From contig JAZRDC010000068.1 of assembly GCA_045660065.1 (NCBI GenBank), positions 10,908-74,907 of the forward strand: a stretch of DNA of 64,000 nt. Direction: 5' to 3'. The translations under genes were made by a program, and so were the position numbers. A model generated the notes under the pieces. That model worked only from the letters and a program-made list of their open reading frames with translations. It was not told where the DNA came from and made no database searches. Positions within the stretch are counted from its first letter, which is position 1, and every line of letters begins with the position of its first letter. The stretch comes from Clostridia bacterium (GTDB taxonomy: Bacteria > Bacillota > Clostridia > RGIG6154). This document shows positions 1 through 64,000 of this stretch, one piece after another.

Positions 1-1836
1 ACAGTTTCAAAGACTGATATGATGGCAGTTGAACTTGAAACCACACTTTCAGGTAATTCTGCATCAGCTGTTGCAAACTTAAACAGCCTCTTCGGCGAAG
101 ATCTTAACGCAACAGTTATGATTGCTGCGTACGATGAGTACAACAGACTCATCGGCGTTAAAACACAGGATAAATTTGTAACAGACGAAAACGACACAAT
201 TTCTGTTGAATACAAAGATGTTCCGACTGTTGAACGTCTTATTGCTTATGTTTGGGAATCAACAACATCACTTATCCCTTATATGGGTCAGGTTTCAATT
301 GAACTTCCAAATGCAGTTAAAGACCTTGTAATTCACCCGGGTTCAGACGAAACAAAGAGAAGATTTACATGGTACAACACTCAGGAAACATCAGGCGCTC
401 AGGTTCAGTATGCTTTAAAAGCAGACTACATTAAAGACGGCGGATTTACTGCTGAAAATTCAATAGTTGTTGAAGGCAGAACTGAAGTTCCTCACATGAA
501 CACAAAAGATTTAAGCTGCAAGGCTGAAATCGAAGGTTTGGAATTGGGAACAGAATATGTTTACAGAGTAGGCAGTGCTTATTCATTTGACAAAAATGTT
601 TACTCATTCAAAACACACGAAGTTGAAGACAAACAGGTGTTTGCAATTGTTTCTGATATTCATAACAATATGAGAAGCAATGCATCACTTGAAGATTCAG
701 CGGCTGTAGAGGTAATTAAACGTAACAGCAACGCTTTCAACAGCCTTATGAAAATATATCCTGAAACACAGTTTATCATTTCAGCAGGCGACAATATATC
801 AATCGGCGGTAACGGATACGAAGTAGACGATACAAACAAAGAAAGTTATCGTGTAATTCAGGAACTTGAAATGGATCAGCTTTTTGCACCAAGTATCTTC
901 AGAAACGTTCCATTTATTTCAGCTACAGGTAACCACGAAACAATGAAAATCGGTGAACCACATGGCGGTGTTACAAAATACCACTACAACGTGCCTAACG
1001 AAATGTATAATGAAAAGGGTGTAATTGGTTCATATCTCAACACAAATCAGATTGGTAACTGGTGGTTCAGAAACGGCGATGTTCTTGTAATTAGTATTAT
1101 GTTGCACAAAACCATAAAAACCGGTAATTATGTCAATGTTACAGCTGCAGCAAATAAAGAATATATCGAAGCAGCTTTGGAAGCAAATCCTGATGCAAAG
1201 TGGAAGATTGTAATCAATCACGTTCCTGCATACGGTTCTGTTGTTCACACAGGTGAAGAACACGACCAGAGAGACTTATTTGCAGAGCTTGGTCTTGACG
1301 AACTTGGTATTGACGCAGTTATTTCAGGTCATCAGCATGCATACTCACGTTCAAAACAGCTTCTTACAAATAAGTACGAAGATACTGAAACATTTACATT
1401 TACAAGCAAAAACAACAAACAGTTTACAATGATGAAACCTAAAGTTGTAGAAGGTGCAATCATTGACGGTGTTGATGCAAAGGGAAATCAGTTAGATACT
1501 GCAATTGATCCAAAAGGTACAGTTCATATTGATGTTCCATCATTCGGTGCCAGCTCACACGACACCATGGTTGCTGATTTTAAAGACTTTATTGAAGCAC
1601 ATGGTATATCAGTTAAAGATAAAGCGAAATGGCCTGATCAGACAATTATCCCTGCTGATGAAATGGAAGACGCACTCCCTGTTGCACCGCCATCAATACT
1701 TTTCGTAACAGTTGAAAAGAACACAGATGGTACAGAACAGATTAAATTTGAGTATGTTAAGACTTATGCAAACAAGGCAACAGAATCAGATAAATTCGAC
1801 GTGTTAGATACATACATCATCAAAAAAACAAAATAA
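1..1836 (+). CDS. Secreted purple-acid-phosphatase-like metallophosphoesterase with FN3-like domain; 5' part lies upstream of the window
   Basis: Frame is open from base 1. Calcineurin-like motifs SDIH, GDN, GNHE, NH and GHQH; FN3-like YxYRVG segment; Clostridial exported-protein module (AAYDEYNRLIG...YVWES...PY). Confidence 0.8.
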   Translation, partial: TVSKTDMMAVELETTLSGNSASAVANLNSLFGEDLNATVMIAAYDEYNRLIGVKTQDKFVTDENDTISVEYKDVPTVERLIAYVWESTTSLIPYMGQVSIELPNAVKDLVIHPGSDETKRRFTWYNTQETSGAQVQYALKADYIKDGGFTAENSIVVEGRTEVPHMNTKDLSCKAEIEGLELGTEYVYRVGSAYSFDKNVYSFKTHEVEDKQVFAIVSDIHNNMRSNASLEDSAAVEVIKRNSNAFNSLMKIYPETQFIISAGDNISIGGNGYEVDDTNKESYRVIQELEMDQLFAPSIFRNVPFISATGNHETMKIGEPHGGVTKYHYNVPNEMYNEKGVIGSYLNTNQIGNWWFRNGDVLVISIMLHKTIKTGNYVNVTAAANKEYIEAALEANPDAKWKIVINHVPAYGSVVHTGEEHDQRDLFAELGLDELGIDAVISGHQHAYSRSKQLLTNKYEDTETFTFTSKNNKQFTMMKPKVVEGAIIDGVDAKGNQLDTAIDPKGTVHIDVPSFGASSHDTMVADFKDFIEAHGISVKDKAKWPDQTIIPADEMEDALPVAPPSILFVTVEKNTDGTEQIKFEYVKTYANKATESDKFDVLDTYIIKKTK

Positions 1837-1840
1837 TATT

Positions 1841-1875
1841 AAATCCTCATCGTTTTTTAAATGATGGGGATTTTT
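1841..1875 (+). terminator. Intrinsic terminator
   Basis: aaatcctcatcgttt/aaatgatggggattt stem with T-run, directly after the stop codon. Confidence 0.8.
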
Positions 1876-1956
1876 ATATAATTCAGTTTGAGTGACTTTG
1901 AAAATTAATTATGATATACTTAGCGCGATGGGTAGGGGATAATTCTGAAATGCAGA

Positions 1957-1995
1957 AAAAACAAACAACGCTTTTTAAGGCGTTGTTTGTTTTAT
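1957..1995. terminator. Bidirectional terminator (AraC gene 3' end)
   Basis: aaaacaaacaacgc/gcgttgtttgtttt inverted repeat. Confidence 0.75.
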
Positions 1996-2043
1996 TTACA
2001 GAAGATTAACTTTTTTGTAATTCGCCTTGACATATGGATGCTG

Positions 2044-2883
2044 TCAGTTTTCTTTTATATGTTTTCCCGGAGTGGTATTTTCAAGTTCTTTAAAGGTGCG
2101 GCAAAATGACTGCACCGAAGAAAATCCGCATTTTGCTGCAACAGATGCAACGGAATTATCTATATACAAGAGTTCTTTTGCACGTGATATGCGAAGCAAA
2201 CGGATATATTCTGAAAGCGTCGTATGTGCTTGAGATTTAAAAAGTTTTGAAAGATAGTCGGTGCTTAAGCCTAAATAGTTAGCGGTGCTTTTTGCGCAAA
2301 GTGATGAATCACTGAAGTGTGCTTCGATATATTGCATAGCGCGGAAAACATAGTCGGTTTTGTGATGCAGGGTGCTTTCTTCGGCGATTTCATTTTCATC
2401 TAAAAACAAGGCAATAAGTTCAAGCATTTTTTGTTTTAAAAGCAGGTGGTGAGAGTCATCGCCTGCCTTTTTTGTTTCATTTATACATTTGCAGATTTCT
2501 GTGATGCGGGCAAGATGCTTTGTCGCAATTTTATAGCAACACTTGTCTGCAAAATACATTTCATTGGAAGAAAGCGGTCTGTTTTTATCTTTGTGGGATA
2601 CAGGGGTTTCTGTTTCAAACAAATCAAAATAGATGTAGATAAGTTCTAATGGTTCGTCTGAATGGTTTTCAATTATCTGATGCATATATGGAGGTATGAT
2701 TTCCATTGTTCCGGGGGTAAGAGTTCGCCTGCATCCGTTTACTTCGTGTATGCCGGAACCGTTAAGTACATGAATAAATATATTGCAACTTTCAGAGGAA
2801 ACTGCGTAGGGAAGATGTCGGATGTGGCGTATAGTTTTACCACTATGCAAAACAACGGGGGAGATTTGCGTGATTTTTTTTAT
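2044..2883 (-). CDS. AraC-family transcriptional regulator (cupin plus HTH); start apparently ATA
   Basis: C-terminal AraC HTH (LSTDYLSKLFK...VAAKCGFSSVQSFCRTFK). SD AAAGGA sits 9 nt before ATA-AAA-AAA-ATC at 2883. The ORF-track extension to 2997 reads like non-coding AT-rich DNA. Confidence 0.85.
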   Translation of the reverse strand: MKKITQISPVVLHSGKTIRHIRHLPYAVSSESCNIFIHVLNGSGIHEVNGCRRTLTPGTMEIIPPYMHQIIENHSDEPLELIYIYFDLFETETPVSHKDKNRPLSSNEMYFADKCCYKIATKHLARITEICKCINETKKAGDDSHHLLLKQKMLELIALFLDENEIAEESTLHHKTDYVFRAMQYIEAHFSDSSLCAKSTANYLGLSTDYLSKLFKSQAHTTLSEYIRLLRISRAKELLYIDNSVASVAAKCGFSSVQSFCRTFKELENTTPGKHIKEN

Positions 2884-2958
2884 GTTTATCAGTCCTTTTT
2901 TGTAATATATAATAATAGTAATATAATTTTTGACGTTTGTAAAGCGCTTTTTTAAGAA

Positions 2959-2992
2959 AAATATCGTGTTTTGATAATAAAATACGATATTT
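2959..2992. promoter_or_regulatory. Inverted repeat in the divergent AraC/GH127 promoter region (candidate operator); LacI/CcpA-like core aaagcgcttt nearby at 2941-2950
   Basis: aaatatcgtgtttt-gataat-aaaatacgatattt. Confidence 0.4.
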
Positions 2993-3058
2993 GGCAATTG
3001 ACAATTATCAAATTACGAATTAAACTGAAATAAAGTATGTTAATAGGGAGAGATAACC

Positions 3059-4987
3059 GTGAAAGAATATAAAGTAAAAGACTTATTCGCTGAAGCACGA
3101 ATGGAAGATGTATGCATAAATGGTAAAATCGGTGCTTTGATGGACACATTCTTCAGGGAAAGAGTGTTGTCTGATTTTGCTAAAAATGTTATATATAAAG
3201 AAACTGAAGATGCTTTCCGCAATCAGATTGATGATGAAGCAGGAATTTATGGCATCTGGCAGGGCGAATACTGGGGTAAATGGGTTATAAGTGCGGCAAG
3301 AGTTGCAAGGTATTACGGGAACGAAGAACTCAAAGCCTTTTTGAAAAAGGCGGCATATAATCTTATGGAGTTCCAACGCGAAGACGGATATCTTGGTACA
3401 TATAAAGACTCTGCTTTTGTGTATCCTGCTGACCCTGAAGTTACCAAAGCCACTTTAGGTTGGGAGTGCAACTGGAACTGGAACATCTGGTGCAGAAAAT
3501 ACACTCTTTGGGGAATGGTTGAACTTTATCAGCTTCTTGGCGACAAAAAAATCCTTGAATGTGCTGTCCGCCATGCAAGTCAGTTGGTTGATGAAGTTAA
3601 AGAGAAAAATATTATAGTTGCAAAAACAGGAACTTTTTCAGGTGTTGCAAGTTGTTCTATTATGAAACCGATTCTTATTTTGTATCGCATTACAGAAGAT
3701 AAAAAATATCTTGATTTCTGCCTTGAAATTGCAGATTATTGGGAAAAAGAAAAACCGGGACTTATTGTTAACTCTTTAGCGGACAAAGACACCTGGGATT
3801 GGTATGATGATTTTAAATCATGGTCAAAGACCTATGAATCTCTTTCTTGTTTTGACGGATTGTTGGAACTTTATCGTGTAACAGGTGAGAAAAAATATCT
3901 TGATGCTACCGAAAAATTTTATGAAATCTTAGAAAGATGCGAAAAAAATCTTTTGTTCAGCGTTGGATATAACGATAACTACAGTAATGCTATAGCAGAA
4001 ATTAATGCTCTTACAGAACCTTGCGATGCAATTCATTATATCCGTGTTTGTCACGAGTTATTTAAACTCACAGGCAAGGTGAAATATCTTGACAGCTTAG
4101 AACTTTGCTATTTTAATCCTATGCTTGCAAGTCCCTGTAAAGACGGCAAGTGGGGAGCAAGAGTTGTCAGAGGCGCAAGTATGCAGGGGTATGCACACTA
4201 TCAGGCGAAAATGGAGCATAGCCATTGTTGCGTAAATAATATTCCAAGAGGTCTTTTGAACATAACAGAATGCTCTGTTATGACAAAGGGAAGTCAGTTG
4301 TTTGTGAATATGTACCATAACTATGATGCGTCTGTTGAAATTGACGGAAAGGCAGTAAAAGTAACTGTTAAAGGCGATTATGTTGCAGACAGCAGTGCGA
4401 AAATATATATCGATTCTTTGGTTGATGTTGTTTTGCGTATTCCTTTCTGGACAAAAACAGGAAAAGTTGTTGTAAACGGAAAAGAATTTATTGCAGAAGC
4501 AGGATTCTTTGCAATCAAAGCCACAGACATTCCTGAAATCGGCAAAAATACTATTGAAATTGAAATCGAATTTGACAACAGTGTTCAGATTTATCAGTTC
4601 AAAAAGCCTGTACCTCAGCATAAAGAGGGGGAATGGTGGTATCACAGCTGGTGCTGTTACAGAAACGGCGAGGAATGGAATTTTGACAAACACTTCGGCA
4701 GAAGCTTTTTAAACAGTCCTCGATGCACCTTAAGAAAAGGTGTTGTGCTTTTAAGCAGAAGTAAACTTATCGGCAACACCTCAGAAGAAATGTTTGACGG
4801 CATAAATCTTATCGATGACCAGTATACATGCACACTTCAAAAGTGCGAAACAGATGCAGATGTTCAGGGGATGTGGCTTGCAACCTTTACAAAAGGTGAT
4901 AAGAGCTTTACAACAAAAGTTTGCGATTTCCCATTTGCGGCAAACTTCGAACAGGCAGATCACGAATATTTCTCAATGTATTTTTAA
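3059..4987 (+). CDS. Glycoside hydrolase family 127/146 (beta-L-arabinofuranosidase-like, DUF1680)
   Basis: E-x-C (TEPCD) and CC (HSHCCVNN) Zn/catalytic motifs; GEYWGKW and NWNIW..KY segments typical of the family. Confidence 0.85.
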   Translation: MKEYKVKDLFAEARMEDVCINGKIGALMDTFFRERVLSDFAKNVIYKETEDAFRNQIDDEAGIYGIWQGEYWGKWVISAARVARYYGNEELKAFLKKAAYNLMEFQREDGYLGTYKDSAFVYPADPEVTKATLGWECNWNWNIWCRKYTLWGMVELYQLLGDKKILECAVRHASQLVDEVKEKNIIVAKTGTFSGVASCSIMKPILILYRITEDKKYLDFCLEIADYWEKEKPGLIVNSLADKDTWDWYDDFKSWSKTYESLSCFDGLLELYRVTGEKKYLDATEKFYEILERCEKNLLFSVGYNDNYSNAIAEINALTEPCDAIHYIRVCHELFKLTGKVKYLDSLELCYFNPMLASPCKDGKWGARVVRGASMQGYAHYQAKMEHSHCCVNNIPRGLLNITECSVMTKGSQLFVNMYHNYDASVEIDGKAVKVTVKGDYVADSSAKIYIDSLVDVVLRIPFWTKTGKVVVNGKEFIAEAGFFAIKATDIPEIGKNTIEIEIEFDNSVQIYQFKKPVPQHKEGEWWYHSWCCYRNGEEWNFDKHFGRSFLNSPRCTLRKGVVLLSRSKLIGNTSEEMFDGINLIDDQYTCTLQKCETDADVQGMWLATFTKGDKSFTTKVCDFPFAANFEQADHEYFSMYF

Positions 4988-4995
4988 TAAAAAAG

Positions 4996-5027
4996 GAGAA
5001 AACTCAACGGAGTTTTCTTCTTTTTTT
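4996..5027 (+). terminator. Intrinsic terminator
   Basis: agaaaactc-aacg-gagttttct followed by T-run. Confidence 0.8.
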
Positions 5028-5109
5028 ATTGAAATTGAAGAAAAAATGTGGTATAATTGGCAAATAGACGATTTGGTGGATTTACACTTTTTCATATGGA
5101 TATGAGGAG

Positions 5110-5805
5110 ATGAAACGAAAAATGGAAGAAAAAATTTTTGAGGGACTTAATTATCTGATATCTTATCCGAAGGGATTTCAGGAAGATAGAAAATATCCTT
5201 TAGTTATATTTTTGCACGGTGCAGGAACTCGTGGAGAAACAACAGAACTCTTAAGAAACAACAAGTGTGTTCAAAACCTTATAAAACGTCAGGATGAAAG
5301 AGGTTATATCCTTGTTGCCCCGCTTTGTAAAAGAGGGGACTGGTTCGAATGGATGTCCATTTTGGTTCATTTGGTAGAAACTTACCGTGAAATTTCGTAT
5401 ATTGACAAAACCCGTATTCATCTGACCGGTAACAGTATGGGTGGTTACGGCACTTGGGCGCTTGCTATATTGCATCCTGATTGGTTTGCCTCGGCAATGC
5501 CAATTTGTGGTGGAGGTATCGGCGCATTTGCAATGAACTTGGTGAATCTTCCTATCCGTACCTTTCACGGCCTTCGGGATAAAACGGTAGATCCTATCGA
5601 AAGTCTGCAGATGGTAAAAGCCGTGAATATGAATGGCGGTTATGCCGAGCTGATTCTATTTCCGGAACATGCTCATAATTGCTGGGATGAGGTTTACTCG
5701 GACGAAAAAAACTACGATTGGCTACTTTCTTTCAGTAATTCTCAGGATAATCCAGTATCAGAAGATGTTTCTACAACTTATTATGGTAATAATAGCAATT
5801 TTTAG
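5110..5805 (+). CDS. Alpha/beta-hydrolase (phospholipase/carboxylesterase-type esterase)
   Basis: FLHGAG, nucleophile motif GNSMGG, HG..D and HNCW triad motifs. Confidence 0.85.
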   Translation: MKRKMEEKIFEGLNYLISYPKGFQEDRKYPLVIFLHGAGTRGETTELLRNNKCVQNLIKRQDERGYILVAPLCKRGDWFEWMSILVHLVETYREISYIDKTRIHLTGNSMGGYGTWALAILHPDWFASAMPICGGGIGAFAMNLVNLPIRTFHGLRDKTVDPIESLQMVKAVNMNGGYAELILFPEHAHNCWDEVYSDEKNYDWLLSFSNSQDNPVSEDVSTTYYGNNSNF

Positions 5806-5945
5806 GCATAATTGCCGGATCTGGCCGACTACTAAAAATATTGGTGTCTGGAGTGTACACGATTCCATAATACTTTTTTAACAACAAACAGAACAGATAT
5901 AAATGGTGTTTTGCAGATGCAGACACTAAAAAGCGAGAGATTTAT

Positions 5946-6800
5946 ATGTATAAAATTATTGACAAAAAAATATTGAATCCTACGGTAATTCAGCTTATGA
6001 TTGAAGCACCTTTGGTTGCAAACAAAGCAAAACCAGGGCAGTTTATTATCCTTCGCGTGGACGAAGAGGGAGAAAGAATTCCTCTTACAGTTGCAGGTGT
6101 TAATAAGGAAAATGGGACTGTTAAAATCATTTTTCAGGTGGTAGGCGGAACAACCAAAAGACTTTCATACAAGGAAGCAGGGGAGTATATTCAGGATTTC
6201 GTTGGCCCTTTGGGTGAAGCAACACATCTTGATGGACTTAAAAAAGTCTGTATCGTAGGCGGTGGCGTTGGTTGCGCTATTGCTATGCCTGTTGCACAGG
6301 AATTGCACAGACTTGGTGCTGAAGTTACAAGCATTATCGGTTTCAGAAACAAAGACCTTTTGATATTGGAAGATGAGTTTAAGGCTTGTTCTGACAGATT
6401 ACATATTATGACAGATGACGGCTCATACGGAAGAGAAGGAAATGTTACAATTCCTTTGAAAGAAATGTTAGATGAGGGCGAAAAGTTTGATATGATTATC
6501 ACAATCGGGCCTTTGATTATGATGAAGTTTGTAGTTGAAACTGCAAGACCATTCGGCATACCTGTTACTGCGTCTATGAATCCTATTATGATAGACGGAA
6601 CAGGAATGTGTGGCGGTTGCAGATTGACGCTTAACGTTGACGGCAAAAAGGTAACGAAGTTTGCCTGCGTTGACGGTCCTGATTTTAACGGATACGAGAT
6701 TGATTTCGATGAGGCAATGTCAAGGGGAAGAATGTATTCTGACTTTGAACGTCACGCCTTTGAAGAAAGTTGCAATCTCTTTAATAAGGAGGTGCTTTGA
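5946..6800 (+). CDS. nfnA: NfnA, electron-bifurcating transhydrogenase small subunit (copy 1)
   Basis: PGQFIILR..GERIPLT, GGGVG, DGTGMCGGCR...CVDGPDF; paired with nfnB. Confidence 0.85.
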   Translation: MYKIIDKKILNPTVIQLMIEAPLVANKAKPGQFIILRVDEEGERIPLTVAGVNKENGTVKIIFQVVGGTTKRLSYKEAGEYIQDFVGPLGEATHLDGLKKVCIVGGGVGCAIAMPVAQELHRLGAEVTSIIGFRNKDLLILEDEFKACSDRLHIMTDDGSYGREGNVTIPLKEMLDEGEKFDMIITIGPLIMMKFVVETARPFGIPVTASMNPIMIDGTGMCGGCRLTLNVDGKKVTKFACVDGPDFNGYEIDFDEAMSRGRMYSDFERHAFEESCNLFNKEVL

Positions 6801-6802
6801 TA

Positions 6803-8209
6803 ATGGCAAATATGGCACCAAAAAGAAACGAAATGCCAACACAGGATGCATTGGTCAGAGCACATAACTTTGATGAAGTTGCTCTTGGCTATTCAGAAGA
6901 AACTGCCATTGACGAGGCAATGAGATGTCTTAATTGCAAAAATATGCCTTGTGTTGACGGTTGCCCCGTAAAAATAAATATTCCTTCTTTTATTGCTAAA
7001 ATTAAAGAAGGAGAGTTTGAAGAAGCATATCAGATTATAACAAAATCATCTTCACTTCCTGCAGTTTGCGGAAGAGTTTGCCCACAGGAAACACAGTGCG
7101 AATCAAAATGCGTTCGCGGTATTAAAGGCGAGTCTGTGGGAATCGGAAGATTAGAGCGTTTTGTGGCAGACTGGCACAATACATTTTGTGATAGCGAAGT
7201 TGTGCGTCCTGAATCAAACGGACACAAGGTTGCGGTTGTAGGGTCAGGCCCGTCAGGTCTTACCTGCGCAGGGGATCTTGCAAAAAAAGGCTATGAAGTT
7301 ACAGTTTATGAGGCACTTCACGCCGCAGGCGGCGTGCTTGTGTATGGTATACCTGAATTCAGACTGCCAAAGAAAATTGTTGCAAAAGAAGTAAACACTT
7401 TAGAAAAATTAGGTGTAAAAATAGAAACAAACGTTGTAATTGGCAAAACTCTTACTATCGACGAGCTTTTTGATATGGGCTTTGAAGCGGTGTTTGTAGG
7501 ATCAGGTGCAGGTCTGCCTAACTTTATGGGAATACCGGGCGAGTCATTAAAAGGCGTGTATTCTGCAAATGAGTTTTTAACAAGAAGCAACCTTATGAAA
7601 GCATATCTTTCAAATTCACAGACACCTGTTATGAAAGGCGGAAAAGTTGCAGTAGTAGGTGGCGGAAACGTTGCTATGGATGCGGCAAGAACTGCTTTAA
7701 GACTTGGTGCGGAAAAGGTTTATATTGTGTACCGCCGTTCAATGGACGAGCTTCCTGCAAGACGTGAGGAAGTAGAACATGCAGAGGAAGAAGGAATTGA
7801 ATTCAGACTTCTTTGCAATCCTTTGGAAATCATCGGCTACAACAATCCCGACGATCCAAGAGATGCCCAAAACGGTTTTGTTACAGGCATGACTTGCATA
7901 AAAATGGAACTTGGCGAGCCTGATGAAAAAGGCAGAAGACGTCCTGTGGAAATCCCGGGCAGTGAATTTACCATTAATGTTGACACTGTTATTATGTCAA
8001 TCGGTACATCACCAAATCCTTTGATAAAATCTACAACAGAAGGCCTGGAAGTAAATTCAAGAGGCGGAATTGTTGTAAACGAAGAGGGTCTTACATCAAG
8101 AAGCGGAATTTATGCAGGCGGCGATGCGGTAACAGGTGCGGCAACAGTAATTTCTGCAATGGGAGCAGGAAAAACTGCAGCTAAAGCCATTGACGAATAT
8201 CTCAAATAA
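6803..8209 (+). CDS. nfnB: NfnB / GltA-like NADPH-dependent oxidoreductase large subunit (copy 1)
   Basis: RCLNCK..PC..GCP Fe-S motifs, CGRVCPQE, GSGPSG, GGGNVAMD, AGGDAVTG; SD aaggaggtg before ATG 6803. Confidence 0.85.
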   Translation: MANMAPKRNEMPTQDALVRAHNFDEVALGYSEETAIDEAMRCLNCKNMPCVDGCPVKINIPSFIAKIKEGEFEEAYQIITKSSSLPAVCGRVCPQETQCESKCVRGIKGESVGIGRLERFVADWHNTFCDSEVVRPESNGHKVAVVGSGPSGLTCAGDLAKKGYEVTVYEALHAAGGVLVYGIPEFRLPKKIVAKEVNTLEKLGVKIETNVVIGKTLTIDELFDMGFEAVFVGSGAGLPNFMGIPGESLKGVYSANEFLTRSNLMKAYLSNSQTPVMKGGKVAVVGGGNVAMDAARTALRLGAEKVYIVYRRSMDELPARREEVEHAEEEGIEFRLLCNPLEIIGYNNPDDPRDAQNGFVTGMTCIKMELGEPDEKGRRRPVEIPGSEFTINVDTVIMSIGTSPNPLIKSTTEGLEVNSRGGIVVNEEGLTSRSGIYAGGDAVTGAATVISAMGAGKTAAKAIDEYLK

Positions 8210-8234
8210 AGAAAAAAGTTGCAAGGAGATTAGT

Positions 8235-8441
8235 ATGACACAGGAACTTTTAGAAAGAATAAATTTTCTGGCAAAAAAATCAAAAGCCGAAGGCCTTTCA
8301 GAAGAAGAAAAAGCAGAACAGCAGGTTCTTCGTGCTCAGTATATAAAAGAGTTTCGTCAGGGTGTGTCAAACACTCTTGACAACACTTATATAATGGACG
8401 AACAAGGCAACAAAAGAAAACTCGAAAGAAGGGGAATGTAA
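8235..8441 (+). CDS. DUF896 (UPF0291) family protein
   Basis: ERINFLAKKSKAEGLSEEEKAEQQ.LR..YI signature; SD aaggag. Confidence 0.85.
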   Translation: MTQELLERINFLAKKSKAEGLSEEEKAEQQVLRAQYIKEFRQGVSNTLDNTYIMDEQGNKRKLERRGM

Positions 8442-8684
8442 AAAAAGCCCAGAACAAAAAAATGGCTTGATATCAATTTGCAAAGTAACAATAAAACTTG
8501 GAATTTTATACAGTAAGTAGAAAATCCTGATAAAATCAGGATTTTCTTTTTAATAAAAGCCATTTTTGTTACGAAAAAACTTCGCCTCTCGACGTACCTT
8601 TGTACGCCTTCGGGTACCCAAACACCAAAGGGAGCCTTTGGCGTTTGCTCAGTTTTTTCGTTCTGAACATTTTTTCCTATCCCC
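8431..8684. repeat. Palindromic intergenic repeat element, copy 1
   Basis: The right ~125 nt is clearly homologous to 30416-30541. Nested inverted repeats. A 16-bp direct repeat occurs at 8427-8442 and 8688-8703. Confidence 0.85.
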
Positions 8685-8687
8685 CGA

Positions 8688-8729
8688 AGAAGGGGAATGT
8701 AAATTAATTTACATTCCCTTTCTTTTTTT
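8688..8729 (+). terminator. Palindromic terminator, probably the original DUF896 terminator
   Basis: gggaatgtaaatt/aatttacattccc followed by T-run; the left arm duplicates the end of the DUF896 gene. Confidence 0.7.
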
Positions 8730-8811
8730 ATGTCAAAGCCCTCAAATATAATAATTGCATTTTATGTCGTTTTATGGTATAATCTAATGTGAATAAGTAG
8801 GGAGTGATTAT

Positions 8812-9681
8812 ATGAGAAAATTCGGAGACAGATATGACGCAAAAAGAGTGCGTGATATCGACGGTGTGCATCACTATATGGCATACTTGATGCCAAAGCG
8901 ATGCGATGCAGAAGTTTATATAAATCAGCAGATTGATATTACAGAACTCTTAAAATATATAAACGAAAAAAATGCAAGTGGTGAAAGAAAAGTAACTCTT
9001 TTCCATTGCTTTATTGCAGCTATTGCAAGAACAGTCAAAATGCGTCCGCTTTTGAACAGATATATTTCGGGTAAGCATTTTTATGACAGACATGAAATTT
9101 CAATGGGTTTTACAATCAAGAAAAAATTTACCGACCACTCTGAAGAAACCCTTATGATTTACAGACCGAAAAATGATGAAAACTTAACTGCAATTACAGA
9201 TAGACTTTCACCAAAAGTGAAAGAGGCTAAAAAAGAAAAAGACAATGGTCAGAGTGTTGACGATATTTTAAATATCGTTAAAAAGTTGCCAAAACCAATA
9301 ATGCATATTTTTATGGCTCTTATGAGATTTATGGACAACTACGGACTTATGCCAAAGGCGTTCAGTAGTGTTGATACAAATTACTGCACAGTTTTGTTGT
9401 CTAACTTAGGAAGCATTAAGTGTGATGCAGTTTATCATCACTTAAATAATTTTGGTACAAACGGTATTGTTATCACAATTGGTGAAATGCATAAAGAAGT
9501 TATGCTTGATGAAAACAACGAACCTGTTATAAGAGATGTTGTAAACATCGGTGCAACTTTAGATGAGAGAATTGCAGACGGATTTTATTTTGCACGCTCA
9601 CTTAAACTTATAAAGTATTTGTTTAAAAATCCGCATCTTTTGGATAAAACATTAGGGGAGGAAATTGATTTTGAATTCTGA
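8812..9681 (+). CDS. Stand-alone 2-oxoacid dehydrogenase E2-like acyltransferase catalytic domain
   Basis: LSNLGS motif and C-terminal TLDERIADG (E2 enzymes have DHRxxDG); no lipoyl domain. Confidence 0.75.
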   Translation: MRKFGDRYDAKRVRDIDGVHHYMAYLMPKRCDAEVYINQQIDITELLKYINEKNASGERKVTLFHCFIAAIARTVKMRPLLNRYISGKHFYDRHEISMGFTIKKKFTDHSEETLMIYRPKNDENLTAITDRLSPKVKEAKKEKDNGQSVDDILNIVKKLPKPIMHIFMALMRFMDNYGLMPKAFSSVDTNYCTVLLSNLGSIKCDAVYHHLNNFGTNGIVITIGEMHKEVMLDENNEPVIRDVVNIGATLDERIADGFYFARSLKLIKYLFKNPHLLDKTLGEEIDFEF

Positions 9682-11371
9682 GGCAAGATGGTATAAATAC
9701 TACGGAAATATTCCGCATCATATTGATTATCCTGACATTTCTATGTATCAGATGATTGAAAATGCATCCCAAGGCAACGAGGACAGAGTTGCATATGATT
9801 TTATGGGAAAATCAGTAACATATAAAACATTTTTAGAAGAAATTGAAACTTGTGCAAAAGCATTGATTGCTCAGGGTGTAAAGGTAGGTGAAACTGTAAC
9901 TGTTTGTCTTCCCAATGTTCCTCAGGCAGTTATTATGTTTTACGCAATCAACAGAATAGGGGCTGTTGCAAGTATGGTGCATCCTCTTTCTGCTGAAAAT
10001 GAAATAATGTTTTACTTAAATGAAGCAAAAAGTAAAATTGCAATTACACTCAGCAGATTTTATGAAAAATTTGAAGCAATCAAAGGCAAAACTCAGGTAG
10101 AAAAAGTGATTGTTGCCAAAATCGGCGAAGCACTTCCTGCAATAAAGAGTTTTGCATATAAATTCATCGGTGGTGAACCGAAAGTTAAAAACGAAAAAAA
10201 TGTTATTTCGTGGCCTGACTTTTTAGCGTCGGCTAAGAATGTCAGCGGTGAAATTGCTCACACAGGCAAAGGGGAAGATGATGCAGTAATTCTCTTTAGT
10301 GGTGGCACAACAGGAACTTCTAAAGGGATACTTCTTACAAATCTTAACTTCAACGCCCTTGCACTTCAGACAATTGCATCAGCAGAATGTTATGAAACAG
10401 GGGACACAATCCTTTCTATTATGCCTGTTTTCCACGGTTTTGGTCTGGGTGTAGGTATACATACATTTTTAGCACACGCAGGTAAATGCGTACTTATTCC
10501 GCAGATTAATGTTAAAGAATTTGCAGGATACTTCAAAAAATACCGCCCTAATTTTATGGCAGGCGTGCCAACACTCTTTGAGGCTATGATGAGAAACGAA
10601 GATATGAACACAGCGGACCTTTCATGCCTTAAAGGACTTTTCAGCGGTGGCGATTCTTTGTCAGTTGAACTTAAGAAAAAGGTTGATAAATTTATAAGAG
10701 AGCGCGGTGCTGAAATTCAGGTGCGTGAAGGTTATGGTACAACAGAATGTGTTACCGCAAGTTGCCTTACACCGTCTGATTATTACAGAGAGGGAAGTAT
10801 CGGAATACCATTTCCTGATACATTCTATAAAATCGTAATTCCAAGCACTCACGATGAAGCACCAATCGGTCAGATGGGTGAAATATGTCTTACAGGACCT
10901 ACTCTTATGAAAGAGTATATCAACAATCCGAAAGAAACAATGCAGACACTTCAACTCCACGAGGATGGAAAAACTTATCTTCATACTGGCGACTTGGGTT
11001 ATATGGACGAAGATGGATTTATATACTTTGTTCAAAGACTCAAAAGAATGATTATAACAAGCGGGTACAATGTGTATCCATCACAGGTTGAAAATGTTAT
11101 TGACTCTCACGAAGCGGTTATGTTTTCAACAGTAATCGGTGTAAAAGACGATTATCGTATGCAGAAAGTAAAGGCATTTATCGTGTTAAAACCCGGATTT
11201 GCACCAACTGATGAAATAAAAGAGTCAATTAAAGCACATTGCGAAAAGAGTATCGCAAAATATGCACTTCCGAGAGAGTATGAGTTCAGAGATAATCTGC
11301 CAAAAACTTTAGTTGGTAAAATTGCATATCGTGAACTTGAAAAAGAGGAAGAAGCAAAACTTTCTAAATAA
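9671..11371 (+). CDS. Long-chain acyl-CoA synthetase (AMP-binding enzyme)
   Basis: FSGGTTGTSKG, EGYGTTE, HTGDLG, R.KRMII..G.NVYP, PKT.VGK; TTG start chosen from SD spacing. Confidence 0.9.
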   Translation: MNSEARWYKYYGNIPHHIDYPDISMYQMIENASQGNEDRVAYDFMGKSVTYKTFLEEIETCAKALIAQGVKVGETVTVCLPNVPQAVIMFYAINRIGAVASMVHPLSAENEIMFYLNEAKSKIAITLSRFYEKFEAIKGKTQVEKVIVAKIGEALPAIKSFAYKFIGGEPKVKNEKNVISWPDFLASAKNVSGEIAHTGKGEDDAVILFSGGTTGTSKGILLTNLNFNALALQTIASAECYETGDTILSIMPVFHGFGLGVGIHTFLAHAGKCVLIPQINVKEFAGYFKKYRPNFMAGVPTLFEAMMRNEDMNTADLSCLKGLFSGGDSLSVELKKKVDKFIRERGAEIQVREGYGTTECVTASCLTPSDYYREGSIGIPFPDTFYKIVIPSTHDEAPIGQMGEICLTGPTLMKEYINNPKETMQTLQLHEDGKTYLHTGDLGYMDEDGFIYFVQRLKRMIITSGYNVYPSQVENVIDSHEAVMFSTVIGVKDDYRMQKVKAFIVLKPGFAPTDEIKESIKAHCEKSIAKYALPREYEFRDNLPKTLVGKIAYRELEKEEEAKLSK

Positions 11372-11421
11372 TAAATTACCTTTCAGAAATGCTATAAATA
11401 TTTAACTTCAGGAGGAAGCAT

Positions 11422-13179
11422 ATGGACATTTTTGCGATTTTAAATTTGATCGGCGGATTGGCGTTGTTCCTTTTTGGTATGGACCTTATGGGAGACAGCC
11501 TTAAAAAACTCGCCGGCGGAAAATTGGAATCAATACTTGCAAGACTTACATCTAACAGAATTAAAGGCTTTTTGCTTGGTTTTATAGTAACTGCAGTTAT
11601 TCAGTCATCATCTGCAACAACAGTTATGCTTGTAGGTTTTGTAAACTCCGGTATTATGAAACTGGGGCAGACAATAAGCATTATTATGGGTGCAAACATC
11701 GGTACAACAGTTACTGCGTGGCTCCTTAGTACTGCGGATATCAAAGGTACTGCAATTATACTTAAATTGTTAAAACCTGAGTCGTTTACACCAATCTTAG
11801 CAGCAATCGGTCTTATTATGACAATGGTTGCAAAAAAAGACACCAAGAAAAACACAGGAACAATCCTTTTAGGTTTTGCAATCCTTATGTTTGGTATGGA
11901 TGCAATGAGCGGTGCGGTTGAAGGCCTTCGTGATAACGAAACCTTTACAAATATGCTCACAATGTTCTCAAATCCTTTAATGGGTATTTTAGTTGGTACA
12001 ATTTTTACTGCAATTATTCAGTCATCATCAGCATCTGTAGGTGTTTTGCAGGCGCTTTCGCTTTCTTGTATCATTCCATACTCAACTGCAATCCCTGTTG
12101 TTTTGGGTCAGAATATCGGAACAACAATCACACCGATTATCTCATCAATCAGCGGTAACACAGAATCAAAACGCGTGGCGTTTACCTGCCTTTATATTAA
12201 AATGATTGGTGTTATAATAGTAGTTGGAGTATTCTATATCCTCCACGGAGCACTTGATTTTGCGTTTATGAATGAGCGTGCAAGTGCGGTTAACATCGCT
12301 CTTGTTCATACATTGTTTAATATATTATCTACAATTATTTTATTGCCGTTCTGCTCACTTTTTGAAAAACTTGCAATTAAAACAGTTAAAAGCAAAAAGG
12401 TTGAAGAAGAAACAGATATATTCTCAACTCTTGATGAAAGATTTTTGGAAGTACCTGCATTTGCTGTTGAAAAATGTAAAGAACTTGTTTGCGAAATGGC
12501 AAACATTTCAGGGGAAGCATTTAAACGTGCTGCCAAACTTTTAAATAATTTCAATGATGAAGAATTTGAAGAAATTGCAAAACTCGAAGGCGCAGTTGAT
12601 AAATACGAAGATAAAACAAGCACATATCTTGTAAAAATTGCGGCAAGTAATATGTCAGCCAAAGACAGTAAAGTTGTAACAGAACTTCTTCATTGCGTAG
12701 GAGATATTGAAAGAATTTCTGACCACGCGCTTAACTTAGCAGAAGTTGCACAGGAAATCCACGATAAAAAAATCGACTTTTCACCAAAGGCGAAAGAAGA
12801 TATCAGAATTATCATAAATGCAGTTTCAAACATTTTAGACCTTGCTATTTCTTCACTTGTTAATGAAGATATTGAAATTGCAAAGCGTGTTGAACCATTA
12901 GAACAGGTTATTGACAGACTTAACAGAAAAATCAAAAACGGTCATATCGAAAGACTCCGTCAGGGCGACTGCACAATGGAACTTGGCTTCATTTTGTCAG
13001 ACCTTCTTACAAACTGTGAAAGAGTTGCAGACCATTGTTCAAATATTGCAGTATGCTTTATTGAAATGTCCCACGATTCATTTGAAACTCACGAATATTT
13101 AAATCAGCTTAAAACAAGTGGTGAACAGTCATTTAACGATATGTACGCATTCTACAAACAGAAATATTATATTGAGTAG
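11422..13179 (+). CDS. Na+/Pi cotransporter with PhoU-like C-terminal domains
   Basis: Two QSSSA repeats, GANIGTT/GQNIGTT, ERISDHA and ERVADH. Confidence 0.9.
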   Translation: MDIFAILNLIGGLALFLFGMDLMGDSLKKLAGGKLESILARLTSNRIKGFLLGFIVTAVIQSSSATTVMLVGFVNSGIMKLGQTISIIMGANIGTTVTAWLLSTADIKGTAIILKLLKPESFTPILAAIGLIMTMVAKKDTKKNTGTILLGFAILMFGMDAMSGAVEGLRDNETFTNMLTMFSNPLMGILVGTIFTAIIQSSSASVGVLQALSLSCIIPYSTAIPVVLGQNIGTTITPIISSISGNTESKRVAFTCLYIKMIGVIIVVGVFYILHGALDFAFMNERASAVNIALVHTLFNILSTIILLPFCSLFEKLAIKTVKSKKVEEETDIFSTLDERFLEVPAFAVEKCKELVCEMANISGEAFKRAAKLLNNFNDEEFEEIAKLEGAVDKYEDKTSTYLVKIAASNMSAKDSKVVTELLHCVGDIERISDHALNLAEVAQEIHDKKIDFSPKAKEDIRIIINAVSNILDLAISSLVNEDIEIAKRVEPLEQVIDRLNRKIKNGHIERLRQGDCTMELGFILSDLLTNCERVADHCSNIAVCFIEMSHDSFETHEYLNQLKTSGEQSFNDMYAFYKQKYYIE

Positions 13180-13187
13180 GTGTGCTT

Positions 13188-14051
13188 ATGGAACTTTCAA
13201 TAAATATTGCCTATGTTGCCAAAATGCGAGGCACAGATAGCAAGCGTGATATTGGCGAGTGTGCAAAACTTATAAAAGAAGCGGGATTTAACTATGTTGA
13301 TTTCGGAGTCGCAAGACTCGTTAAGGAAGACAACTGGGAAAAGATTTTTGCTGAGGCAAGAGAAACAATAGAAAAAGAAGGTCTTAAAATTAATCAGACT
13401 CACGCACCATATGTTTTTTCAGGGGTGGACGAGGATGAATATCGCGAGGATATGAGACGCTCTTTTGTGGCAAGTCATATATTAGGGGCAGAAAATATTG
13501 TTATTCACGCAGATAAGTATGTACCTGACGAAAAGGGTTTTAATCCCGAAGTTGCATTAAAAGAAATTTGTGATTTTTACTCACCTTTTGTAGATTATGC
13601 AAAAAAGGTTAATCTTAAGGTGGCGGTAGAAAATCTTTTTGAAGGCCGAACAGTTGAAGGCCCGACTGATTTTGCCAACAGAACAAGATATACTTCTTAT
13701 GTTGAGGAACAGATTGCGGTGATTGAAAATTTCAATGACCCTATTGTTACAGGTTGCTGGGACTTTGGACACGGTCAGGTTTCATACAGATATAACTATA
13801 TGGAAGGCTTGAAAAAAGTCGGCAAATATATAACGAGCACTCATGTTCACGATAATTTCTGGGGACAAGATCTGCATAATATGCCTTTTCATGGCGATGT
13901 TCCATGGGAAGATGTTATGGCATATTTAAAAGAAATCAACTACCCTGGCAAGTTTACGATGGAGGCGGTGTATGGATCGTTCCCTGATGCACTTCTTCCA
14001 CACTACTTAAAAATGTGGTATGAAACAGGAAAATATCTTGTGAATCTTTAA
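13188..14051 (+). CDS. Sugar phosphate isomerase/epimerase (xylose isomerase-like TIM barrel)
   Basis: AVENL, WDFGH, THVHDN..DLH..P..G, F.ME metal-binding motifs. Confidence 0.8.
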   Translation: MELSINIAYVAKMRGTDSKRDIGECAKLIKEAGFNYVDFGVARLVKEDNWEKIFAEARETIEKEGLKINQTHAPYVFSGVDEDEYREDMRRSFVASHILGAENIVIHADKYVPDEKGFNPEVALKEICDFYSPFVDYAKKVNLKVAVENLFEGRTVEGPTDFANRTRYTSYVEEQIAVIENFNDPIVTGCWDFGHGQVSYRYNYMEGLKKVGKYITSTHVHDNFWGQDLHNMPFHGDVPWEDVMAYLKEINYPGKFTMEAVYGSFPDALLPHYLKMWYETGKYLVNL

Positions 14052-14058
14052 TAATTAA

Positions 14059-14092
14059 AAAAGCATTTGTAAAAATATTTACAAATGCTTTT
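14059..14092 (+). terminator. Intrinsic terminator
   Basis: aaaagcatttgtaaa/tttacaaatgctttt. Confidence 0.75.
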
Positions 14093-14137
14093 ATTTGTGG
14101 TAAAATAGGCACATAATATTAAAAAGGATGTGAATTT

Positions 14138-14200
14138 ATGGACGCGTATCCCGGGCGATGGAATACAATCGAATATTTTGGGGCGGTCCGTATTTTTTAA
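14138..14200 (+). CDS. Putative 20-aa leader peptide (MDAYPGRWNTIEYFGAVRIF) of mgtE
   Basis: SD aaaagga 9 nt upstream; the ORF covers the antiterminator strand ggggcggtc. Confidence 0.55.
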   Translation: MDAYPGRWNTIEYFGAVRIF

Positions 14201-14239
14201 GTTTTTTGTTGACCGCCTTGTTTAAGGAGGTCTTTTTTT
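14180..14239 (+). promoter_or_regulatory. Attenuator of mgtE (antiterminator versus terminator/SD-sequestering hairpin)
   Basis: ggggcggtc (14180-14188) or aaggaggtc (14224-14232) can each pair with gaccgcctt (14211-14219); T7 follows. Confidence 0.65.
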
Positions 14240-15577
14240 ATGAATGAAAAAATCAGTGAAATGATTTCAAACAAGCAAAACTTAAGTCAGATCAGACAGA
14301 ATCTATTAGAAGAAAATCCTGCTGATATTGCAGTACTTTTTGAAGAATTAGAGAAAGATAATTTAGTCAGGGTGTTCCGCCTTTTGCCCAAAGAACTTGC
14401 GGCGGAAGTGTTTACCTATATGGAGCCTGATTTACAGCAGAGCATCGTAGAGGCGATAACTGACCGAGAACTTTCGGGCATTATTGACGAGTTGTTTTTG
14501 GACGATACTGTGGACTTTATTGACGAAATGCCCGCCAATGTTGTAAAAAGGGTTTTGAAGAACACAGATCCTAACACAAGACAACTTATAAATCAATTTT
14601 TGCAGTACAAGGAAGATTCTGCAGGAAGTATTATGACAGTTGAATTTGTTGATCTTAAAAAACAAATGACTGTTAAAGAAGCATTTGAGTATATCAGAAA
14701 AACAGGTGTTGACAAAGAAACGATTTATACCTGCTATGTTACAAACAAAAACCGAAAACTTCAGGGCGTTTTGTCTGTAAAGGATTTGCTTCTTGCAGAT
14801 TACGAGGATGTTATTGAAGATATTATGGACACAAATGTTATTTCTGTCCATACCGATGACGACAAAGAAGAAGTTGTAAATGCCTTAAGTAAATACAACT
14901 TTTTGGCACTTCCTGTTGTTGACAAGGAAACAAGACTTGTTGGTATTGTTACTATCGACGATGCTATTGATGTTTTGCAGGAAGAAAATACAGAAGATAT
15001 CGAAAAAATGGCGGCGATTACGCCATCTGACAAGCCATATTTCAAAACAGGTGTTTTTGAAACCTTTGTGCAGAGAATTCCCTGGCTTATGCTTCTTATG
15101 ATTTCTGCGGCCTTTACAGGTGCAATTATTTCTCATTTTGAAGAAGCCCTTGGTAAAATGGTGGTTTTAACATCGTTTATTCCTATGTTTATGGGTACGG
15201 GCGGTAATGCAGGCGGTCAGTCGTCTGTTACAATTATCCGTGGTATTTCACTTGGAGAAATTGAATTTTCCGATTTGCTAAAAGCCGTGTGGAAAGAAAT
15301 CAGAGTTGGTGTTTTGTGCGGAATAGCACTGGCGTTGGTAAACTTTTTGAAACTCATGATTTTTGACAGAGTAGGTTTAGAGGTTTCTATGGTTGTAAAT
15401 CTTACCTTGGTTGCAACAGTATTTTTTGCAAAAATCATCGGTTGCGTACTTCCGATGATTGCGAAAAAATTAAAACTCGACCCTGCGGTTGTGGCATCAC
15501 CTTTTATCACAACAATTATCGATGCTTTGTCTTTGGTAATTTACTTTAATATTGCATCTAATGTTTTAGGTATATAA
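14240..15577 (+). CDS. mgtE: Magnesium transporter MgtE
   Basis: N domain, CBS pair (SAGSIMT), GGNAGGQS, DPAVVASPFITTIID. Confidence 0.95.
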   Translation: MNEKISEMISNKQNLSQIRQNLLEENPADIAVLFEELEKDNLVRVFRLLPKELAAEVFTYMEPDLQQSIVEAITDRELSGIIDELFLDDTVDFIDEMPANVVKRVLKNTDPNTRQLINQFLQYKEDSAGSIMTVEFVDLKKQMTVKEAFEYIRKTGVDKETIYTCYVTNKNRKLQGVLSVKDLLLADYEDVIEDIMDTNVISVHTDDDKEEVVNALSKYNFLALPVVDKETRLVGIVTIDDAIDVLQEENTEDIEKMAAITPSDKPYFKTGVFETFVQRIPWLMLLMISAAFTGAIISHFEEALGKMVVLTSFIPMFMGTGGNAGGQSSVTIIRGISLGEIEFSDLLKAVWKEIRVGVLCGIALALVNFLKLMIFDRVGLEVSMVVNLTLVATVFFAKIIGCVLPMIAKKLKLDPAVVASPFITTIIDALSLVIYFNIASNVLGI

Positions 15578-15602
15578 AAAATCGCCGAAAGGCGATTTTT
15601 TT
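15577..15602 (+). terminator. Intrinsic terminator
   Basis: aaaaatcgcc-gaaa-ggcgattttt. Confidence 0.85.
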
Positions 15603-15665
15603 GTTGAAAAATATAGAAAAAGGTGATAAAATAAAGAGGTCGAAACGGGAGTTGGATTTTAAAGT

Positions 15666-16613
15666 ATGAAAACAATTTTTGTGATAAACCCAATGGCGGG
15701 TAAGAAAAACAATATTGAAAAATTGAAAAATCAAATAAATAAAGCATCTTGTGCTTTGCGTGAAGATGTTGAAATTTATGTTACAAAAGCAGTTTCTGAT
15801 GCAACAGAATTTGTGAAAAATTACTGCAAGGCTAACGGAAGTGCAAGATTTATCGCAGTTGGCGGTGATGGTACACTTTCTGAAGTTTTAAACGGTGCAA
15901 TGGGATCCCCAAATGCCGAAGTGGGCGTTATACCAATGGGTACGGGGAATGATTTTTGCAGAAATTTTAAAGATTGTGATTTTAACGATATTTTGTTGCA
16001 AATTGAAGGGCAAAGCGTAAAGTGCGATGCAATAAGATATAAAACAACAGTCGGCGGGAAAGAAAAGGTTGGGTACTGCGCAAATATGTTCAACATCGGG
16101 TTTGACTGCAATGTGGCAGACACAACTGATTACATCAAAAAAAGTGGTGTTGCAGGGTCTATGGCATATTTTGTTTCTATTCTTGTAACTTTGGTAAAAA
16201 GAAAATGTTCTCATCTTGAAATAGAACTGGACGGAGAAAAGGTCCATAAAGGCGAACTTCTGCTCACATCTTTGGCAAATGGTTGCTTTTGCGGGGGCGG
16301 AGTAAAAAGCAATCCTCTTGCGAGTGTATGCGATGGAAATATCAACATAAACATTATAAAGAAAGTTCCGAGAATTAAATTTGTTTCCCTTTTGCCACAT
16401 TATATGAAAGGCACAGTGCTTGAGTTAAAAGGCATTGAAAAATACATAACATCAAAACTTGCAAAAAAGATAACTGTTACACCCCTTTCGGGTAAAATGA
16501 GAATTTGTATAGATGGGGAAATTGCAGATGCAGGAAAGACAGAGTTTGAAGTTGCCCACAACGCCTTTAACTTTGTTTTGCCCAAAAAGTCAAAAGTTCT
16601 GATGGAAGTTTGA
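15666..16613 (+). CDS. Diacylglycerol kinase-family lipid kinase (YegS/BmrU-like)
   Basis: INPMAG, GGDGTL.EV.NG, P.GTGNDF, DGE motifs. Confidence 0.9.
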   Translation: MKTIFVINPMAGKKNNIEKLKNQINKASCALREDVEIYVTKAVSDATEFVKNYCKANGSARFIAVGGDGTLSEVLNGAMGSPNAEVGVIPMGTGNDFCRNFKDCDFNDILLQIEGQSVKCDAIRYKTTVGGKEKVGYCANMFNIGFDCNVADTTDYIKKSGVAGSMAYFVSILVTLVKRKCSHLEIELDGEKVHKGELLLTSLANGCFCGGGVKSNPLASVCDGNININIIKKVPRIKFVSLLPHYMKGTVLELKGIEKYITSKLAKKITVTPLSGKMRICIDGEIADAGKTEFEVAHNAFNFVLPKKSKVLMEV

Positions 16614-16621
16614 AATAAAAT

Positions 16622-16645
16622 AAAAAGTGCCGAAAGGCACTTTTT
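16622..16645. terminator. Bidirectional terminator
   Basis: aaaaagtgcc-gaaa-ggcacttttt between convergent genes. Confidence 0.85.
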
Positions 16646-17924
16646 ATTTTATTTCAATATTTTCACAGTTTTTAAGTGTAATGTCTTTTCCATTCTGATT
16701 TGTAACAGTTACATTGTTTAATGTGCAGTCTTTGGCATTTTCAATGTAAATTCCTTCTGCTTTTGTCATTGGAATGTTTGGTGCTAAAATAGGAATTTGT
16801 GTTCCTGAAATTTCATTTTCTTTCATCTCTATTGAAATGTTGCTTAATGTAATTCCTGAAATTGGAAGTTCAGGAAGTCCCTTCATATAAATAGCACTTA
16901 CACAGGCATTTTTTGCAGAAATATTGCTGATGTTTATGTTTTTAATATAAGGAGTTTTATCTGTAACAGGTTTTTTATCATCAGAGAACAAAAATTCGTC
17001 GCTTCTGTCACAGTTGCAGAAATAATATTCGTTAATGCAGACAGGCACCCATACTTTGTCCATAATGATGTTTGAAAACATCATATCTTCTAAAGATCCG
17101 CCACGAAGTCTTCTTGTTTTAATTCTTACACCTCTGTCAGTTCCGTTGAATACGCAGTTGTTAACAACAACATTTTTAATAGAACCTGACATTTCACTGC
17201 CGATTACCACACCGCCGTGGCCGTTGAGCATTGTGCAGTTTGTGATGGTAATGTTTTCGCAAGGCATTGATTTTTTGAAGTTTTCTTCTTCTGTACCCGC
17301 TTTGATTGTAACACAGTCGTCGCCAACATCAACATAGCAGTTTGAAATATGAACATTCTGACAACTTTCAGGGTTAATTCCGTCTGTGTTCGGTGAGTCT
17401 GACGGATTCTTGATTGTAATTGCGTCAACTGTTACATTGTTGCAGCAAAGTGGATGAACTGTCCACATTGCAGAGTTTACGATTTTTATGTCGCGGATAG
17501 TAATATTTTTGCAGTTTACAGGCTGAACCGCTCTTGGGCGGTTCTGATTTTCAGGGTCGTGCCACCAGTTGTAGCCTCTGCCGTCGATGGTTCCTCCGCC
17601 TGTGATGGTTACATTTTCCGCATTTACTGCACCAACTAAACCTAAATTGAAGTTTTCGCCATAGTCGCCTAAATTTTTATCTTTTAAAGAAAGGTAATTT
17701 TCTTTCTTTTCACTACCAAGGATTGTAGCGCCCGGGGATATAAACAAAGTTGTATTGCTTTCTAAACATATTGAGCCTGTAACATACTGCCCTGATGGAA
17801 GAAAAATTATTCCGCCTCCATCGGCACCTACTTTTTCTGTTAAATCTTTAAATGCTTTAGTATTGTCGGTTGTGCCGTCAGGAATGATGTTGTACTGGGT
17901 TGCATCGTAAAATGATTTAATCAT
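16644..17924 (-). CDS. Glycoside hydrolase family 28 (polygalacturonase)
   Basis: NTDG, GDD, GHG and RIK catalytic motifs; SD aaggaga before ATG 17924. Confidence 0.92.
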   Translation of the reverse strand: MIKSFYDATQYNIIPDGTTDNTKAFKDLTEKVGADGGGIIFLPSGQYVTGSICLESNTTLFISPGATILGSEKKENYLSLKDKNLGDYGENFNLGLVGAVNAENVTITGGGTIDGRGYNWWHDPENQNRPRAVQPVNCKNITIRDIKIVNSAMWTVHPLCCNNVTVDAITIKNPSDSPNTDGINPESCQNVHISNCYVDVGDDCVTIKAGTEEENFKKSMPCENITITNCTMLNGHGGVVIGSEMSGSIKNVVVNNCVFNGTDRGVRIKTRRLRGGSLEDMMFSNIIMDKVWVPVCINEYYFCNCDRSDEFLFSDDKKPVTDKTPYIKNINISNISAKNACVSAIYMKGLPELPISGITLSNISIEMKENEISGTQIPILAPNIPMTKAEGIYIENAKDCTLNNVTVTNQNGKDITLKNCENIEIK

Positions 17925-17997
17925 AAATGTTCTCCTTAAGTAAAATATAAAATCATTATACCATAAAAATGCAAGAATGTAAAGAGGGAGCAATTTG

Positions 17998-18026
17998 TTG
18001 ACAAATTCGGCAGAATAATGTATAAT
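17998..18026 (+). promoter_or_regulatory. SigA promoter of rfbB
   Basis: TTGACA-17-TATAAT. Confidence 0.8.
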
Positions 18027-18054
18027 TTAAGGATGAGAAAACGGAGGGATAACT

Positions 18055-19074
18055 ATGAAAATTTTGGTAACAGGCGGAGCAGGATTTATTGGTAGTAATT
18101 TTGTTTATTATATGCTTGATAAATATTCAGATTACAAAATTGTATGCCTTGATGCACTTACCTACGCAGGAAATTTAAGCACACTGAAAGAGGCTCTTGA
18201 AAACAAGAATTTTAAATTTGTAAAAGGCGATATAACAGACAGAAAGTTGGTTTTTGAACTTTTTGAAGAAGAAAAGTTTGACGTAGTTGTAAACTTTGCA
18301 GCAGAAAGCCATGTTGACCGCTCTATTGAAAATCCCGAAGTGTTTTTGAAAACAAATATTTTAGGAACTCAGGTTTTGATGGACGCATCACTTAAATATA
18401 ATGTTAAGAGATATCATCAGGTTTCAACTGACGAAGTATACGGAGACCTTCCTTTGGACAGACCTGATTTAATGTTCACAGAACAAACTCATATTCACAC
18501 ATCAAGCCCGTATTCTGCGTCAAAAGCATCGGCAGATCTTTTGTGTCAGGCATACCATAGAACTTTTGGTCTTCCTGCTACAATTTCAAGATGCTCAAAC
18601 AACTATGGTCCTTTCCATTTTCCTGAAAAGTTAATCCCACTTATGATAATAAATGCGTTGGCAGAAAAACCTCTTCCTGTATACGGAAAAGGCGAAAATG
18701 TCCGCGATTGGCTTTATGTTGAGGACCATTGTAAGGCTATTGATGCAATCATTCACAAAGGCAGAGTGGGTGAAGTTTATAATGTTGGCGGACATAACGA
18801 AAAGAAAAACATTGAAATTGTAAAAATAATTATTGAAAGACTTGGAAAAAGCGAAGATCTGATAACATATGTAACCGACAGAAAGGGACACGATTTAAGA
18901 TACGCAATCGACCCTGCAAAGATTACAGAAGAACTTGGCTGGGAACCTGAAACCAGATTTGAAGACGGTATTGAAAAAACAATCAAATGGTACCTTGAAA
19001 ACAAAGACTGGTGGCAGGAGATTGTAAGCGGTGAATACAAAAATTATTATGAAAAAATGTATTCAGACAGATAA
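18055..19074 (+). CDS. rfbB: dTDP-glucose 4,6-dehydratase
   Basis: GGAGFIG, FAAESHVDRSI, STDEVYG, YSASK. Confidence 0.95.
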   Translation: MKILVTGGAGFIGSNFVYYMLDKYSDYKIVCLDALTYAGNLSTLKEALENKNFKFVKGDITDRKLVFELFEEEKFDVVVNFAAESHVDRSIENPEVFLKTNILGTQVLMDASLKYNVKRYHQVSTDEVYGDLPLDRPDLMFTEQTHIHTSSPYSASKASADLLCQAYHRTFGLPATISRCSNNYGPFHFPEKLIPLMIINALAEKPLPVYGKGENVRDWLYVEDHCKAIDAIIHKGRVGEVYNVGGHNEKKNIEIVKIIIERLGKSEDLITYVTDRKGHDLRYAIDPAKITEELGWEPETRFEDGIEKTIKWYLENKDWWQEIVSGEYKNYYEKMYSDR

Positions 19075-19176
19075 ATGCAAGTTTTTGAAAAAAATATTGC
19101 AAAAATAGTCAAAAAATATTGATTTAGCATATAAATTGTGGTAAAATAATAAAATAAATTTTAAGGAGGAGCACTG

Positions 19177-20037
19177 ATGGACTTTAAAAAATTTGAAATC
19201 ACAACTAAAAAAGTGCTCAATGAGCAGGTAACACTTTTGAAGATTTACGCGCCTAAAGTTGCAGCAAAAGCACAACCCGGGCAGTTTATAATTTTCAGAA
19301 TTGACGAACAGGGGGAAAGAATTCCTCTTACCATCGCAGATTATGACAGAAATGAAGGAACTGTTACCATAATCTTTCAGCAGGTTGGTGCATCAACAAT
19401 GCGTCTTGCTGAAATGAATGAAGGGGACTGCCTTTTGGATTTTGTGGGACCTTTGGGTACTGCATCTCACTTGGAGGGCTATAAAAAAGTTGCGGTAATT
19501 GGCGGTGGCCTTGGTACTGCTATTGCATATCCGCAGGCTAAAAAACTTTTTGAACTTGGATCTGAAGTACATATTATTACAGGCTTCAGAAACAAAGATC
19601 TTGTTATTTTGGAAGAAGATTGCAAAAAGGTGAGCAATAAATGCATTGTTGCAACAGATGATGGTTCAAACGGTAAAAAAGGTTTTGTTACTGACGTTTT
19701 AAAGGAACTGATTGAAGAAGGAAATAAATACGATCTTGTTATTGCAATCGGACCTTTGGTTATGATGAAGTTTGTGTCAAAACTTACAAAAGAGTATGGC
19801 ATTAAAACAATAGTAAGTATGAATCCTGTTATGATTGACGGAACGGGAATGTGCGGCGGATGCAGAGTAACCGTTGGCGGGGAAACAAAATTTGCCTGCG
19901 TGGACGGCCCTGATTTTGATGGCCATTTAGTTGATTTTGATGAAGCGATTATGCGTTCAAAAACTTTCGCTGAAATGGAAAATCAGGCAAAAGAAGCACA
20001 TATCTGTAAAAGACCGGGGGTGTTTGTAAATGGCTGA
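19177..20037 (+). CDS. nfnA: NfnA (copy 2)
   Basis: Same motifs as copy 1 (PGQF, DGTGMCGGCR, CVDGPDF). Confidence 0.85.
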   Translation: MDFKKFEITTKKVLNEQVTLLKIYAPKVAAKAQPGQFIIFRIDEQGERIPLTIADYDRNEGTVTIIFQQVGASTMRLAEMNEGDCLLDFVGPLGTASHLEGYKKVAVIGGGLGTAIAYPQAKKLFELGSEVHIITGFRNKDLVILEEDCKKVSNKCIVATDDGSNGKKGFVTDVLKELIEEGNKYDLVIAIGPLVMMKFVSKLTKEYGIKTIVSMNPVMIDGTGMCGGCRVTVGGETKFACVDGPDFDGHLVDFDEAIMRSKTFAEMENQAKEAHICKRPGVFVNG

Positions 20038-21413
20038 TATTTTGAAAAAAAATAGAGATGCCTCAGCAGGCACCTGATGTAAGAAACAAAAATTTCGACG
20101 AGGTTGCTTTAGGATATACCAAAGAGCAGGCAATGGAAGAAGCGGAGCGTTGTTTGAATTGTAAAACAAAGCCTTGTATGAATGGTTGCCCTGTTAATGT
20201 TAAAATTCCTGAATTTATTGACCTTGTTAAAAAAGGCGACTTCGAGGGCGCATACTATAAAATCAAGGAAACAAGCGCGCTTCCTGCAGTTTGCGGAAGA
20301 GTTTGCCCTCAGGAATCACAATGCGAAAAGTATTGTGTAAGAGGGGTAAAAGGCGAAAGTGTTGCAATCGGAAGATTAGAGCGTTTTGTTGCCGATTACT
20401 TTATGGAAAATTGCGTTGAAAAAGAAGTAAGCATAGAGAAAAACGGTAAAAAAGTAGCAGTAATCGGTGCAGGTCCTGCAGGACTTACCTGTGCAGGCGA
20501 TCTTGCAAAGAAAGGCTACGATGTTACAATTTTTGAAGCATTTCATAAAGCCGGCGGTGTTTTGGTTTACGGAATTCCTGAATTCCGTTTGCCTAAAAAA
20601 ATCGTTCAGGCAGAAATTGATAAATTAAAGGCATTGGATGTTAAAATCGAACTTGATACAGTTGTCGGAAGAACTGTTGAAATTCCTGAACTCTTTGATG
20701 AGGGTTTTGAAGCGGTGTTTATCGGAACAGGCGCAGGACTTCCGTCATTTATGAAAATGCCGGGTGAAAACTTAAACGGAGTATATTCCGCAAACGAGTT
20801 TTTAACAAGAGTTAATCTTATGAAGGCATATAAATTCCCGGAATATGACACCCCTGTTTACATAGGTAAATCTGTGGCGGTAGTCGGCGGCGGTAATGTT
20901 GCTATGGATGCGGCACGCTGTGCAAAACGCCTTGGCGCTGAAAATGTTTATATAATTTACAGACGCGGCGAAGAAGAAATGCCTGCAAGAAAAGAAGAAA
21001 TCGAGCATGCAAAAGAAGAGGGAATTGAATTTAAACTTTTAACCAATCCTGTTGAAGTTTTAGGTGATGAAAAAGGTTGGGTAAAAGGAATTAAATGTGT
21101 TAAAATGGAATTGGGTGAGCCTGATAAATCAGGCAGAAGAAGACCTGTTGTAATAGAAGGTTCTGAATATGAAATCGAACTTGAAAATGTAATTATCGCA
21201 ATCGGTCAGACCCCGAATCCTTTAATAAAACAAACCACAGAGGGGCTTGAGACTCAGCCGTGGGGAGGAATAATAGCCGATGAAGAAACAGGCAAAACAT
21301 CTTTAGAGGGTGTTTATGCCGGCGGAGATGCCGTAACAGGCGCAGCAACAGTAATTCTTGCTATGGGAGCAGGAAAAAAGGCTGCAAAGGCTATTGATGA
21401 ATATTTAAGTTAA
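20030..21413 (+). CDS. nfnB: NfnB (copy 2); natural start at 20030 is out of frame by one base in an A8 tract; in-frame ORF begins at 20058
   Basis: Same motifs as copy 1. A7 instead of A8 at 20045-20052 gives MADILKKIEMPQQAP. Confidence 0.8.
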
Positions 21414-21458
21414 AAATTTTAATTTTGCTATAAAGCAAAGAAAAGGAGATGTGTCAAA

Positions 21459-22814
21459 ATGGCATTGAAAAACGAATACTTAAAAAGAGTATTTGAAGAA
21501 GTACAGGCAAGAGATAAGAATGAACCTGAATTTCTTCAGACAGTAGAAGAAGTTTTTGAATCATTGGAACCTGTTATGGAAAAACATCCTGAATATGAAA
21601 AAGCAGGACTTATGGAAAGAATTGTTGAACCTGAAAGATCAATCACATTCAGAGTTCCTTGGGTTGACGACAATGGCGTTGCTCACACAAACAGAGGTTT
21701 CAGAGTGCAGTTTAACAGCGCTATCGGACCTTACAAAGGTGGTTTAAGACTTCACCCATCAGTAAACTTAAGCATTATGAAATTCTTAGGTTTTGAACAG
21801 ACATTCAAAAACTCACTTACAGGTCTTCCAATCGGCGGCGGTAAGGGTGGTTCTGACTTTGACCCAAGAGGCAGAAGTGATGCAGAAATCATGAGATTCT
21901 GCCAGAGCTTTATGACAGAACTTTACAGACACATCGGTCCTGATGTTGACGTTCCTGCTGGTGATATCGGCGTAGGTGCAAGAGAAATCGGTTACTTCTA
22001 CGGTCAGTACAAGAGAATTAAAGGATGCTGGGAAAACGGCGTACTCACAGGTAAAGGTATTCCTTACGGCGGATCTTTGATCAGACCTGAAGCAACAGGT
22101 TTTGGTGCTACATACTATGCAAACGAAGTTTTAAAACACTTTGGCGAAACTTTTGAAGGCAAAACAGTTGCAGTTTCAGGCTTCGGTAACGTTGCTTGGG
22201 GTGTTTGCCAGAAAGTTGCAGAACTTGGTGGTAAAGTTGTTACAATTTCAGGTCCTGACGGTTATGTTTACGATCCTGAAGGTGTTACAACAAAAGAAAA
22301 ATTTGACTATATGCTCGAAATGAGAAGTTCAGGCAGAGACCGTGCTCAGGATTATGCTGAAAAATTCGGTTGTGAATTTTTTGCAAAAGAAAAACCATGG
22401 GGCGTTAAGGTTGACATTTGTATGCCTTGCGCAACTCAGAACGAAGTTACAATCAAAGAAGCAGAGCAGATTATTGCTAACGGCGTAAAATACTACATCG
22501 AAGTTGCAAATATGCCAACAACTGCTGACGCTATGGCTCTTATCAGAGGCAAAGGTTTAGTAGTTGGACCTTCAAAAGCTGTTAATGCCGGCGGTGTTGC
22601 AGTTTCAGCGCTTGAAATGAGCCAGAACTCAATGAGATACAGCTGGACAGCAGAAGAAGTTGACGAAAAACTCAAAGCTATCATGATCAACATTCACAAT
22701 GTTTCAATGGAAACAGCAGAAGAATATGGTCTTGGATACGACCTTGTTGCAGGTGCAAACATTGCAGGCTTCAAGAAGGTTGCAGAGGCTATGATGGCAT
22801 ACGGCATCATCTAA
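21459..22814 (+). CDS. gdhA: NADP-specific glutamate dehydrogenase
   Basis: GPYKGGLR, GGGKGGSDFDP, DVPAGDIGVG, RPEATG. Confidence 0.95.
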   Translation: MALKNEYLKRVFEEVQARDKNEPEFLQTVEEVFESLEPVMEKHPEYEKAGLMERIVEPERSITFRVPWVDDNGVAHTNRGFRVQFNSAIGPYKGGLRLHPSVNLSIMKFLGFEQTFKNSLTGLPIGGGKGGSDFDPRGRSDAEIMRFCQSFMTELYRHIGPDVDVPAGDIGVGAREIGYFYGQYKRIKGCWENGVLTGKGIPYGGSLIRPEATGFGATYYANEVLKHFGETFEGKTVAVSGFGNVAWGVCQKVAELGGKVVTISGPDGYVYDPEGVTTKEKFDYMLEMRSSGRDRAQDYAEKFGCEFFAKEKPWGVKVDICMPCATQNEVTIKEAEQIIANGVKYYIEVANMPTTADAMALIRGKGLVVGPSKAVNAGGVAVSALEMSQNSMRYSWTAEEVDEKLKAIMINIHNVSMETAEEYGLGYDLVAGANIAGFKKVAEAMMAYGII

Positions 22815-22817
22815 TGA

Positions 22818-23062
22818 TGCTCAATGCGAAATTATCATTTCGCATTGGTTTTGCAAATTTGTTCGCTCGCGCATATTTTGTTGCGGGCAACAAAATATCA
22901 AATTTATAGGAATAAAATCCCAGGCACATGTCCTGGGATTTTATGATTTAAGCATTTTTAGTACAGCTTCGGGTTCGGGTTGCCCGTTGTGAGAATTTTT
23001 TCCTATTCCCGTTGGGGACAATGTGCAATTATCATTTCGCATTGGTTTTTCAAATTTGTATA
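22818..23062. repeat. Palindrome-rich region flanked by 33-bp direct repeats; divergent relative of the 8431 and 30303 elements
   Basis: Direct repeats at 22830-22862 and 23027-23059 (1 mismatch); several hairpins; shares gtac..cttcggg and ttttttcctat.ccc with the other copies. Confidence 0.6.
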
Positions 23063-23103
23063 CAAATTTTGAAATTATCAATAATAATCTTGAGGTGAAT
23101 TGG

Positions 23104-23223
23104 TTGAAAAAGATTATGTTGATAATGCTGATTTGCACACTTTTATGTTCTTGTTCAGATAACACAAGGCATAAAAATGGGGCGAGAATGGTGAAAGCGG
23201 ACACTTTGGTGTCCGCTTTTTAA
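23104..23223 (+). pseudogene. Lipoprotein gene stub (signal peptide only) running into a terminator
   Basis: SD gaggtg, TTG start, MKKIMLIMLICTLLCSC lipobox; the ORF then reads through hairpin aaagcggacac/gtgtccgcttt. Confidence 0.55.
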
Positions 23224-23330
23224 GTTATGCCGGTGAGTTTGATTAAATTTGTTGTTAATGTTGCAAAATGGCAGATGATGTGGTAAAATTAAATAAAAGG
23301 TACAAATAATAGCGAAAAGGAGTTTTTGGT

Positions 23331-24197
23331 ATGAAAGGTATTATTTTAGCCGGAGGGGCAGGCACAAGATTATATCCTGCAACACTTGCCTGTTCAAAAC
23401 AGATGCTTTCTGTTTATGATAAGCCAATGATATATTATCCTATGTCAACTTTGATGTTGGCAGGAATTAAGGATGTTTTAATTATATCAACACCTAATGA
23501 TATCGGAGGTTTTGAAAGACTTTTCGGAAACGGAAGCCATTTGGGAATGAATATTTCTTATGCGGTGCAAAACGAACCTAAAGGTTTGGCGGAAGCGTTT
23601 ATAATCGGCGAAGAATTTATCGGCGATGACAGCGTTTGTCTTGTTCTGGGAGATAATATTTTCTATGGCTACGGCTTCTCTGAAAGACTCGAAAGAAGCG
23701 CTGAGTTAAAAGATGGCGGAATAATTTTCGGATACCATGTATCAAATCCTGAAGATTTCGGCGTTGTTGAATTTGATGAAAACAATACCGTAGTTTCAAT
23801 TGAGGAAAAACCAAAAAATCCAAAGTCGAATTATGCAGTTCCCGGACTTTATTTTTATGATAACTCTGTTGTTGAGATTGCTAAAAATATTACCCCATCT
23901 GCAAGAGGCGAACTTGAAATTACCGATGTTAATATGGAATATTTAAGACGCGGTAAATTAAAGGTTGAACTTATGGGCAGAGGTATGGCGTGGCTTGATA
24001 CGGGAACTCACAAGGCGATGCTTGCGGCATCTAATTTTGTTGAAGCGGTGCAGACAAGACAAGGGCTTTATATTGCCTGCTTGGAAGAAATTGCATATAA
24101 GAAAGGCTACATAAATAAAGAGCAACTGCTTGGCTTGGCAGAAAAACTTTCAAAAACAGATTACGGAATGTATTTGAAAGGACTTGCAGGAAAATGA
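23331..24197 (+). CDS. rfbA: Glucose-1-phosphate thymidylyltransferase
   Basis: [39 protein letters not shown]. Confidence 0.96.
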
Positions 24198-25078
24198 GAA
24201 TTTTAATTACAGGTGCAAAAGGTCAGTTAGGCAAATGGCTTGTTAAGATTTTAAAAGACGGAAAGTCTGAAATAGGTGAAATTCCCAAGGAATATAAAAA
24301 TGCCCAGATTACAGAATGTGATGTAGACGAACTTGACATCACCGATAAAGAGGCAGTTTTAAACTTTGGCGAGTTTGATATAATTTTTAACTGTGCGGCA
24401 TACACAAATGTAAACAAGTGCGAAGAGGAAGAAGAATTTGCATATAAAATTAATGCTATGGGTTCTGAAAACCTTGCGCTTTTAGCCCAAAAATGCGGTG
24501 GTAAACTTGTTCACGTTTCAACCGATTATGTGTTTGACGGCACTAAAAAAGGCGAATATTTTGAAGATGATTTATGTTGCCCCGTAAGTGCTTACGGAAG
24601 AACAAAAAGGGCAGGGGAAGAAAAAATTATATCTGCAACCGACAGATATTTTATTGTAAGAACTGCTTGGCTTTATGGATATCTTGGAAACAATTTTGTA
24701 AAGACCATAAGAAAAATTGCAACAGAAAATGAGTCAATCAAAGTGGTGGCAGACCAGTTTGGAAACCCAACAAATGTAAATGATTTGGCCCATCATATGT
24801 TGCTTTTGGCACTTACAGACAAGTATGGAATTTACCATTGCACAGGCAAGGGAACTTGTTCATGGCACGATTTTGCAACAGAAATCGTAAAAGTTTTTGG
24901 AATTGATTGTGATGTTAAAAAATGCACAACAGAAGAATATCCTACACCTGCAAAACGCCCTGAAAATTCTGCACTATCTCATAAAAATTTAGAAAATGCA
25001 GTTGGCGACAAAATGCGTGATTGGAAAGAGGCACTTTGGTGCTTTGCGAAAAATGTTGATAAGGAGAGTATGAGTTGA
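24194..25078 (+). CDS. rfbD: dTDP-4-dehydrorhamnose reductase
   Basis: [26 protein letters not shown]. Confidence 0.93.
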
Positions 25079-25620
25079 GTAATTTTACTTTTGAAAAAAC
25101 TCCCATTGAGGGACTTGTGGTTATAACTCCGAAAGTTTTTGGGGATGACAGAGGATATTTTATGGAAACCTACCGCGAAAAAGAATTTATTGAGGGCGGA
25201 GTAACTGCAAAATTTGTTCAGGACAATCAGTCCAAGTCCAAAAAAGGTGTTTTAAGAGGACTTCATTTTCAAAAAAACAATCCCCAGGGTAAACTTGTAA
25301 GAGTTTTAGAGGGCGCAGTTTACGATGTTGCAGTTGATATAAGAAAAGATTCTGAAACTTACGGAAAATGGTACGGAGTTCTGCTTTCTGAGGAAAACAA
25401 AAAGCAGTTTTATGTGCCCGAAGGATTTGCTCACGGCTTTGTAGTAGTGTCAGATTCTGCAACATTTGCATATAAATGCACAAATTATTACGACCCGACA
25501 GATGAGGGCGCAATAATCTATAACGATCCTACACTTAACATCAACTGGAATGAATACTATGACGGAGAGTTCATTTTAAGTGAAAAGGATCTTAAAAATG
25601 GATTATTTAAAGATTTATAA
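25075..25620 (+). CDS. rfbC: dTDP-4-dehydrorhamnose 3,5-epimerase
   Basis: DDRGYF, QDNQS.S..GVLRGLHFQ, GFAHGF. Confidence 0.95.
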   Translation: MSNFTFEKTPIEGLVVITPKVFGDDRGYFMETYREKEFIEGGVTAKFVQDNQSKSKKGVLRGLHFQKNNPQGKLVRVLEGAVYDVAVDIRKDSETYGKWYGVLLSEENKKQFYVPEGFAHGFVVVSDSATFAYKCTNYYDPTDEGAIIYNDPTLNINWNEYYDGEFILSEKDLKNGLFKDL

Positions 25621-25623
25621 AAC

Positions 25624-25651
25624 AAAAGCGGACCTTTTGGTCCGCTTTATT
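25624..25651. terminator. Bidirectional terminator
   Basis: aaagcggacc-tttt-ggtccgcttt between convergent genes. Confidence 0.85.
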
Positions 25652-27136
25652 TTACATTGCAGATGAATCAATGCAATCAAATTCTGATAAGTATTCTTTT
25701 ATAAATGCTTTCATTTTATCCATAGCATCAGTGGTGTTGCCCTGAATATCAAGTGGCATCAAAGGTTCGTGAAGTGAAAGACGAAGTAAGAACCAACCGT
25801 TTTCTACATTTACTCTTACACCCTCAAAATTTGGAGTTTCAAGAGAAAAACCATCAGTTTCTTCAACTTTCTTTTTAAGGTCTTCAAGGATTTTTTCACC
25901 GTCAGGCTTAAAGTCTTTATTTGAAAGATTTAATCTGTAACCTGTTTCAAATTTAGGATCTTTTAAGTCGGCAATTAAATCGGTTAAGTTTTTGCCTTCC
26001 TTTTTCATTAAAACTGCCTTGATTAAAAGGCGGGTTACGAGGTATGCACCATCGTCTAAGAAATAATTTTCTTTTAAAGCCGCATGACCGCTTGTTTCGA
26101 TTGCCAGTGGTGCGTATGTTCCCTCTGACTCTAATCTGATTGCTTCGTTAATAACATTTTTATAACCACGTTTAAATCTGTGGTGAACTCCGCCTAAATT
26201 GCTTTCAATAAATGTTTTAAGTTCTGCACTTGTAACAGAGTCTGTTACGATTGTACCTTTTTGTTCTTCCATCAAAACCGCTGAAATAAGAGCAATGAGA
26301 CGATTTTTATTGATTTCGTTTCCGTCTTTGTCAACAATTGCCGCACGGTCAACATCAGTGTCAAAAATAATTCCAAGGTCAGAATTTGACTCTAAAACCG
26401 CATCTGAAATTGCTTTCATGGCTTCTTTGTTTTCAGGGTTTGGAATGTGGTTAGGGAAGTTGCCGTCAGGCTCTAAGAATTTGCTGCCCGATGTATCTGC
26501 CCCTAATTCTTCCAACATTTTAGCATAAAATCCGCCGCTTCCGTTACCTGCGTCAACTGCGATTTTCATACCCTCAAAAGGTTTTGCAAGACCTGTGTCT
26601 TTTCTGATTTTTTTAGCAGTATCATCAGCATATTTTCTGATATAGTCAACCTTTGTAATAAGTCCGCCATCTTTAAAATCAAATTTTCCTGCTTCGGCAT
26701 ATTCTAAAATTTTTGTGATGTCGCTTCCTTCAAAACCACCGTCTTTTGTAAAGAATTTAAGACCGTTTCTGTTAAAAGGAAGATGACTTGCAGTAAGCAT
26801 AACAGATGCGTCTGCCATATAATTTTCGTCAACCGTAATCATAAACATTGCAGGAGTGGTAGCAAGTCCACAGTCTATAACATTAATTCCGCTTTTTGAA
26901 AAAGCATCTATACAAGCGTTTTTAAGGCGGGAAGCAGAAATTCTGCTGTCGTGGCCGATTGCAATTGTAATGTTTTCTTTGTTTAATTTTTCTTTTGCGT
27001 ATTTAACAAAACCTGCGGCAATATTAAATACCACCTCATCTGTTAAATTTATATGTAATCCTTCAATGCCTTCGGATGCAATTCCTCTGATATCGCTTCC
27101 GTTTTTAAGGCAAAGCCATTTTTCTGATAAATTCAT
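25652..27136 (-). CDS. Phosphoglucomutase/phosphomannomutase family protein
   Basis: TASH phosphoserine motif, FDTDVDR metal loop, GSDIRG. Confidence 0.92.
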   Translation of the reverse strand: MNLSEKWLCLKNGSDIRGIASEGIEGLHINLTDEVVFNIAAGFVKYAKEKLNKENITIAIGHDSRISASRLKNACIDAFSKSGINVIDCGLATTPAMFMITVDENYMADASVMLTASHLPFNRNGLKFFTKDGGFEGSDITKILEYAEAGKFDFKDGGLITKVDYIRKYADDTAKKIRKDTGLAKPFEGMKIAVDAGNGSGGFYAKMLEELGADTSGSKFLEPDGNFPNHIPNPENKEAMKAISDAVLESNSDLGIIFDTDVDRAAIVDKDGNEINKNRLIALISAVLMEEQKGTIVTDSVTSAELKTFIESNLGGVHHRFKRGYKNVINEAIRLESEGTYAPLAIETSGHAALKENYFLDDGAYLVTRLLIKAVLMKKEGKNLTDLIADLKDPKFETGYRLNLSNKDFKPDGEKILEDLKKKVEETDGFSLETPNFEGVRVNVENGWFLLRLSLHEPLMPLDIQGNTTDAMDKMKAFIKEYLSEFDCIDSSAM

Positions 27137-27297
27137 TTTAAATGCCTCCTTTTTTTAATATTTTAGCACAATTTTGGAAAAACTTCAATATAAAAGGGAA
27201 AAAATAGATAAATCTCTTGAAAAATAAATAAAATAGGTGTATAATATATAAGTTGATAAGGAAAGTTAAAATTAACATTCACATAGGAGGTAATTTT

Positions 27298-28296
27298 ATG
27301 AGCACATTTTTAGACAGAATTAAAGAACGCGCAAAAGCAGAAAAAAAGACAATCGTTCTTCCTGAATCAATGGACAGAAGAACTTTTGAGGCTGCTGAAA
27401 CAATTTTGAAAGAGGATATTGCAAACATCATTATCATCGGTACAGATGAAGAAGTTGCAGAAAACAGCAAGGGACTTGATATTTCAAAAGCAACAATCAT
27501 CAATCCTTTCACTTATGAAAAGACTGAAGAATATCTCAACTTGTTTGTAGAACTCAGAAAATCAAAAGGTCTTACATATGAAGAAGCAAAACAGACTGCT
27601 CTTTCAGACTATATGTACTATGCGTGTCTTATGGTTAAAGCAGGTGACGCAGACGGCGTTGTTTCAGGTGCTTGTCATTCAACTGCAAACACACTTCGTC
27701 CAAGTCTTCAGATTATTAAAACAAAACCGGGAATTAAACTCGTTTCAGCATTTTTCTTAATGGTTGTACCAGACTGTGAATATGGTGCAGACGGCGTATT
27801 TGTATTTGCTGATTCTGGTTTGGAACAGAATCCTGATCCTGAAAAATTGGCTGCAATTGCTCAGTGCTCTGCAGAAAGTTTTGAACTTTTGGTTGAAAAA
27901 GATGCCTATGTTGCAATGCTTTCACACTCAACAAAGGGCAGTGCAAAACACGCAGATGTTGATAAAGTTGTAGAAGCAACAAGAATTGTTAAAGAAAACG
28001 CACCTGACCTTAATGTTGATGGTGAACTTCAGTTAGATGCTGCAATCGTTCCTTCAGTTGGTCAGTCAAAAGCACCTGGATCTTCGGTTGCAGGTAAAGC
28101 AAATGTATTGGTGTTCCCTGATTTGGATGCTGGTAACATCGGTTACAAACTCGTTCAGAGACTTGCTAAAGCAGAAGCATACGGTCCTGTTACTCAGGGT
28201 ATCGCAATGCCTATTAACGACCTTTCAAGAGGTTGCTCAGCAGATGATATCGTTGGCGTAGTTGCTATCACTTGTGTTCAGGCACAGGCAAAATAA
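27298..28296 (+). CDS. pta: Phosphate acetyltransferase
   Basis: IVLPE, DGELQLDAA, FPDLDAGNIGYK, NDLSRG; SD aggagg before ATG 27298. Confidence 0.95.
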   Translation: MSTFLDRIKERAKAEKKTIVLPESMDRRTFEAAETILKEDIANIIIIGTDEEVAENSKGLDISKATIINPFTYEKTEEYLNLFVELRKSKGLTYEEAKQTALSDYMYYACLMVKAGDADGVVSGACHSTANTLRPSLQIIKTKPGIKLVSAFFLMVVPDCEYGADGVFVFADSGLEQNPDPEKLAAIAQCSAESFELLVEKDAYVAMLSHSTKGSAKHADVDKVVEATRIVKENAPDLNVDGELQLDAAIVPSVGQSKAPGSSVAGKANVLVFPDLDAGNIGYKLVQRLAKAEAYGPVTQGIAMPINDLSRGCSADDIVGVVAITCVQAQAK

Positions 28297-28318
28297 ATTT
28301 TGAAAGAAGGATTTATAA

Positions 28319-29515
28319 ATGAAAGTTTTAGTTATTAACGCAGGTAGTTCATCACTTAAATATCAGCTTATTGATATGACTTCAACGGACGTGATGGCAA
28401 AAGGCCTTTGCGAAAGAATTGGTCTTGAAGGCTCACTTTTAACACATCAGGCAAAAGGCGAAAAAAATAAAATTGAAATCGAAATGAAAGATCACAGCGA
28501 TGCAATTGGTGCAGTTATTGCAGCACTTGTTGATGCAAATCACGGTGTTATCGCTGATATGAGCGAAATTTCAGCAGTTGGACACAGAGTTGTTCACGGC
28601 GGTGAAGAATTCAGCGGTTCTGTTATTATTACAGAGGCTGTTAAAAATGCATTGGAAAAATGCATCGAACTTGCTCCACTTCACAATCCTCCGAACTTAA
28701 CAGGTATCGCAGCTTGTGAAAAAGCAATGCCTGGCGTTCCTCAGGTTGCAGTTTTTGATACTGCTTTCCATCAGTCAATGCCTGCATCTTCATACCTTTA
28801 TGCACTTCCATACGAATACTATGAAAAATATAAAGTAAGAAGATATGGTTTCCACGGAACATCACACAAATATGTTACTCAGCGTGCAGCAGCAATGCTT
28901 GGTAAAAATGTTGAAGATCTTAAGATTATTACTTGCCACCTTGGTAACGGCTCATCAATTACAGCAGTAAACGGCGGTAAGAGTATGGATACAACAATGG
29001 GCTTTACTCCTCTTGCTGGTACTTTAATGGGTACAAGATGCGGCGATATCGACCCTGCAATTGTAACATATATTATGAACAAAGAAGGCAAATCTGCTGA
29101 AGAAGTTGACGCTTTGATGAACAAAAAATCAGGTATCTTCGGTATTTCAGGCGTATCAAGCGACTTCAGAGATGTATCTGATGCGGCTGACAATGGCAAC
29201 AAGAGAGCAGAAGTTGGTCTTGAAATGTTCTACTATCAGATTAAAAAGTTCATCGGCGCTTACGCTGCTGCTATGAACGGCGTTGATGCTATCGTATTTA
29301 CAGCAGGTATCGGCGAAAACGATAAGATTTTAAGAGCAGAAGTTGCAAAAGGTCTTACATTCATGGGTGTTGAAATTGACGAAGAAAAGAACAACATCCG
29401 CGGCGAAGAAAAAGACGTTTCTGCAGCAGGTGCAAAAGTTAAAACTTTGGTTATTCCAACCAATGAAGAACTTATGATTGCACTTGATACAAAAGAAATT
29501 GTTGAAAATCTTTAA
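28319..29515 (+). CDS. ackA: Acetate kinase
   Basis: [36 protein letters not shown]. Confidence 0.97.
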
Positions 29516-29522
29516 AAAGTTC

Positions 29523-29551
29523 TTGACAAATTCTGAAAAATCTTGTATAAT
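29523..29551 (+). promoter_or_regulatory. SigA promoter of yceD-rpmF
   Basis: TTGACA-17-TATAAT. Confidence 0.8.
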
Positions 29552-29583
29552 GACTTGTACTGCGTGCATAGGAGGTATGGATT

Positions 29584-30078
29584 TTGCTTCTTGACATTTC
29601 AGTTGTTTTAAAAGGCAACACAGAAAAACTTAAATTTGAAGAAGAAATTGATATATCTGATGTTGATTTTTCAGAGTTTTCAGCAAAGTTTGAAAAACCT
29701 GTTAAACTCGCAGGCACAGTTAAGAATGTAGTTGGTGTTGTTGAACTTTCAGCAACTGCTGATTGTGATTATGCCACAACTTGTTCAAGATGTGGGGAGG
29801 ATTTAACAAAAAATCTTACCTTTGACTTTGAACAGACTTATGTTAAAGAACTAACTGCCGAGGCAGAAGATGCTTTGACTTTAGAAGGCAAAACAATTGA
29901 CATCAAAGACATTTTGTGTAAAAATATTGCACTTTTCCTTCCGCTTAAACAGTTATGCAAGGAAGATTGCAAGGGAATTTGTCAACAATGCGGAACAAAT
30001 CTCAATGAAAAGCAGTGCGATTGCACTGAGGAGTATTTTAACCCGCAATTTGAAATATTAAAAGGATTATTTGATTAA
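29584..30078 (+). CDS. DUF177 / YceD family protein
   Basis: CSRC and LCKEDCKGICQQCG motifs; located upstream of rpmF. Confidence 0.9.
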   Translation: MLLDISVVLKGNTEKLKFEEEIDISDVDFSEFSAKFEKPVKLAGTVKNVVGVVELSATADCDYATTCSRCGEDLTKNLTFDFEQTYVKELTAEAEDALTLEGKTIDIKDILCKNIALFLPLKQLCKEDCKGICQQCGTNLNEKQCDCTEEYFNPQFEILKGLFD

Positions 30079-30114
30079 CATCATATAAAGATGTTGTGTT
30101 GAGGAGGTGTAAAA

Positions 30115-30294
30115 ATGGCAGTTCCAAAGAGAAAAGTATCTAAAGCAAGAAGAGATAAGAGAAGAGCTAATTGGAAATTGGCAGTACCGGGCATGATCGC
30201 TTGCCCACAGTGCGGTGAACTCGTTATGCCACACAGACTTTGCCCTAAATGCGGTTATTACAAGGGAAGAGAAGTAATCAAAGTAGAAGCGTAA
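30115..30294 (+). CDS. rpmF: 50S ribosomal protein L32 (not in the ORF track)
   Basis: [20 protein letters not shown]...CPQCG...[12 protein letters not shown]; SD ggagg. Confidence 0.97.
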
Positions 30295-30302
30295 TGATGC
30301 TT

Positions 30303-30541
30303 GGGGATGTTAAAAATGCCCAGAGCACAAAAAGGCACACTATATGAGTGTGTAAGATTAATAGTTTGAATACTAATTAGAAAAATCTCAATATATTGGG
30401 ATTTTTCTTTTTTTGGTGCCTTTTTGTTATAAAAAAACTTCGCCGTTCGACGTACTTTTGTACGCCTTCAGGTATCCAAACACAAAAGAGAACTTTTGTG
30501 TTTGCTCAGTTTTTTTATTCTGAACATTTTTTCCTATCCCC
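30303..30541. repeat. Palindromic intergenic repeat element, copy 2
   Basis: Homologous to 8431-8684 with compensatory changes in the stems. Confidence 0.85.
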
Positions 30542-30638
30542 ATCGTAGTATGAGTGTAACATTTATTTTACTTGACAATATTGGGATTTTATAAGATAAT
30601 ATATATTGATTAAATATGTTAAGACAAGGATTTTTGAA

Positions 30639-31922
30639 ATGACGAAAATTACTTATGTAGAACCCGGCTCCATTGCAGAAGATGCAGGGATTGAAACAGG
30701 CGACTTTTTGGTTGCGTTAAACGGGAAAAAAGTTAATGATATTTTAGAGTATAAGTTTATAACAGCAGATACCGATTACGAGGTTACAATCAAAAAGCCT
30801 GACGGTAGTTATGAAGTTATAGAAATCGCCAACGATTTTGGAGAAGATCTTGGGTTGGAGTTTGAAAATGCTTTGATGACCAAGGCAAAGTCTTGTGCAA
30901 ACAAGTGCGTTTTCTGCTTTATTGATCAACTTCCAAAAGGAATGCGTGAAACACTTTATTTCAAAGATGATGATTCAAGGCTTTCATTTTTGCAGGGAAA
31001 TTATATTACAATGACAAATCTTTCTGATAAAGATTTAAAAAGAATTACCGATATAAAACTTTCACCTGTTAATATTTCTGTTCACTGCACCGACGGGGAA
31101 ACAAGAAAGTTTATGCTTGGCAACAAAAGAGCGGACAGAATATTAAATCAGATGAAAGAACTTGATAAGGCAGGAATTGTTGTAAATTGCCAGATAGTTC
31201 TCTGCCCGGGAATTAACGACGGTGAACTTTTGGATAAAACTCTTTCTGATATATCAGAGTTTTCAAATGTTTACAGCACATCGATTGTACCTGTGGGTAT
31301 GACTAAATTCAGGGAAGGACTTTACAATCTTACACCATTTGACAAAGAAAAAAGCATAGCACTTATAAATCAGGTAAGTGGGTGGCAGGAAAAATTCAAA
31401 AAAGAAACGGGTAGTGTAAAAGTATACTTAGCCGATGAATTTTATATAATGGCAGAAAAGGATTTTCCTGAATATGATCATTACGAAGACTTTCCGCAAC
31501 TTGAAAACGGAGTTGGAATGGCTCGTCTTACCATATATGATTTTAATGACGGAATTGAATGCGTAGAAGAAACTGCTTACAAAAAAGTTACAGTTGCAAC
31601 AGGTAAAATAAGCGAAAAACTCATAAAAAGCCTTGTTTCAAAGGTAGAAGGGGTTGATGCTCAGGTTGTAGCAATTAAACACGACTTTTTTGGACATAGT
31701 ATTACAGTGTCGGGACTTATTACAGGCGGGGACATTATAAATCAATTAAAAGGAAAAGATTTAGGGGATTATCTTTTCATCCCCGCTAATATGCTTCGTG
31801 CAGATACCGATACATTTTTAGATGATGTAACAATCCCCGATATTGAAAAAGCCCTTAACATAAAAGTAGTTGTAATTAACGACGGACACGAACTTGCTCT
31901 TAAATTAAAGGGCGAAATCTGA
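30639..31922 (+). CDS. PDZ plus radical-SAM-like DUF512 protein
   Basis: CANKCVFCFIDQLP..MR..LY.KDDD.RLSFL.GNY; usual neighbor upstream of der. Confidence 0.88.
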   Translation: MTKITYVEPGSIAEDAGIETGDFLVALNGKKVNDILEYKFITADTDYEVTIKKPDGSYEVIEIANDFGEDLGLEFENALMTKAKSCANKCVFCFIDQLPKGMRETLYFKDDDSRLSFLQGNYITMTNLSDKDLKRITDIKLSPVNISVHCTDGETRKFMLGNKRADRILNQMKELDKAGIVVNCQIVLCPGINDGELLDKTLSDISEFSNVYSTSIVPVGMTKFREGLYNLTPFDKEKSIALINQVSGWQEKFKKETGSVKVYLADEFYIMAEKDFPEYDHYEDFPQLENGVGMARLTIYDFNDGIECVEETAYKKVTVATGKISEKLIKSLVSKVEGVDAQVVAIKHDFFGHSITVSGLITGGDIINQLKGKDLGDYLFIPANMLRADTDTFLDDVTIPDIEKALNIKVVVINDGHELALKLKGEI

Positions 31923-31943
31923 CATAAGAAAGGATGATGTTTT

Positions 31944-33266
31944 ATGAAACCTGTTGTAGCGATAGTAGGAAGACCGAATGTTGGAAAAAGTCTTCTTTTC
32001 AACAAGTTGGCAGGACACAGAATATCAATAGTTGAGGACACTCCCGGTGTAACAAGAGACAGAATTTATGCTAATTGTGAGTGGCTTAACCATAAATTTA
32101 CAATTATTGACACAGGTGGTATTGAACCTAAGAGTGATGATATCATTTTATCACAGATGAGAATGCAGGCAGAAATCGCCATTGATACTGCAGATGTAAT
32201 TATGTTTGTAGTTGATGTAAAATGCGGTGTTACTGCAACAGATTTTGAAATCGGTACAATGCTCAGAAAATCTGAAAAACCGGTTGTTTTGGTGTGCAAC
32301 AAAGCAGATAATCCTGGCGGTATGCCAATGGAAGCCTATGAATTTTACAACTTAGGTCTTGGCGACCCTATGTGTATTTCTGCAATCAACGGACTTGGTA
32401 TCGGTGATATGCTTGACGAAGTTGTAAAATACTTTCCTGAAGATTCTGTAAATCAGGAGGAAGAAGATGTTATCAGAATTGCAATAACAGGCAGACCTAA
32501 TGCGGGTAAATCTTCTTTGGTTAACAGAATTTTAGGTGATAACCGTGTAATTGTAAGTAACATTCCGGGTACAACAAGAGATGCTATTGATGTTGAATTT
32601 GAAAAAGACGGTCAGAAATATGTGTTTACTGACACTGCAGGACTTAGAAAACGCGGAAAGATTGACGAAAATATTGAGCGTTACAGTTCTGTAAGAAGTT
32701 TACTCGCAGTAGACCGCTCTGATGTTGTAGTTATTATGATTGATGCAGAGCAAGGTGTTACCGAACAGGATACAAAAATTGCAGGTTATGCTCACGATCA
32801 GGGTAAGGCTATGATTATAGTTGTAAACAAATGGGATTTGGTTGAAAAAGAAACCAACACCATGAAAGACTACGAAACAAAGGTAATGGAAGGCTTTAAC
32901 TTTATGCTTTACGCACCGATTTTGTTTATGTCTGCAAAAACAGGTTCAAGAGTTGATAAGATTTTTGAAACAGTTAGATATGTAAACGAACAAAACTGTA
33001 TGAGAATTCAGACAGGTGTGTTAAATGACGTGCTAAATCAGGCGATTTTAAAAGTTCAGCCACCGTCAGACAAGGGTAAACGCTTGAAAATCCTTTATAT
33101 TACTCAGGTTGCTGTAAAACCGCCTACATTTGTTGTGTTTGTAAATGATACCGAACTTGCGCATTTTTCATATATCAGATATCTTGAAAATCAGATAAGA
33201 GATGCGTTTGGTCTTAAAGGAACACCGCTTAAGTTCTTGGTTCGTGAAAAAACCCGTGAAAAATAG
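31944..33266 (+). CDS. der: Ribosome biogenesis GTPase Der (EngA)
   Basis: Two G-domains (GRPNVGKS, GRPNAGKS; DTGG, DTAG). Confidence 0.97.
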   Translation: MKPVVAIVGRPNVGKSLLFNKLAGHRISIVEDTPGVTRDRIYANCEWLNHKFTIIDTGGIEPKSDDIILSQMRMQAEIAIDTADVIMFVVDVKCGVTATDFEIGTMLRKSEKPVVLVCNKADNPGGMPMEAYEFYNLGLGDPMCISAINGLGIGDMLDEVVKYFPEDSVNQEEEDVIRIAITGRPNAGKSSLVNRILGDNRVIVSNIPGTTRDAIDVEFEKDGQKYVFTDTAGLRKRGKIDENIERYSSVRSLLAVDRSDVVVIMIDAEQGVTEQDTKIAGYAHDQGKAMIIVVNKWDLVEKETNTMKDYETKVMEGFNFMLYAPILFMSAKTGSRVDKIFETVRYVNEQNCMRIQTGVLNDVLNQAILKVQPPSDKGKRLKILYITQVAVKPPTFVVFVNDTELAHFSYIRYLENQIRDAFGLKGTPLKFLVREKTREK

Positions 33267-33277
33267 GAGTTGATTTT

Positions 33278-33886
33278 ATGGCAGTTTTGAAAATCTTAAT
33301 TATTTGTTTAATTGGCTATTTGATAGGAAGCATAAGCAGTGCTATCACAATGGGGAAAATCTACGGAATTGACATAAAAAAAGTCGGAAGCGGAAACGCA
33401 GGTGCTACAAATGTTGCAAGATGCATCGGCAAGTGGCAGAGCGTTGTTGTGTTTTTGTTTGACTTTTTCAAAGGTGCGATAGCAGTGGGAATTGCATCTT
33501 TCATATGGAAAGAATATGCAGTTGTTGCAGGACTTTTTGCAATCCTTGGTCATAACTATCCTATTTACTACGGATTTAAAGGCGGTAAGGGAGTTTCTAC
33601 AACCTTCGGTATTTTACTTGCAATCGACTGGCGTGTGGGACTTATTATCGGTGGGGCAGTATTAGTGCTTTTATTTACAACAAAGATTATGTCATTAAGT
33701 AACCTTATCTGCTTTGCGTTCTTACCACTTACAACATATTTCATAAATCCGGGCGAGGGAAATATAAATGTTTATATTACAGCAGTTTTTGCGATTTTGA
33801 TTTATTATACCCATCGCAGTAATATCAAAAGACTTTTAAACGGAACTGAAAATAAGTTTGGTAAAAAGAAATCGGAGGACAAATAA
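33278..33886 (+). CDS. plsY: Glycerol-3-phosphate acyltransferase PlsY
   Basis: GSGNAGATN, GH..P....FKGGKGV, HRSNI.RL. Confidence 0.95.
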   Translation: MAVLKILIICLIGYLIGSISSAITMGKIYGIDIKKVGSGNAGATNVARCIGKWQSVVVFLFDFFKGAIAVGIASFIWKEYAVVAGLFAILGHNYPIYYGFKGGKGVSTTFGILLAIDWRVGLIIGGAVLVLLFTTKIMSLSNLICFAFLPLTTYFINPGEGNINVYITAVFAILIYYTHRSNIKRLLNGTENKFGKKKSEDK

Positions 33887-34860
33887 TGAAAATATCAGTT
33901 CTCGGCTCGGGAACGTGGGGAACGGCACTTGCAATGCTTCTTGATAAAAATGGACACAAAGTAACTATCTGGTCTTTTTTTGAAGAAGAAATTGAGCAGA
34001 TAAGAAAAAGTCGCACCCATAAATATTTAAAAGATATAACAATAAGCGAAACTATAGAGTTTACAAGCAATCTTGATGAAGCGGTAAACAGCGAAATGCT
34101 GGTCCTGGCAGTACCTTCTCATGTTGTAAGGAAAACTTGTGAGAGCCTTAAAAAATATGAAAAACTACCTTTAATAGTAAATGTGGCAAAGGGGTTTGAT
34201 GAACAAACAAATCAAAGACTTTCGCAAGTAATCAAGGAAGAACTTGATACAACTTGCGTTGTTTTATCAGGGCCTACTCATGCAGAAGAAGTTGCAAGGT
34301 TTATTCCGTCAACTATAGTTGCTGCCTGTGGAGATGTTAAAAAAGCCCGCATTGTACAAGAGGTATTCAACTCAGAAACTTTAAGAGTTTATACAAATAC
34401 CGATGTAATAGGTGTTGAAATGAGTGGCGCATTAAAAAATGTAATTGCTCTTTGTGCAGGTATTTCTGATGGAAGCGGCTATGGCGACAATACAAAAGCG
34501 GCACTTATGACTCGTGGGATAAAAGAAATTTCAAGACTTGGTGTTGCTCTTGGCGGAAATCTCGAAACATTTATGGGGCTTACGGGAATCGGAGATTTGA
34601 TTGTTACCTGCACAAGTATGCATTCAAGAAACAGACGTGCAGGAATACTTATTGGTCAGGGCAAAAGCCTTGATGAAGCAATTGATGAAGTAGGTATGGT
34701 TGTAGAAGGTGTAAAAAGTTGTGTATGTGCTAAAAAAATCGCAGACAGCCTTGGCATAGAAATGCCTATAGTAAACACCGCCTATGACGTGCTATATAAT
34801 AGCGTTTCTTCAAAAGATGCGGTAAAAACACTAATGATGCGTGAAATAAAAGCAGAATAA
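33886..34860 (+). CDS. gpsA: NAD(P)H-dependent glycerol-3-phosphate dehydrogenase
   Basis: GSGTWGTALA, SGPTHA, GALKNVIA, GDLIVTCTS.HSRN. Confidence 0.96.
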   Translation: MKISVLGSGTWGTALAMLLDKNGHKVTIWSFFEEEIEQIRKSRTHKYLKDITISETIEFTSNLDEAVNSEMLVLAVPSHVVRKTCESLKKYEKLPLIVNVAKGFDEQTNQRLSQVIKEELDTTCVVLSGPTHAEEVARFIPSTIVAACGDVKKARIVQEVFNSETLRVYTNTDVIGVEMSGALKNVIALCAGISDGSGYGDNTKAALMTRGIKEISRLGVALGGNLETFMGLTGIGDLIVTCTSMHSRNRRAGILIGQGKSLDEAIDEVGMVVEGVKSCVCAKKIADSLGIEMPIVNTAYDVLYNSVSSKDAVKTLMMREIKAE

Positions 34861-34897
34861 ACCATCAAAAAACTTTAAAAAAATTCAAAAAAAGCAG

Positions 34898-34933
34898 AAA
34901 ACGAGAGATTTGGGTGTCAAATCTCTCGTTTTT
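34898..34933 (+). terminator. Intrinsic terminator
   Basis: aaaacgagagatttg/caaatctctcgtttt. Confidence 0.85.
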
Positions 34934-35012
34934 GACTATTTCTGACCAAATGTGGTGGTTGATATTATTTTTAAATAGGGTATAATAATAGTCAAAGATA
35001 GTCAAAGTCAAA
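34931..35012 (+). promoter_or_regulatory. CtsR boxes and SigA promoter of ctsR-clpC
   Basis: AGTCAAA-gat-AGTCAAA-GTCAAA at 34990-35012, inverted pair at 34931-34947; TTGATA and TATAAT at 34959 and 34981. Confidence 0.85.
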
Positions 35013-35029
35013 AAGAGAGGAATAAAAAT

Positions 35030-35479
35030 ATGAAAATCAGCGATATTATAGAACAGTTTATAAAAGAGATGTTAGAGCAGGAACAGGGGACAGCCCATTT
35101 CCAGCGCTCGGAACTTGCCAACAGATTTAATTGCGTACCGTCCCAGATAAACTATGTAATCAATTCAAGATTTACTTCAAATCACGGATATATGGTAGAA
35201 AGCCACAGAGGTGGAGGCGGAAGTATTAAAATCACGAGGATACCAATGGATAGGACAGGATATTTAATGCATATAGTTTTATCGTTGGGAAGTTCCATAG
35301 GGCAAAATGCGGCGCTTACATTTATAAATAATTTTCTTGACTATAACGCAGTAGATGTAAAACAGGCAAAATTGATGTCGGCGGCTGTATCTGATAAAGC
35401 CTTGGCAGGTATCCGTCAACCCGAAAAAGATATGGTTCGGGCTGACATATTGAAAAATATGATAATCAGTTTGATGTAA
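35030..35479 (+). CDS. ctsR: Class III heat-shock repressor CtsR
   Basis: ISDIIEQFI, F.CVPSQINYVI.SRF....GY.VES.RGGGG.I.I. Confidence 0.95.
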   Translation: MKISDIIEQFIKEMLEQEQGTAHFQRSELANRFNCVPSQINYVINSRFTSNHGYMVESHRGGGGSIKITRIPMDRTGYLMHIVLSLGSSIGQNAALTFINNFLDYNAVDVKQAKLMSAAVSDKALAGIRQPEKDMVRADILKNMIISLM

Positions 35480-35491
35480 GGAGGAAAATGT

Positions 35492-38086
35492 ATGATTTGT
35501 CAAATTTGTGGGAAGAATTTAGCTAACATTCATTTTAAAACAATAATAAATGGTGTGATGAAAGAAACTTATATGTGTTCAGAATGTGCCGCAAAAAGAG
35601 GGCAGGCACGCACCGAAAGTAACGAAGGAGGTAATTTTATGCCATTTTTCGAGAACAAATTTTCAGATAAAGCAGAAAATGTTTTAAGAAATGCATCTAA
35701 TCAAGCGGCAAAATGGGGACATCGCTATATTGGTACAGAACATCTTTTGCACAGTTTGTCAGTTGATGCAGATACTCTTGCAGGCGTAGTTTTGCAGGAC
35801 AACGGCTTGAACAAAGAAGAAATTTCACAAAAAATCGCAGAAATCGTCGGAATGAATCCCTTATCTTCAAATGTGCTTGGATTTACCCCGCGAGTTAAAA
35901 GAGTAATTGAACTCAGTTACGCAGAGGCAAGACGCATGGGGCATAATTATATCGGCACAGAACATCTTTTGATGGCGCTCTTGCGTGAGGGTGAAAGCGT
36001 AGCGGCGAGAATAATCGCAGAACTTGGCGGCGACCGCAACAAAATCTTTTCAGATATTTTAAACAGCCTTGGCGGACATCACGAGCCTGAAGACTTAAAT
36101 CAGCAGACTCCGCAGAATAATCAGGGCAAAAAGACACCAACTCTTGACGAGTTCGGCAGAGATCTTACCCAGATGGCAAAAGACGGCAAGTTCGACCCTG
36201 TAATCGGCAGAGACAAAGAAATCGAAAGAGTGATACAGATACTTTCAAGAAGAACCAAGAACAATCCTTGTTTAATTGGTGAACCTGGAGTTGGTAAAAC
36301 TGCAATTGCAGAAGGATTGGCACAGAAAATCTGCTCAGGAAAAGTACCTGAAATCTTAAAAAACAAAAGAGTGTTTTCTCTTGACCTTTCATCAATGATT
36401 GCAGGGGCAAAATACAGAGGTGAGTTTGAAGAGCGCCTTAAAAAATGTATGACAGAAATTAAAAATGACGGAAACATCATTATATTTATAGATGAAATTC
36501 ACACAATTATCGGAGCAGGTGCGGCAGAGGGGGCCATTGATGCATCAAACATTTTAAAGCCGTCTTTGGCTCGAGGCGAGATACAGATAATCGGTGCAAC
36601 TACAATCGATGAGTACAGAAAGCACGTTGAAAAAGATGCAGCATTAGAAAGAAGATTTCAACCTGTTACCGTTGGTGAGCCTACAGTTGACCAGACAGTT
36701 ATGATTTTAATGGGGCTTCGTGATAAATATGAAGCACATCACAAAGTAGAAATCACAGACGGTGCAATAATTGCGGCGGCAAAGTTGTCCGCAAGATATA
36801 TAACAGACAGATTTCTGCCCGACAAAGCCATTGACCTGATTGACGAAGCATCATCAAAAGTTAAACTCGAAACCTGCACAGCCCCTGATGATATCTCGGA
36901 CTTAAAAGACGAGGTTGAAAAGTTAAAAGGCGAAAAAGAAGCGGCGATTTCTGCTCAGGATTTTGAAAAAGCGGCTTGTCTTCGTGATCGTGAGAAAGAA
37001 CTTGCAGAAAAATTAAAGACACGAAAAGACAACTGGCAGAAAGAAACACAGATAAAGAAAATGCTTGTAACCGAAGAAGATATCGCAGGTGTGATTGCAG
37101 GCTGGACAGGAATTCCCGCATCAAGACTTACAGAGGGCGAAAGTGAAAGACTTTTAAAATTGGAAGAAACACTCCACCAAAGAGTTGTAGGTCAGTCTGA
37201 TGCAGTTACAGCCATCGCAAAGGCGGTAAAAAGAGGCAGAACAGGTTTGAAAGACCCTAAACGCCCAATCGGCTCGTTTATATTCTCAGGACCTACCGGT
37301 GTCGGCAAAACCGAACTTTGTAAAGCATTGGCAGAAGCGGTATTCGGCGACGAAAACGCAATGGTAAGAATTGATATGTCTGAGTATATGGAAAAATATT
37401 CAGTATCTCGTCTTGTTGGTTCACCTCCTGGATATGTTGGTTACGAACAGGGCGGTCAATTAAGCGAAAAGGTGAGAAGAAACCCATATTCTGTTGTGCT
37501 TTTTGATGAAATTGAAAAAGCCCATCCTGATGTTTTTAATATCTTGTTGCAGATTTTAGAAGACGGAATTTTAACAGACTCCCAGGGCAGAAAAATTGAC
37601 TTTAAAAATACCATTATAATTTTAACTTCAAATGTAGGCGCATCAAGAATAACAGAAACTCCCAAAGCATTCGGGTTTAGTCAGGCAGATGAAAAAACAG
37701 AGTCAAATTATAATGATATTAAAAACAAAGTTATGGCAGAACTTAAAAACACATTCAGACCTGAATTTTTGAACAGAATTGACGATATAATTGTATTCAA
37801 GCAACTAACCCAGAACGAAATCGAACAGATTGCAGAAAAGATGCTTTCATCACTTGTGAAAAGACTTAAAGAAAACGAAATTGAAGCCACATTTACAAAA
37901 GAGGCGGTTTCAGAACTTGCAAAAACAGGGTTTGACCCCGTCTACGGTGCAAGACCGCTAAGACGCGCAATCACATCAGGCATAGAAGATATGTTGGCAG
38001 AAGAAATGCTTGAGGGGAAAATCTTAAAAGGCAATAAAATAGAAGTAACTTTTGACGGCGAAGCATTTAAAGTGATTAATGACTAA
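35492..38086 (+). CDS. clpC: ClpC ATPase with N-terminal McsA-type zinc-finger extension
   Basis: Clp-N repeats, [11 protein letters not shown] linker, GPTGVGKT; first ~49 aa are CxxC...CxxC; internal SD and ATG at 35639. Confidence 0.95.
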
Positions 38087-38124
38087 TTAAAAACTCCCAC
38101 GATTCGTGGGAGTTTTTAATTAGT
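38082..38124. terminator. Intrinsic terminator
   Basis: 20-bp perfect stem actaattaaaaactcccacg/cgtgggagtttttaattagt. Confidence 0.88.
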
Positions 38125-38132
38125 TATATATT

Positions 38133-38205
38133 CGGATACAAAATTTATATAAACGGATACAAGTTGTGTTAGTGGCTTGACTTTGGTGGCAAACAGTGAT
38201 ATTAT
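38133..38205 (+). promoter_or_regulatory. Promoter with 21-bp-spaced direct repeats (cggatacaa x2) upstream of the -35
   Basis: Repeats at 38133 and 38154; TTGACT-17-TATTAT at 38177-38205. Confidence 0.55.
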
Positions 38206-38334
38206 TAAATTGGTATATAGTAGGGATATGCTATGTATACATTTATGAAGTGCGGCTTTAAAATCAAGTGCCCCTGATTTTGTGCAAAACGTTTCATTTA
38301 AAATTGAATTATAAAAATTTTAGGAGGGAATATT

Positions 38335-40305
38335 GTGAGAAAGATTTTATCGTTATTACTTGCAATAGCAATGATTTTGACAACTTTGTCAACAAGCATA
38401 ATTTCGGTTTCCGCAGCTGATGTAAATCCTGTTTTAACCGAAGGCTTCTTTGAAGATTTTGAAGGTTACGGCGATGCCGAATGGCTTTCAAATATTAACG
38501 ACAGTAAAATTGTTGACAGCACAAAAATCACAAATATGGAAGAAAACGCATGGACAGTTTATGGCGGAGATTATGATGATGCGTGGTATACAGGTGAAGA
38601 ACTTGTAGGCAAGGGCGCTTCAGTAAAAGTTGTTGCTGACCCTGATGATGCAAACAATAAAGTTTTGAAGCTTGATGCCGGAAATCTTACAACTAATGAC
38701 TGGATTCGTGTAAGAAGAAACTCAAATGCAGGAGAAGCTATTAAACGTGCAGATTTTGCAAAAGGCAAAAAGATGGTTATTAAGGCTAAATTTAAGCTTC
38801 CCTCATCTTTTACAGGTTCTTCTAATACAGCAATGTTTACATACGACCAGCAGAAAGCACAGCTTAAAAAGTGGTTGAATGCTAATATGACATCGAATTA
38901 CAACGGTAAGAAATGGACAATTCTTGCTACAGATAGCGGTTCTTATCAGTCTAACTTAGATTCCAAAATTGAAGTTAGTCCTGTTAAAACAGGTGAGTGG
39001 TTTGATCTTAAATATATTGTAGATATTACAGACCATAAGACAGAAAATCACCCTGCAGATACATACAGAGCTTTTTATGATGGCTCAATTTACACACATT
39101 TTTTACCTGATGTGGCAAAAGGCGACGGAAAAACACGTGCTCTTAATGAAAAATTCCCACAGCCTTCAGGTGTAGAAGGTGTGAAGGGAGAAAAAATTGT
39201 AGAATCATTCGGTGGGTATAGTACTCCACCTGAAGGTACAAAATATTATGACTTTGGTCCTTTCTACGGCACAAGTATGACAATTGCAGGTTCAGGAAAA
39301 ACCGGGGACTATATGTACATGGATGATATTCAGGTATATTATATTGATCCTTTCAAACAGGAAGGCAATGCTACATTTGAAAAAGTTACTGAAGATGGCA
39401 GATGGTATGCAGGTGAAATTACAATTCCATTTAACAACAACCTTATGACTGTTGTTAAAGAAAACGGAACACAACTTGCTTACACATCACTCTTTACTGT
39501 AAAAGATGCTGAAGGAAATGTGATTGAAAATGCTATCGCAAATGCTTATGCAGATGGTAAAAACTTAATTTTAGAACCTTCAAAATCACTTCCAAGAAAT
39601 AAAGCATACACAGTTTATGCATCAGCTCTCTTTATGGATGAAGAAGGTCAGGGCCTCAATCAATTCAGTAAAGATCAGGAAATCTTAACATTTGATACAG
39701 CAGAAGATCCATTTGCACACATCTATTTTGATGAAACCTTTGAAAATTACGCAGATACAACATCAAACTGGCTTGCAAATAAAGATAAAAATGGTTATGT
39801 AACACTTGACGGTCTTGAAGAAAACGCTTGGAGAGTTGGCGGTACAGGAACATACACAAATGGTATTGTTAAAGTTTCTGCTGACCCATTAAACACAGGC
39901 AGAGGAAATGTTCTTGAAATCAATTCAGGAACAGTTGCAAGCGGTAATAGTGTTACAGTTTTAAAAACTTCAAACGGAACAAGCCTCTTTGCAGTAGCAG
40001 ACGCTGCTAAAGTTGAAGGTAACACAGTTACAACATCTGTTAAATTCACTAACCCTGAAATAGTGGATATGGGCGTATGGTGCGTAGTTGCAGCATTTGG
40101 TGATTACAACGAAATGCTCGGTTGCACACCGGTAGAACTTCCTGCTGAATATGTAGATGGTAAAGTTCCGGCTTCTTCTTCAACAACTGAAATTCCTGTT
40201 ACAATCACAACAAATGGTGGAACAGTTAAATCAGTTAAGATGTTCGTTTGGGATAGCTATGAAGATATGAAACCATATCACAAAGCTGAAGAACTTATTA
40301 AATAA
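38335..40305 (+). CDS. Secreted multi-domain protein of unknown function
   Basis: Sec signal peptide, internal repeat, Ig-like segment, C-terminal AAF...MLG...MFVWDS..MKPY module. Confidence 0.85.
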   Translation: MRKILSLLLAIAMILTTLSTSIISVSAADVNPVLTEGFFEDFEGYGDAEWLSNINDSKIVDSTKITNMEENAWTVYGGDYDDAWYTGEELVGKGASVKVVADPDDANNKVLKLDAGNLTTNDWIRVRRNSNAGEAIKRADFAKGKKMVIKAKFKLPSSFTGSSNTAMFTYDQQKAQLKKWLNANMTSNYNGKKWTILATDSGSYQSNLDSKIEVSPVKTGEWFDLKYIVDITDHKTENHPADTYRAFYDGSIYTHFLPDVAKGDGKTRALNEKFPQPSGVEGVKGEKIVESFGGYSTPPEGTKYYDFGPFYGTSMTIAGSGKTGDYMYMDDIQVYYIDPFKQEGNATFEKVTEDGRWYAGEITIPFNNNLMTVVKENGTQLAYTSLFTVKDAEGNVIENAIANAYADGKNLILEPSKSLPRNKAYTVYASALFMDEEGQGLNQFSKDQEILTFDTAEDPFAHIYFDETFENYADTTSNWLANKDKNGYVTLDGLEENAWRVGGTGTYTNGIVKVSADPLNTGRGNVLEINSGTVASGNSVTVLKTSNGTSLFAVADAAKVEGNTVTTSVKFTNPEIVDMGVWCVVAAFGDYNEMLGCTPVELPAEYVDGKVPASSSTTEIPVTITTNGGTVKSVKMFVWDSYEDMKPYHKAEELIK

Positions 40306-40326
40306 TTAATGCAAAAGCATTAACAT

Positions 40327-40363
40327 AAAAAATCCCCGCAAGGAATTCCTTGCGGGATTTTTT
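40327..40363. terminator. Bidirectional terminator
   Basis: aaaaaatccccgcaagg/ccttgcgggatttttt. Confidence 0.85.
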
Positions 40364-40384
40364 AATGAATTATTCATTGGAATA

Positions 40385-40819
40385 TCAAAGATATTCTTTG
40401 ATATTTTCCAAAAGTGTTGTTTCTAAATCAATGATTTTTTTTGCAATGTCTTTTACTTCGGCGTTTGCTTCGGGGTATTCGTTTAAATAGCCGTTTATTG
40501 TTTTTATGCCCATATTGCAACCGTCTGTTATCAGCCCTGCCACCGTTTTGTCGCTCTCATTAATTCCAAGCATAACATTGGTTTTAATCCAACTCATTCC
40601 TTTTGCCATCATTGGTGGCTCTTTTTCCTCATCACCATATCTGTTTAAAAGCAGTTGTGTTTCGGTTTCAAGTTCTTCGTGCTCATTTCTGCTTTTTTTC
40701 AGTTTGTCCTCCAAATCTGTGCTTTCAACTCTGTCTAAAACATCATTTAACGAACTTATTCCCATTTTTATCCCAAGATTACATTCTCTTAATAAATTCT
40801 TAGTATCTTCCTTTACCAT
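40385..40819 (-). CDS. Conserved hypothetical helical (ferritin-like) protein, possibly sporulation-related
   Basis: SD gggagg; helical repeat pattern (LLRECNLGIKMG / LITDGCNMGIK). Confidence 0.7.
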   Translation of the reverse strand: MVKEDTKNLLRECNLGIKMGISSLNDVLDRVESTDLEDKLKKSRNEHEELETETQLLLNRYGDEEKEPPMMAKGMSWIKTNVMLGINESDKTVAGLITDGCNMGIKTINGYLNEYPEANAEVKDIAKKIIDLETTLLENIKEYL

Positions 40820-40919
40820 TTTTGTCCTCCCACTTGATTTTTTTGTGTTTTGGTGCTATAATATTATATTATTTTTGATTTCGCAAATAATATTCATAAA
40901 TCTTTCAGGAGTGATATAT

Positions 40920-41903
40920 ATGACAATGAAAATCGCCATTTTAGGCTATGGTAACCTTGGAAAAGGCGTTGAATGTGCTATTCAGCAGAATCCCGATATG
41001 GAACTTTTTGGAATTTTTTCAAGAAGAAATCCAGAAACTGTTAAAACTTTAACAGGTGCTAAAACTTTCCATATTGACGATCTTTTAAATTACAAAAACG
41101 ATATTGATGTTTTGATTATCTGCGGTGGAAGTGCTACTGATCTTCCTGTGCAGACTCCCGAATTTGCAAAAAGTTTCAATGTTGTGGATAGTTTCGATAC
41201 TCACGCAAAAATCCCTGAACATTTTGAAAATGTTGATGCGTCTGCCATTGAGGGTGGCAAGGTTGCACTTATTTCTGCAGGTTGGGACCCGGGAATGTTT
41301 TCTTTAAATCGTCTTTACGCATCTTGCGTACTTCCTGAGGGCAAAGATTATACTTTCTGGGGCAAGGGCGTAAGTCAGGGCCATTCTGACGCTATAAGAA
41401 GAATCGACGGCGTTAAAGATGCAAGACAGTACACAATCCCTGTGGATAGCGCATTAGAGGCCGTTCGTGCAGGATCAGAGCCTGAACTTACAACAAGACA
41501 GAAGCATATAAGAGAATGTTTTGTTGTAGTAGAAGACGGTGCCGACAAGGCAAAAATAGAAAACGAAATCAAAACCATGCCAAACTATTTTGCAGATTAC
41601 GATACATTCGTAAACTTTATTTCTGAAGAAGAATTGGCAAGAGACCACAGCGGTATCCCACATGGTGGTTTTGTTATCAGAAGTGGTAAAACAGGAATAA
41701 ATAAAGAGCATTCACATATTATTGAATATAGTATAAAACTTGATTCAAACCCAGAATTTACCGCGTCTGTTTTAGTTTGCTATGCAAGAGCAGTTTACAG
41801 ATTAAATAAAGAGGGTGTATCAGGTTGCAAGACTGTTTTTGATGTGGCTCCAAAGTATTTATCTGTGCTTTCTGACGCTGAAATGAGAAAAAATTTGCTT
41901 TAA
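40920..41903 (+). CDS. ddh: meso-Diaminopimelate D-dehydrogenase
   Basis: GYGNLG, VDSFDTHA.IPEH, GWDPG.FS, FWG.GVSQGHSDA; true start 40920 with SD aggag. Confidence 0.95.
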   Translation: MTMKIAILGYGNLGKGVECAIQQNPDMELFGIFSRRNPETVKTLTGAKTFHIDDLLNYKNDIDVLIICGGSATDLPVQTPEFAKSFNVVDSFDTHAKIPEHFENVDASAIEGGKVALISAGWDPGMFSLNRLYASCVLPEGKDYTFWGKGVSQGHSDAIRRIDGVKDARQYTIPVDSALEAVRAGSEPELTTRQKHIRECFVVVEDGADKAKIENEIKTMPNYFADYDTFVNFISEEELARDHSGIPHGGFVIRSGKTGINKEHSHIIEYSIKLDSNPEFTASVLVCYARAVYRLNKEGVSGCKTVFDVAPKYLSVLSDAEMRKNLL

Positions 41904-41961
41904 TTGAAAAAATTTCAAAAAAACACTTGCATTTTATGAAATGTTGTGGTATAATGCAATG

Positions 41962-42029
41962 GTTATTATGGGTGGTCCTCTTAGGCACAATGCGCTAATG
42001 AACATCTGATTTCGAGAGGAGAATGTCAA
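41962..42029 (+). promoter_or_regulatory. rplS 5' leader, probable L19 leader-type structure
   Basis: Follows TG-TATAAT at 41950; cctct can pair with SD agagg; atgaacatc segment. Confidence 0.45.
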
Positions 42030-42371
42030 ATGAATATTATTGACACAATTGCACAGAGCCAGATCAGAACTGACTTACCTAAACTTGTTATCGGTGACAC
42101 TGTAAGAGTTCACATCAAGGTTAAAGAAGGAACAAGAGAAAGAATTCAGGTTTACGAAGGTACAATCATTGCTAAAAAGCATGCTGGTATCGCTCAGACC
42201 GTAACAGTTAGACGTTTATCATACGGTGTTGGGGTTGAAAAAATCTTCCCTGTAAACTCACCTAACATTGATAAAATCGAAATTGTTAGAAAAGGTAAGG
42301 TTCGTCGTGCTAAGCTGTACTACTTGAGAGACAGAGTAGGTAAGGCAGCTAAAGTTAAAGAAAGAATCTAA
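42030..42371 (+). CDS. rplS: 50S ribosomal protein L19
   Basis: [32 protein letters not shown]. Confidence 0.98.
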
Positions 42372-42391
42372 CTTTAAATGTCGAACAATAC

Positions 42392-42428
42392 GCCGAACAT
42401 CTTTTTTGGGTGTTCGGCTATGTTTTTT
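42392..42428 (+). terminator. Intrinsic terminator
   Basis: gccgaacatc/ggtgttcggc followed by T-run. Confidence 0.7.
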
Positions 42429-42455
42429 ATTAAAATAATTTGTGAGGTGGCAAAT

Positions 42456-43022
42456 ATGAGCGAATTTAACGAAGAAGTTAAAGAGGTTGCAGAAGAAATT
42501 GTGAAAAAATCATGGCAGAGAGAGGCACTCGAGTGGGTAGTTTCTATTGCTATCGCTGTGGTTTTAGCACTTGTTATAAGACAGTTTGTTTTTACTGTTG
42601 TAAGAGTTGACGGGGCTTCTATGGAACCGACACTTCAGCACAACGACAGACTTATTGTTTGGAGATTGGGATATACCCCCGAAAACGGTGATATAATAGT
42701 TTTGCATCAGGCAAATCATCCACCGTACATCAAAAGAGTTATCGCAGGTGAAGGTCAGACTGTTGACATCGATTTTGCAAAGCATATTGTCTACGTTGAC
42801 GGCAAAGCGATAGAAGAAGATTACATCGCAGAGCCCACTATGCTTTCGGGTGATATGAGATTTCCTGTAACAGTTGGCGAAAATCAGGTGTTTGTGCTTG
42901 GTGATAACAGAAACAACAGCCGCGACTCAAGATTTTCAGATGTTGCGTGTGTTGATTACAAAGATATTTTAGGGAAAGCAGTATGGAGATTTTTCCCGTT
43001 TAATGGTATGAAGGTGTTTTAA
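42456..43022 (+). CDS. lepB: Signal peptidase I
   Basis: GASMEPTL, YIKRVIA, GDNRNNSRDSR; SD gaggtg. Confidence 0.95.
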   Translation: MSEFNEEVKEVAEEIVKKSWQREALEWVVSIAIAVVLALVIRQFVFTVVRVDGASMEPTLQHNDRLIVWRLGYTPENGDIIVLHQANHPPYIKRVIAGEGQTVDIDFAKHIVYVDGKAIEEDYIAEPTMLSGDMRFPVTVGENQVFVLGDNRNNSRDSRFSDVACVDYKDILGKAVWRFFPFNGMKVF

Positions 43023-43879
43023 TGAATATACAATGGTTTCCCGGTCATATGACCAAAACGAGAAAACAGATAACTGAAGATTTAAAGCAGGTTGATATTG
43101 TCTATGAACTTGTTGATGCAAGACTTCCTTTGTCAAGTAGAAATCCTGAAATTGACAAGATTTTAAATCAGAAGCCAAGAATTGTTGTTATGAACAAGGC
43201 AGACCTTGCAGATTCAAAGGCAAATGCTTTGTGGCTTGAGTATTTTAAAAGTCAGGGAATTAAGGCAGTTTTAATTTCCTGTCCTAAAAATATGGGGCTT
43301 GATGCTTTGGCAAATGAAGCAAAATCAGTTTTGAAAGAAAAACTTGAGGCAAGAAAAGCAAGAGGCATCACAGGTGGCGGAATAAGAGTTATGATTGTTG
43401 GAATTCCCAATGTTGGAAAGTCCACACTCATTAACAAACTTTGCGGAAGGGCAAGTACCAAAACAGGTGATCGTCCGGGTGTTACAAAGTCGAAACAATG
43501 GATTTCAGCAAAAGACGGATTTCAACTTCTTGACACTCCAGGAATTTTATGGCCGAAGTTTGAAGATGAATCAGTTGGTCTTAAACTTGCGTTTTCAGGA
43601 GCAATCCGTGATGAAATTATGGATGTTGAAGAACTGGCAGTGCATTTAATAAGTTTTTTGGTTCAAAGGTATCCTGAAACTTTAACTAATCGCTACGGCC
43701 TTTCGGATTTTGATAAAATGTCATACGAGATTTTAGAGGATTTGGGAAGAAAAAGGGGCTGCGTTATAAGCGGTGGAGAGGTGGATACTGTAAGAGCGTC
43801 CAACATTCTTTTAGACGAGTTTCGTGCATCGAAACTTGGCAATATAACTTTGGAATTTCCGGGTGAAGAAAATGTTTGA
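43022..43879 (+). CDS. ylqF: Ribosome biogenesis GTPase YlqF/RbgA
   Basis: IQWFPGHM, DARLP.SSRNP, GIPNVGKS, DTPG. Confidence 0.96.
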   Translation: MNIQWFPGHMTKTRKQITEDLKQVDIVYELVDARLPLSSRNPEIDKILNQKPRIVVMNKADLADSKANALWLEYFKSQGIKAVLISCPKNMGLDALANEAKSVLKEKLEARKARGITGGGIRVMIVGIPNVGKSTLINKLCGRASTKTGDRPGVTKSKQWISAKDGFQLLDTPGILWPKFEDESVGLKLAFSGAIRDEIMDVEELAVHLISFLVQRYPETLTNRYGLSDFDKMSYEILEDLGRKRGCVISGGEVDTVRASNILLDEFRASKLGNITLEFPGEENV

Positions 43880-44468
43880 AATTGAAAATGAATTATATAA
43901 CAAAGGTTTAAATTATATAGCAGGCGTTGACGAGGCAGGCAGAGGCCCCTTGGCAGGGCCTGTTTTTGCCGCTGCGGTGGTTTTGAGAAATGGTCAGTTT
44001 ATCGAGGGTGTAACTGATTCTAAAAAAATCAGTGAGAAAAAAAGAGACTATCTTTTTGATAAAATCAGAGAAGAAGCAGTTGCTTTTTCTATTGCGGCAA
44101 TCGACGAGAAAATTATTGACGATATTAATATCAGAAATGCTACTTTTAAGGCGATGAATAACGCAGTAAACGGACTTTCCCAAAAGCCTGAGTATGTTTT
44201 GATTGACGGAAATGCAATATCAGGTATGACAATCCCTCACGAATGTGTTGTAAAAGGCGATCTTAAATGCAACTGCATCGGTGCGGCATCTATCCTTGCG
44301 AAAGTTTCAAGGGACAGATATATGCTTGAAATGGCAAAGTTGTTTCCTCAGTATATGTTTGAGCAACATAAAGGATACGGCACAAAACTGCATTATGAAA
44401 TGCTTGAAAAACACGGGATTTCACCAATTCACAGAAGAACATTTTTAAAGAAAATACTTGAAAAATGA
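43872..44468 (+). CDS. rnhB: Ribonuclease HII
   Basis: GVDEAGRGPLAGPV, DSKK, KGD, AASILAKV.RD. Confidence 0.96.
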   Translation: MFEIENELYNKGLNYIAGVDEAGRGPLAGPVFAAAVVLRNGQFIEGVTDSKKISEKKRDYLFDKIREEAVAFSIAAIDEKIIDDINIRNATFKAMNNAVNGLSQKPEYVLIDGNAISGMTIPHECVVKGDLKCNCIGAASILAKVSRDRYMLEMAKLFPQYMFEQHKGYGTKLHYEMLEKHGISPIHRRTFLKKILEK

Positions 44469-44809
44469 AAATTTTTAATAAATTAAAAGGCGATTTCGGT
44501 GAGGAAAAAGCCGCAAAATACTTAAAAAAGCAAAAATATAGAATAATTAAGAGAAACTTTAAAAACAAGGTCGGCGAGATTGATATTATCGCAAGACAAG
44601 GTAAAACTGTTGTTTTTGTGGAAGTTAAAACACGAACAGATGAAAAGTTCGGATTTGCCGCAGAGGCGGTTGATTTAAAGAAACAACAGAAGATTAAAAA
44701 TGTCGCTCTTTTATATGCTCAAAAAGAAAACATTGATAATATGCGTTTTGATGTTATTGAAGTGTATTTAAAAGAGGACAGAATTAATCATATAGTAGAC
44801 GCTTTTTAG
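44465..44809 (+). CDS. YraN (UPF0102) family nuclease-like protein
   Basis: GEEKA..YL, GEIDIIA, VFVEVKTR, RFDVI. Confidence 0.92.
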   Translation: MKIFNKLKGDFGEEKAAKYLKKQKYRIIKRNFKNKVGEIDIIARQGKTVVFVEVKTRTDEKFGFAAEAVDLKKQQKIKNVALLYAQKENIDNMRFDVIEVYLKEDRINHIVDAF

Positions 44810-44820
44810 GGGAATTTTGT

Positions 44821-45744
44821 ATGTTGATATGTGATTTACACTGCGATTTGCCTGATAAGGTTACAGACGGTGCGGAAATTATTTCAAATAGTGAGCACTG
44901 GTCGGAAGACAAACTGAAAAAAGAGCATACTTATGTTCAGGTGTTTGCAAATTTTGTTGATAAATACAAATTTGATGACCCTTTTGACAGAGTGAATTCT
45001 ATGATTTTGCATTTTAAAAGTGAACTTACAAAAACTAAAACCAAACTTGTTACAGATTATGAAAGTCTTGAAAAGAACGTAAATGAAGGCAAAAACTCAG
45101 CAATTCTTGCAATTGAAGGCGGGGAGGCTTTAGGCGGCAAAATTGAAAGAGTTAAGTATTTTTATGACCTGGGAGTCAGGTTTATGACTCTTACATGGAA
45201 TCATCCCAATCAGCTTGGTGAAGGAAATGTGCCATGGGGAAGTTGCGGACCTCTTACCGAATTCGGCAAAACTGTTGTGAAAGAAATGAATAAATTAAAT
45301 ATGACAGTTGATGTTTCCCATTTGTCGGATGCGGGTTTCTGGGATGTGGCAGAAGTATCAACAAAGCCATTTGTTGCAACTCACTCAAATTCAAGGAAAA
45401 TTTGCGATTTCTTCAGGAATATAACCGATGAGCAGTTTATGGCAATTAAAAATTCCGGTGGAATGGTTGGTATAAATTATGTTCCTGATTTTTTGGAAAA
45501 AGACGGAAATGCCAAAATTTCAAGCATCATAAACCACATTGAGCATTTTATGTCCTTAGGAGGAGAAAATATAGTTTGCCTTGGCGGAGATTTAGATGGG
45601 GTAGGTGTGCTTCCAGAAGGAATCACAGGTGTAAATGATGTGGATAAAATTGCAACTGAACTTGCAAAAATAAATTATTCAGATACAATAATTGCAAAAA
45701 TAATGGGTAAAAACATTAAAAACTATATAAAAAATGCGTTTTAA
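44821..45744 (+). CDS. Membrane dipeptidase (M19 family)
   Basis: DLHCD, IEGG, LTWN, DVSHLSD, ATHSN, GGDLDG. Confidence 0.9.
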   Translation: MLICDLHCDLPDKVTDGAEIISNSEHWSEDKLKKEHTYVQVFANFVDKYKFDDPFDRVNSMILHFKSELTKTKTKLVTDYESLEKNVNEGKNSAILAIEGGEALGGKIERVKYFYDLGVRFMTLTWNHPNQLGEGNVPWGSCGPLTEFGKTVVKEMNKLNMTVDVSHLSDAGFWDVAEVSTKPFVATHSNSRKICDFFRNITDEQFMAIKNSGGMVGINYVPDFLEKDGNAKISSIINHIEHFMSLGGENIVCLGGDLDGVGVLPEGITGVNDVDKIATELAKINYSDTIIAKIMGKNIKNYIKNAF

Positions 45745-45837
45745 TGAAATTTTTCACAAAAAGAACTTGCATTTTTGGTAGATTTGTAATAAAATATACT
45801 ACATAAGTTTAAAATGTTTGGAAAAGGAGAATTTTTT

Positions 45838-47022
45838 ATGGATTTATCAATTAAGAATATGGCAATAGCACCATCGCCTACACTTGCGATAGATGCTAAA
45901 TTCAAAGAAATGAAAGCAAATGGTGAAGATGTTGTAGGTTTCGGTTGCGGAGAACCTGATTTTGATACACCTCAGTACATTAAAGATGCGGCTATCAAAG
46001 CAATTCAGGACGGCTTCACAAAATACACACCTGCATCAGGTACACTTGATCTTAAAAAAGCAGTAGCAGAAAAATTCAAAAAAGACAATGGTCTTGACTA
46101 CGAACCTAAAAATGTTGTTATTTCAAATGGTGCTAAACACTCTTTGGTAAACGCATTTTCTGCAATCTTAAATCCTGGTGATGAAGTTATCGTTCCTGCA
46201 CCATTCTGGGTAAGTTATCCTGAAATGGTTAAAATGGCAGACGGTGTGCCTGTGATTTTAGAAACAACAGAAGAAAATGGATTTAAATTTTCTGCAAAAG
46301 ATCTTGAAGAAGCAATTAATCCTAAAACTAAGGCTTTGGTATTAAACAGCCCTTCAAATCCTACAGGTATGGTTTATACTGAAGAAGAATTAAGAGCGAT
46401 CGCAGATGTTTGCGTTAAACACAAAATCTTTGTTATTGCAGACGAAATTTATGAAAAACTTATTTATGATGGCAAACACATCAGCATTGCATCTTTCAAT
46501 GATGAAATCAAAGATCTTACTATTACAATCAACGGCGTATCAAAAAGTTATGCTATGACAGGTTGGAGAATTGGTTTTGCAGTAGCAAATGACAAAATTG
46601 CCAAAATTATGGCAAATGTTCAGTCACATGCTGCATCTAATCCTAACTCAATTGCTCAGGCAGCAACACTCGCGGCTCTTACAGGTCCACAGGATGAAGT
46701 TGAAAAAATGCGTCTTGTGTTCAAAGAACGCCGTGATTATATGGCAAACAGAATTAACGCAATCGAAGGCGTTTCTTGCACAATGCCTCAGGGTGCGTTC
46801 TATATTATGATGAACATCGAAAAACTTATCGGCAAAACTATTGCAGGAACTGTAATCACAGGTTCTGATGCTTTTGCAGAGGCTTTCCTTACCAACGCAA
46901 AGGTTGCTTTGGTACCTGGCAGCGGTTTTGGTGCTGACAAATACTTGAGATGGTCATATGCAACAAGTATGGAAAATATCAAAGAAGGTCTTGACAGACT
47001 TGAAAATTTCTTAAAACAGTAA
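45838..47022 (+). CDS. PLP-dependent aspartate aminotransferase-type enzyme (class I)
   Basis: GEPDF, NSPSNPTG, DEIY, SKSYAMTGWRIG. Confidence 0.92.
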   Translation: MDLSIKNMAIAPSPTLAIDAKFKEMKANGEDVVGFGCGEPDFDTPQYIKDAAIKAIQDGFTKYTPASGTLDLKKAVAEKFKKDNGLDYEPKNVVISNGAKHSLVNAFSAILNPGDEVIVPAPFWVSYPEMVKMADGVPVILETTEENGFKFSAKDLEEAINPKTKALVLNSPSNPTGMVYTEEELRAIADVCVKHKIFVIADEIYEKLIYDGKHISIASFNDEIKDLTITINGVSKSYAMTGWRIGFAVANDKIAKIMANVQSHAASNPNSIAQAATLAALTGPQDEVEKMRLVFKERRDYMANRINAIEGVSCTMPQGAFYIMMNIEKLIGKTIAGTVITGSDAFAEAFLTNAKVALVPGSGFGADKYLRWSYATSMENIKEGLDRLENFLKQ

Positions 47023-47037
47023 TTTAAGGTGATATGT

Positions 47038-47817
47038 ATGAATAACATTGGTTTTATCGGAACAGGAAATATGGGCGGAGCCTTGATTTCAGGGATTTTA
47101 AAAGCAGGCGGAAAGAATGTTTATGTTTATGATGTAAACGTTGATTCTGCGAAGAAATTTGAAAAAGAGGGAGCAGTGGTTTGCGACTCTTTGAAAGTGC
47201 TGACCGAACAGTGCGACTGTGTTATTCTTACAGTAAAGCCTAATATTTATAAAGTTGTTTGTGAGCAACTTAAAAACTTAAACTACAACAAAACTGTTAT
47301 AACAGTTGCCCCGGGCATTACTATTGAAAAAATGAAGCAGATGCTTGGAGATGTAAGAGTTGTAAGAACTATGCCAAATACTCCTGCACTTATCGGCAAA
47401 GGCGTATTTTTAGTGGCAGGTACAGAGCAGGAAAATCGAGATGTAAAAGAACTTTTGTCTGCTTGCGGAAGTGTATATTTCTTAGATGAAAAGCAAATGG
47501 ACGCAGGCGTTGCCCTTTCAGGAAGCAGTCCTGCATTTGTGTATGAACTTATCAACGATATTGCAGACGGTGCGGTAACTCACGGAATTCCCAAGAACAA
47601 GGCTTTGGAAATTGCAGCACAGACAGTAATCGGAAGCGCTATGATGATTTTAGAAACCGACATTCATCCCGTAAAACTCATTGACAATGTTTGCTCACCG
47701 GGAGGAACAACTGTTGCGGCAATGAATAAACTTTCAGAACTTGGATTTAAAAATGCTATTATTGAAGCCATGAAAGCCTGCACAAAACGTGCTGCCGAAA
47801 TGAGCGAAAAAATGTAA
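47038..47817 (+). CDS. proC: Pyrroline-5-carboxylate reductase
   Basis: GFIGTGNMG, RTMPNTP, SGSSPA, VCSPGGTT. Confidence 0.95.
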   Translation: MNNIGFIGTGNMGGALISGILKAGGKNVYVYDVNVDSAKKFEKEGAVVCDSLKVLTEQCDCVILTVKPNIYKVVCEQLKNLNYNKTVITVAPGITIEKMKQMLGDVRVVRTMPNTPALIGKGVFLVAGTEQENRDVKELLSACGSVYFLDEKQMDAGVALSGSSPAFVYELINDIADGAVTHGIPKNKALEIAAQTVIGSAMMILETDIHPVKLIDNVCSPGGTTVAAMNKLSELGFKNAIIEAMKACTKRAAEMSEKM

Positions 47818-47820
47818 TAT

Positions 47821-47865
47821 AAACACCTTTTTCACATATACTTTAAAAAAGTGGAAAAGGTGTTT
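47821..47865. terminator. Hairpin after proC; loop contains a sigmaE-like -10 (catatact) for spoIIM
   Basis: aaacacctttttcac/gtggaaaaggtgttt. Confidence 0.55.
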
Positions 47866-47870
47866 TTTAG

Positions 47871-48428
47871 TTGAAAAGAAAAATATCTGTATATTTTAAA
47901 AAGCGAAAGTTTATGTTTCTGATTGTGTTTACAGCCCTTTGTGCAGGAATGGTTACAGGTGCTTTTTCTGCCATGGATGCGGGTGTAAATCAAATGGGTG
48001 TACCCGAACAGTTAGCAGGAAAAGATATAATAATTTCGTCTTTTATGGAAAATGTTAAATTTTTAGGCTGGATAATGTTGTGGGGAGTTAATTTGTTCGG
48101 GTTTCCTGTTATAATTTATCTTCTCTATATAAAAGGTGCAAGTATATCTGCGGCGTTATGCGCATTGGTAATAAGAGATAATTCCTCGGGAATTGCGTTA
48201 ATTTTAAGTGCAATTCCTTATCTTGCCTGCACAATTGCTTCGGTTATGATTTTTGCCCAGGGTGGTTTAAATTGCTCTTTTGGATTGTTTAAAAGTATGG
48301 CAGGCAGGAGAGTGGGCAAGGGAATATACGAAAATGTGGTAATAATGCTGGCAGAGTTTATTCCCGCAACACTTATTGCTCTTCTGGGTGGTGTGTGCGA
48401 AACACTAATAAAGGTAAATATTGTATAG
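47871..48428 (+). CDS. spoIIM: Stage II sporulation protein M
   Basis: Polytopic membrane protein directly upstream of xerD, the conserved Firmicute synteny. Confidence 0.65.
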   Translation: MKRKISVYFKKRKFMFLIVFTALCAGMVTGAFSAMDAGVNQMGVPEQLAGKDIIISSFMENVKFLGWIMLWGVNLFGFPVIIYLLYIKGASISAALCALVIRDNSSGIALILSAIPYLACTIASVMIFAQGGLNCSFGLFKSMAGRRVGKGIYENVVIMLAEFIPATLIALLGGVCETLIKVNIV

Positions 48429-48496
48429 GCAAAAACTATTTACAAAAGTCATAAAATGTTGTAAAATGATGTTAGAATGTTTTATGAGGTAACGCA

Positions 48497-49372
48497 ATGG
48501 AACTTATTGATACATATCTTGGATATCTTGAAAATAAACGAAAACTTTCAGGCAATACTCTTTTGTCGTACAAGCACGATTTGTACGATTATTTTGAGTA
48601 TCTTTCTTTGAACAAACTTACAATCACAAGAGCAAGAAAAACCACTGTTACAGCCTATCTTTCGCTTCTGCAGCGAGATGGCAAAAGTGCGACTACCGTT
48701 GCAAGGTCGTTGGCATCGGTAAGAGGCTTGTATAAATACTTAAATGTTATCGAGCGTATGAAAAGAAACCCCACTGATGGAATTTTAGCCCCGAAAACAG
48801 AAAGAAAACTTCCTGAGATTTTAACTGTAAAAGAAGTGGACAGGTTGTTGTCAGGACCATCGGGGGAAGATTTTAAAAGTGTAAGAGATAAGGCAATGCT
48901 TGAACTTTTGTACGCAACAGGAATAAGAGCGTCTGAATTGATAACTTTAAAAAATGACGATATAGAACTTGATAAAGAAATTTTAAGGTGTGAGGGTCAG
49001 GACAGGCGTGTGCTTCCCTTTGGAGTGTTGGCGAAAACTGCACTTTCAAAATATCTTGAAGTTTCTCCGTTTCATAACGGTTCAAAAGAGCAAAGTACAT
49101 ATCTGTTTGTAAATGTATATGGAAAACCACTTACACGTCAGGGGTTCTGGAAAATAATAAAGCAGTACAAAAAAAGCGCAGGGATCGAAAAAGAAATAAA
49201 TCCTAAAATTTTAAGAACCTCTTTTGCAGCGCATCTTTTGGAAAATGGGGCAGATATCAAGTCCCTTCAGGAGTTTATGGGGCATTCTTCAATTGCCTCA
49301 ACGCAGTTCTATGAGAACCTGAAAAGCAGTAAATTAAGAGAAGTTTATGCAAAATATCATCCAAGAGGGTGA
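48497..49372 (+). CDS. xerD: Tyrosine recombinase XerD
   Basis: RDKAMLELLYATGIR, LR.SFA.HLLENGAD, GH....TQ.Y. Confidence 0.9.
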   Translation: MELIDTYLGYLENKRKLSGNTLLSYKHDLYDYFEYLSLNKLTITRARKTTVTAYLSLLQRDGKSATTVARSLASVRGLYKYLNVIERMKRNPTDGILAPKTERKLPEILTVKEVDRLLSGPSGEDFKSVRDKAMLELLYATGIRASELITLKNDDIELDKEILRCEGQDRRVLPFGVLAKTALSKYLEVSPFHNGSKEQSTYLFVNVYGKPLTRQGFWKIIKQYKKSAGIEKEINPKILRTSFAAHLLENGADIKSLQEFMGHSSIASTQFYENLKSSKLREVYAKYHPRG

Positions 49373-49480
49373 TTTTTTGGAAAAATATAAAAATTTTTAA
49401 ACTTTTTTTCAATAAACTATTGATTTTTCTTAAAAAAGATGTTACAATATAATACGCTTGATGAAAACGGAGGTGAAAAT

Positions 49481-49747
49481 ATGCCAAATATTAAATCTGC
49501 AAAGAAAAGAGTTAAGGTTACAGCTACAAAGACACTTCGTAACCAGGTAATCAAAACTAACATCAAAACTTTTATTAAAAAGTTTGACGCAGCAGTTGTA
49601 AAAGGTGACAAAGCATTGAGCCAGGAACTTTACAGAGCAACTGTTAAAAAGATTGACCAGGCTGTTGCAAAAGGCATCTACAAGAAGAACACAGCATCAA
49701 GAAAGAAATCTCAGCTTACATTGAAATTTAACACTTTAGGTGCTTAA
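49481..49747 (+). CDS. rpsT: 30S ribosomal protein S20
   Basis: MPNIKSAKKRVK...KNTASRKKS; SD ggaggtg. Confidence 0.97.
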   Translation: MPNIKSAKKRVKVTATKTLRNQVIKTNIKTFIKKFDAAVVKGDKALSQELYRATVKKIDQAVAKGIYKKNTASRKKSQLTLKFNTLGA

Positions 49748-49764
49748 TCGATAAAAATATTAAT

Positions 49765-49792
49765 AAAGCTACCTTTTAATTAAGGTAGCTTT
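49765..49792 (+). terminator. Intrinsic terminator
   Basis: aaagctacctt/aaggtagcttt. Confidence 0.75.
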
Positions 49793-49820
49793 GAGGATAT
49801 TTTTTCGCACAATTCAATAT

Positions 49821-49896
49821 AGGGGTATAGCTCAGTTGGTAGAGCAGCGGTCTCCAAAACCGCGTGCCGTGAGTTCGAATCTTACTGCCCCTGCCA
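49821..49896 (+). tRNA. tRNA-Trp (CCA)
   Basis: Acceptor stem aggggta/tgcccct, anticodon stem gcggt-ctCCAaa-accgc, TTCGA T-loop, encoded CCA end; 76 nt. Confidence 0.97.
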
Positions 49897-50020
49897 AACG
49901 AAAGAACCTTGATATGGCTTAATAAATGGCTTTATCAGGGTTTTTGTTTTGTTTTAAAAATAATTTTGAATATTTTGTTTTTAGTGAAAAAGTGTTAAAA
50001 AATATAGGGTTTTTGAAAAT

Positions 50021-50041
50021 ATTGTTGTCAAAATTGTTGTC
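50021..50041. repeat. Candidate integrase arm-type sites
   Basis: attgttgtc at 50021 and 50033, between att and the integrase stop codon. Confidence 0.5.
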
Positions 50042-50056
50042 CAAAATGGTGAAAAA

Positions 50057-51187
50057 TTAAAGCTCGTTGAGCTTGGTTATTGCTTCTTCTTTTTGCTCGT
50101 CCATCAGGTGGACATAGGTGTCGTAAGTGAAGGAAACTGATTCGTGGCCGAGAAGTTCGGAAACAATTTTTATATCTGTGCCTTTTTTTATCAGGAGTGA
50201 TGCAAAGGTGTGCCTAAGGGCGTGCAGACCAACATATTCATAGCCGAAGGCATCGAGCATTGAGTATAGTGTTCTGGTTAGGTTTCTTGGTGATGGCTGA
50301 TTGCCCTGGGTGTTTGTTATTACGAGGTCTGTTCCTGATTTCCCTTCTGTCATAATCTTGAAGGCATCTAATGCTTTTGTACCCAAAAATATTTTTCTGT
50401 TTGATTTTTTTGTCTTTGGTGTGTTCTGGGTTATGGTTTCATATTTTGTTTTAGAGTTATCAGAACGCGTTTTAACTGTTTTTACATTCTTTTTTATTAT
50501 TATCTGATTTGTTTTTGCATCATAGTCGTTTATGGTAAGTGCCAGAGCTTCTCCGATTCTTAAACCAGTATATATTAAAAATATGATTGCATAATCAAAC
50601 TGATAATAAGGTTTTCCCGTTTTCCACTTTTTACCTACAAGGGTGTTTAAATTGTTTACCTGTTCTTCGGTTAAAAATTGTATTTCCTTTATATCGTTTT
50701 TCTTTTCCCGGGGGATGATTATATCTTCTGCGGGATTTTCTTTTAAAACCTTGTTTTTGATTGCCTGCTTAAATATCTGATTGAGGTTCTGATGGATCTT
50801 CCTTAATACAGAGTATGACATATCGGAATTATCAAAGAGAGTTTCCTGGATAACATCAGTTGTGATTTCGTCCAGAGGAAGAGAACCAAGTGCAGGAAGA
50901 ATGTGGCCTGTTACTATCCATTCTACTGTATCATAAGATGAACGCTTTAGAGATTTGAATTTACTTTTCATCCAATTTTCGGCAAAGGTACTTAAAAGTT
51001 GCTTCTCACCTTTTATATAACCTTCTTCGTAGTCTTTGATATAAAGTTTCATTTTGCGCATAGCATCCTGTGCTGATTTGGAAGAATAAAAGCTTTTTCT
51101 TTTGGAATCAATCATTACAGAAGCCATCCAGCGCCCATCGGAACGTTTTACAACGGTTCCTTCTCCTTTTAGTCTTTCTTTTGCCAT
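50057..51187 (-). CDS. Phage tyrosine integrase
   Basis: N-terminal GEGTV.KR.DGRW arm-binding domain; TGLRIGE, H.LRHTFAS, LLGH, TY.TY.H. Confidence 0.96.
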   Translation of the reverse strand: MAKERLKGEGTVVKRSDGRWMASVMIDSKRKSFYSSKSAQDAMRKMKLYIKDYEEGYIKGEKQLLSTFAENWMKSKFKSLKRSSYDTVEWIVTGHILPALGSLPLDEITTDVIQETLFDNSDMSYSVLRKIHQNLNQIFKQAIKNKVLKENPAEDIIIPREKKNDIKEIQFLTEEQVNNLNTLVGKKWKTGKPYYQFDYAIIFLIYTGLRIGEALALTINDYDAKTNQIIIKKNVKTVKTRSDNSKTKYETITQNTPKTKKSNRKIFLGTKALDAFKIMTEGKSGTDLVITNTQGNQPSPRNLTRTLYSMLDAFGYEYVGLHALRHTFASLLIKKGTDIKIVSELLGHESVSFTYDTYVHLMDEQKEEAITKLNEL

Positions 51188-51239
51188 AATTTCACCACCT
51201 TTGTTTGAGTTCCGTCCTTAAAACAGGGCGGTTGTTTTT

Positions 51240-51608
51240 TTAATCAATAGGATGTGTATTCATCCATAAAAGTACAAGTGTAGGGATTGTTATTAAAACT
51301 CCAATTATTGTTAATACTTTTCTTTTGGCTGAAGGCTTGTTGTTTTCGAATTCGCTGAACCCAAAGAAGCAAACAAAGCCAGATATCCAAAATATTGGTA
51401 TTAATATAAAAAGGCATGCAAATATTTTTAAAATGGTATCAAGAATACCTTCGTATGTGTGAATTAATAAAATGCACATTATTGTGTAAAGCGTAGTCCA
51501 GAACATTGATTTTGACATGAAAAGAGCCTTTTCAGAATCCTTTAACTTTTGGCGCAATTCGTTTCCTTCTTTTAATTCTTCAAAATATAAATCTTTATAA
51601 TCGTCCAT
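51240..51608 (-). CDS. Hypothetical membrane protein (3 TM segments)
   Basis: SD aggag; three hydrophobic stretches. Confidence 0.75.
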   Translation of the reverse strand: MDDYKDLYFEELKEGNELRQKLKDSEKALFMSKSMFWTTLYTIMCILLIHTYEGILDTILKIFACLFILIPIFWISGFVCFFGFSEFENNKPSAKRKVLTIIGVLITIPTLVLLWMNTHPID

Positions 51609-51621
51609 TTTAATCTCCTTG

Positions 51622-52125
51622 TTAAAAACACCTTGAGCAGGGGGCGTAGTAGTTTGCTTCTGCTGCTTGTATGGTGTATGTAGTTGTACCTGTTTTATTT
51701 TTTAAATAACTGCATGTGGGCTTATGATATTTTCTGCCTGTGCGGGTTACAATAACTTGCTCTGTGATATCAAGAATGTCGTTAGGGGCTTCCTGTTCTT
51801 TAGCAGGTTGTTGTGTTGATTGTGCGGGGACATCTGCTTTATACGAAGCGGCAGCACTTTCAACTTTTATAATCAGTTCATTAATAAAATCGGAAGTTGT
51901 TTCTGTTTTAGTTTCTTCCATAGGTTCTGCAACCTGGATTATAGTTTCTTGCAGAGCAGAAGCGGGAATGAAAGTTTTTGAATATGCAAAACAACTAAAA
52001 GCGATGGAAAGCAATAATAAAAGTGTGAGTAAAGTTGAGCCTTTACCTGTTTTTTTTATTTTGAGGGTACAAGAGCCTTGTTGCAAAAACATTTGCTTCT
52101 TCCTCTTTATGATCTGATGTGTCAT
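51622..52125 (-). CDS. TM-anchored protein with C-terminal Ada-like metal-binding domain; possibly the frameshifted C-terminus of ImmA
   Basis: Hydrophobic LLTLLLLLSIAF; VIVTRTGRKYH..TC.YL...PCSRC; 83-nt overlap with immA across an A8 tract. Confidence 0.7.
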   Translation of the reverse strand: MTHQIIKRKKQMFLQQGSCTLKIKKTGKGSTLLTLLLLLSIAFSCFAYSKTFIPASALQETIIQVAEPMEETKTETTSDFINELIIKVESAAASYKADVPAQSTQQPAKEQEAPNDILDITEQVIVTRTGRKYHKPTCSYLKNKTGTTTYTIQAAEANYYAPCSRCF

Positions 52126-52441
52126 AATAACCGTTTGTTTGATTTATATGGTTCATATAAATATGTCCTATCTCGTGGCATAGGATGAATGGCAAATCAC
52201 TGCTGTGGACTGCACCACGGTAAAATGTGTAACTTTTCTTTCCTATTGTACAACTTACAGAAGAATAATGCTTTGCATGTTCTGTGAGTTTTAGCTCTTT
52301 TAATAAATCTTCGCTGCTTTCATAGGTAAGAAGAGTGTATCCCATTTTTGATATTATGTTTTTAATATCGCGAAGTCCGGGAATACCTTTTAATTTAAAC
52401 TCCTTTTTTAATTCCTTTACTGCTAAATCGACATTTTTCAT
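52043..52441 (-). CDS. ImmA/IrrE-family metalloprotease (anti-repressor type)
   Basis: HEIGH (HExxH) and EEEANVFA motifs; SD ggagg; located between cI and int. Confidence 0.88.
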   Translation of the reverse strand: MKNVDLAVKELKKEFKLKGIPGLRDIKNIISKMGYTLLTYESSEDLLKELKLTEHAKHYSSVSCTIGKKSYTFYRGAVHSSDLPFILCHEIGHIYMNHINQTNGYYDTSDHKEEEANVFATRLLYPQNKKNR

Positions 52442-52524
52442 TATAAAACCTCCAAATTATAGTTTATACTACAATATTAAAGGTTTTATTTGGTAATTAC
52501 AATGGTAAATTGTGTTAGGAGTTA

Positions 52525-53208
52525 TTATTTAGATTTAGTTTTAGATTTGTCGTCGTGCATAAAGTATTTGATTTTACTGCGTATGCCATCTATATGTTCA
52601 TTCAAATCATCATTAATGTTGTTTCCCATAGGGTCAAGTATAAAATCAACGCCCTCACGCCTTGCAAGTTTTGCAGCAGGCACGAAATCACTATCGCCTG
52701 CGATAAGTATTATCTGATCAACTTGCTTTTTCAATACCATAGATGCAATATCAGTTCCAAGTTTCATATCCATAGTTTTTTGTTTTATGTTTAGGACAAA
52801 ATCGGTTTCTGTTATATCTTCTAAAGTTCTTTTGCCTGAAAATAACGATTTAACTACATTGGGCTTTAGATTATAACCAAGGTCATTGTCAGACAAGCGA
52901 CCTAATCTTAATGCAAATTTTCTTTTTGATTTTAAACTGTTTAAAAAAGTAGTCATCCAATCGTAAAGTTCATTTTTCATTTTTATATTTTTCTTTAAGA
53001 AAGGGTGATAAACATTTTTGTCAGTTGGTGGACAATCGTAATAAAATATACGATATAGCAAGGCTGCTTCAGGTCCTTTATTTTGTAAATGCAACCTGCA
53101 ATAATGCTCCAATTCTTCTGCTCTAACCTCTGGAATTTTGTGTCCAAAAAGGTGCTCAGCTCTTTTGCGGTAAAAACCACCGTCTACAAGTACAGCGACT
53201 CTAATCAT
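52525..53208 (-). CDS. NYN-domain (LabA/DUF88, PIN-fold) putative ribonuclease
   Basis: VLVDGG, IFYYD, QK..DM.LG.D, GDSDFVPA...R.EG motifs; SD aaggag. Confidence 0.88.
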   Translation of the reverse strand: MIRVAVLVDGGFYRKRAEHLFGHKIPEVRAEELEHYCRLHLQNKGPEAALLYRIFYYDCPPTDKNVYHPFLKKNIKMKNELYDWMTTFLNSLKSKRKFALRLGRLSDNDLGYNLKPNVVKSLFSGKRTLEDITETDFVLNIKQKTMDMKLGTDIASMVLKKQVDQIILIAGDSDFVPAAKLARREGVDFILDPMGNNINDDLNEHIDGIRSKIKYFMHDDKSKTKSK

Positions 53209-53232
53209 AAGTAAATCTCCTTAATAAAAGAT

Positions 53233-53321
53233 AAAAAAAGAGCCCAAGGTTTCATCACTCTCCGTATGGTGGAGGGAATACTCCCATGGGCGTATAATCA
53301 CAATATACAATTGTTATTGTG
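53233..53321 (-). ncRNA. Putative ~90-nt structured RNA/attenuator upstream of the NYN gene
   Basis: Follows TTGACA-18-TATAAT; 5' hairpin, long imperfect GC-rich hairpin, then U7. Confidence 0.55.
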
Positions 53322-53326
53322 TTATT

Positions 53327-53356
53327 ATTATAATATGCCCAAAGGGTAGTTGTCAA
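53327..53356 (-). promoter_or_regulatory. SigA promoter of the sRNA-NYN cassette
   Basis: Perfect TTGACA (53356-53351) and TATAAT (53332-53327), 18-nt spacer. Confidence 0.75.
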
Positions 53357-53388
53357 TACAATTTCAAAAAAAAATAAAAATTTTTATC

Positions 53389-53859
53389 TTATGTGTGTTT
53401 TACAACATTGTCATCAGAGTTGACACCGCCACCGTCTGCAGCCCATTTTAATGTATCATCAGAATCAACTGTTCTGATCTTATCATTAAAGTCTATAACA
53501 GTCTTTTTGTCTTCCTTAGTATATTTTTCATTTCCGATAAGGATATCGACATATTCATTGGTTTTTTCTTTACCAAGGTCATTTAATTGGTTGTATTTTT
53601 GTAAAAACGATAAATTGTTTGATATGTTAGCCAAATGTTTTTCTTCAGATGTACCTAAAAGCCAATCGGGGTTTACATTTAAATAATTTCCAATCGCTTC
53701 TATGATAGGCTTTTTAATAGTGCGAATTTTACCTTTTTCATATCTTTGAATTGTCGATTTATTTAGACAAAGTTTTTTTCCAAGTTCTTCTTGGGTGAGA
53801 CCTGATTCAATCCGAATTTCTTTAATTCTGCTTGCTATTAATAATTTGTTGGGGGTCAT
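53389..53859 (-). CDS. CI-like phage repressor (XRE HTH)
   Basis: RIKEIR...LTQEELG..L..NKSTIQRYEKG; divergent from the early genes. Confidence 0.92.
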   Translation of the reverse strand: MTPNKLLIASRIKEIRIESGLTQEELGKKLCLNKSTIQRYEKGKIRTIKKPIIEAIGNYLNVNPDWLLGTSEEKHLANISNNLSFLQKYNQLNDLGKEKTNEYVDILIGNEKYTKEDKKTVIDFNDKIRTVDSDDTLKWAADGGGVNSDDNVVKHT

Positions 53860-53894
53860 TTTATCATCACCTCAAATCAATGTTAGCATAAAAA

Positions 53895-54003
53895 ATTGCA
53901 AAATGCAATACAAAAACAACAAAAAAATAAAAAAAATTGCAAAATGCTATTGACAAGTTGCAAAATGCGTGTTAATATATATTCGAAAGTTGCATAACGC
54001 AAC
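53895..54003. promoter_or_regulatory. Genetic switch: four operators (consensus GTTGCA-aaa-TGCAAC) overlapping divergent promoters
   Basis: Sites at 53895, 53936, 53958 and 53989; rightward TTGACA at 53950; leftward TTGCAT-17-TAACAT. Confidence 0.85.
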
Positions 54004-54020
54004 GAAAGAGAGGTGAGATT

Positions 54021-54224
54021 GTGGGAAAGATTCCTTATATGACAGAAAGGATAGTCAATTTCAAAGAGTTGAGAAATACAATTGAAGGTTGTTATATTAT
54101 GGCTCAATTTCTGCAACAAGAAAGCCCTCATAAGGAGAGCTTTGAACCATTAATTGAAGATTTAAAAAAAGCACGAGATTTCCAATTCGAAATTGAGGTA
54201 AAGAAGATAAGTTATTGCGAGTAA
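54021..54224 (+). CDS. Phage hypothetical protein, first early gene
   Basis: SD gaggtg, GTG start. Confidence 0.6.
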   Translation: MGKIPYMTERIVNFKELRNTIEGCYIMAQFLQQESPHKESFEPLIEDLKKARDFQFEIEVKKISYCE

Positions 54225-54496
54225 CCATCTTCATTTACATCAATCTGTTGCTTGAATTCTACTGAAGCCAGACAACGACTTCTCATGGTGCAGAATCTAT
54301 ATATGCTTAATTTAGGATCTTGTTTGGAAGGTGGCAATTTGAGGTTTTGCACTATGGGACATTCACAGGCGACATAGGTTGCAACAGAAGGATTATCTTT
54401 GTCATTAAAATGATACCTTGCTAAAAGTGTTATTTCTTTGTTCCATAACGGACAATGGTGTTGTTTGCCGACAAAGGTGTAGTACATCTCATTCAT
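54212..54496 (-). CDS. Cys/His-rich hypothetical protein with its own leftward promoter
   Basis: SD gaggtg; TTGTAA and TG-TATAAT upstream. Confidence 0.7.
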   Translation of the reverse strand: MNEMYYTFVGKQHHCPLWNKEITLLARYHFNDKDNPSVATYVACECPIVQNLKLPPSKQDPKLSIYRFCTMRSRCLASVEFKQQIDVNEDGYSQ

Positions 54497-54561
54497 AGGT
54501 TATCACCTCACTTTCAAGGGTGATTATAACATAATAAACAAATTTTTACAAGGAGGGAATT

Positions 54562-54765
54562 ATGGTTAATACAAGTAAAATAAAAAGTCGTATGGTACTT
54601 TGTGGAATTACACAAAGTGGTTTGGCAGAAAAGCTTAAGCTTTCGCAAACAACTGTAAACCAGAAGATTAATAATGCAAGAAAAACTACAATTGAAGAAG
54701 CGTTATTAATTAAAAAGCATCTTGATATATCTGATTGCGAATTTGGAGAATATTTTTTTGTTTAA
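54562..54765 (+). CDS. Cro-like HTH protein 1
   Basis: KIKSRM...ITQ..LAEKL.LS..TVNQKIN; SD aggaggg. Confidence 0.85.
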   Translation: MVNTSKIKSRMVLCGITQSGLAEKLKLSQTTVNQKINNARKTTIEEALLIKKHLDISDCEFGEYFFV

Positions 54766-54768
54766 AGA

Positions 54769-54832
54769 GTTGCAAAATGCAACAAGTGACAAAATATCAC
54801 TTGTGAAAATCAGAAGTGACGAAACGTCACTT
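54769..54832. promoter_or_regulatory. Fifth GTTGCA operator plus two operators of a second family (AAGTGAC-N5-(G/A)TCACTT)
   Basis: gttgcaaaatgcaac at 54769-54783; aagtgacaaaatatcactt at 54784-54802; aagtgacgaaacgtcactt at 54814-54832. Confidence 0.75.
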
Positions 54833-54849
54833 TAGAGAGAGGTGAGTAA

Positions 54850-55041
54850 ATGTTAAGAATAGCAGAAGTGAGAAAGTCAAGGGGTCTTTCACAAGAAGAA
54901 GTGGCGAAAGAGATAGGCATAGATAGAAGCACTGTAGCAAAGTGGGAAACAGGTAAGGCAAAGCCAAAAGCTGATACATTGCTTGCTTTATCGGCGTTGT
55001 TTAATTGTTCTATTGATGAAATTCTTGGGAATGAGAGGTGA
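54850..55041 (+). CDS. Cro-like XRE HTH protein 2
   Basis: RKSRGLSQEEVAKEIGIDRSTVAKWETG..KP; SD gaggtg. Confidence 0.9.
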   Translation: MLRIAEVRKSRGLSQEEVAKEIGIDRSTVAKWETGKAKPKADTLLALSALFNCSIDEILGNER

Positions 55042-55045
55042 TGTT

Positions 55046-55246
55046 GTGGATTTAGAAAAATTAAATTCTAAAATCAAAGAAATTGGAATAAAAAAGAAAG
55101 CCATTGCCAAAGAGTTTGGGATTAGCGTTCAGGCACTAAATAAAAAACTGGCAGGGGATACGAAGATTACAGTAGATGATGCAAGTATATTTTGCGAGGT
55201 TTTAAGAATTAAGAGTGATAAAGAAAAAGTTGAGATATTTTTATGA
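55046..55246 (+). CDS. Cro-like HTH protein 3
   Basis: GIKKKAIAKEFGIS.QAL.KKL.G; SD gaggtg before GTG 55046. Confidence 0.8.
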   Translation: MDLEKLNSKIKEIGIKKKAIAKEFGISVQALNKKLAGDTKITVDDASIFCEVLRIKSDKEKVEIFL

Positions 55247-55467
55247 TTGATCAGGAGGAGAGTATGAAAATAACTGTTCAGATTTGGGAGGAAAATCAAG
55301 GAATAAATTTTGATATAGAAGTACCAAGCAAAAAAGTAGCTTCAGATATTATATCAAAGTTTATTGAAGAAGATGTAAGTTTGGTGAGAATAGAAAAGCA
55401 GCACCAAAACGATGCTGCAAATCAGATAAATTCTAAAGGTTCTGGTGTATCCAGTCCCACTGCTTAG
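55243..55467 (+). CDS. Phage hypothetical protein
   Basis: Translationally coupled to the upstream gene (ATGA overlap). Confidence 0.5.
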   Translation: MIDQEESMKITVQIWEENQGINFDIEVPSKKVASDIISKFIEEDVSLVRIEKQHQNDAANQINSKGSGVSSPTA

Positions 55468-55696
55468 ATGTAAGAAAACCTTTGATTGGTTTTTCAACCT
55501 TGCAAATTATCATTCTGTCATTGCTGTCAAGGTTTGCGGTAACCTTTGACTGAACAGCATCAATGGACAACGAGGATTTTACAAGATATGTAGTGGTAAC
55601 ATATTTACACCAGGGACCTAATGATTTTATAGAATTTTCCACTTCTTCGCGATTTGAAGTGGGAGATTTTAAATCATAAGAAATCATATAAACCAT
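55433..55696 (-). CDS. Small Cas2/VapD-like ferredoxin-fold protein, lysogen-oriented
   Basis: N-terminal YMISYDL strand as in Cas2/VapD; SD ggaggtg; own promoter-like region. Confidence 0.65.
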   Translation of the reverse strand: MVYMISYDLKSPTSNREEVENSIKSLGPWCKYVTTTYLVKSSLSIDAVQSKVTANLDSNDRMIICKVEKPIKGFLTSKQWDWIHQNL

Positions 55697-55868
55697 TTAT
55701 TCACCTCCAATCAATAATAGAATGTTGTGTTCGAACTAAATATATTATACCATATATTGTTAAAAATCACAACTTTTACTTTCTATCTTTATAAGTGAAG
55801 ATGTTGTAAATGGCTTAAAATCAAGGTTGAATAGTGTTAAAAATTTTACGTTTAAAGGAGAAATTGAA

Positions 55869-56261
55869 ATGAAAAGAATTAAGTGTTTTGCTTTAGGGTT
55901 AGTTTTTGTATTGTTGCTTACAGGATGTACTGAAGCGGATAGAGTATCTTATAATCTTTCAAAAGAAGCGGACAATTTTAATGTTGTACGTCAATTGACA
56001 GTTATCAACTGCATTGAGGGTGATGTGTTGTTTCAGATGACAGGTAAACTTTCTATTACTGCAGATGGTATGGACAACCAATTAGAAATTGTTGCAGAGG
56101 ATAATGGAACATATGTAAAACATTTTGTAGGATTAAGCGACAATGTAACTTACGTTGTAGAGGATCTGAATTTAGGTGCAAATGAAGTGAATAAATATAG
56201 ATACACTTTGAATTTCAATCCCAAAATGTGGATACCGATTGAGTTTAAAACTATTGATTAG
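55869..56261 (+). CDS. Phage lipoprotein
   Basis: MKR...LLLTGC lipobox; SD aaggag. Confidence 0.85.
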   Translation: MKRIKCFALGLVFVLLLTGCTEADRVSYNLSKEADNFNVVRQLTVINCIEGDVLFQMTGKLSITADGMDNQLEIVAEDNGTYVKHFVGLSDNVTYVVEDLNLGANEVNKYRYTLNFNPKMWIPIEFKTID

Positions 56262-56278
56262 TTTTTACAATTAAATAT

Positions 56279-56425
56279 TATTCCACACATAGAAGGCGGC
56301 CGCAACATTTGCCCGGGAAAGTGAAGCGGCCCTGGCAACACCCCAAACCCAAGTTTGTTTTTTATTTGTTTTTACTCCTTATTATGTAATAAATTTTATG
56401 GCGGCTGCCTTCTATGTGTGGGATA
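56279..56425 (+). ncRNA. Putative structured RNA: 25-bp closing stem with a 97-nt loop
   Basis: Arms at 56279-56303 and 56401-56425 pair fully on the + strand, including 2 G-U. Confidence 0.55.
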
Positions 56426-56445
56426 GTGGAAAGGAGATAAGTTAA

Positions 56446-56676
56446 ATGACAGGAATAAGTGTTACAGAAAAGAGGTTTCTGACGGTAAATGATGTGAAGG
56501 ATTATTTAGGGTGTACATATTATATGGCTAATAAGATTATGCACTCAAAGGGTTTTCCATCGTTTTCTCTTGATGATTTAAGTGATAATTTAAAGCCAAG
56601 GTTTATTGTTGCACTTGAGGATTTTGAAGAATGGCTTGAGAAAATGAAAAAAAACAATCGAAGAAAGACGAGGTGA
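56446..56676 (+). CDS. Excisionase-like HTH protein
   Basis: FLTV.DV..YLG...Y....IMH..GFP...R.IV....FEEWL; SD aaggag. Confidence 0.75.
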   Translation: MTGISVTEKRFLTVNDVKDYLGCTYYMANKIMHSKGFPSFSLDDLSDNLKPRFIVALEDFEEWLEKMKKNNRRKTR

Positions 56677-56903
56677 GGAAAGTGGACAAGTTTATAAACA
56701 ATTTTGATGTGGTGCTTTTTTATTACCTGATGTTTTTAATTCCGGTGATAATCGGCTGCATAATAGAAAAAATAAGTGAAAGAAAGGAATTGAAGAAAAA
56801 TGAAAACAGTGGACAAGTTGTTGGGAATTTTAGAGGAAGGAAAGTCGGTTCTGAATGGAACGATAATGAGGGATATTCAGAAGGGAAACGCTACAGCGCT
56901 TAA
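56673..56903 (+). CDS. Phage hypothetical protein with one TM segment
   Basis: Coupled start; hydrophobic segment; 3' part overlaps the next ORF. Confidence 0.45.
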   Translation: MRKVDKFINNFDVVLFYYLMFLIPVIIGCIIEKISERKELKKNENSGQVVGNFRGRKVGSEWNDNEGYSEGKRYSA

Positions 56904-57213
56904 TGAAAGACTTGTGAATTTCTATTTTATGCGAGGTGTGGCGGTTCTGCCTGCTCCGGGCACACAACTATGGTATCTTACAAAAGACAGAGGCGAAAAG
57001 TATTGCAGAGTAAGTTCTGGAAAGTTTGTTGCTTTGGGAAGAGATTGCGTTGTAATGACCACAAATGTTGAGCCTGAAAAACTTATTAAGGAGTGTGAAG
57101 AACATTTTGTTTGTCATACTGCAGTTTATGTTTTTCCTGTGGGTGATGTTTTTGAAACAGAGGAAGAGGCAAGAGAAGAACTTGCAAGAAGGAGAGAAAC
57201 TTATGGCGATTGA
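56800..57213 (+). CDS. Phage hypothetical protein
   Basis: SD-like aaagga; ends ..FETEEEAREEL, typical of phage early proteins. Confidence 0.7.
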   Translation: MKTVDKLLGILEEGKSVLNGTIMRDIQKGNATALNERLVNFYFMRGVAVLPAPGTQLWYLTKDRGEKYCRVSSGKFVALGRDCVVMTTNVEPEKLIKECEEHFVCHTAVYVFPVGDVFETEEEAREELARRRETYGD

Positions 57214-57451
57214 TGAAAATTTAAAACTTGGAGGTGGGGTAATCAGGATTATTACTGACCACAAGGCCAAGGCACTATGCGGAGAGCACAGGACCTTAAA
57301 AGAATGCTTTGAAATTGGAAGGGCTATGTGTGAAATGCCGACTTCAACTGTGATTGTGATGCATGAAGAAGCGGTTAAGGGAAATGTATACCGATTTGGT
57401 GGCCACGGTGCGTTCTGGGAAGAAGTTGGAACACTGAATGGATTTGCGTGA
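57203..57451 (+). CDS. Phage hypothetical protein
   Basis: SD aaggag before ATG 57203. Confidence 0.65.
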   Translation: MAIDENLKLGGGVIRIITDHKAKALCGEHRTLKECFEIGRAMCEMPTSTVIVMHEEAVKGNVYRFGGHGAFWEEVGTLNGFA

Positions 57452-57467
57452 GGAAGGAGTGAGATAG

Positions 57468-57896
57468 TTGGAAGCAGTTGTAATTTATTATACAGGTATG
57501 GTAACAAAGATTGATGTTCCCGAGAACGGGAGGCCGTTATATAAACAGATTCGTTTTATAATCAGCGGGTATATGGAAAACACATATCCTAAAAATCTTC
57601 CTGATGGATACATAATGATTGTAAATGAAGAAGGTAAGTTGAATGGACTTCCAGTTAACACTATTGCCACAATGGTTTATGGCAGTGATGCGGATTTTAT
57701 TGTTGGCGATGTTATTATTTTAAAGTTTGGTGAGTTCGAAGGTGAATCTGATGTTGTTGGAATGACCGAAGCGGAAGCGGATGAGGTTATGAAGTGCATT
57801 CACCAGACAATTATAAAGAGCAATAAAAAAGCCCGTCTTGTGGAAGAAGACGGACCTGAAGATGTGCAAAGCACATCATCCAATTTGCAGGATTAG
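57468..57896 (+). CDS. DUF3846-like phage protein
   Basis: MIVNEEGKL.GLPVN..AT...D.IVGDV motif. Confidence 0.75.
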   Translation: MEAVVIYYTGMVTKIDVPENGRPLYKQIRFIISGYMENTYPKNLPDGYIMIVNEEGKLNGLPVNTIATMVYGSDADFIVGDVIILKFGEFEGESDVVGMTEAEADEVMKCIHQTIIKSNKKARLVEEDGPEDVQSTSSNLQD

Positions 57897-57940
57897 TATA
57901 ACATAAATGTTTGGTAAAGTCAAATTTTAAGGAGTTATAT

Positions 57941-58285
57941 ATGAAAAAACAAGATAAGAAGGCATACGGTGAGCTTGAAAATGTAATGCTTACCGATGAA
58001 GAGTACGGGAAACTTAAACAAAAGTTTCCCGATGATTTTGAAGACAGAATAAATGCGGTGGGTTTTTATATGGACTCTTCCGGGAAGAAATATAAAAGTC
58101 ATTATGCGACAATCCTGATGTGGGACAGAAGAGATAAGGAAAAGAAAAGGGAGGCCGAAGTTCCTAAAGGAACGAGTTTTTCTAATTATAAGGAACGCGA
58201 AACTGATTATGATGCGTTGGAACGAAAGAATTTGGCCGATTTGATGAGCGGGAGAATACTTAATGATATTAGAATCAAGGATTGA
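57941..58285 (+). CDS. Phage replication initiator C-terminal-like domain (short)
   Basis: YG...NV.LTDEEY.KL...Y..S.GKKYK.HYATI..W motif; SD aaggag; no N-terminal domain. Confidence 0.7.
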   Translation: MKKQDKKAYGELENVMLTDEEYGKLKQKFPDDFEDRINAVGFYMDSSGKKYKSHYATILMWDRRDKEKKREAEVPKGTSFSNYKERETDYDALERKNLADLMSGRILNDIRIKD

Positions 58286-58667
58286 AAAGGTTTCTGATAC
58301 TGCTGCAAGGAATGGAGTTGTTGCGGCCCGTGAGGGCGGCAAACTTACCGCTTTATATGAAGATAATTTTATGAATCTTGAAGAAATGTTTTTATATTAC
58401 GTTATAAGAGATTTATATTACTGGTATGAACGAGGGGAAATATCTTTATCTGAGGCGGAAATAAGAAAGAAAAAGGCTTTAAGGTATGTAAGGCATCAGA
58501 ATGATTTAGAGGAAATGAGTAAAAATTCTTATGACAAAAAACTGGGTCCGGAACAAGAGGAGCCGCTTTTATGGGCTATAAATAAAGAGGCGGATAAAGA
58601 AAAGAAACTGGAACTTGCTTTGGAGTTTATAAGAAGAATTACAGGGCAGGCAATAATAGTTTTATGA
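58263..58667 (+). CDS. Phage hypothetical protein
   Basis: 134-aa ORF in the early operon. Confidence 0.65.
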   Translation: MILESRIEKVSDTAARNGVVAAREGGKLTALYEDNFMNLEEMFLYYVIRDLYYWYERGEISLSEAEIRKKKALRYVRHQNDLEEMSKNSYDKKLGPEQEEPLLWAINKEADKEKKLELALEFIRRITGQAIIVL

Positions 58668-58679
58668 AGGAGAGAAAAT

Positions 58680-60281
58680 ATGAAAGTTATAAATGAAAGG
58701 TGTCCTTTTTCAGGAGAGTGCGGATATTCAAAGTGTGAGTTTAAATTCAACGAAGCGGAATGCAGGTTTTGTTTTGGCAATCAGATGCCGGGTAAAGAGA
58801 TTGCAGATCAGGTGCCAAAAGAGGCTATGGAATTTTTTGAAACAGAAGGCGATAATGAGCCTTCAGGCGAACTTGTTTATCTTGATGTGGACAAGTTGTT
58901 TCCTCATCCGGATAATCCAAGAAAAGATTTGGGAGATTTAACTGAACTTAAGGATAGTATTAAGGTGAGCGGAGTTCTGCAGAACCTGACGGTTGTTCCC
59001 GGGCACAGATTATCTCAGGAAGAATGGATAAAGATTGCCAAAGCAGAGGGCGTTAGTAAGGCTAATGCACTTGGTACATATAATCCTGAAGAAGCGTATA
59101 CACCCGAGGGGTATACAATTATAATTGGCCACAGAAGATGTGCTGCAGCAAAAGAAGCGGGGCTTGTTACGGTGCCTTGTATAATTGTTGAAATGAGCAT
59201 TGAAGAACAGGTTGCGACTATGATGGCCGAGAATATGCAACGTTGTGATTTGAGTCTTCGTGAGCAGGCAGAGGGCTTTCAGATGATGATGGATTTAGGA
59301 ATTTCGGAAGCGGATATTTCTAAAAGAACGGGATTTTCAAGAACCACTGTAAAAAGAAGACTGAATCTTTTGAAACTGGATAAAGGCGGTTTTGAAAAAG
59401 CTGAAGCAAGAGGTGCAACTCTTTCTGATTACATAGAACTTGATAAGATAAAGGATGAAAAAGCAAGAAACAAGGTTTTGGGATATGTCGGAACATCTTC
59501 TTTTAAATGGGAACTTGACCGTGCTATTAAAGACGAAGAAAAAAATGCGTGCAGGGGTGAACTTTTAGAACTTGTAAAGGCATTTGCTACGGAGAGAACA
59601 GACGAGGTAAGAAAAACTAAACCTGCAGCATTTGTGAGAAATTTAAGTTTTACAAAAGGTGAAATTAAAAATTTTGAACTACCGAAGGATTACGGCACTG
59701 CAGAATATTATTATGAAGAAACTTCTTATGGTATTTATCTTTACAGGGGTAAAGGTGAAGATGAGCAGAAGGCCTTTGACGAAAGGGCTGAAAAGGAAGC
59801 CAAAAGACAGGCAGAGCAGAACGAGTGGCAGAATGCCTGCAAAGAAATATCTCAGCGTGCTTATAACTTAAGGCTTGAGTTTGTGAAAAATTATGTTTTA
59901 AAGCCAGCACATATTGAACTTGTAACACTGTGGGCCATAAAGAAAATGATGACAACATATTACGATTCTTTGGATACTGAACTTTTTGAAGAGGTTACCG
60001 GTTTTAAGGCGGACAAAGATACAGGAAATGATTTTCAAGATTATGAAAGTAGTATTTCAGATGTGAAGAAAAAGGATGAACTTCTTTTAAAATGTGTTTA
60101 TTGTCTGATTGGTGATAATTCGCAACATAATTATTTTGCTTATCATAAGGGTGAGTATTGTGAAAATGAAGAACTTGATGAACTTTATGAGTTCCTTTGC
60201 GATTTCGGATATGAAATGAGTGAGGAAGAAATTGCACTTCAGAATGGTTCGCATGAGATGTTTGAAAAGAGTGATGTGTGA
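58680..60281 (+). CDS. ParB/Spo0J-family phage protein
   Basis: PHPDNPRK...L.EL..SI...GVLQNL.V, IIGHRR..AA..AGL..VPC, EN.QR.DL. Confidence 0.9.
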   Translation: MKVINERCPFSGECGYSKCEFKFNEAECRFCFGNQMPGKEIADQVPKEAMEFFETEGDNEPSGELVYLDVDKLFPHPDNPRKDLGDLTELKDSIKVSGVLQNLTVVPGHRLSQEEWIKIAKAEGVSKANALGTYNPEEAYTPEGYTIIIGHRRCAAAKEAGLVTVPCIIVEMSIEEQVATMMAENMQRCDLSLREQAEGFQMMMDLGISEADISKRTGFSRTTVKRRLNLLKLDKGGFEKAEARGATLSDYIELDKIKDEKARNKVLGYVGTSSFKWELDRAIKDEEKNACRGELLELVKAFATERTDEVRKTKPAAFVRNLSFTKGEIKNFELPKDYGTAEYYYEETSYGIYLYRGKGEDEQKAFDERAEKEAKRQAEQNEWQNACKEISQRAYNLRLEFVKNYVLKPAHIELVTLWAIKKMMTTYYDSLDTELFEEVTGFKADKDTGNDFQDYESSISDVKKKDELLLKCVYCLIGDNSQHNYFAYHKGEYCENEELDELYEFLCDFGYEMSEEEIALQNGSHEMFEKSDV

Positions 60282-61441
60282 TGGGGCAAGCAAGGAACTG
60301 GACAAATGAAGAATATGCGATTTTAAGAAACTTCTGGGGAAGTAAATCCATTCCTGCCATTGCGGCACAACTTGGGAGGTCTCCGAATGCTATAAAGACT
60401 AAGGCGGACAGGCTTAATCTTGGCCCGGTGCTTGAGTCAGGTGATTACATAACACTTAATCAGCTCGTGATTGCGGTAACCGGCAATTCGCAAAGCTATA
60501 GTTATCATATGAAAAGTTGGGTTCAAAACAGGGGACTTCCTATTCACACCAAGAAGGTTGAAAGGTGCAGCTTCAGGGTTGTTTATATTGATGAGTTCTG
60601 GAAGTGGGCGGAAGAAAATCGCTCTTTTATAGATTTTTCAAAGTTTGAACCTTTTTCTCTGGGAGAAGAACCTGAATGGGTAGCGGAGCAACGAAAGAAA
60701 GATTATCAAAGTTTCAGACTTCAGAGAAAGGATCCCTGGACACCTTTGGAAGATGAGCAGTTAAAGCAATTACTGGCAAAGCAAAAGTATGGATATTCGG
60801 AATTGAGCAAACTTCTGCGCAGGTCTGCAGGTGCTATTCAAAGAAGGTGTACAGATTTGGGATTGAAAGCAAGACCTGTGAGAGCTGACAATCACGGAGA
60901 AAGTGCACGATGGACAGATAAACATTTTGAAATACTTGCCGAAGGAATAAAAAACGGTGAAAGTTACAGCTTGATTGGTGAGAAAATAGGCAAATCGGAA
61001 AAGGCTGTAAGAGGAAAAGCTTATTTTGTTTATCTTACCGAAGATGCAGATAAAATCCGTAAAATGATTGGGACCGGTTCCTGGGGAGATGGTGCTCCGG
61101 AAGTGTTGGTTAAACAGGGGATTCACTTATCCAGGACCAGAGCAGAAACAAGAAACAATTTAAGCAAACTTGCAGGCCTTCTGCAGGTGCGGAGAAATGA
61201 ACTTGGATATGATCCGTACTGGCAAAAGGATATGTGTGTTCATTGGGACAGATTCAAAGGCTGTATTAAATGCCAGGACAACTGTGATGAGTGCACCGAG
61301 TTTGAGAGAATCAGACCACAGTATTGTGTACGATGCGGTAAGACATTCTTTGAAAGAAAGCAAAATAAGATTTGTTCTTCCTGCAGGTTAGCCAGAGCAC
61401 AGCAGGCAAGAAAAAAATATGCGATTATGAATAGGAGTTAA
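60278..61441 (+). CDS. Phage DNA-binding protein with three Myb/SANT-like repeats and a Cys-rich C-terminus
   Basis: WTNEE..IL, WTPLEDEQL, WTDKH.EIL; CxxC motifs. Confidence 0.7.
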   Translation: MMGQARNWTNEEYAILRNFWGSKSIPAIAAQLGRSPNAIKTKADRLNLGPVLESGDYITLNQLVIAVTGNSQSYSYHMKSWVQNRGLPIHTKKVERCSFRVVYIDEFWKWAEENRSFIDFSKFEPFSLGEEPEWVAEQRKKDYQSFRLQRKDPWTPLEDEQLKQLLAKQKYGYSELSKLLRRSAGAIQRRCTDLGLKARPVRADNHGESARWTDKHFEILAEGIKNGESYSLIGEKIGKSEKAVRGKAYFVYLTEDADKIRKMIGTGSWGDGAPEVLVKQGIHLSRTRAETRNNLSKLAGLLQVRRNELGYDPYWQKDMCVHWDRFKGCIKCQDNCDECTEFERIRPQYCVRCGKTFFERKQNKICSSCRLARAQQARKKYAIMNRS

Positions 61442-61443
61442 AT

Positions 61444-61755
61444 ATGACAGCGAATGAAAGATTGACAGAGTTGATTGATAGAGCTAAGCAAGAATACGCA
61501 AATGATGTAACAGACCATACCGAAACAGAGTACATTGCTGAATGTTTGTTTAATAGCGGTGTTATTTTACCACCAGCTACTCTTGATGAAAAAATCATTG
61601 AAGCGGCCAGACTTAAGTATAACAATGGGCGGAGTACAGAAGAAATTGCCGAAATTATGGGATATAGTTCAAGACAGATCAGTAGATTTCTGAAAAAATT
61701 TGAAGAAAAAACCGAAGAGGAAATTCAGAAGGCTCTGCAAGTTGCGGTCAAGTAA
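61444..61755 (+). CDS. Phage HTH protein (sigma-region-4-like)
   Basis: G.STEEIAEIMGYS.RQI.R.L; SD aggag. Confidence 0.7.
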   Translation: MTANERLTELIDRAKQEYANDVTDHTETEYIAECLFNSGVILPPATLDEKIIEAARLKYNNGRSTEEIAEIMGYSSRQISRFLKKFEEKTEEEIQKALQVAVK

Positions 61756-61867
61756 AAATACGAAGTTATTCGTTATAAACTGAAAGTTAATTGTCTTAAA
61801 TCAAAAAGTTAGTTGGTTTTAGACAAGTTTTAGACAGTTTAAGACAACTAAGGGAAGGAATGAGGGA

Positions 61868-62158
61868 ATGAAAAAATTTATAAAAGGAACATTTGAACTT
61901 GATAAGGATATAACAGATTTGGTTGCTTATGAAGAAAAGAAAAAAGATAAAATATTAGAAATTGTTGATTGGTGTAATCGCTTTGGAGTTGCACTAAATT
62001 GCGGAACGGCAGACGATAACACATATCTTTGTGAATATAAGATTGTAGCAAATACAAAGACAATGTGTAACGGCTTGTTGAGAGAGTTTAAGGAAATGCT
62101 AAAAAATTGTTATCCTTATGTCAAATCGCTTTGGCAAGGAAGCGGAGATTGTTTTTGA
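61868..62158 (+). CDS. Phage hypothetical protein
   Basis: SD-preceded 96-aa ORF. Confidence 0.65.
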   Translation: MKKFIKGTFELDKDITDLVAYEEKKKDKILEIVDWCNRFGVALNCGTADDNTYLCEYKIVANTKTMCNGLLREFKEMLKNCYPYVKSLWQGSGDCF

Positions 62159-62174
62159 AAGGCGGTGTTAAACA

Positions 62175-62981
62175 ATGCTTGAAGTGATATATAGAATATA
62201 TCAAGTTGCAGATAAGGAAAAACCGCCTGAAAATGGGTATTTGTTTTGGGATAATCCAAATATAGAATTAACTATGGATTGTAAGATATGTGACAACAGA
62301 GACCATTTCAAAGAACTGATAAGAGAAGAATATGGCGAAAATATACCATTCCGAAACACAAAGAAATTAAAGACAGGTGATTTGTATTGTATTATCATTG
62401 GTGAACATTGTTGGAATACTGAAAGATATTTCAACAGGATTGAATACACTTGTGCTTGTTGTGGTTGTAAAGTTACAGGGTATATTGATAAATCTCATAG
62501 ATTAGAAGATTATGAGGTCAGAAACAAGCTTTGCGGTCAATATGACAAATATGCTGATTTACGATTCTGTTCTTACAAATGTCACGAACATTTTTTAGAA
62601 AGAGAACGACAAAAGTGTCTTAATGATGGCTTAATTGATGAAAGTTTTATCACGAAGGATAGTTATTCTTACAATGACATTGCCGGTTATATTTACAAAA
62701 TCAGCAAAAAGTCAACTGGCGAATTTTATGTTGGTCAAACAATATATGCACCGATTTTCCGGTGGGGGCAGCACCTAAAAACAGACAGATTTGATATTAA
62801 GGACATTACAGATTATCAATTTGAGGTAATAGAGGTTGTTCCTAAAAACGAAAATATCCTTGCAAGAGAAAAATACTACATACAAAAGTATTACAAAGAA
62901 AATCCTGAAAAATCACTTAATATTATGTGTACTGCAAATATAAATACTAATCAAATAGAATTTGAAAGCGAGGTAGAGTGA
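62175..62981 (+). CDS. GIY-YIG nuclease with a zinc-finger segment
   Basis: GYIYKI......FYVGQT......R..QH...E..Y motif; CACCG...FCS..C. Confidence 0.82.
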   Translation: MLEVIYRIYQVADKEKPPENGYLFWDNPNIELTMDCKICDNRDHFKELIREEYGENIPFRNTKKLKTGDLYCIIIGEHCWNTERYFNRIEYTCACCGCKVTGYIDKSHRLEDYEVRNKLCGQYDKYADLRFCSYKCHEHFLERERQKCLNDGLIDESFITKDSYSYNDIAGYIYKISKKSTGEFYVGQTIYAPIFRWGQHLKTDRFDIKDITDYQFEVIEVVPKNENILAREKYYIQKYYKENPEKSLNIMCTANINTNQIEFESEVE

Positions 62982-63307
62982 TGGCATACATTAACAAGGA
63001 AAAGACGGAAGAAGCCATAAGAAAGTATGCTGACCAAAAGTATAGCAACGGTGAGCAGATAGAATATGTCAATGGTATCTTAAAATCTATAAGTGTAATA
63101 AACGAGCAACCCACCGCAGATGTTGAGGAAGTGAAGCACGGGTATTGGGCAACTGACGAAGAAGATATTTATTGGGGTAATTCACTTAAAAGGAAACATT
63201 GTTCCGTGTGTAAGGCAAGACCATTTTTTGACAAGGAAAAACGAGAATTTATATTAACTGATTATTGTTCTGATTGCGGTGCAAAAATGGACGGAGGTGG
63301 CAACTAA
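62978..63307 (+). CDS. Phage hypothetical protein with zinc ribbon
   Basis: PTADVEEVKHG.W...CSVC...YC.DCGAKMD. Confidence 0.8.
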   Translation: MMAYINKEKTEEAIRKYADQKYSNGEQIEYVNGILKSISVINEQPTADVEEVKHGYWATDEEDIYWGNSLKRKHCSVCKARPFFDKEKREFILTDYCSDCGAKMDGGGN

Positions 63308-63555
63308 TGTCTTTTGTCAGGAAAGAATCGTTGATTTCAGACGTAAAAAGGCATCTTATGCCAAATGTTGATTTTGACGGAACAGTTACTGTAGAAAATG
63401 CAGAAAGGTATTTTCTAAACTTGATAGAAAAACATCAGGTAGAAAACACCGAGGAGGTTGTATATTGCAAAGATTGCTCTCGTAGATATACAAAGTTTTG
63501 CAATGCAAAGCACGAAACACCGGATAAAGGTTTCTGTAGTAGCGGTATACGGTGA
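63307..63555 (+). CDS. Phage hypothetical protein, Cys-rich C-terminus
   Basis: SD ggaggtg; VV.CKDC...FC...GFCS.G. Confidence 0.75.
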   Translation: MSFVRKESLISDVKRHLMPNVDFDGTVTVENAERYFLNLIEKHQVENTEEVVYCKDCSRRYTKFCNAKHETPDKGFCSSGIR

Positions 63556-63592
63556 GAACGGAAATAAAAGAACGATTTTAAGGAGGGAGAGT

Positions 63593-64000
63593 ATGCTTGA
63601 TTTAGAAAATCAAAAAGCAAGATTTAAAGATCATATCTCAACATTTACCGATTATGTAAATATAAAAATATTAGATTTTAAAAAACCTGATAGCACAGAG
63701 TACAGGATTAGATTTATGTTTGAGGAAGATTTTTGCAGGTTACATATAACAGGTGATTTGGGAGATTTGGTTGCTTCAAACTACAATAATATGACTTATG
63801 GTAAATTTTCTGACTTTGTCAATAATGCAGGGTATTTTGAAGAAAAAATTGATTGTATGTCAAGGAAAGTGTATTTCTACGACAGAGATAAGGCTGTAAC
63901 TGATTTAAAGAAACTGATAGAAGAATATCAGATAGAGGATGAGTTGATAGAAAATACATTTAACAATAGCATAGAAGATGCAATTGATGATGTTCTTGAA
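63593..64000 (+). CDS. Phage hypothetical protein, truncated by the window end (not in the ORF track)
   Basis: SD aaggaggg; open frame MLDLENQKARFKDH...LHITGDLG...YFEEKI to base 64000. Confidence 0.8.
   Translation, partial: MLDLENQKARFKDHISTFTDYVNIKILDFKKPDSTEYRIRFMFEEDFCRLHITGDLGDLVASNYNNMTYGKFSDFVNNAGYFEEKIDCMSRKVYFYDRDKAVTDLKKLIEEYQIEDELIENTFNNSIEDAIDDVLE

Follow-up and report, generated by a model that had tools for sequence, protein, structure and literature searches.

The window analysed here is a 64,000-nucleotide stretch of contig JAZRDC010000068.1 from a Clostridia genome assembly (GCA_045660065.1), and all coordinates refer to it. In it, a short gene encoding a DUF896 protein runs into a region (8431-8724) that we call copy A, one member of a family of ~250-base non-coding repeats; the last codons of the gene (..RRGM) and its TAA stop (8439-8441) lie inside the left end of the element. 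Copy A carries an exact 17-nt direct repeat, AAGAAGGGGAATGTAAA, found at 8426-8442 and again at 8687-8703, where it makes up the left arm of a hairpin, here named T. If one indel is allowed, the repeat grows to 19-20 nt (CGAA(A)GAAGGGGAATGTAAA, 8423-8442 and 8685-8703). The initial annotation of this DNA had reported a 16-bp repeat covering the DUF896 stop and the left arm of a terminator; both positions hold, and the match is exact over one base more than that. The four nested stems it listed were likewise all found, one at 8458-8468/8557-8567 within the arm P5 and the other three corresponding to helices P2, P3 and P4 (Table 1), and to these can be added a fifth helix, absent from that annotation, in which the two ends of the insert, L and R, pair with one another (8431-8455 with 8660-8684). 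A scan for terminators called two hairpins within copy A, at 8519-8547 and 8686-8725.

Table 1 Features of copy A and the other family members in the window
Feature	Position	Strand	Description and basis
DUF896 gene, 68 aa	8235-8441	+	Pfam DUF896, E 1e-21
Direct-repeat copy 1, AAGAAGGGGAATGTAAA	8426-8442	+	Flank (5 nt), then the beginning of the L motif
L end, GGGGAATGTAAAAAAAGCCCAGAAC	8431-8455	+	One strand of closing helix P1, partner R; alignments A2 and A3
Arm P5	8453-8570	+	Stem 8453-8468 / 8557-8570, enclosing a sequence-variable region
Intrinsic-terminator-like arm hairpin, AGAAAATCCTGAT-AAA-ATCAGGATTTTCT + TTTTT	8519-8552	+	Terminator scan; faces the upstream gene
Conserved domain	8571-8661	+	Helix P2 enclosing P3, the TTCGGGTA junction and P4
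Helix P2	8571-8581 / 8651-8661	+	
Helix P3	8591-8597 / 8602-8608	+	
Helix P4	8619-8631 / 8635-8647	+	
R end, GTTCTGAACATTTTTTCCTATCCCC	8660-8684	+	Second strand of closing helix P1
Hairpin T and T-run	8687-8731		Arms 8687-8705 / 8706-8724 (19 bp); A- and T-tracts on the two sides
Partial copy	22960-23010	+	3' half of P3 through the R end; local nhmmer, E 8e-7
Second full copy	30303-30541	+	8 nt past the stop of rpmF (L32; rpmF 30115-30294)

The feature is real and non-random. When the window was shuffled 200 times with its composition preserved, a direct repeat of any 17-mer within 400 nt turned up in 2 of the shuffles. Relative to shuffles, the insert of copy A folds as RNA with z-scores of -8.0 (minus strand) and -6.7 (plus strand), and as DNA with a z-score of -8.8 (minus strand).

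The window holds two full copies, copy A and a second one downstream of rpmF, together with a single fragment. The right half of the rpmF copy is 88% identical to copy A (BLAST against the window), and its left half has diverged, with stems that have changed on both sides and so covary. This second copy has an arm terminator (30379-30415) and no hairpin T, and is followed by a decayed remnant of the right side of the native terminator along with its T-run. The fragment lies within an insert of ~156 nt between 41-nt direct repeats (22822-22864 / 23019-23061), and the repeated segment contains the upstream gene's own terminator.

The copy-number check proposed in the initial annotation revealed a sizeable family. 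One exact 22-mer from the right end retrieved 51 loci in 19 MAGs of uncultured Clostridia, with at most 8 loci per MAG, and a degenerate 22-mer from the left end retrieved 82 metagenome loci, many of them in assemblies named as human-gut, bringing the total outside the window to more than 130 loci; 66-67 distinct sites were recorded. The carriers are uncultured gut bacteria of Oscillospirales type, known from MAGs and metagenomes labelled Oscillospiraceae, Acutalibacteraceae or Eubacteriales, and each genome holds ~5-10 copies or more. Family members are ~175-300 bp long and share no conserved ORF. Two contigs from viral collections also hold copies, one of which follows a major capsid gene, and BLAST searches of GenBank phages and PLSDB plasmids returned no match. 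At gathering score, Rfam 15 gave only a tRNA and noise, with no family match, for the whole window and seven related loci; relaxed searches with copy A (E<=10) and with a short-form copy (E<=5) gave noise only. The relationship to the Clostridiales-1 motif that had been suggested for the insert was therefore not borne out, since copy A matched neither that motif nor any other Rfam family even at E<=10. A full-text literature search found no description of the family, which is uncatalogued and, as far as we could find, apparently undescribed for gut bacteria of this type.

Alignments of 31 and 42 copies, oriented as on the plus strand of the window, were used to draw the anatomy of a unit. Each unit consists of a closing helix of ~20 bp, P1, formed between L and R around a three-way junction with two arms. 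L (consensus GGGG(A/C)TGTAAAAAAAG(T/C)CCAGA) and its partner R (consensus TTCTGAAnnTTTTTTCCTATCCCC) are complementary over ~20 of 25 nt, and L can also pair with the right arm of hairpin T; the R end is still conserved among copies that were retrieved by their L end alone. The first arm, P5, is variable in sequence and contains ~100 nt of unconserved DNA, usually with a hairpin of the form GAAAAAnn..nnTTTTTC followed by a T-run. The second arm is conserved: here, P2 encloses P3 (GGCGTAC-nnnn-GTACGCC), the junction TTCGGGTA and P4, a hairpin that varies in length or is absent. In about half of the units, R is followed by an A-rich spacer and then by a perfect hairpin T (27 of 63 sites under a strict pattern), which reads GGGG(C/G)TGTAAA..loop..TTTACA(G/C)CCCC plus a T-run and has the L motif repeated in its left arm; sites without T show another copy in tandem or a hairpin of a different kind. 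Reduced variants include a 174-nt short form, in which the long arm P5 is cut back to a short hairpin, copies that lack P2-P4 (loci L032, L071 and L133), and a 52-nt mini form in which L is joined directly to R, so that P1 is all that is left. Fragments with only L and fragments with only R both occur, which gives no support to a bias towards 5' truncation as a sign of retroposition.

Units are found at gene 3' ends, as the initial annotation had proposed for this insert. Of 44 callable sites, 40 have L next to a gene's 3' end, typically 0-15 nt past the stop codon. Convergent gene pairs account for 21 sites, and co-directional genes with L beside the upstream gene for a further 8; the opposite co-directional arrangement was seen 3-4 times and a divergent one never, with ~8 further co-directional sites that have a small upstream gene left uncalled. 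The resulting bias among co-directional sites is moderate (8 '++' vs 3 '--', or ~16 vs 4 if partly called sites are included). Orientation was tied to the strand of local genes (30 vs 15, p=0.04) and not to local GC skew (22 positive, 23 negative), although the latter is a weak proxy with flanks of only 6-14 kb. This lack of coupling to GC skew argues against a replication-fork-coupled process of the IS608 type.

Much of the unit has the appearance of terminator sequence. Hairpins that contain G+C and are followed by a T-run, as in intrinsic terminators, are present in copy A at 8519-8547 and 8686-8725 and recur across the family: on the sense strand, the 8 nt after the arm hairpin contain 4.9 T on average and the 8 nt before it 3.0 A, the 5 nt before L contain on average 3.1 A, and hairpin T is a perfect palindrome set between A and T tracts. 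The T-runs orient the arm hairpin, family-wide, as a terminator of sense-strand transcription. Judging from these sequence features, the hairpins of the unit probably terminate transcription of the upstream gene. The unit occupies the slot of the native terminator hairpin, between the stop codon and the T-tract, and the genes whose slots are taken include the housekeeping genes rpmF and spoIVA as well as a phage capsid gene.

The fold itself is strongly conserved. Across 42 diverse copies, read antisense to the upstream gene, the 46 base pairs of the model are kept in 96.4% of 1923 cells; shuffled copies reach 88.3%, and sliding the partners relative to one another gives 41-56%. Double changes were found at 25 of the 46 pairs (166 cells), and none of 500 shuffles reached any of the observed measures. 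P1 pairs are kept in 98% of cases and covary (for example GGGGAT/ATCCCC vs GGGGCT/AGCCCC), and pairs with double changes make up 6 of 10 in P5, 9 of 10 in P2 and 4 of 7 in P3. RNAalifold returned no structure for the P3 and P4 sub-alignments; the P3 pairing was entered by hand and then tested by pair counts.

In addition, the pairing is strand-specific. Wobble cells on the minus strand, antisense to the upstream gene, comprise 127 G.U vs 17 A.C (104 vs 8 in the first alignment), and one G.U pair is kept on this strand in 41 of 42 copies. Where A-U and G-C pairs have been exchanged for one another, the intermediate that we observe is a minus-strand G.U. The minus strand also folds better than the plus strand in 30 of 31 copies (mean -82.9 vs -71.1 kcal/mol), and hairpin T shows no strand asymmetry (6 vs 6). 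That mismatches in the core stems become G-U pairs on the minus strand, and that a minus-strand fold is favoured, had been noted from copy A in the initial annotation; the observation is correct for this copy and applies family-wide. Anatomy, covariation and strand asymmetry are shown by these data.

A fold of this kind, with strong covariation and with G.U pairs specific to one strand, is what might be expected of a structured non-coding RNA read antisense to the upstream gene, whose copies would be kept for a cellular function, be it as a cis-antisense regulator, as a fail-safe terminator for antisense transcription or as a guide or scaffold for a protein encoded elsewhere. The closing helix, which ends in GGGG/CCCC and on that strand is often followed by a U-run (the complement of the A-rich positions before L), and an orientation that follows the gene rather than GC skew would both suit such an RNA. 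Nevertheless, we consider it an unlikely explanation. No conserved -10 element was identified for the antisense strand when T, the spacer and the R end were inspected by eye, and the spacing to -10-like sequences is variable; on that strand, all that lies directly upstream is a spacer of 2-10 nt and hairpin T. Furthermore, the arm terminator blocks the other direction, no Rfam family matches, and antisense transcription is improbable at the copy that follows the phage capsid gene.

The same strand evidence bears on a sense-strand role, in which the unit would be a 3'-UTR or terminator module that stabilises mRNA or regulates termination and has been spread by recombination only. Such a module would account for the position of the unit directly after the stop codon, for the terminator-like hairpins on the sense strand and for an order of segments (L, R, left arm of T, right arm of T) that resembles an attenuator layout, with L:R, R:T-left and T-left:T-right as alternative pairings. 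We think this very improbable, given that the pairing is selected on the opposite strand, that most sense transcripts would stop at the arm terminator, short of the conserved domain, that many copies are flanked by convergent genes and have no downstream target for regulation, and that near-identical copies are present at unrelated loci. A riboswitch or attenuator reading of L, R and T is ruled out by the strand evidence taken together with the genomic context.

Several lines of evidence indicate that the unit moves. The copies at loci L025 and L040, which lie in the same MAG and have unrelated flanks, are 98.7% identical, and other pairs within a genome are 92-96% identical, against a family mean of 71%. 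A comparison across relatives at the spacer between rpmF and the DUF512 gene, the kind of empty-site check that had been proposed at the outset, shows this site both empty and filled. It is empty in L062 (94% DUF512 identity) and L068 (80%), where rpmF is followed by a native terminator, CCCCCGTAC-loop-GTACGGGGG plus a T-run. In the window, in L063 (88% DUF512 identity), in L065-67 (84%) and in L071 (83%), the site is filled by an element that begins 5-12 nt past the TAA. The right arm and T-run of the native terminator are still present after the element in L065, and the T-run is retained in the window, so that the element lies where the native hairpin was; no duplication flanks it. The rpmF terminator has thus been replaced by the element. 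With more than 130 further loci and empty rpmF alleles to hand, the element is neither confined to the copies in the window nor always present at orthologous sites, contrary to the case that the initial annotation had named as telling against mobility.

Polymorphism is also seen within single loci: L141 and L078 differ by a deletion between R and the right arm of T, L120 and L092 differ in having T or a tandem copy, and the family includes tandem arrays, deletion derivatives and nested insertions for which uninterrupted alleles exist. The distribution is accordingly multi-copy and polymorphic. Such tolerance of large deletions, nested insertions and presence/absence differences counts against an antisense RNA maintained for its function. 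At the same time, compensatory differences preserve the fold in all the diverged copies at the rpmF site, which is a point in favour of that RNA and could reflect a cellular function under purifying selection instead of selfish spread.

The history of copy A itself is less direct. The initial annotation had noted that removing one repeat copy together with the insert restores a stop codon that runs straight into its terminator. Such a gene end is not the ancestral state here, as close relatives run from DUF896 directly into a SASA gene. Homology to the relatives L061 and L055 ends at ~8435, at the L end, and the DUF896 C-terminus differs, which places copy A at a rearrangement breakpoint with the element supplying the stop codon; since gene order differs in the relatives, they provide no empty site for this locus. 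A site upstream of pyrK is filled in L010, L012 and L022, in which the left-hand genes are not orthologous.

We then come to the meaning of the direct repeat. The motif GGGG(A/C)TGTAAA forms the left end of nearly every copy and recurs as the left arm of T, and for this reason the repeat is, for the most part, a piece of family architecture and not an ordinary target-site duplication. No duplication of fixed length was found to flank the copies, extension of the repeat into the flank being marginally above that in permuted pairs (p=0.04), nor was there a conserved short target motif, the flanks showing no more than an A-rich side and a T-rich side. T is identical among copies of one genome, with five JAZNHR loci all carrying GGGGGTGTAATTATTTTACACCCCC, and T-type hairpins adjoin an element in 26 of 27 cases, which excludes the idea of an independent family of terminators at which the element is aimed. 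A diagnostic base distinguishes L from the left arm of T at ~26 sites (A vs C or G); together with the sharing of T within genomes, this largely rules out that each insertion generates a new left arm of T from L.

At three places, the repeat does reach into locus-specific sequence: at copy A (17-20 nt, through CGAA(A)GAA upstream of the motif), at L141 (20 nt, where AAC/GTT is carried into both arms of T) and at the 22960 fragment (41 nt). Some duplication or terminal-redundancy process may therefore form part of the mechanism, and the extension could stem from the terminal redundancy of a donor that was tandem or circular, from a long duplication of variable length, or from conversion between L and T. 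These extensions, along with terminal inverted repeats that begin GGGG, are also what would be expected of a MITE of the classical double-strand type, descended from a DDE- or Tn3-type transposon, with L paired with either R or the right arm of T as the inverted repeats bound by the transposase, and with the 16/17-bp repeat as its target-site duplication. On balance, we judge this to be a poor explanation with little chance of being right. Almost every site shows one and the same repeated motif, and T passes on together with the unit; the repeats differ in length, and most sites show none outside the motif; a wobble asymmetry of 127:17 and compensatory changes in the inverted repeats would not be expected of ends recognised as protein-bound double-stranded DNA; and no parent element was found at the 134 loci (~4-6 kb on each side) or among the matches to the end pattern. 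The designation of the insert as a MITE- or REP-like mobile structured element stands, then, in so far as the family is non-autonomous, structured and multi-copy and bears signs of mobility; the direct repeat that came with it is not supported as an ordinary target-site duplication.

A search for a partner gene was carried out by clustering ORFs, first from 51 and then from 134 loci, and by inspection. No transposase, reverse transcriptase (RT) or recurrent neighbour protein was found within ~4-6 kb of the 134 loci, and none was found beside the copies in the window, in line with the initial annotation, which had seen no transposase there. The sole cluster with the look of a recurrent protein came from a spurious ORF that reads through the element itself, and the other clusters were ABC ATPases, GltD, dehydrogenases and AraC regulators. 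The genes that lie between pairs of copies are ordinary housekeeping genes; in L050, for example, the 2 kb between two partial copies hold what appear by inspection to be spoIIIA- and Asp23-like genes, and no transposase. Neither the 134 loci nor any of the matches to the end pattern revealed a larger element or insertion sequence with the same ends, and no RAYT gene (HUH/Y1) was present in loci extending up to ~15 kb around the copies.

Taken together, the reading that we favour, and to which we would assign about an even chance, is that the family is a REPIN/MITE-like non-autonomous mobile element that moves via a single-stranded intermediate and doubles as a terminator module. Under this scheme, a unit would come to sit between a stop codon and a T-tract, replacing the terminator hairpin of the gene and bringing its own terminators with it. 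It would spread by being copied into further terminator sites by way of a single-stranded intermediate; this would be antisense in polarity to the upstream gene, and more probably ssDNA or cDNA than a dedicated transcript. The mobilising enzyme would act in trans and be encoded elsewhere. Both the nature of the intermediate and the enzyme are inferences.

A bolder proposal, which we put forward as speculation and rate as rather doubtful, is that the family exemplifies a form of terminator-aimed mobility that needs no transposase borne by the element or, alternatively, a new class of multi-copy antisense structured RNAs at gene ends. In the former case, an ssDNA or cDNA copy of a self-folding, Y-shaped unit would replace the hairpin between an A-tract and a T-tract, and a donor longer than one unit, whether tandem or circular, would leave the terminal redundancy seen between L and the left arm of T. 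Hairpin- or terminator-directed mobilisation of single strands, if true, would be a new case among the few structure-guided mobile DNAs, and the antisense RNA, if true, would add a new multi-copy RNA class. In practical terms, the presence/absence and tandem polymorphisms are potential strain markers in gut metagenomes, and the repeats appear to break assemblies, since many copies lie at contig ends.

Repeats of this general kind have counterparts in other bacteria. Proteobacteria and a few Firmicutes have small structured repeats that are well described; here, the carriers are uncultured bacteria of Oscillospirales type, which are common in gut samples. The Correia elements of Neisseria, the enterobacterial ERIC sequences and bcr1 of Bacillus cereus are all small structured repeats of the same kind. 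For RUP, Correia and bcr1, the target duplications are defined (TA, TTTAT) and there are candidates for the parent insertion sequence, neither of which was found for the present family at the loci analysed. To our knowledge, none of BOX, RUP, SPRITE, Correia, ERIC and bcr1 has been reported to replace a terminator hairpin or to carry a companion hairpin of its own end, and we found no sequence similarity between any of them and the family. In overall form, the unit is like the pneumococcal BOX, RUP and SPRITE repeats, which are structured, non-autonomous repeats of 100-300 bp that lie in intergenic regions or at 3' ends, may act as terminators or mRNA structures and vary between strains (PMC3049150).

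The closest parallels are with the REP/REPIN and RAYT systems of Pseudomonas and Enterobacteria, whose repeats are likewise short, non-coding and extragenic, are present in many copies and have complementary ends (PMC3116915, PMC3337134). REPINs have been described as forming a hairpin in ssDNA or RNA around a spacer that is paired but not conserved in sequence; the A's and T's beside them are interpreted as co-option for termination, and REPIN activity leaves long palindromes behind (PMC3337134). As in a REPIN, the interior of our unit keeps its pairing and not its sequence, tandem and mosaic arrangements occur, and the element has no transposase inside it. Unlike REPs, which are palindromes of 20-40 nt with a conserved tetranucleotide, the ends of the family are plain inverted repeats; unlike the simple spacer of a REPIN, the interior is a conserved three-way junction of ~100 nt. 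Copies number ~5-10 or more per genome rather than hundreds, the hosts are Clostridia, and no RAYT-like gene lies beside any copy. Since the defining REP palindromes and RAYT gene were not found in the loci read, we do not file the family as a REPIN. Similarly, its members have the small size, non-coding sequence, multiple copies and terminal inverted repeats of MITEs, but not the fixed-length target-site duplication of arbitrary sequence.

Palindrome-associated elements derived from IS200/IS605 (PATEs) and other single-strand (HUH) transposons share with the family the absence of a target duplication and the presence of strand-specific hairpins with non-canonical pairs, and, as in PATEs, two hairpins of the same stem (P1 and T) stand in direct order on one strand. 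In contrast to PATEs, there is no conserved 4-5-nt target beside the left end, no TnpA or TnpB nearby and no coupling to GC skew; in the window, the structured strand is the opposite of that expected if insertion were into the lagging-strand template. Class C group II introns, whose insertion is tied to intrinsic terminators, and integron attC sites, which are fixed just after a gene and fold as bottom strands, provide further analogies, as cases of strand-specific insertion directed by a terminator or a structure. The family differs from the former in having no Rfam intron hit and no intron domains, with no retron or group II RT among the inspected neighbour ORFs or recurrent clusters, and from the latter in having no R'/R'' core sites, cassette arrays or integrase; its neighbours are housekeeping genes. 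In summary, small structured interspersed repeats are a known kind of element, and what is new in this family is the replacement of terminators, the companion hairpin that repeats the element's own end and the conserved, strand-specific three-way junction.

Gene order around the copy that follows the DUF896 gene (the copy at 8431-8724) differs between the window and its close relatives. Whereas L055, L056, L060 and L061 share the order gltD-(HAD)-DUF896-SASA, the window (8209-8812) carries gltD, DUF896 and the element, after which comes a gene resembling 2-oxoacid dehydrogenase acyltransferase genes, and the gene-order breakpoint coincides with the left end of the element. We also noted that the pyrK-like/gltD-like gene pair upstream of this copy (5946-8209) has a counterpart within the window, at 19267-21414, with a nucleotide identity of ~66%.

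The window also contains a third, partial copy of the element, which lies within a ~156-nt insert bordered by a 41-nt direct repeat with 3 mismatches (22822-22864 and 23019-23061). The native terminator hairpin of the gene upstream, AATGCGAAAT-TATC-ATTTCGCATT, falls within this direct repeat. In other loci, two minimal derivatives of the element were identified, both of which are listed in the table together with the other features described here.

Element copies were themselves found to carry insertions. In two unrelated assemblies, the conserved hairpin P3 (GGCGTAC-nnnn-GTACGCC) is interrupted by a homologous insertion of ~190-215 nt, for which Rfam returned no match; this is either an expansion domain of P3 or another small element with P3 as its target. 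In addition, a nested element of ~275 nt, bearing GGCTGATGAT as terminal inverted repeats, was found at an identical insertion point, immediately past P3, in copies at different loci, and alleles of the same loci that lack it are known (L137, L119, L127, L107 and L142).

Coordinates of features in the window and in comparison loci
Feature	Sequence	Position	Remark
tRNA	window	49821-49893	
Tyrosine integrase	window	50057-51187	minus strand; next after tRNA
Partial third element copy	window	22960-23010	
Minimal derivative	L081	10906-10957	L end fused directly to R end; only closing hairpin remains
Minimal derivative	L039	2575-2612	L-like motif, then T hairpin; body absent
Native rpmF terminator	L062	1630-1700	
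Native rpmF terminator	L068	1362-1440	
~190-215-nt insertion within P3	L010	~4860-5080	
~190-215-nt insertion within P3	L018	~1660-1880	
~190-215-nt insertion within P3	L065	~1650-1840	
~275-nt nested element just after P3	L043	~5120-5400	
~275-nt nested element just after P3	L136	~4150-4430	
~275-nt nested element just after P3	L140	~3105-3385	

In the region at 49821-62981 of the window, the tRNA and integrase genes are followed by those for an HTH repressor, a phage VG64-like protein, a ParB-like protein and a GIY-YIG protein. This region probably represents a tRNA-associated prophage or integrative element that bears no relation to the repeat. Upstream of its repressor region, the 17-mer AAAAAATTGCAAAATGC occurs twice, 41 nt apart (53890 and 53931).

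Finally, the native rpmF terminator of L062 and L068, CCCCCGTAC-loop-GTACGGGGG, has the motif CGTAC..GTACG in common with P3, a likeness that could be due to chance or could be a clue to targeting.

Follow-up and report, generated by a model that had tools for sequence, protein, structure and literature searches.

A probable leader-peptide attenuator of the Mg2+ channel gene mgtE in gut Clostridia, marked by an invariant CGA codon

In Firmicutes, mgtE is a textbook target of the M-box riboswitch. The M-box (ykoK, RF00380) controls the gene through an intrinsic terminator, and its aptamer of ~160 nt senses Mg2+ without translation. In enterobacteria, the Mg2+ transporter genes mgtA and corA carry short upstream open reading frames (uORFs), mgtL and corL, in their leaders, and efficient translation of these uORFs at high Mg2+ goes together with repression of the transporter gene (PMC11552253, PMC11282234). 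For MgtL, the mechanism involves an N-terminal EPDP motif and destabilization of the ribosome within the first 6 residues, and peptides of this type are defined by having at least 4 of the 6 residues after Met as Asp, Glu, or Pro (bioRxiv 10.1101/2021.02.02.429294). CorL is encoded inside a stem-loop of the leader of the Mg2+ channel gene corA, and its translation is inversely related to corA expression and responds to intracellular Mg2+ (PMC11552253). In M. tuberculosis, an M-box is followed by the conserved small uORF rv1805A in a Mg2+-stress operon; the translational platform of that M-box directly controls the uORF, and termination is Rho-dependent (PMC12810186). The Thioalkalivibrio mgtE motif (SRC-65-1), found in that genus only, is a large multi-stem RNA with the Shine-Dalgarno (SD) sequence and AUG of mgtE at the base of P4 (PMC11109978). 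Literature searches turned up no relevant report of a leader peptide or uORF before mgtE in Firmicutes. Here we describe an mgtE leader that, because it recurs across gut Clostridia, is very likely a real and undescribed ribosome-based control element resembling E. coli MgtL.

The leader lies in a window of 64,000 nucleotides, by which we mean the whole stretch of DNA analysed, and is made up of the following features.

14059-14092, + strand: terminator hairpin (15 bp, detected by the scan on both strands) of the upstream TIM-barrel gene (13182-14051), conserved in L083-L088
14078-14106, + strand: sigma-70-type promoter, TTTACA, 17 nt, TGgTAAAAT (extended -10), with 10 of 12 hexamer matches plus the TG
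14123-14133, + strand: extended SD of the leader ORF, AAAGGATGTGA, 4 nt before the ATG
14138-14200, + strand: leader ORF (uORF) of 20 codons, MDAYPGRWNTIEYFGAVRIF, with ATG at 14138 and TAA at 14198-14200
14137-14159, + strand: region 1, the 5' strand of helix P1, comprising the last spacer base, the start codon, and codons 2-7
14150-14158, + strand: putative programmed slow site, CCC GGG CGA (Pro5-Gly6-Arg7), ending in the rare CGA
14177-14192, + strand: region 2, the 3' strand of P1, whose core at 14180-14188 doubles as the 5' strand of the antiterminator
14211-14219, + strand: region 3, GACCGCCTT, with region 2 (antiterminator) or region 4 (terminator/SD trap) as alternative partners
14224-14232, + strand: region 4, AAGGAGGTC, the 3' arm of the putative terminator, which contains the mgtE SD, AAGGAGG
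14233-14239, + strand: U7 tract, directly between the 3:4 hairpin and the mgtE ATG (14240)
14240-15577, + strand: mgtE, the regulated gene, encoding a 445 aa Mg2+ channel (Pfam MgtE_N, CBS, MgtE)

A preliminary description of this locus had proposed an attenuator built from the uORF, its SD, the complementary segments, and the T7 run, and a check of the sequence finds every one of these elements in place. The 3' arm of the TIM-barrel gene terminator overlaps the -35 element of the leader promoter, whose position puts the probable start of transcription at ~14113. Close relatives carry the same promoter, and all of them keep a run of 5-7 T before mgtE. The uORF SD forms a duplex of -11.5 kcal/mol with the 3' end of the 16S rRNA, which is also the family median and lies beyond the 1st percentile of 13-mers taken from the window as background (median -2.3, 1st percentile -10.0 kcal/mol); the corresponding duplex of the mgtE SD is -12.3 kcal/mol. 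An Rfam search of the whole 64-kb window at gathering scores returned a tRNA elsewhere and no M-box or other leader match, and a permissive search (up to E = 10) of 14000-14300 returned noise alone and no M-box. The sole match to a leader family, Phe_leader, scored 14 bits against a threshold of 55 and is noise. Identity with the Thioalkalivibrio motif was also considered and is ruled out by taxon and by architecture as described (PMC11109978). Rather than an aptamer of M-box size, the conserved unit here appears to be the 20-codon ORF.

Two pairings had been noted before. In 2:3, the Gly-Ala-Val codons GGGGCGGTC (14180-14188) pair with GACCGCCTT over 9 bp, including two G.U pairs; in 3:4, GACCGCCTT pairs with AAGGAGGTC over 8 bp with one G.A mismatch. 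We found a third helix, P1, between the start region of the uORF and the antiterminator strand. The minimum free energy (MFE) fold pairs 14137-14159 with 14168-14192, and the MFE structure of the free leader is P1 plus the terminator. Judged from the sequence and its comparison with relatives, 1:2, 2:3, and 3:4 constitute a set of mutually exclusive pairings, in which 1:2 and 2:3 share strands and both overlap the leader ORF. As isolated segments, P1, the 2:3 antiterminator, and the 3:4 terminator have energies of -19.8, -13.4, and -10.2 kcal/mol, respectively, and because of this ladder P1 plus 3:4 should be favored when region 1 is free and 2:3 when it is covered.

On this folding model, P1 turns the design into a trp-like four-segment switch and also sequesters the ribosome binding site (RBS) of the uORF. 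As in the trp, his, phe, thr, and leu attenuators, 1:2 and 3:4 (here a putative terminator plus U tract) are set against 2:3, the leader ORF lies over segment 1 and stops before segment 3, and an early stall would give read-through. The attenuators of the trp type control biosynthetic operons through tandem cognate codons, whereas this leader precedes a Mg2+ channel gene and has a single rare codon after Pro or Gly. Moreover, unlike in the trp type, the 3' arm of the terminator is the SD of the regulated gene, and helix 1:2 hides the RBS of the leader ORF. The translational attenuators of ermC and cat likewise use a short leader peptide, an early stall, and a refolded RNA that frees a downstream SD; however, they need a drug in the exit tunnel, whereas no such ligand is implied here, and the CGA codon has no counterpart there.

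By itself, the fold of the leader stands out only moderately from shuffled sequences (z = -2.3), 4 of 200 of which reach a fold at least as stable. The 3:4 hairpin (14211-14232) is imperfect and weak, and a simple terminator scan did not call it together with its U7 tract. It may serve as an SD trap alone. P1 followed by the U-run at 14193-14198 was considered as a first terminator and was rejected because the U-run is not conserved. When a ribosome-sized mask is placed with CGA in the A site, the MFE fold of the window leader has 2:3 but lacks the terminator. For the clade, 11 of 11 free folds have the terminator; 7 of 11 folds masked in this way lose it, and in the other 4 it survives at the MFE level. 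At equilibrium, the effect of masking on the window is modest, with the unpaired probability of the SD rising from 0.25 to 0.34, and over 50 leaders equilibrium masking gave no consistent opening of the SD (means of 0.32 free, 0.31 stalled, and 0.36 at the stop). Given these inconsistent effects, we rejected a single thermodynamic model for all families.

The decisive support that this leader is not a chance arrangement is its conservation in relatives. We compared 88 related mgtE loci from Oscillospirales-type MAGs of gut Clostridia; exact-protein look-ups supplied extra close relatives, and the MgtE homologues are 57-96% identical. The preliminary description staked its reading on the uORF and both pairings being conserved, and they are: a homologous leader ORF is found in at least 73-76 of the 88 mgtE loci and in 11 of 11 close relatives, and in the latter 99% of cells are paired in 2:3 and 91% in 3:4. 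One relative, L003, has a compensatory change from A-U to G-C in the 3:4 helix. A metagenome pattern search for GTGA-N3-7-ATGGAYGCNTAYCCNGGNCGA returned one duplicate of L001 and one chance match in a GC-rich gene, and so contributed no new diversity. Stem covariation, which had been named as a check, is seen for P1 across families, where the strands of each leader pair better with each other (mean of -16.6 kcal/mol) than with swapped partners (-11.5 kcal/mol); with 46 distinct uORF SD-ATG spacers, 0 of 5000 permutations did as well. Within the window clade (11 relatives), whose sequences are too similar for covariation, the same check found a single compensatory pair in P1 and another in 3:4, a result that 59 of 500 shuffles equal.

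The encoded peptides share the consensus M-[D/E]-[A/T/S]-G-S...[P/G]-R-[S/G/W]. They range from 13 to 57 aa, and conservation is limited to the first ~5 residues and the [P/G]-R pair. Nascent-peptide arrest of the SecM, TnaC, or Erm-leader type is set by amino acids in the exit tunnel that sit at a fixed distance from the peptidyl-transferase centre; in these uORFs the presumed stall site keeps [P/G]-R-[S/G/W], whose distance from the conserved N-terminus MD[A/T]GS varies (CGA at codon 5-16). Across the family, conservation is highest at the [P/G]-R(CGA) site, which bears out the attention that the preliminary description gave to Pro-Gly-Arg(CGA). In 68 of 68 non-redundant uORFs the Arg of the motif is encoded by CGA, always in frame, against a background of 4.1-4.7% of Arg codons. 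The codon before it varies among CCG, CCC, CCA, CCT, and GGN (33 Pro and 27 Gly in the same set), and the codon after it may be AGT or TCT (both Ser), GGT, TGG, or others. Within the window clade itself, CCC changes to CCG and GCG to GCA while CGA stays constant.

We considered whether the uORF could instead encode a trans-acting micro-protein, for example a partner or regulator of MgtE, with its upstream position reflecting a mere operon. The ORF is conserved and always linked to mgtE, and many versions have hydrophobic tails (AAFCAVVF, LAFIVLFT, GAVRIF). However, length, spacing, and C-termini are not conserved, and the tails are explained by the pyrimidine-rich 3' strand of P1 (GCC GUU GUU UUC and similar). 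The invariance of one rare synonymous codon is inexplicable at the protein level, and the ORF is part of the set of mutually exclusive helices that takes in the mgtE SD. We regard this explanation as very improbable.

Conserved nucleotides could also belong to a structured cis-regulatory RNA, a riboswitch or protein-binding leader closed by P1 with GGUGA, AUGGAC, and CGA as conserved loop nucleotides, in which the reading frame is incidental or secondary. The covarying P1 is well supported and encloses these nucleotides, CGA and AUGGAY are kept at the nucleotide level, and the anti-SD strand of many families is complementary to codons 3-10 or to the CGA site, more so than in swapped controls. 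The pattern of substitution, however, is that expected of a translated frame, with three-base periodicity. Codon 2 is GAC, GAT, GAA, or GAG, and codon 3 is GCN, ACN, or TCN with all wobble bases seen; synonymous variation runs across codons 2-5, the wobble position is free in Asp, Ala/Thr, Gly, and Pro, and Ser is written as AGT or TCT, so that Pro, Ala, Gly, and Ser codons all vary. Start codons alternate (70 ATG, 4 GTG, 1 TTG), and the uORF SD, which in relatives reads GGA[A/T]GTGA or GAGGTGA, is strong and lies at the correct distance from the start codon. Counts of CGA trinucleotides within the first 75 nt of the uORFs are 74, 20, and 16 for frames 0, 1, and 2, even though the CGA of the motif comes anywhere between codon 5 and codon 16, 12-45 nt from the ATG. 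There are no conserved internal helices or junctions inside the P1 loop, and no Rfam family matches. Taken together, these observations make a structured RNA with an incidental frame quite unlikely.

How, then, does this leader ORF compare with MgtL? Both are short uORFs in the leaders of genes for Mg2+ importers, and the families described here resemble MgtL in having an acidic residue 2 and Pro codons followed by Arg. E. coli mgtL reads ATG GAA CCT GAT CCC ACG CCT CTC CCT CGA, so that its Pro9-Arg10 is also a Pro-Arg(CGA) pair (CCT-CGA), and some sister families encode ...[D/E]-P-x-P-(P)-R(CGA), which is comparable. Sequence homology is not detectable, however, since the acidic residue 2 and the Pro-Arg(CGA) pair are all that is shared, and these are too short for such a claim. 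The window peptide also falls outside the Asp/Glu/Pro definition of MgtL-type peptides, with one acidic and one Pro residue among DAYPGR (2 of 6); DPNPPR in some sister families reaches 4 of 6, yet at residues 10-15. MgtL precedes a P-type ATPase gene in another phylum, whereas the target here is the MgtE channel gene, and the output of MgtL is Rho-dependent termination rather than the putative intrinsic terminator/SD trap seen here. CorL differs in the same use of Rho, in its peptide, and in its UUG start in E. coli. Two features set the clostridial leaders apart from MgtL: sequestration of the uORF RBS by the covarying P1, and the invariant CGA, which is undiscussed in the cited MgtL papers. 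The occurrence of the same codon pair in E. coli mgtL nevertheless suggests that it may be an overlooked component of the classic system.

CGA is presumed to be read through an I:A wobble. His-leader assays in Salmonella showed slower reading of CGA than of CGU or CGC and found the pairs Pro-Gly and Pro-Pro to be 'hyper-slow' (PMC4046918). From these features we infer that the uORF is translated and that ribosomes pause at CGA, with Mg2+ as the signal and stalling as the ON state. In a leader free of ribosomes, P1 and 3:4 would form, so that transcription would stop and the mgtE SD would be hidden (OFF). Translation would meet a built-in slow step, with Pro-Gly in the E and P sites and the slowly decoded CGA in the A site. 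Any ribosome detained within the first ~9 codons would cover region 1 and free region 2, which could then capture region 3 as it emerges, letting RNA polymerase read through and leaving the mgtE SD open (ON). A fast ribosome that reaches the stop codon would instead cover region 2, or would depart and let P1 re-form, in either case giving OFF; P1 would then hide the uORF RBS and block re-initiation. The output would in this way report the dwell time of the pioneer ribosome at [P/G]-Arg(CGA). The element is probably a new leader-peptide family of a known kind, and on the sequence evidence we lean, with some confidence, toward reading ~14113-14239 as an attenuator of this previously undescribed family that acts as the Mg2+-linked dwell-time switch just proposed.

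The most likely signal is cytoplasmic Mg2+ or Mg2+-dependent translation capacity, because the regulated gene encodes a Mg2+ channel and because in 26 of 80 relatives the uORF module directly follows an M-box that has its own terminator. Low Mg2+ would slow decoding and peptidyl transfer at the slow site and so raise mgtE expression. The M-boxes of those 26 loci score 69-106 bits (RF00380 threshold of 44 bits, model of ~169 positions), so that the absence of an M-box, stated in the preliminary description, holds for the window and not for these relatives; the module is found both alone, as in the window, and behind an M-box. Unlike in the rv1805A leader, the M-box of these relatives has its own intrinsic terminator, and the uORF module is a separate unit behind it. 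An ORF beginning MDTDCCREKW... upstream in some loci sits inside the M-box aptamer and was dismissed as a chance ORF.

The tandem arrangement is equally consistent with a uORF that responds to a signal other than Mg2+. The same helices would then control mgtE in response to another input that changes the dwell at [P/G]-Arg(CGA), such as charged tRNA-Arg(ICG) or tRNA-Pro, translation capacity, ribosome-RNA polymerase coupling, or a ribosome-targeting compound. The structural and conservation evidence applies equally to this possibility, and a second, different input fits with an M-box already in series in 26 relatives. For a sensor of tRNA supply, a single invariant codon read by one tRNA species is the conservation expected. 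A response to proline limitation has likewise been suggested for Salmonella mgtL. Amino-acid sensing, however, is at odds with the presence of one Arg and one or two Pro codons and no tandem runs. In most bacteria one tRNA reads CGA as well as CGU and CGC, and for this reason the use of the rare CGA speaks for decoding kinetics and not for charging. Against any input other than Mg2+, the Mg2+ channel gene is the only downstream gene seen, in 88 of 88 loci, and enterobacteria control their Mg2+ transporters through uORFs of this kind in a Mg2+-dependent manner. We therefore consider a non-Mg2+ input unlikely, if worth keeping in view, and continue with Mg2+ as the preferred signal.

A translation-based module that replaces or follows the M-box in many gut Clostridia would revise the picture of Mg2+ homeostasis in these bacteria. 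If the signal is Mg2+, uORF control would extend from enterobacterial mgtA and corA to a third class of transporter in another phylum. The invariant CGA after Pro or Gly makes it testable which step of translation is Mg2+-limited in vivo, with decoding of CGA and peptidyl transfer from Pro or Gly as candidates. We also put forward, tentatively and as a wager that may well fail, a broader view in which 'MgtE-L' (M-D-[A/T]-G-S...[P/G]-R(CGA)) is a widespread family of gut and rumen Clostridia. In these leaders the ribosome would be the sensor for mgtE, its dwell at a wobble-decoded CGA after Pro or Gly being read out by alternative helices. The module would work by itself or behind an M-box, in a Mg2+ circuit with two checkpoints. 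The Pro-Arg(CGA) of mgtL would then hint at a general Mg2+-sensitive decoding step, recruited convergently, and the genes for MgtA, CorA, and MgtE would all be governed by uORFs.

The readout varies among families. Most sister families have an SD-sequestering hairpin without a U tract, and they use differing expression platforms, some with apparently different geometry. A single region 2 common to all families was sought and rejected, as three sites were found (the 3' strand of P1, codons 3-10, and the CGA site). In L017, L019, L029, L046, L079, and L080, the anti-SD strand pairs best with a segment that overlaps the CGA site, which under simple masking would give the opposite polarity. The preliminary proposal that full translation masks the antiterminator and so gives OFF does not hold as a rule for the clade: the uORF stop of L001-L003 and L089 adjoins or overlaps the 5' arm of the terminator, and a ribosome on this stop codon would keep the terminator from forming instead of permitting it. 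The family would accordingly be one sensor, peptide plus codon, joined to several expression platforms (terminator, SD trap, and RBS mimic). By eye, the same four-segment layout is seen with different sequences in an independent family, L078, which has a GTG start, encodes MDALPGR(CGA)S, and ends in a terminator of 12 bp followed by U6.

The mgtE leader lies between the gene for a TIM-barrel protein and a gene encoding a canonical MgtE, with MgtE_N, CBS and MgtE domains. The features of the leader and its neighborhood in the window are as follows.

11422-13179: Na/Pi cotransporter with PhoU domains
13182-14051: xylose-isomerase-like TIM-barrel protein, directly preceding the mgtE leader
14059-14092: AT-rich terminator hairpin of the TIM-barrel gene (gene end 14051), 15 bp, with a score on both strands
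14078-14106: leader promoter TTTACA-17-TGgTAAAAT, graded good
14123-14133: SD-like AAAGGATGTGA, 5' of the uORF ATG at 14138 (from sequence)
14138-14200: uORF of 20 codons, ATG 14138 to TAA 14198-14200, product MDAYPGRWNTIEYFGAVRIF (from sequence and translation)
14150-14158: uORF codons 5-7, CCC GGG CGA
14180-14188: GGGGCGGTC, complement of GACCGCCTT at 14211-14219
14211-14219: GACCGCCTT, also complement of AAGGAGGTC at 14224-14232, with one G.A mismatch
14224-14232: AAGGAGGTC, which includes the mgtE SD; T7 (14233-14239) and the mgtE ATG (14240) come next
15666-16613: DAGK/YegS-type lipid kinase, 3' of mgtE
16644-17993, minus strand: GH28 pectinase

The uORF, its SD, the complementary segments, T7 and mgtE are exactly as the preliminary description had read them, and its statement that the leader is not an M-box also holds, as an Rfam search of the window and the leader found no M-box or other Rfam family. 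The promoter position gives a leader RNA of ~127 nt, whose free fold by itself is modestly better than shuffles (z = -2.3). The -35 element sits inside the 3' arm of the TIM-barrel gene's terminator hairpin, and this nested terminator-promoter layout (14059-14106) is kept in mgtE loci L083-L088. The genes flanking mgtE vary among close relatives; the leader therefore moves with mgtE and not with its neighbors.

Conservation of the uORF was compared across 80 loci whose MgtE proteins are 57-88% identical to that of the window. Their genomes are species representatives, nearly all of them MAGs with the label Clostridia, Oscillospiraceae, Acutalibacteraceae or Ca. Fimenecus. Exact-protein look-ups added 7 further close relatives (MgtE 87-96% identical); the comparison set numbers 88 loci. 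The conservation across clostridial mgtE leaders on which the preliminary description made its reading depend is found: at least 73 of the 88 loci have a homologous short ORF before mgtE that starts with M-[D/E]-[A/T/S/G] and contains an in-frame CGA within 25 codons, and three loci beyond those also have a uORF. The peptide is MDAYPGRW in the window clade of 11 close relatives and MDALPGRS in locus L078; others include MDAGSTPRGR and, among relatives, MDTGSSNSIKPGGRS, MDTGSIKPDGRS, MDAGSAKSAEPNPRS and MDTGSAISADPNPPRS.

The start codon is ATG in 70 uORFs, GTG in 4 and TTG in 1, and the strong, correctly spaced SD forms a duplex with a median of -11.5 kcal/mol, versus -2.3 for the window background. 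Conserved residues are encoded variably: Asp by GAC or GAT (replaced by Glu, GAA/GAG, in four), Ala/Thr/Ser by GCN, ACN or TCN, Gly by GGA, GGC or GGT, the Pro 5' of the motif Arg by all four CCN codons, and the Ser after it by AGT or TCT. The CGA is reached anywhere from codon 5 to 16 with the frame always kept, and over the first 75 nt the CGA count is 74 in frame 0, 20 in frame 1 and 16 in frame 2. The C-terminal half, length (13-57 aa) and stop position are not conserved. Start codon, SD, synonymous variation and reading frame together indicate that the uORF is read as codons, and we are highly confident that it is a genuine conserved regulatory ORF.

A signature of this ORF is its motif Arg codon: all 68 non-redundant uORFs that bear the motif use CGA, preceded by Pro in 33 and Gly in 27. 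Among Arg codons, CGA has a share of 4.7% in mgtE at the compared loci and 4.1% in the long ORFs of the window, and other Arg codons are freely used elsewhere in the uORFs. Within the window clade, CCC is replaced by CCG, GCG by GCA and Ala by Thr, with CGA constant throughout. The few motif-less uORFs have GAA, CAA or CCT in place of the Arg codon, and none has switched to a synonymous one. This invariance amid synonymous change points to selection on codon identity, beyond the amino acid. Salmonella his-leader assays found CGA slower than CGU or CGC, all decoded by the same tRNAs, and placed CCG-GGG, CCG-GGT and Pro-Pro among the slowest codon pairs (PMC4046918). By analogy, the slow CGA and slow Pro-Gly pairs make it plausible that Pro-Gly-Arg(CGA) is a built-in slow site. 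Five loci (L006, L005, L041, L047, L032) keep the MD[A/T/S]G start and lack the motif Arg; they carry GGG-GAA, AUU-CAA, CCC-GGG-CCU or a 13-codon ORF, and may be decayed or re-wired versions.

The MFE structure of the window leader pairs 14137-14159 (the last spacer base, start codon and codons 2-7) with 14168-14192, forming a third helix, which we term P1. Its equivalent across families pairs the SD 3' end, spacer, start codon and codons 2-3 with part of the uORF 3' half, and the CGA site is positioned in the loop. Because the spacer differs between families, covariation is testable in P1: across 46 distinct spacers, own 5'/3' pairs average -16.6 kcal/mol versus -11.5 when swapped, none of 5000 permutations is as good, and in 38 cases the own partner places in the top six of 46. 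Within the window clade the sequences are too alike to show real covariation: P1 and the terminator helix have a single compensatory pair each. Predicted P1 would hide the uORF's own ribosome-binding site after its 3' strand is transcribed.

Two further features of this region merit comment. Hydrophobic tails (AAFCAVVF, LAFIVLFT, GAVRIF) end many uORFs, for example in loci L010, L022 and L072 and at 14180-14197 in the window. The tails (AVVF, IVLF, VRIF) follow from the U/C-rich P1 3' strand, the complement of the purine-rich RBS, and are no evidence for a membrane peptide. Two U6 runs (14193-14198 and 14203-14208) also come after P1 in the window and could be taken for an extra terminator. 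These runs are missing or broken in relatives L087, L001-L003 and L089, and are probably AT-rich filler.

The switch can be described by four regions: 1 (14137-14159), 2 (14177-14192, the P1 3' strand, which includes the antiterminator strand), 3 (14211-14219) and 4 (14224-14232). Isolated-segment energies are -19.8 kcal/mol for P1 (1:2), -13.4 for the antiterminator (2:3) and -10.2 for the terminator and SD trap (3:4), and the 11 close relatives keep all three helices, with 96% of cells paired in P1, 91% in 3:4 and 99% in 2:3. The free RNA is predicted to fold as P1 plus 3:4, with terminator and SD trap in 11/11 clade members. A ribosome-sized mask centred on Gly6 (P site) and CGA (A site) shifts the window MFE to 2:3 without the terminator; the same mask removes the terminator in 7/11 members, so the proposal that an early stall yields the antiterminator is supported by modelling in the window and most of the clade, but not in the remaining members. 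A ribosome placed at the stop codon covers region 2 and restores the terminator in the window and L083-L088, as expected if full translation turns the gene off. This does not extend to L001-L003 and L089, whose uORF stop adjoins or overlaps region 3, so that a ribosome terminating there would likewise keep the terminator from forming.

Locus L078 (GTG start, MDALPGR(CGA)S) has the same four-segment layout, read by eye, in unrelated sequences: 1:2 is GUGUG:CACAC, 2:3 is GGCACACC:GGUGUGCC, and a 12-bp terminator plus U6 has the SD inside. This layout lends independent support to the window switch. In our model, a ribosome paused on codons 1-9 would free region 2, allowing 2:3 to form and giving antitermination. 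Without a ribosome, P1 and 3:4 would form the terminator and trap the mgtE SD, and P1 would block re-initiation on the uORF. We consider this full model for the window moderately probable; that the signal is Mg2+-dependent translation is a tentative proposal, rather less likely than the switch. The feature is real, and the earlier structural reading is largely right.

The closest functional analogue is MgtL/mgtA, with CorL/corA, in enterobacteria. In those systems, the uORF of a Mg2+ importer gene is efficiently translated at high Mg2+, giving a terminating conformation, and at low Mg2+ poor elongation at Pro and acidic codons turns the gene on (PMC11552253, PMC11282234, bioRxiv 10.1101/2021.02.02.429294). 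E. coli K-12 mgtL (L091, 432-485) reads ATG GAA CCT GAT CCC ACG CCT CTC CCT CGA CGG..., with an acidic residue 2 and Pro9-Arg10 as CCT-CGA, the same pair as in the clostridial leaders; sister mgtE-leader families read [D/E]-P-x-P-(P)-R(CGA). The mgtE leader would act by leader-peptide attenuation with MgtL-like logic. We do not claim membership of the MgtL family, since the peptides lack homology, the window peptide misses the D/E/P-rich N-terminal criterion, the window output is a predicted intrinsic terminator plus SD trap whereas the MgtL system uses Rho-dependent termination, and mgtE is another transporter class in another phylum. By architecture the leader is a leader-peptide attenuator with the logic of trp, except that the mgtE SD forms the terminator 3' arm and that helix 1:2 would block uORF re-initiation. 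Amino-acid operon attenuators are defined by a cognate-codon run, which the window leader lacks. No account of a Firmicutes mgtE leader peptide was found in the searchable literature; the 'mgtE motif' already published is an RNA of Thioalkalivibrio, unlike the window leader, and the M. tuberculosis M-box uORF has a different arrangement.

Of the 80 loci, 26 carry an M-box (69-106 bits) 15-30 nt upstream of the uORF SD, each M-box having a terminator and U-run of its own.

~900-1300 per locus: M-box before the uORF module and mgtE, in L004, L005, L010, L011, L013, L016, L018, L022, L023, L026, L028, L031, L033, L034, L040, L045, L052, L054, L056, L057, L063, L064, L072, L074, L075, L077

L054 has the M-box and no recognizable uORF. 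The uORF module is thus a separable unit able to follow a true Mg2+ riboswitch.

In most families mgtE is not preceded by a U tract; a local hairpin sequesters the mgtE SD instead, and the competitor for the anti-SD strand varies by family. It is the P1 3' strand in the window clade (about -16 kcal/mol). The M-box-linked and many other families use codons 3-10, which mimic an RBS (CAGGAAGC...AAGURC; -16 to -21 kcal/mol); there, own pairs score -13.4 versus -11.0 when swapped and 0/5000 permutations are as good. With CGA at codon 11-16 in these families, codons 3-6 could emerge behind a ribosome paused there. In some PGGR, PDGR and PRG families the CGA site itself competes (-13 to -23 kcal/mol), being complementary to the anti-SD/terminator 5' strand in L017, L019, L029, L046, L051, L058, L079 and L080, with GGGCGAAG and CGAUGGUGCGCG as examples of the best anti-SD complement.

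For the P1-strand and codons-3-10 geometries, a ribosome held at CGA would be the ON state. In the CGA-site geometry, naive masking predicts that the paused ribosome would hide the competitor, giving the opposite polarity, and an equilibrium model over all families gave no uniform effect. The common denominator in our models is that the time the ribosome occupies the uORF would decide the fold, with details varying like riboswitch expression platforms. As a separate observation, a 6S RNA gene (48 bits, just over threshold) lies directly downstream of mgtE in L074, an Acutalibacter MAG (2882-3078, minus strand).

Follow-up and report, generated by a model that had tools for sequence, protein, structure and literature searches.

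The locus analyzed here raises the question of whether a short structured RNA and the nuclease gene that follows it in a Clostridia prophage form a functional pair, in which the RNA would hold a toxic enzyme in check, or whether the two stand side by side for another reason. An earlier note, made from the sequence alone, had proposed a new, type III-like RNA-antitoxin pair. The features of this cassette and of its surroundings in the window (the whole stretch of DNA that was analyzed, 64,000 nucleotides) are as follows.

53389-53859, minus strand: cI-like XRE repressor gene, directly upstream on the same strand (Pfam HTH_3, E 1.4e-14)
53351-53356, minus strand: TTGACA, the -35 hexamer of the RNA promoter (sequence; 12/12 match, 18-nt spacer)
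53337-53349, minus strand: CTACCCTTTGGGC, a segment of the promoter spacer with partial complementarity to the 5' arm of P2
53327-53332, minus strand: -10 hexamer TATAAT of the RNA promoter (sequence, promoter scan)
53299-53321, minus strand: P1, the 5'-terminal hairpin, CACAATA (53321-53315) with TATTGTG (53305-53299) (fold)
53242-53291, minus strand: P2, a long imperfect G+C-rich hairpin, GCCCAUGGG...CCUUGGGC, consisting, from the outside inward, of outer stem, sarcin-ricin/loop E internal loop, middle stem, inner stem (CUCC/GGAG) and apical loop (fold, Rfam TEG147, model R1, covariation)
53282-53279 and 53253-53251, minus strand: P2 internal loop AGUA/GAA, a sarcin-ricin (loop E) motif
53270-53264, minus strand: P2 apical loop ACCAUAC, 7 nt
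53233-53239, minus strand: U7 tract after UC, 3' of P2 (sequence)
53217-53222, minus strand: Shine-Dalgarno sequence AAGGAG of the NYN gene (sequence)
52525-53208, minus strand: NYN open reading frame with its ATG at 53208, 227 aa, a predicted metal-dependent endoribonuclease (Pfam NYN)
52043-52441, minus strand: ImmA/IrrE-like metalloprotease gene, downstream (Pfam Peptidase_M78, E 2.2e-5)
50057-51187: tyrosine integrase gene
49821-49896: tRNA-Trp gene

The TTGACA-18-TATAAT promoter was the sole 12/12 match between positions 50000 and 56000, and the usual spacing of ~7 nt would place the start of the RNA near 53320. P2 and the U7 tract together are predicted to form the intrinsic-terminator-like end of an RNA of ~88 nt. 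The distance from the U7 tract to the ATG of the NYN gene is 24 nt, and the fold of the window RNA indicated that the hairpin leaves the Shine-Dalgarno sequence free. A terminator scan found no site between 53389 and 53356, that is, none that obviously separates the cI-like gene from the RNA promoter. Sequence and fold thus confirmed the minus-strand promoter, the two hairpins, the U7 tract, the Shine-Dalgarno sequence and the 227-aa NYN protein that the earlier note had described, with one trivial slip: the 24 nt are correct as a distance, but they end at the ATG and not at the Shine-Dalgarno sequence. The HTH_3 and Peptidase_M78 neighbors, together with the repressor-integrase slot seen in relatives, likewise bore out its placement of the cassette between cI and immA, in an accessory slot of the lysogen.

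The profile match, the PIN-like alpha/beta fold and the acidic residues all fit a NYN nuclease, and this assignment is made with confidence, catalysis being predicted. The protein scored 36.3 bits for Pfam NYN (PF01936), where the cut-off is 24.2, with only residues 138-189 aligned, and it belongs to PHROG 5783 (unknown function; E 5e-82). The AlphaFold2 model had a pLDDT of 90, showed a subdomain inserted around residues 60-140, and found its best PDB match in the NYN domain of mouse MARF1 (5yaa; E 1e-4, target-normalized TM 0.66); a PDB search with the sequence returned nothing meaningful. That the acidic motifs are intact, as had been claimed, was evident from six aspartates, D9, D58, D147, D153, D172 and D174 (GDSDF), none of which varied among 37 homologues (59-85% identity). 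The comparison with PADLOC that the earlier note had suggested yielded weak partial matches only: in PADLOC-DB v2 these were PDLC01154 NYN (E 1.2e-5, residues 146-203) and HEC-09 (E 4e-3), and there was no full-length match to any system component. Pfam gave no Abi_2 match for the protein. Existing annotation describes the protein only as "NYN domain-containing" or as a PHROG of unknown function.

The structure of the RNA was examined by folding and by covariation analysis. The 101-nt stretch folded into exactly P1 and P2 (-26.9 kcal/mol, z = -3.66), and none of 200 shuffled sequences was equally stable. In an alignment of 80 sequences, compensatory changes occurred at all 14 pairs predicted by RNAalifold. 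For an 18-pair structure, 83.9% of cells were paired, and 311 double changes were counted versus 102 in shuffles, a number that none of 500 shuffles reached; slid-register controls scored far below the true register. The structure of P2 is under selection: the hairpin is a strongly covarying bacterial motif, and its loop E is probably a binding site for a protein. The hairpins of Bacteroidota and of enterobacteria are variants, and both also covary. The E. coli copy reached only 11.9 bits with model R1, which marks it as a different hairpin class, as inspection and covariation confirmed. A hairpin at the P1 position recurs in relatives with differing sequences and loop lengths (median z -1.8) and is absent from the Staphylococcus and Bacteroidota forms.

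The transcription signals were also widely shared. A U-rich tail (at least 5 U within 9 nt 3' of the stem) was present in 115 of 121 unique relatives; a good U tract is missing in some proteobacterial copies (L078 and L052), so termination is not universal. The claim that the RNA has its own promoter held beyond the 12/12 match in the window: 51 of 83 non-redundant relatives, versus 4% of shuffles, had a near-consensus promoter (at least 10/12) in the 90 nt preceding the hairpin, and the predicted RNAs of relatives span 60-120 nt. The RNA unit is not repeated in tandem in the window, and nearly all relatives are single-copy; one (L057) has two RNA copies, each with a separate promoter. Complementarity of at least 8 contiguous pairs between the promoter spacer and the 5' arm of P2 was found at 22 of 83 loci versus 12 expected (permutation, p ~0.001). 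Because the minimum-energy fold of the window read-through RNA retains the main hairpin, the idea that pairing of the spacer with the 5' arm acts as an antiterminator is a lead only. Only RNA that is read through from cI would contain the CTACCCTTTGGGC segment.

Comparison with Rfam indicated that the window hairpin is the same RNA as TEG147 (RF03535), an uncharacterized small RNA of S. aureus. This identification, drawn from sequence and structure models, is based on a match of P2 to the full model (positions 1-60) with 40.0 bits and an E value of 7.6e-6, all helices being kept. The score lies below the gathering threshold of 56.1 bits, which shows the Rfam model to be narrow and restricted to Staphylococcus; the window RNA belongs to the wider family and falls outside the current Rfam boundary. 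Conversely, model R1, to which no Staphylococcus sequence contributed, scored true Teg147 loci at 59-65 bits (L197 at 64.8 bits, against 87.4 bits in Rfam) and the window RNA at 70.1 bits over 53231-53304. The AGUA/GAA sarcin-ricin loop is common to the window hairpin and RF03535, in which it had been flagged by JAR3D (PMC13085918). No other known regulatory RNA in Rfam matched the window region at E values up to 10, so that the search for abiF and pemK motifs that the earlier note had proposed was negative, as it was for riboswitches and ribozymes. Rfam classes TEG147 as cis-regulatory, and in Staphylococcus strain HG003 Teg147 has been recorded as a discrete 60-nt transcript (PMC5826253).

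The Teg147 RNA differs from the window RNA in lacking the extra 5' hairpin, and its loci differ in what lies downstream: the NYN gene is intact in the window, whereas the search downstream of the Staphylococcus Teg147 loci yielded no intact copy and at best two short collinear remnants (codons 1-10 and 35-58; E 3.2 and 0.87). These remnants are suggestive of Teg147 as an orphan RNA adjoining a possibly decayed NYN gene. The RNA is kept beside a possibly decayed or replaced NYN gene at four Staphylococcus loci (L168, L171, L177 and L197) and also at L167, L174 and L195.

Linkage between the RNA and the NYN gene was examined from both sides. Model R1 found one strong match directly upstream of NYN in 60 of 61 genome loci with upstream sequence and the canonical form; together with the covariation in the 80-sequence alignment, this substantiated the conserved structure upstream of NYN homologues that the earlier note had predicted. 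Phages outside the seed also had the match upstream of NYN (Javan85, 68.4 bits; DO134P1, 54.6; Mcat4, 40.1; phiE202, 38.4). The hairpin was always directly upstream of NYN on the same strand, 15-30 nt before the start codon, and almost no NYN gene of this family lacked the hairpin. Its class follows the NYN clade, the canonical, Bacteroidota and enterobacterial forms each having their own. A motif-first scan of IMG/VR, in which NYN was ignored, found NYN within 200 nt downstream of 32 of 44 unique motifs. The remaining 12 copies (27%) were followed by an unrelated gene (DUF4160, SH3_3, SocA_Panacea or integrase) or by none, and it is therefore possible that the RNA-promoter unit has a role independent of NYN. 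Decay is asymmetric: the RNA persists beside a possibly decayed or replaced NYN, and the reverse hardly ever occurs. Neighbor clustering of 102 non-redundant loci revealed no conserved protein partner; the recurrent neighbors were a cI-like HTH gene upstream in 46 and integrase/recombinase genes downstream in 34 and 15. A type II-like protein antitoxin was rejected, as the neighbors in these loci comprised only repressor and integrase/recombinase families.

Phages from six or more bacterial phyla carry the NYN-hairpin pair. The NYN family comprised 167 protein clusters at 50% identity (E <= 1e-30), with carriers in Firmicutes, Spirochaetes, Bacteroidota, Proteobacteria and others. The usual slot is between repressor and integrase (cI and integrase in Firmicutes), a lysogen-expressed accessory position. 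E. coli lambdoid phages have a homologue in their immunity region, directly following cI; in phage ev099 it precedes N and shares the strand of cI, at the position of lambda rexAB. In addition, 48 records of Stx2a-converting phages carry a NYN homologue, the slot just after cI being assigned by homology. In P2-like phiE202 the cassette adjoins a toxin-antitoxin pair in a hotspot, and in Mcat4 it follows the terminase gene, outside the lysogeny module. The cassette thus occurs in lambdoid, P2-like, Mcat4 and Firmicute siphovirus genomes at differing positions, and most relatives of the carrier phages are without it. Among 5426 complete E. coli genomes, 275 had DNA matching that of the E. coli cassette, and in 74 of these the match was nearly full-length.

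The occurrence of the same pair in phages of at least six phyla points to a probable RNA-controlled toxin or defense module that had not been described. The best reading, which we hold tentatively and at a little below an even chance, is a type III-like toxin-antitoxin or abortive-infection cassette carried as cargo of the prophage lysogeny region. In the mechanism that we infer, which extends to RNA-protein binding, enzyme inhibition, toxicity, the trigger and the defense phenotype, a strong constitutive promoter would produce the ~88-nt RNA, and the conserved hairpin with its sarcin-ricin-type loop would double as an intrinsic terminator, so that the NYN gene 24 nt beyond would be expressed by read-through alone and the RNA would be in large excess over the enzyme. 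The hairpin would be a specific ligand of NYN that keeps the enzyme inactive, and it may also serve NYN as a cis autoregulatory operator. If the supply of RNA collapsed, because an infecting phage shuts off transcription or because the prophage is lost, the freed RNase would cut cellular or phage RNA, resulting in abortive infection/exclusion or in prophage addiction.

Counted in favor of the toxin-antitoxin reading were selection on the RNA, its linkage to NYN, the lack of a protein partner, the promoter and U tail, the asymmetric decay, the match of RNA class with protein clade, the accessory slot and the precedent of AbiF_Cd/RCd22. Counted against it were the single hairpin, a fold foreign to type III systems, the weak PADLOC matches, the 12 of 44 copies without NYN and the missing U tracts.

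Known systems resemble the cassette in part. ToxIN, CptIN and TenpIN (AbiQ) have a promoter, an RNA, a Rho-independent terminator and an endoribonuclease gene, produce the RNA in excess and play a role in abortive infection. The window shares their layout, with the RNA gene upstream of NYN on the same strand and a predicted terminator between them. However, their antitoxins consist of direct repeats in tandem, which the toxin cuts, whereas the window has a single hairpin, and their toxins have the ToxN/Kid-like fold, whereas Pfam, PADLOC and the fold search identified only NYN in the window; the NYN fold is unlike all established type III toxins. The proposal of a type III-like module stood as to layout, and a ToxI-like architecture of tandem repeats was rejected, the RNA unit not being repeated in the window. 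VapC20 and VapC26 of M. tuberculosis are PIN-domain type II toxins that recognize and cut the sarcin-ricin loop of 23S rRNA. They share the PIN-like nuclease fold superfamily with the window NYN, but they have a protein antitoxin, and a sequence relationship to the window NYN was not found. The NYN gene of ev099 occupies the same cI-N slot, a lysogen-expressed exclusion position, as lambda rexA-rexB, but Rex is a two-protein membrane system with no RNA component and no homology to NYN.

In AvcID, a single non-repeat small RNA, AvcI, keeps a non-ToxN enzyme, AvcD, inactive until a phage shuts off transcription (PMC10511110); AvcD is, however, a dCMP/dCTP deaminase and not an RNase, and AvcI is unrelated to the window RNA. 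The prophage system AbiF_Cd/RCd22 of C. difficile has a structured noncoding RNA directly upstream of a toxic RNA-targeting protein, which the RNA regulates in cis and neutralizes in trans by direct binding (bioRxiv 10.1101/2025.04.15.648962). This system is likewise prophage-borne, with the same gene order and the same logic as proposed for the NYN cassette, but its protein is Abi_2/AbiD/F and HEPN-like, whereas the window protein is NYN/PIN-like, and the abiF RNA motif of AbiF systems had no match in the window in the Rfam scan (E up to 10). A publication or named system with the NYN-hairpin pairing was not found in the literature. The pair therefore appears to be new, as had been proposed, but its RNA was already listed as TEG147.

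The main rival of the toxin-antitoxin reading, possible and less probable, is a cis-acting autoregulatory leader, in which the hairpin would be operator and terminator of the NYN mRNA, NYN would bind or cleave its own leader and stay low, the real substrates would lie elsewhere and the short RNA would be a by-product. RNase III, RNase E and eukaryotic Regnase-1 hold down their own mRNAs by binding or cleavage. A purely cis-acting leader accounts for most of the same facts, including the constant position of the hairpin directly before NYN, 15-30 nt from the start codon, the correspondence of RNA class and protein clade, the cis-regulatory listing of TEG147 in Rfam and the double use of the hairpin as a terminator. 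However, a dedicated near-consensus promoter just before a terminator exceeds the needs of feedback control, RNA copies survive without NYN and before unrelated genes, and the Shine-Dalgarno sequence is not sequestered by the hairpin. A leader is, moreover, compatible with the antitoxin model, as RCd22 does both.

It is unlikely that promoter, RNA and terminator are an independent element, either a prophage small RNA or an insulator/terminator of the repressor operon, with a host factor acting on loop E and NYN as merely the commonest cargo behind it. Such an element would fit the 27% of motif-first copies without NYN, some of which precede a Panacea antitoxin, DUF4160 or an integrase, and the usual location immediately behind cI, which in the window has no obvious terminator of its own. 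It would also fit Teg147, listed as an expressed S. aureus small RNA (PMC5826253), with no intact NYN found downstream. Practically all NYN genes of the family nevertheless have the hairpin, even outside lysogeny modules (Mcat4 and the P2-like hotspot), and the hairpin class shifts with the NYN clade, which is hard to explain without a direct relationship between NYN and the RNA.

Still less probable is a phage-internal regulator, neither toxin nor defense, in which the NYN RNase would serve the phage's own lysis-lysogeny control, for example by degrading lytic or repressor transcripts, while the RNA tunes its dose. The cassette does adjoin cI, ImmA and integrase genes and is probably co-transcribed with cI, but its presence in unrelated phage types at differing genome positions and its absence from most relatives are the behavior of a mobile accessory and not of a core regulator. 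A chance combination of an ordinary cI terminator with a fortuitous promoter-like match, for which the AT-rich DNA offers some room (34 promoter-like matches in 6 kb versus 23.8 expected), has a negligible probability and was refuted by the comparative data, namely the covarying pairs, the conservation across phyla, the match to Rfam and the promoter position shared by relatives.

The toxin-antitoxin reading can be extended to a broader one, which as a whole is improbable: a new, phylum-spanning type III-like class of abortive infection, the first with a PIN-like NYN toxin, whose antitoxin hairpin would mimic the natural target of the toxin, a loop of the sarcin-ricin type, for instance the one in 23S rRNA. 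Many temperate phages, E. coli lambdoid and Stx2a-converting ones among them, would carry this class in their lysogen-expressed exclusion slot. As a possible added layer, transcripts from the cI promoter may carry the hairpin-complementary segment, so that promoter choice would set folding and termination.

In conclusion, the hairpin RNA was already known as TEG147, and the comparisons of sequence point to its pairing with NYN and its wide spread beyond Staphylococcus as the new elements. The hairpin defines a new bacterial RNA motif that covaries strongly and bears a sarcin-ricin loop. If the toxin or defense reading is true, a widespread module would be added to those known and a large family that is now unexplained would be accounted for, and the Staphylococcus small RNA Teg147 would gain both a partner and an origin. 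In lysogens of medical relevance, such as carriers of E. coli lambdoid and Stx2a-converting phages, the cassette may also influence superinfection and the stability of the prophage.

The minus strand of the window was read directly over 52300-53600, and every element that the earlier note had described (promoter, both hairpins, U7, Shine-Dalgarno sequence and 227-aa ORF) was present.

Features of the cassette and of the neighbouring integration region
53356-53351, minus strand, -35 element TTGACA, with an 18-nt spacer
53349-53337, minus strand, spacer segment CTACCCTTTGGGC, partly complementary to the 5' arm of the main hairpin
53332-53327, minus strand, -10 element TATAAT
53321-53315 with 53305-53299, minus strand, 5' hairpin CACAAUA / UAUUGUG, from sequence and fold
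53291-53242, minus strand, long imperfect (main) hairpin, followed by UC and then U7
53239-53233, minus strand, U7 tract
53222-53217, minus strand, Shine-Dalgarno sequence AAGGAG
53208-52525, minus strand, NYN ORF of 227 aa starting at ATG 53208, with a Pfam NYN domain
50057-51187, prophage tyrosine integrase, adjoining tRNA-Trp
49821-49896, tRNA-Trp, beside the integrase

TTGACA-18-TATAAT was the sole 12/12 match in a promoter scan of 50000-56000, and folding of the 101-nt stretch reproduced the two hairpins (-26.9 kcal/mol, z = -3.66). The proposed placement between cI and immA was borne out by Pfam, which assigned HTH_3 (cI-like) to the upstream gene and Peptidase_M78 (ImmA-like) to the downstream gene, with the tyrosine integrase further downstream; several Cro-like HTH genes and a phage VG64-family gene lie on the opposite strand past cI. 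These genes make up a prophage lysogeny module, the genome around it is low in G+C (about 32-36%), and tRNA-Trp is the likely attachment site of the prophage. Directly outside the prophage are rpsT and an XerD-like recombinase gene (48497-49747). Two small minus-strand ORFs between ImmA and the integrase (51240-52125) have no family assignment and may be additional lysogen-expressed cargo; one (167 aa) matches PHROG 14556 weakly at the C-terminus, and the other (122 aa) is hydrophobic.

The cassette protein belongs to the NYN superfamily. Its family is compact (about 220-245 aa) and comprises, at 50% clustering, 167 clusters with E ≤ 1e-30 and 978 with E ≤ 1e-10. The acidic motifs had previously been read as intact; residues D9, D58, D147, D153, D172 and D174 are invariant in the homologue alignment together with an ARREG.DF...EHIDG tail. 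The AlphaFold2 model is confident (pLDDT 90, pTM 0.83). Its best structural match in the PDB is mouse MARF1 (endoribonuclease NYN domain), relative to which the model contains an additional beta-rich subdomain as an insertion. A PDB sequence search found no relative of the protein, PHROGs assigned it to phrog_5783, of unknown function, and NCBIfam returned a sub-threshold TIGR00288 NYN match alone.

A permissive Rfam scan of the region returned a single meaningful match, RF03535 (TEG147), which covered the full 60-nt model at 53236-53296; its 40 bits (E 7.6e-6) fall short of the gathering score, 56.1. Teg147 is a 60-nt S. aureus sRNA of genomic-island origin, without validation or assigned function (PMC5826253, PMC3053349), which entered Rfam through a course (PMC7779021). 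Close relatives of the NYN protein number in the thousands, and 80 genome and 73 viral loci encoding them were fetched. Almost all carry the same kind of hairpin 15-30 nt before the start codon, or up to about 100 nt where the protein has an N-terminal extension, in taxa that include Firmicutes, Treponema, Lentisphaerae, Succinatimonas, Rhizomicrobium and an Oxalobacteraceae strain.

Conserved structure upstream of NYN homologues, which the earlier note had proposed to look for, was found in an 80-sequence alignment of the hairpin. The RNAalifold structure had compensatory changes in 14/14 pairs; in an 18-pair structure of our own, 83.9% of cells were paired and 311 were double-change cells, vs 102 ± 10 in shuffles (0/500 reached 311), and the covariation score was 0.55 in the true register vs 0.11-0.18 in slid registers. 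These values indicate that the hairpin is a conserved RNA whose structure is under selection. The unpaired bases conserved most strongly are UA (within AGUA, 5' strand) and GAA (3' strand); they match the signature of a sarcin-ricin/loop E motif, and RF03535 is among the strongest sarcin-ricin loops predicted in Rfam by JAR3D (PMC13085918).

A covariance model seeded with this alignment, R1, scored 70.1 bits on the window copy and found no second credible match in the 64-kb window. A weak match at 22904-22950, plus strand (23.1 bits, E 0.06), lacks the middle of the model and is probably an ordinary terminator hairpin matched by chance. R1 scored 59-65 bits on Staphylococcus loci with the Teg147 sequence, among them L197, a true RF03535 member by its Rfam score (87.4 bits); together these results join Teg147 and the window RNA in one family; by these scores the window RNA belongs with TEG147 in the wide sense, below the model threshold.

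The RNA is closely linked to NYN. Among 61 canonical-type genome loci with upstream sequence, 60 have one strong R1 match just 5' of NYN, the lone exception being a degenerate copy (L059). In phages outside the seed all matches were likewise directly 5' of NYN: Streptococcus phage Javan85 (68.4 bits; XRE repressor, RNA, NYN, integrase), Dorea phage DO134P1 (54.6 bits), Moraxella phage Mcat4 (40.1 bits) and the P2-like Burkholderia phage phiE202 (38.4 bits). A few loci hold two copies: two divergent tandem copies ahead of NYN, each with its own promoter (L057, 3777-3849 and 3919-3994), one before NYN and one before an integrase (L204, 6435-6508 and 7447-7520), and a degenerate orphan on the opposite strand (L119, 5001-5073, minus).

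More distant NYN genes carry hairpins of other classes. Those of Bacteroidota (about 50% identity; L060-L077) lack the 5' hairpin and have an expanded one, with an outer stem, a CUACG/CCGAC internal loop, a 7-bp stem and a large apical loop ending in AUAG, compensatory changes in 9/15 pairs and a Bacteroidetes-type TAnnTTTG promoter box immediately 5'. The enterobacterial protein (285 aa, 38% identity to the window protein) is preceded by TTGACG-17-TAGATT and by AGCCCAG-CC-CCGUU-CGCAGA-loop-UCUGC-AU-AACGG-CU-CUGGGCU followed by U7-8; relatives show compensatory changes in both its outer and its inner stem, and R1 did not recognise this hairpin (11.9 bits). A promoter, then a terminator-like structured RNA, then NYN is therefore a general arrangement, and RNA class follows NYN protein clade.

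When IMG/VR was scanned blind to NYN with a degenerate pattern of the hairpin core, 44 unique true motifs were found, of which 32 had an NYN homologue within 200 nt downstream and 12 did not. Some of the 12 precede unrelated genes (DUF4160, SH3_3, a SocA/Panacea antitoxin-domain protein, an integrase), some no obvious gene, and three are Staphylococcus loci. Teg147 (copies L168, L171, L177 and L197, the last at 4098-4170 and matching S. aureus records OR844992/OR849933) looks like an orphan left from a decayed cassette, because downstream only short collinear NYN remnants are visible (codons 1-10 and 35-58; MQ*IKVAILIYG... and RYCHLCLK...), which are individually not significant. An azaaromatic (yjdF) riboswitch about 1.1 kb 5' of Teg147 in L197 (2933-3033, Rfam 98.9 bits) is probably unrelated. 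Intact RNA precedes unrelated cargo or no gene in L195 (SocA/Panacea protein), L167 (DUF4160), L174 (SH3_3), L187, L179, L186, L194 and L228, two of the eight having unknown proteins, which suggests cargo exchange behind a retained promoter-RNA unit.

Transcription signals were surveyed in 121 unique canonical instances, 115 of which have a U-rich tail (≥ 5 U in the 9 nt past the stem) and 106 a -10-like box upstream. A near-consensus -35/-10 pair (≥ 10/12) ending 24-58 nt before the hairpin occurs in 51 of 83 non-redundant instances, vs 4% of shuffles. The stretch between promoter and main hairpin is variable in sequence and tends to form 1-2 extra hairpins (median z -1.8), and a linker (G)UUAA(n)A(n)G recurs among aligned relatives. 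The window RNA is predicted to span 53320-53233, about 88 nt; for Staphylococcus and Bacteroidota, both of which lack the 5' hairpin, the predicted length is about 60 nt. Because the gap between U tract and Shine-Dalgarno sequence is too short for any promoter, NYN translation must use read-through transcripts. In the window, a terminator scan gave no obvious candidate in the gap from cI to the RNA promoter, so cI transcripts probably run into the hairpin too.

In many loci the RNA's own promoter has a spacer complementary to the main hairpin's 5' arm, part of AGUA included; clear cases are L037, L195, L120, L029, L015, L047, L145 and L050. At least 8 contiguous pairs were found in 22/83 loci vs 12.0 in permutations (p about 0.001), and runs averaged 6.73 vs 6.17 ± 0.12. 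Since this segment would be transcribed only from cI-side promoters, it may act as an antiterminator dependent on promoter choice; the minimum-energy fold of the window read-through RNA retains the main hairpin.

At 102 non-redundant loci the sole recurrent neighbours were a cI-like HTH protein upstream (46 loci, 44 on the same strand) and a tyrosine integrase (34) or serine recombinase (15) downstream; no conserved candidate protein antitoxin was found among them. In the lambdoid Escherichia phage ev099 the order is cI, NYN, N (cassette L258, 3380-4358), which on the lambda map is the place of rexA-rexB, and its 285-aa NYN follows TTGACG-17-TAGATT, a different covarying hairpin and U7. By tblastn, 65 phage records contain an NYN homologue, 48 of them Stx2a-converting (gene order read in ev099); further E. 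coli lambdoid/Stx loci are L263-L301. The E. coli cassette had DNA matches in 275/5426 complete E. coli genomes (74 of them with near full-length matches), and several O121 strains were among the best-matching genomes listed. In Mcat4 the cassette follows terminase, and in phiE202 (L259, 1780-2284) it lies beside an annotated ribonuclease toxin/antitoxin pair between portal gene and integrase, in what looks like an accessory or defence hotspot.

The best supported reading, although a tentative one, is an RNA antitoxin with abortive-infection function and type III-like logic. A strong promoter and terminator would give abundant RNA and read-through little NYN, the hairpin would bind NYN and hold the enzyme inactive, and loss of RNA synthesis would free the RNase. 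A loop E motif and a conserved apical loop are typical features of protein recognition. This reading is favoured beyond anatomy because the cassette has no protein partner, RNA classes diversify along with protein clades, there are RNA-only remnants but no NYN-only loci, and the experimentally worked out AbiF_Cd/RCd22 pair of a C. difficile prophage shares the layout (bioRxiv 10.1101/2025.04.15.648962). The main rival, a purely cis-acting autoregulatory leader, is considered less likely and is compatible with the antitoxin model. An RNA role independent of NYN is possible, given that 27% of RNA copies lack NYN, but it does not account for the retention of a separate hairpin class in each NYN clade. 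Summed over the antitoxin, cis-leader and phage-internal regulator estimates, the hairpin is quite probably the specific ligand of NYN.

The cassette is arranged to work like type III and AbiF-type RNA-protein modules; however, it lacks both the repeat antitoxin and the ToxN-type toxin that define classical type III systems, and the abiF motif and Abi_2 protein of AbiF systems. Of the checks proposed in the earlier note, the one for covariation was positive, and neither an abiF motif nor a real PADLOC match to the NYN protein was found; the Rfam match of the RNA was to TEG147. The pairing had not been recognised as a named system, and our literature search likewise found none, nor any paper linking an NYN protein to an RNA partner or assigning a function to Teg147.

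In conclusion, the comparative analyses indicate that the RNA and the NYN protein are a functional pair; what appears to be new is the pairing, how widely it occurs, and that the RNA is the same as Teg147. Its genomic distribution is that of a mobile, lysogen-expressed accessory (moron or defence) cassette.
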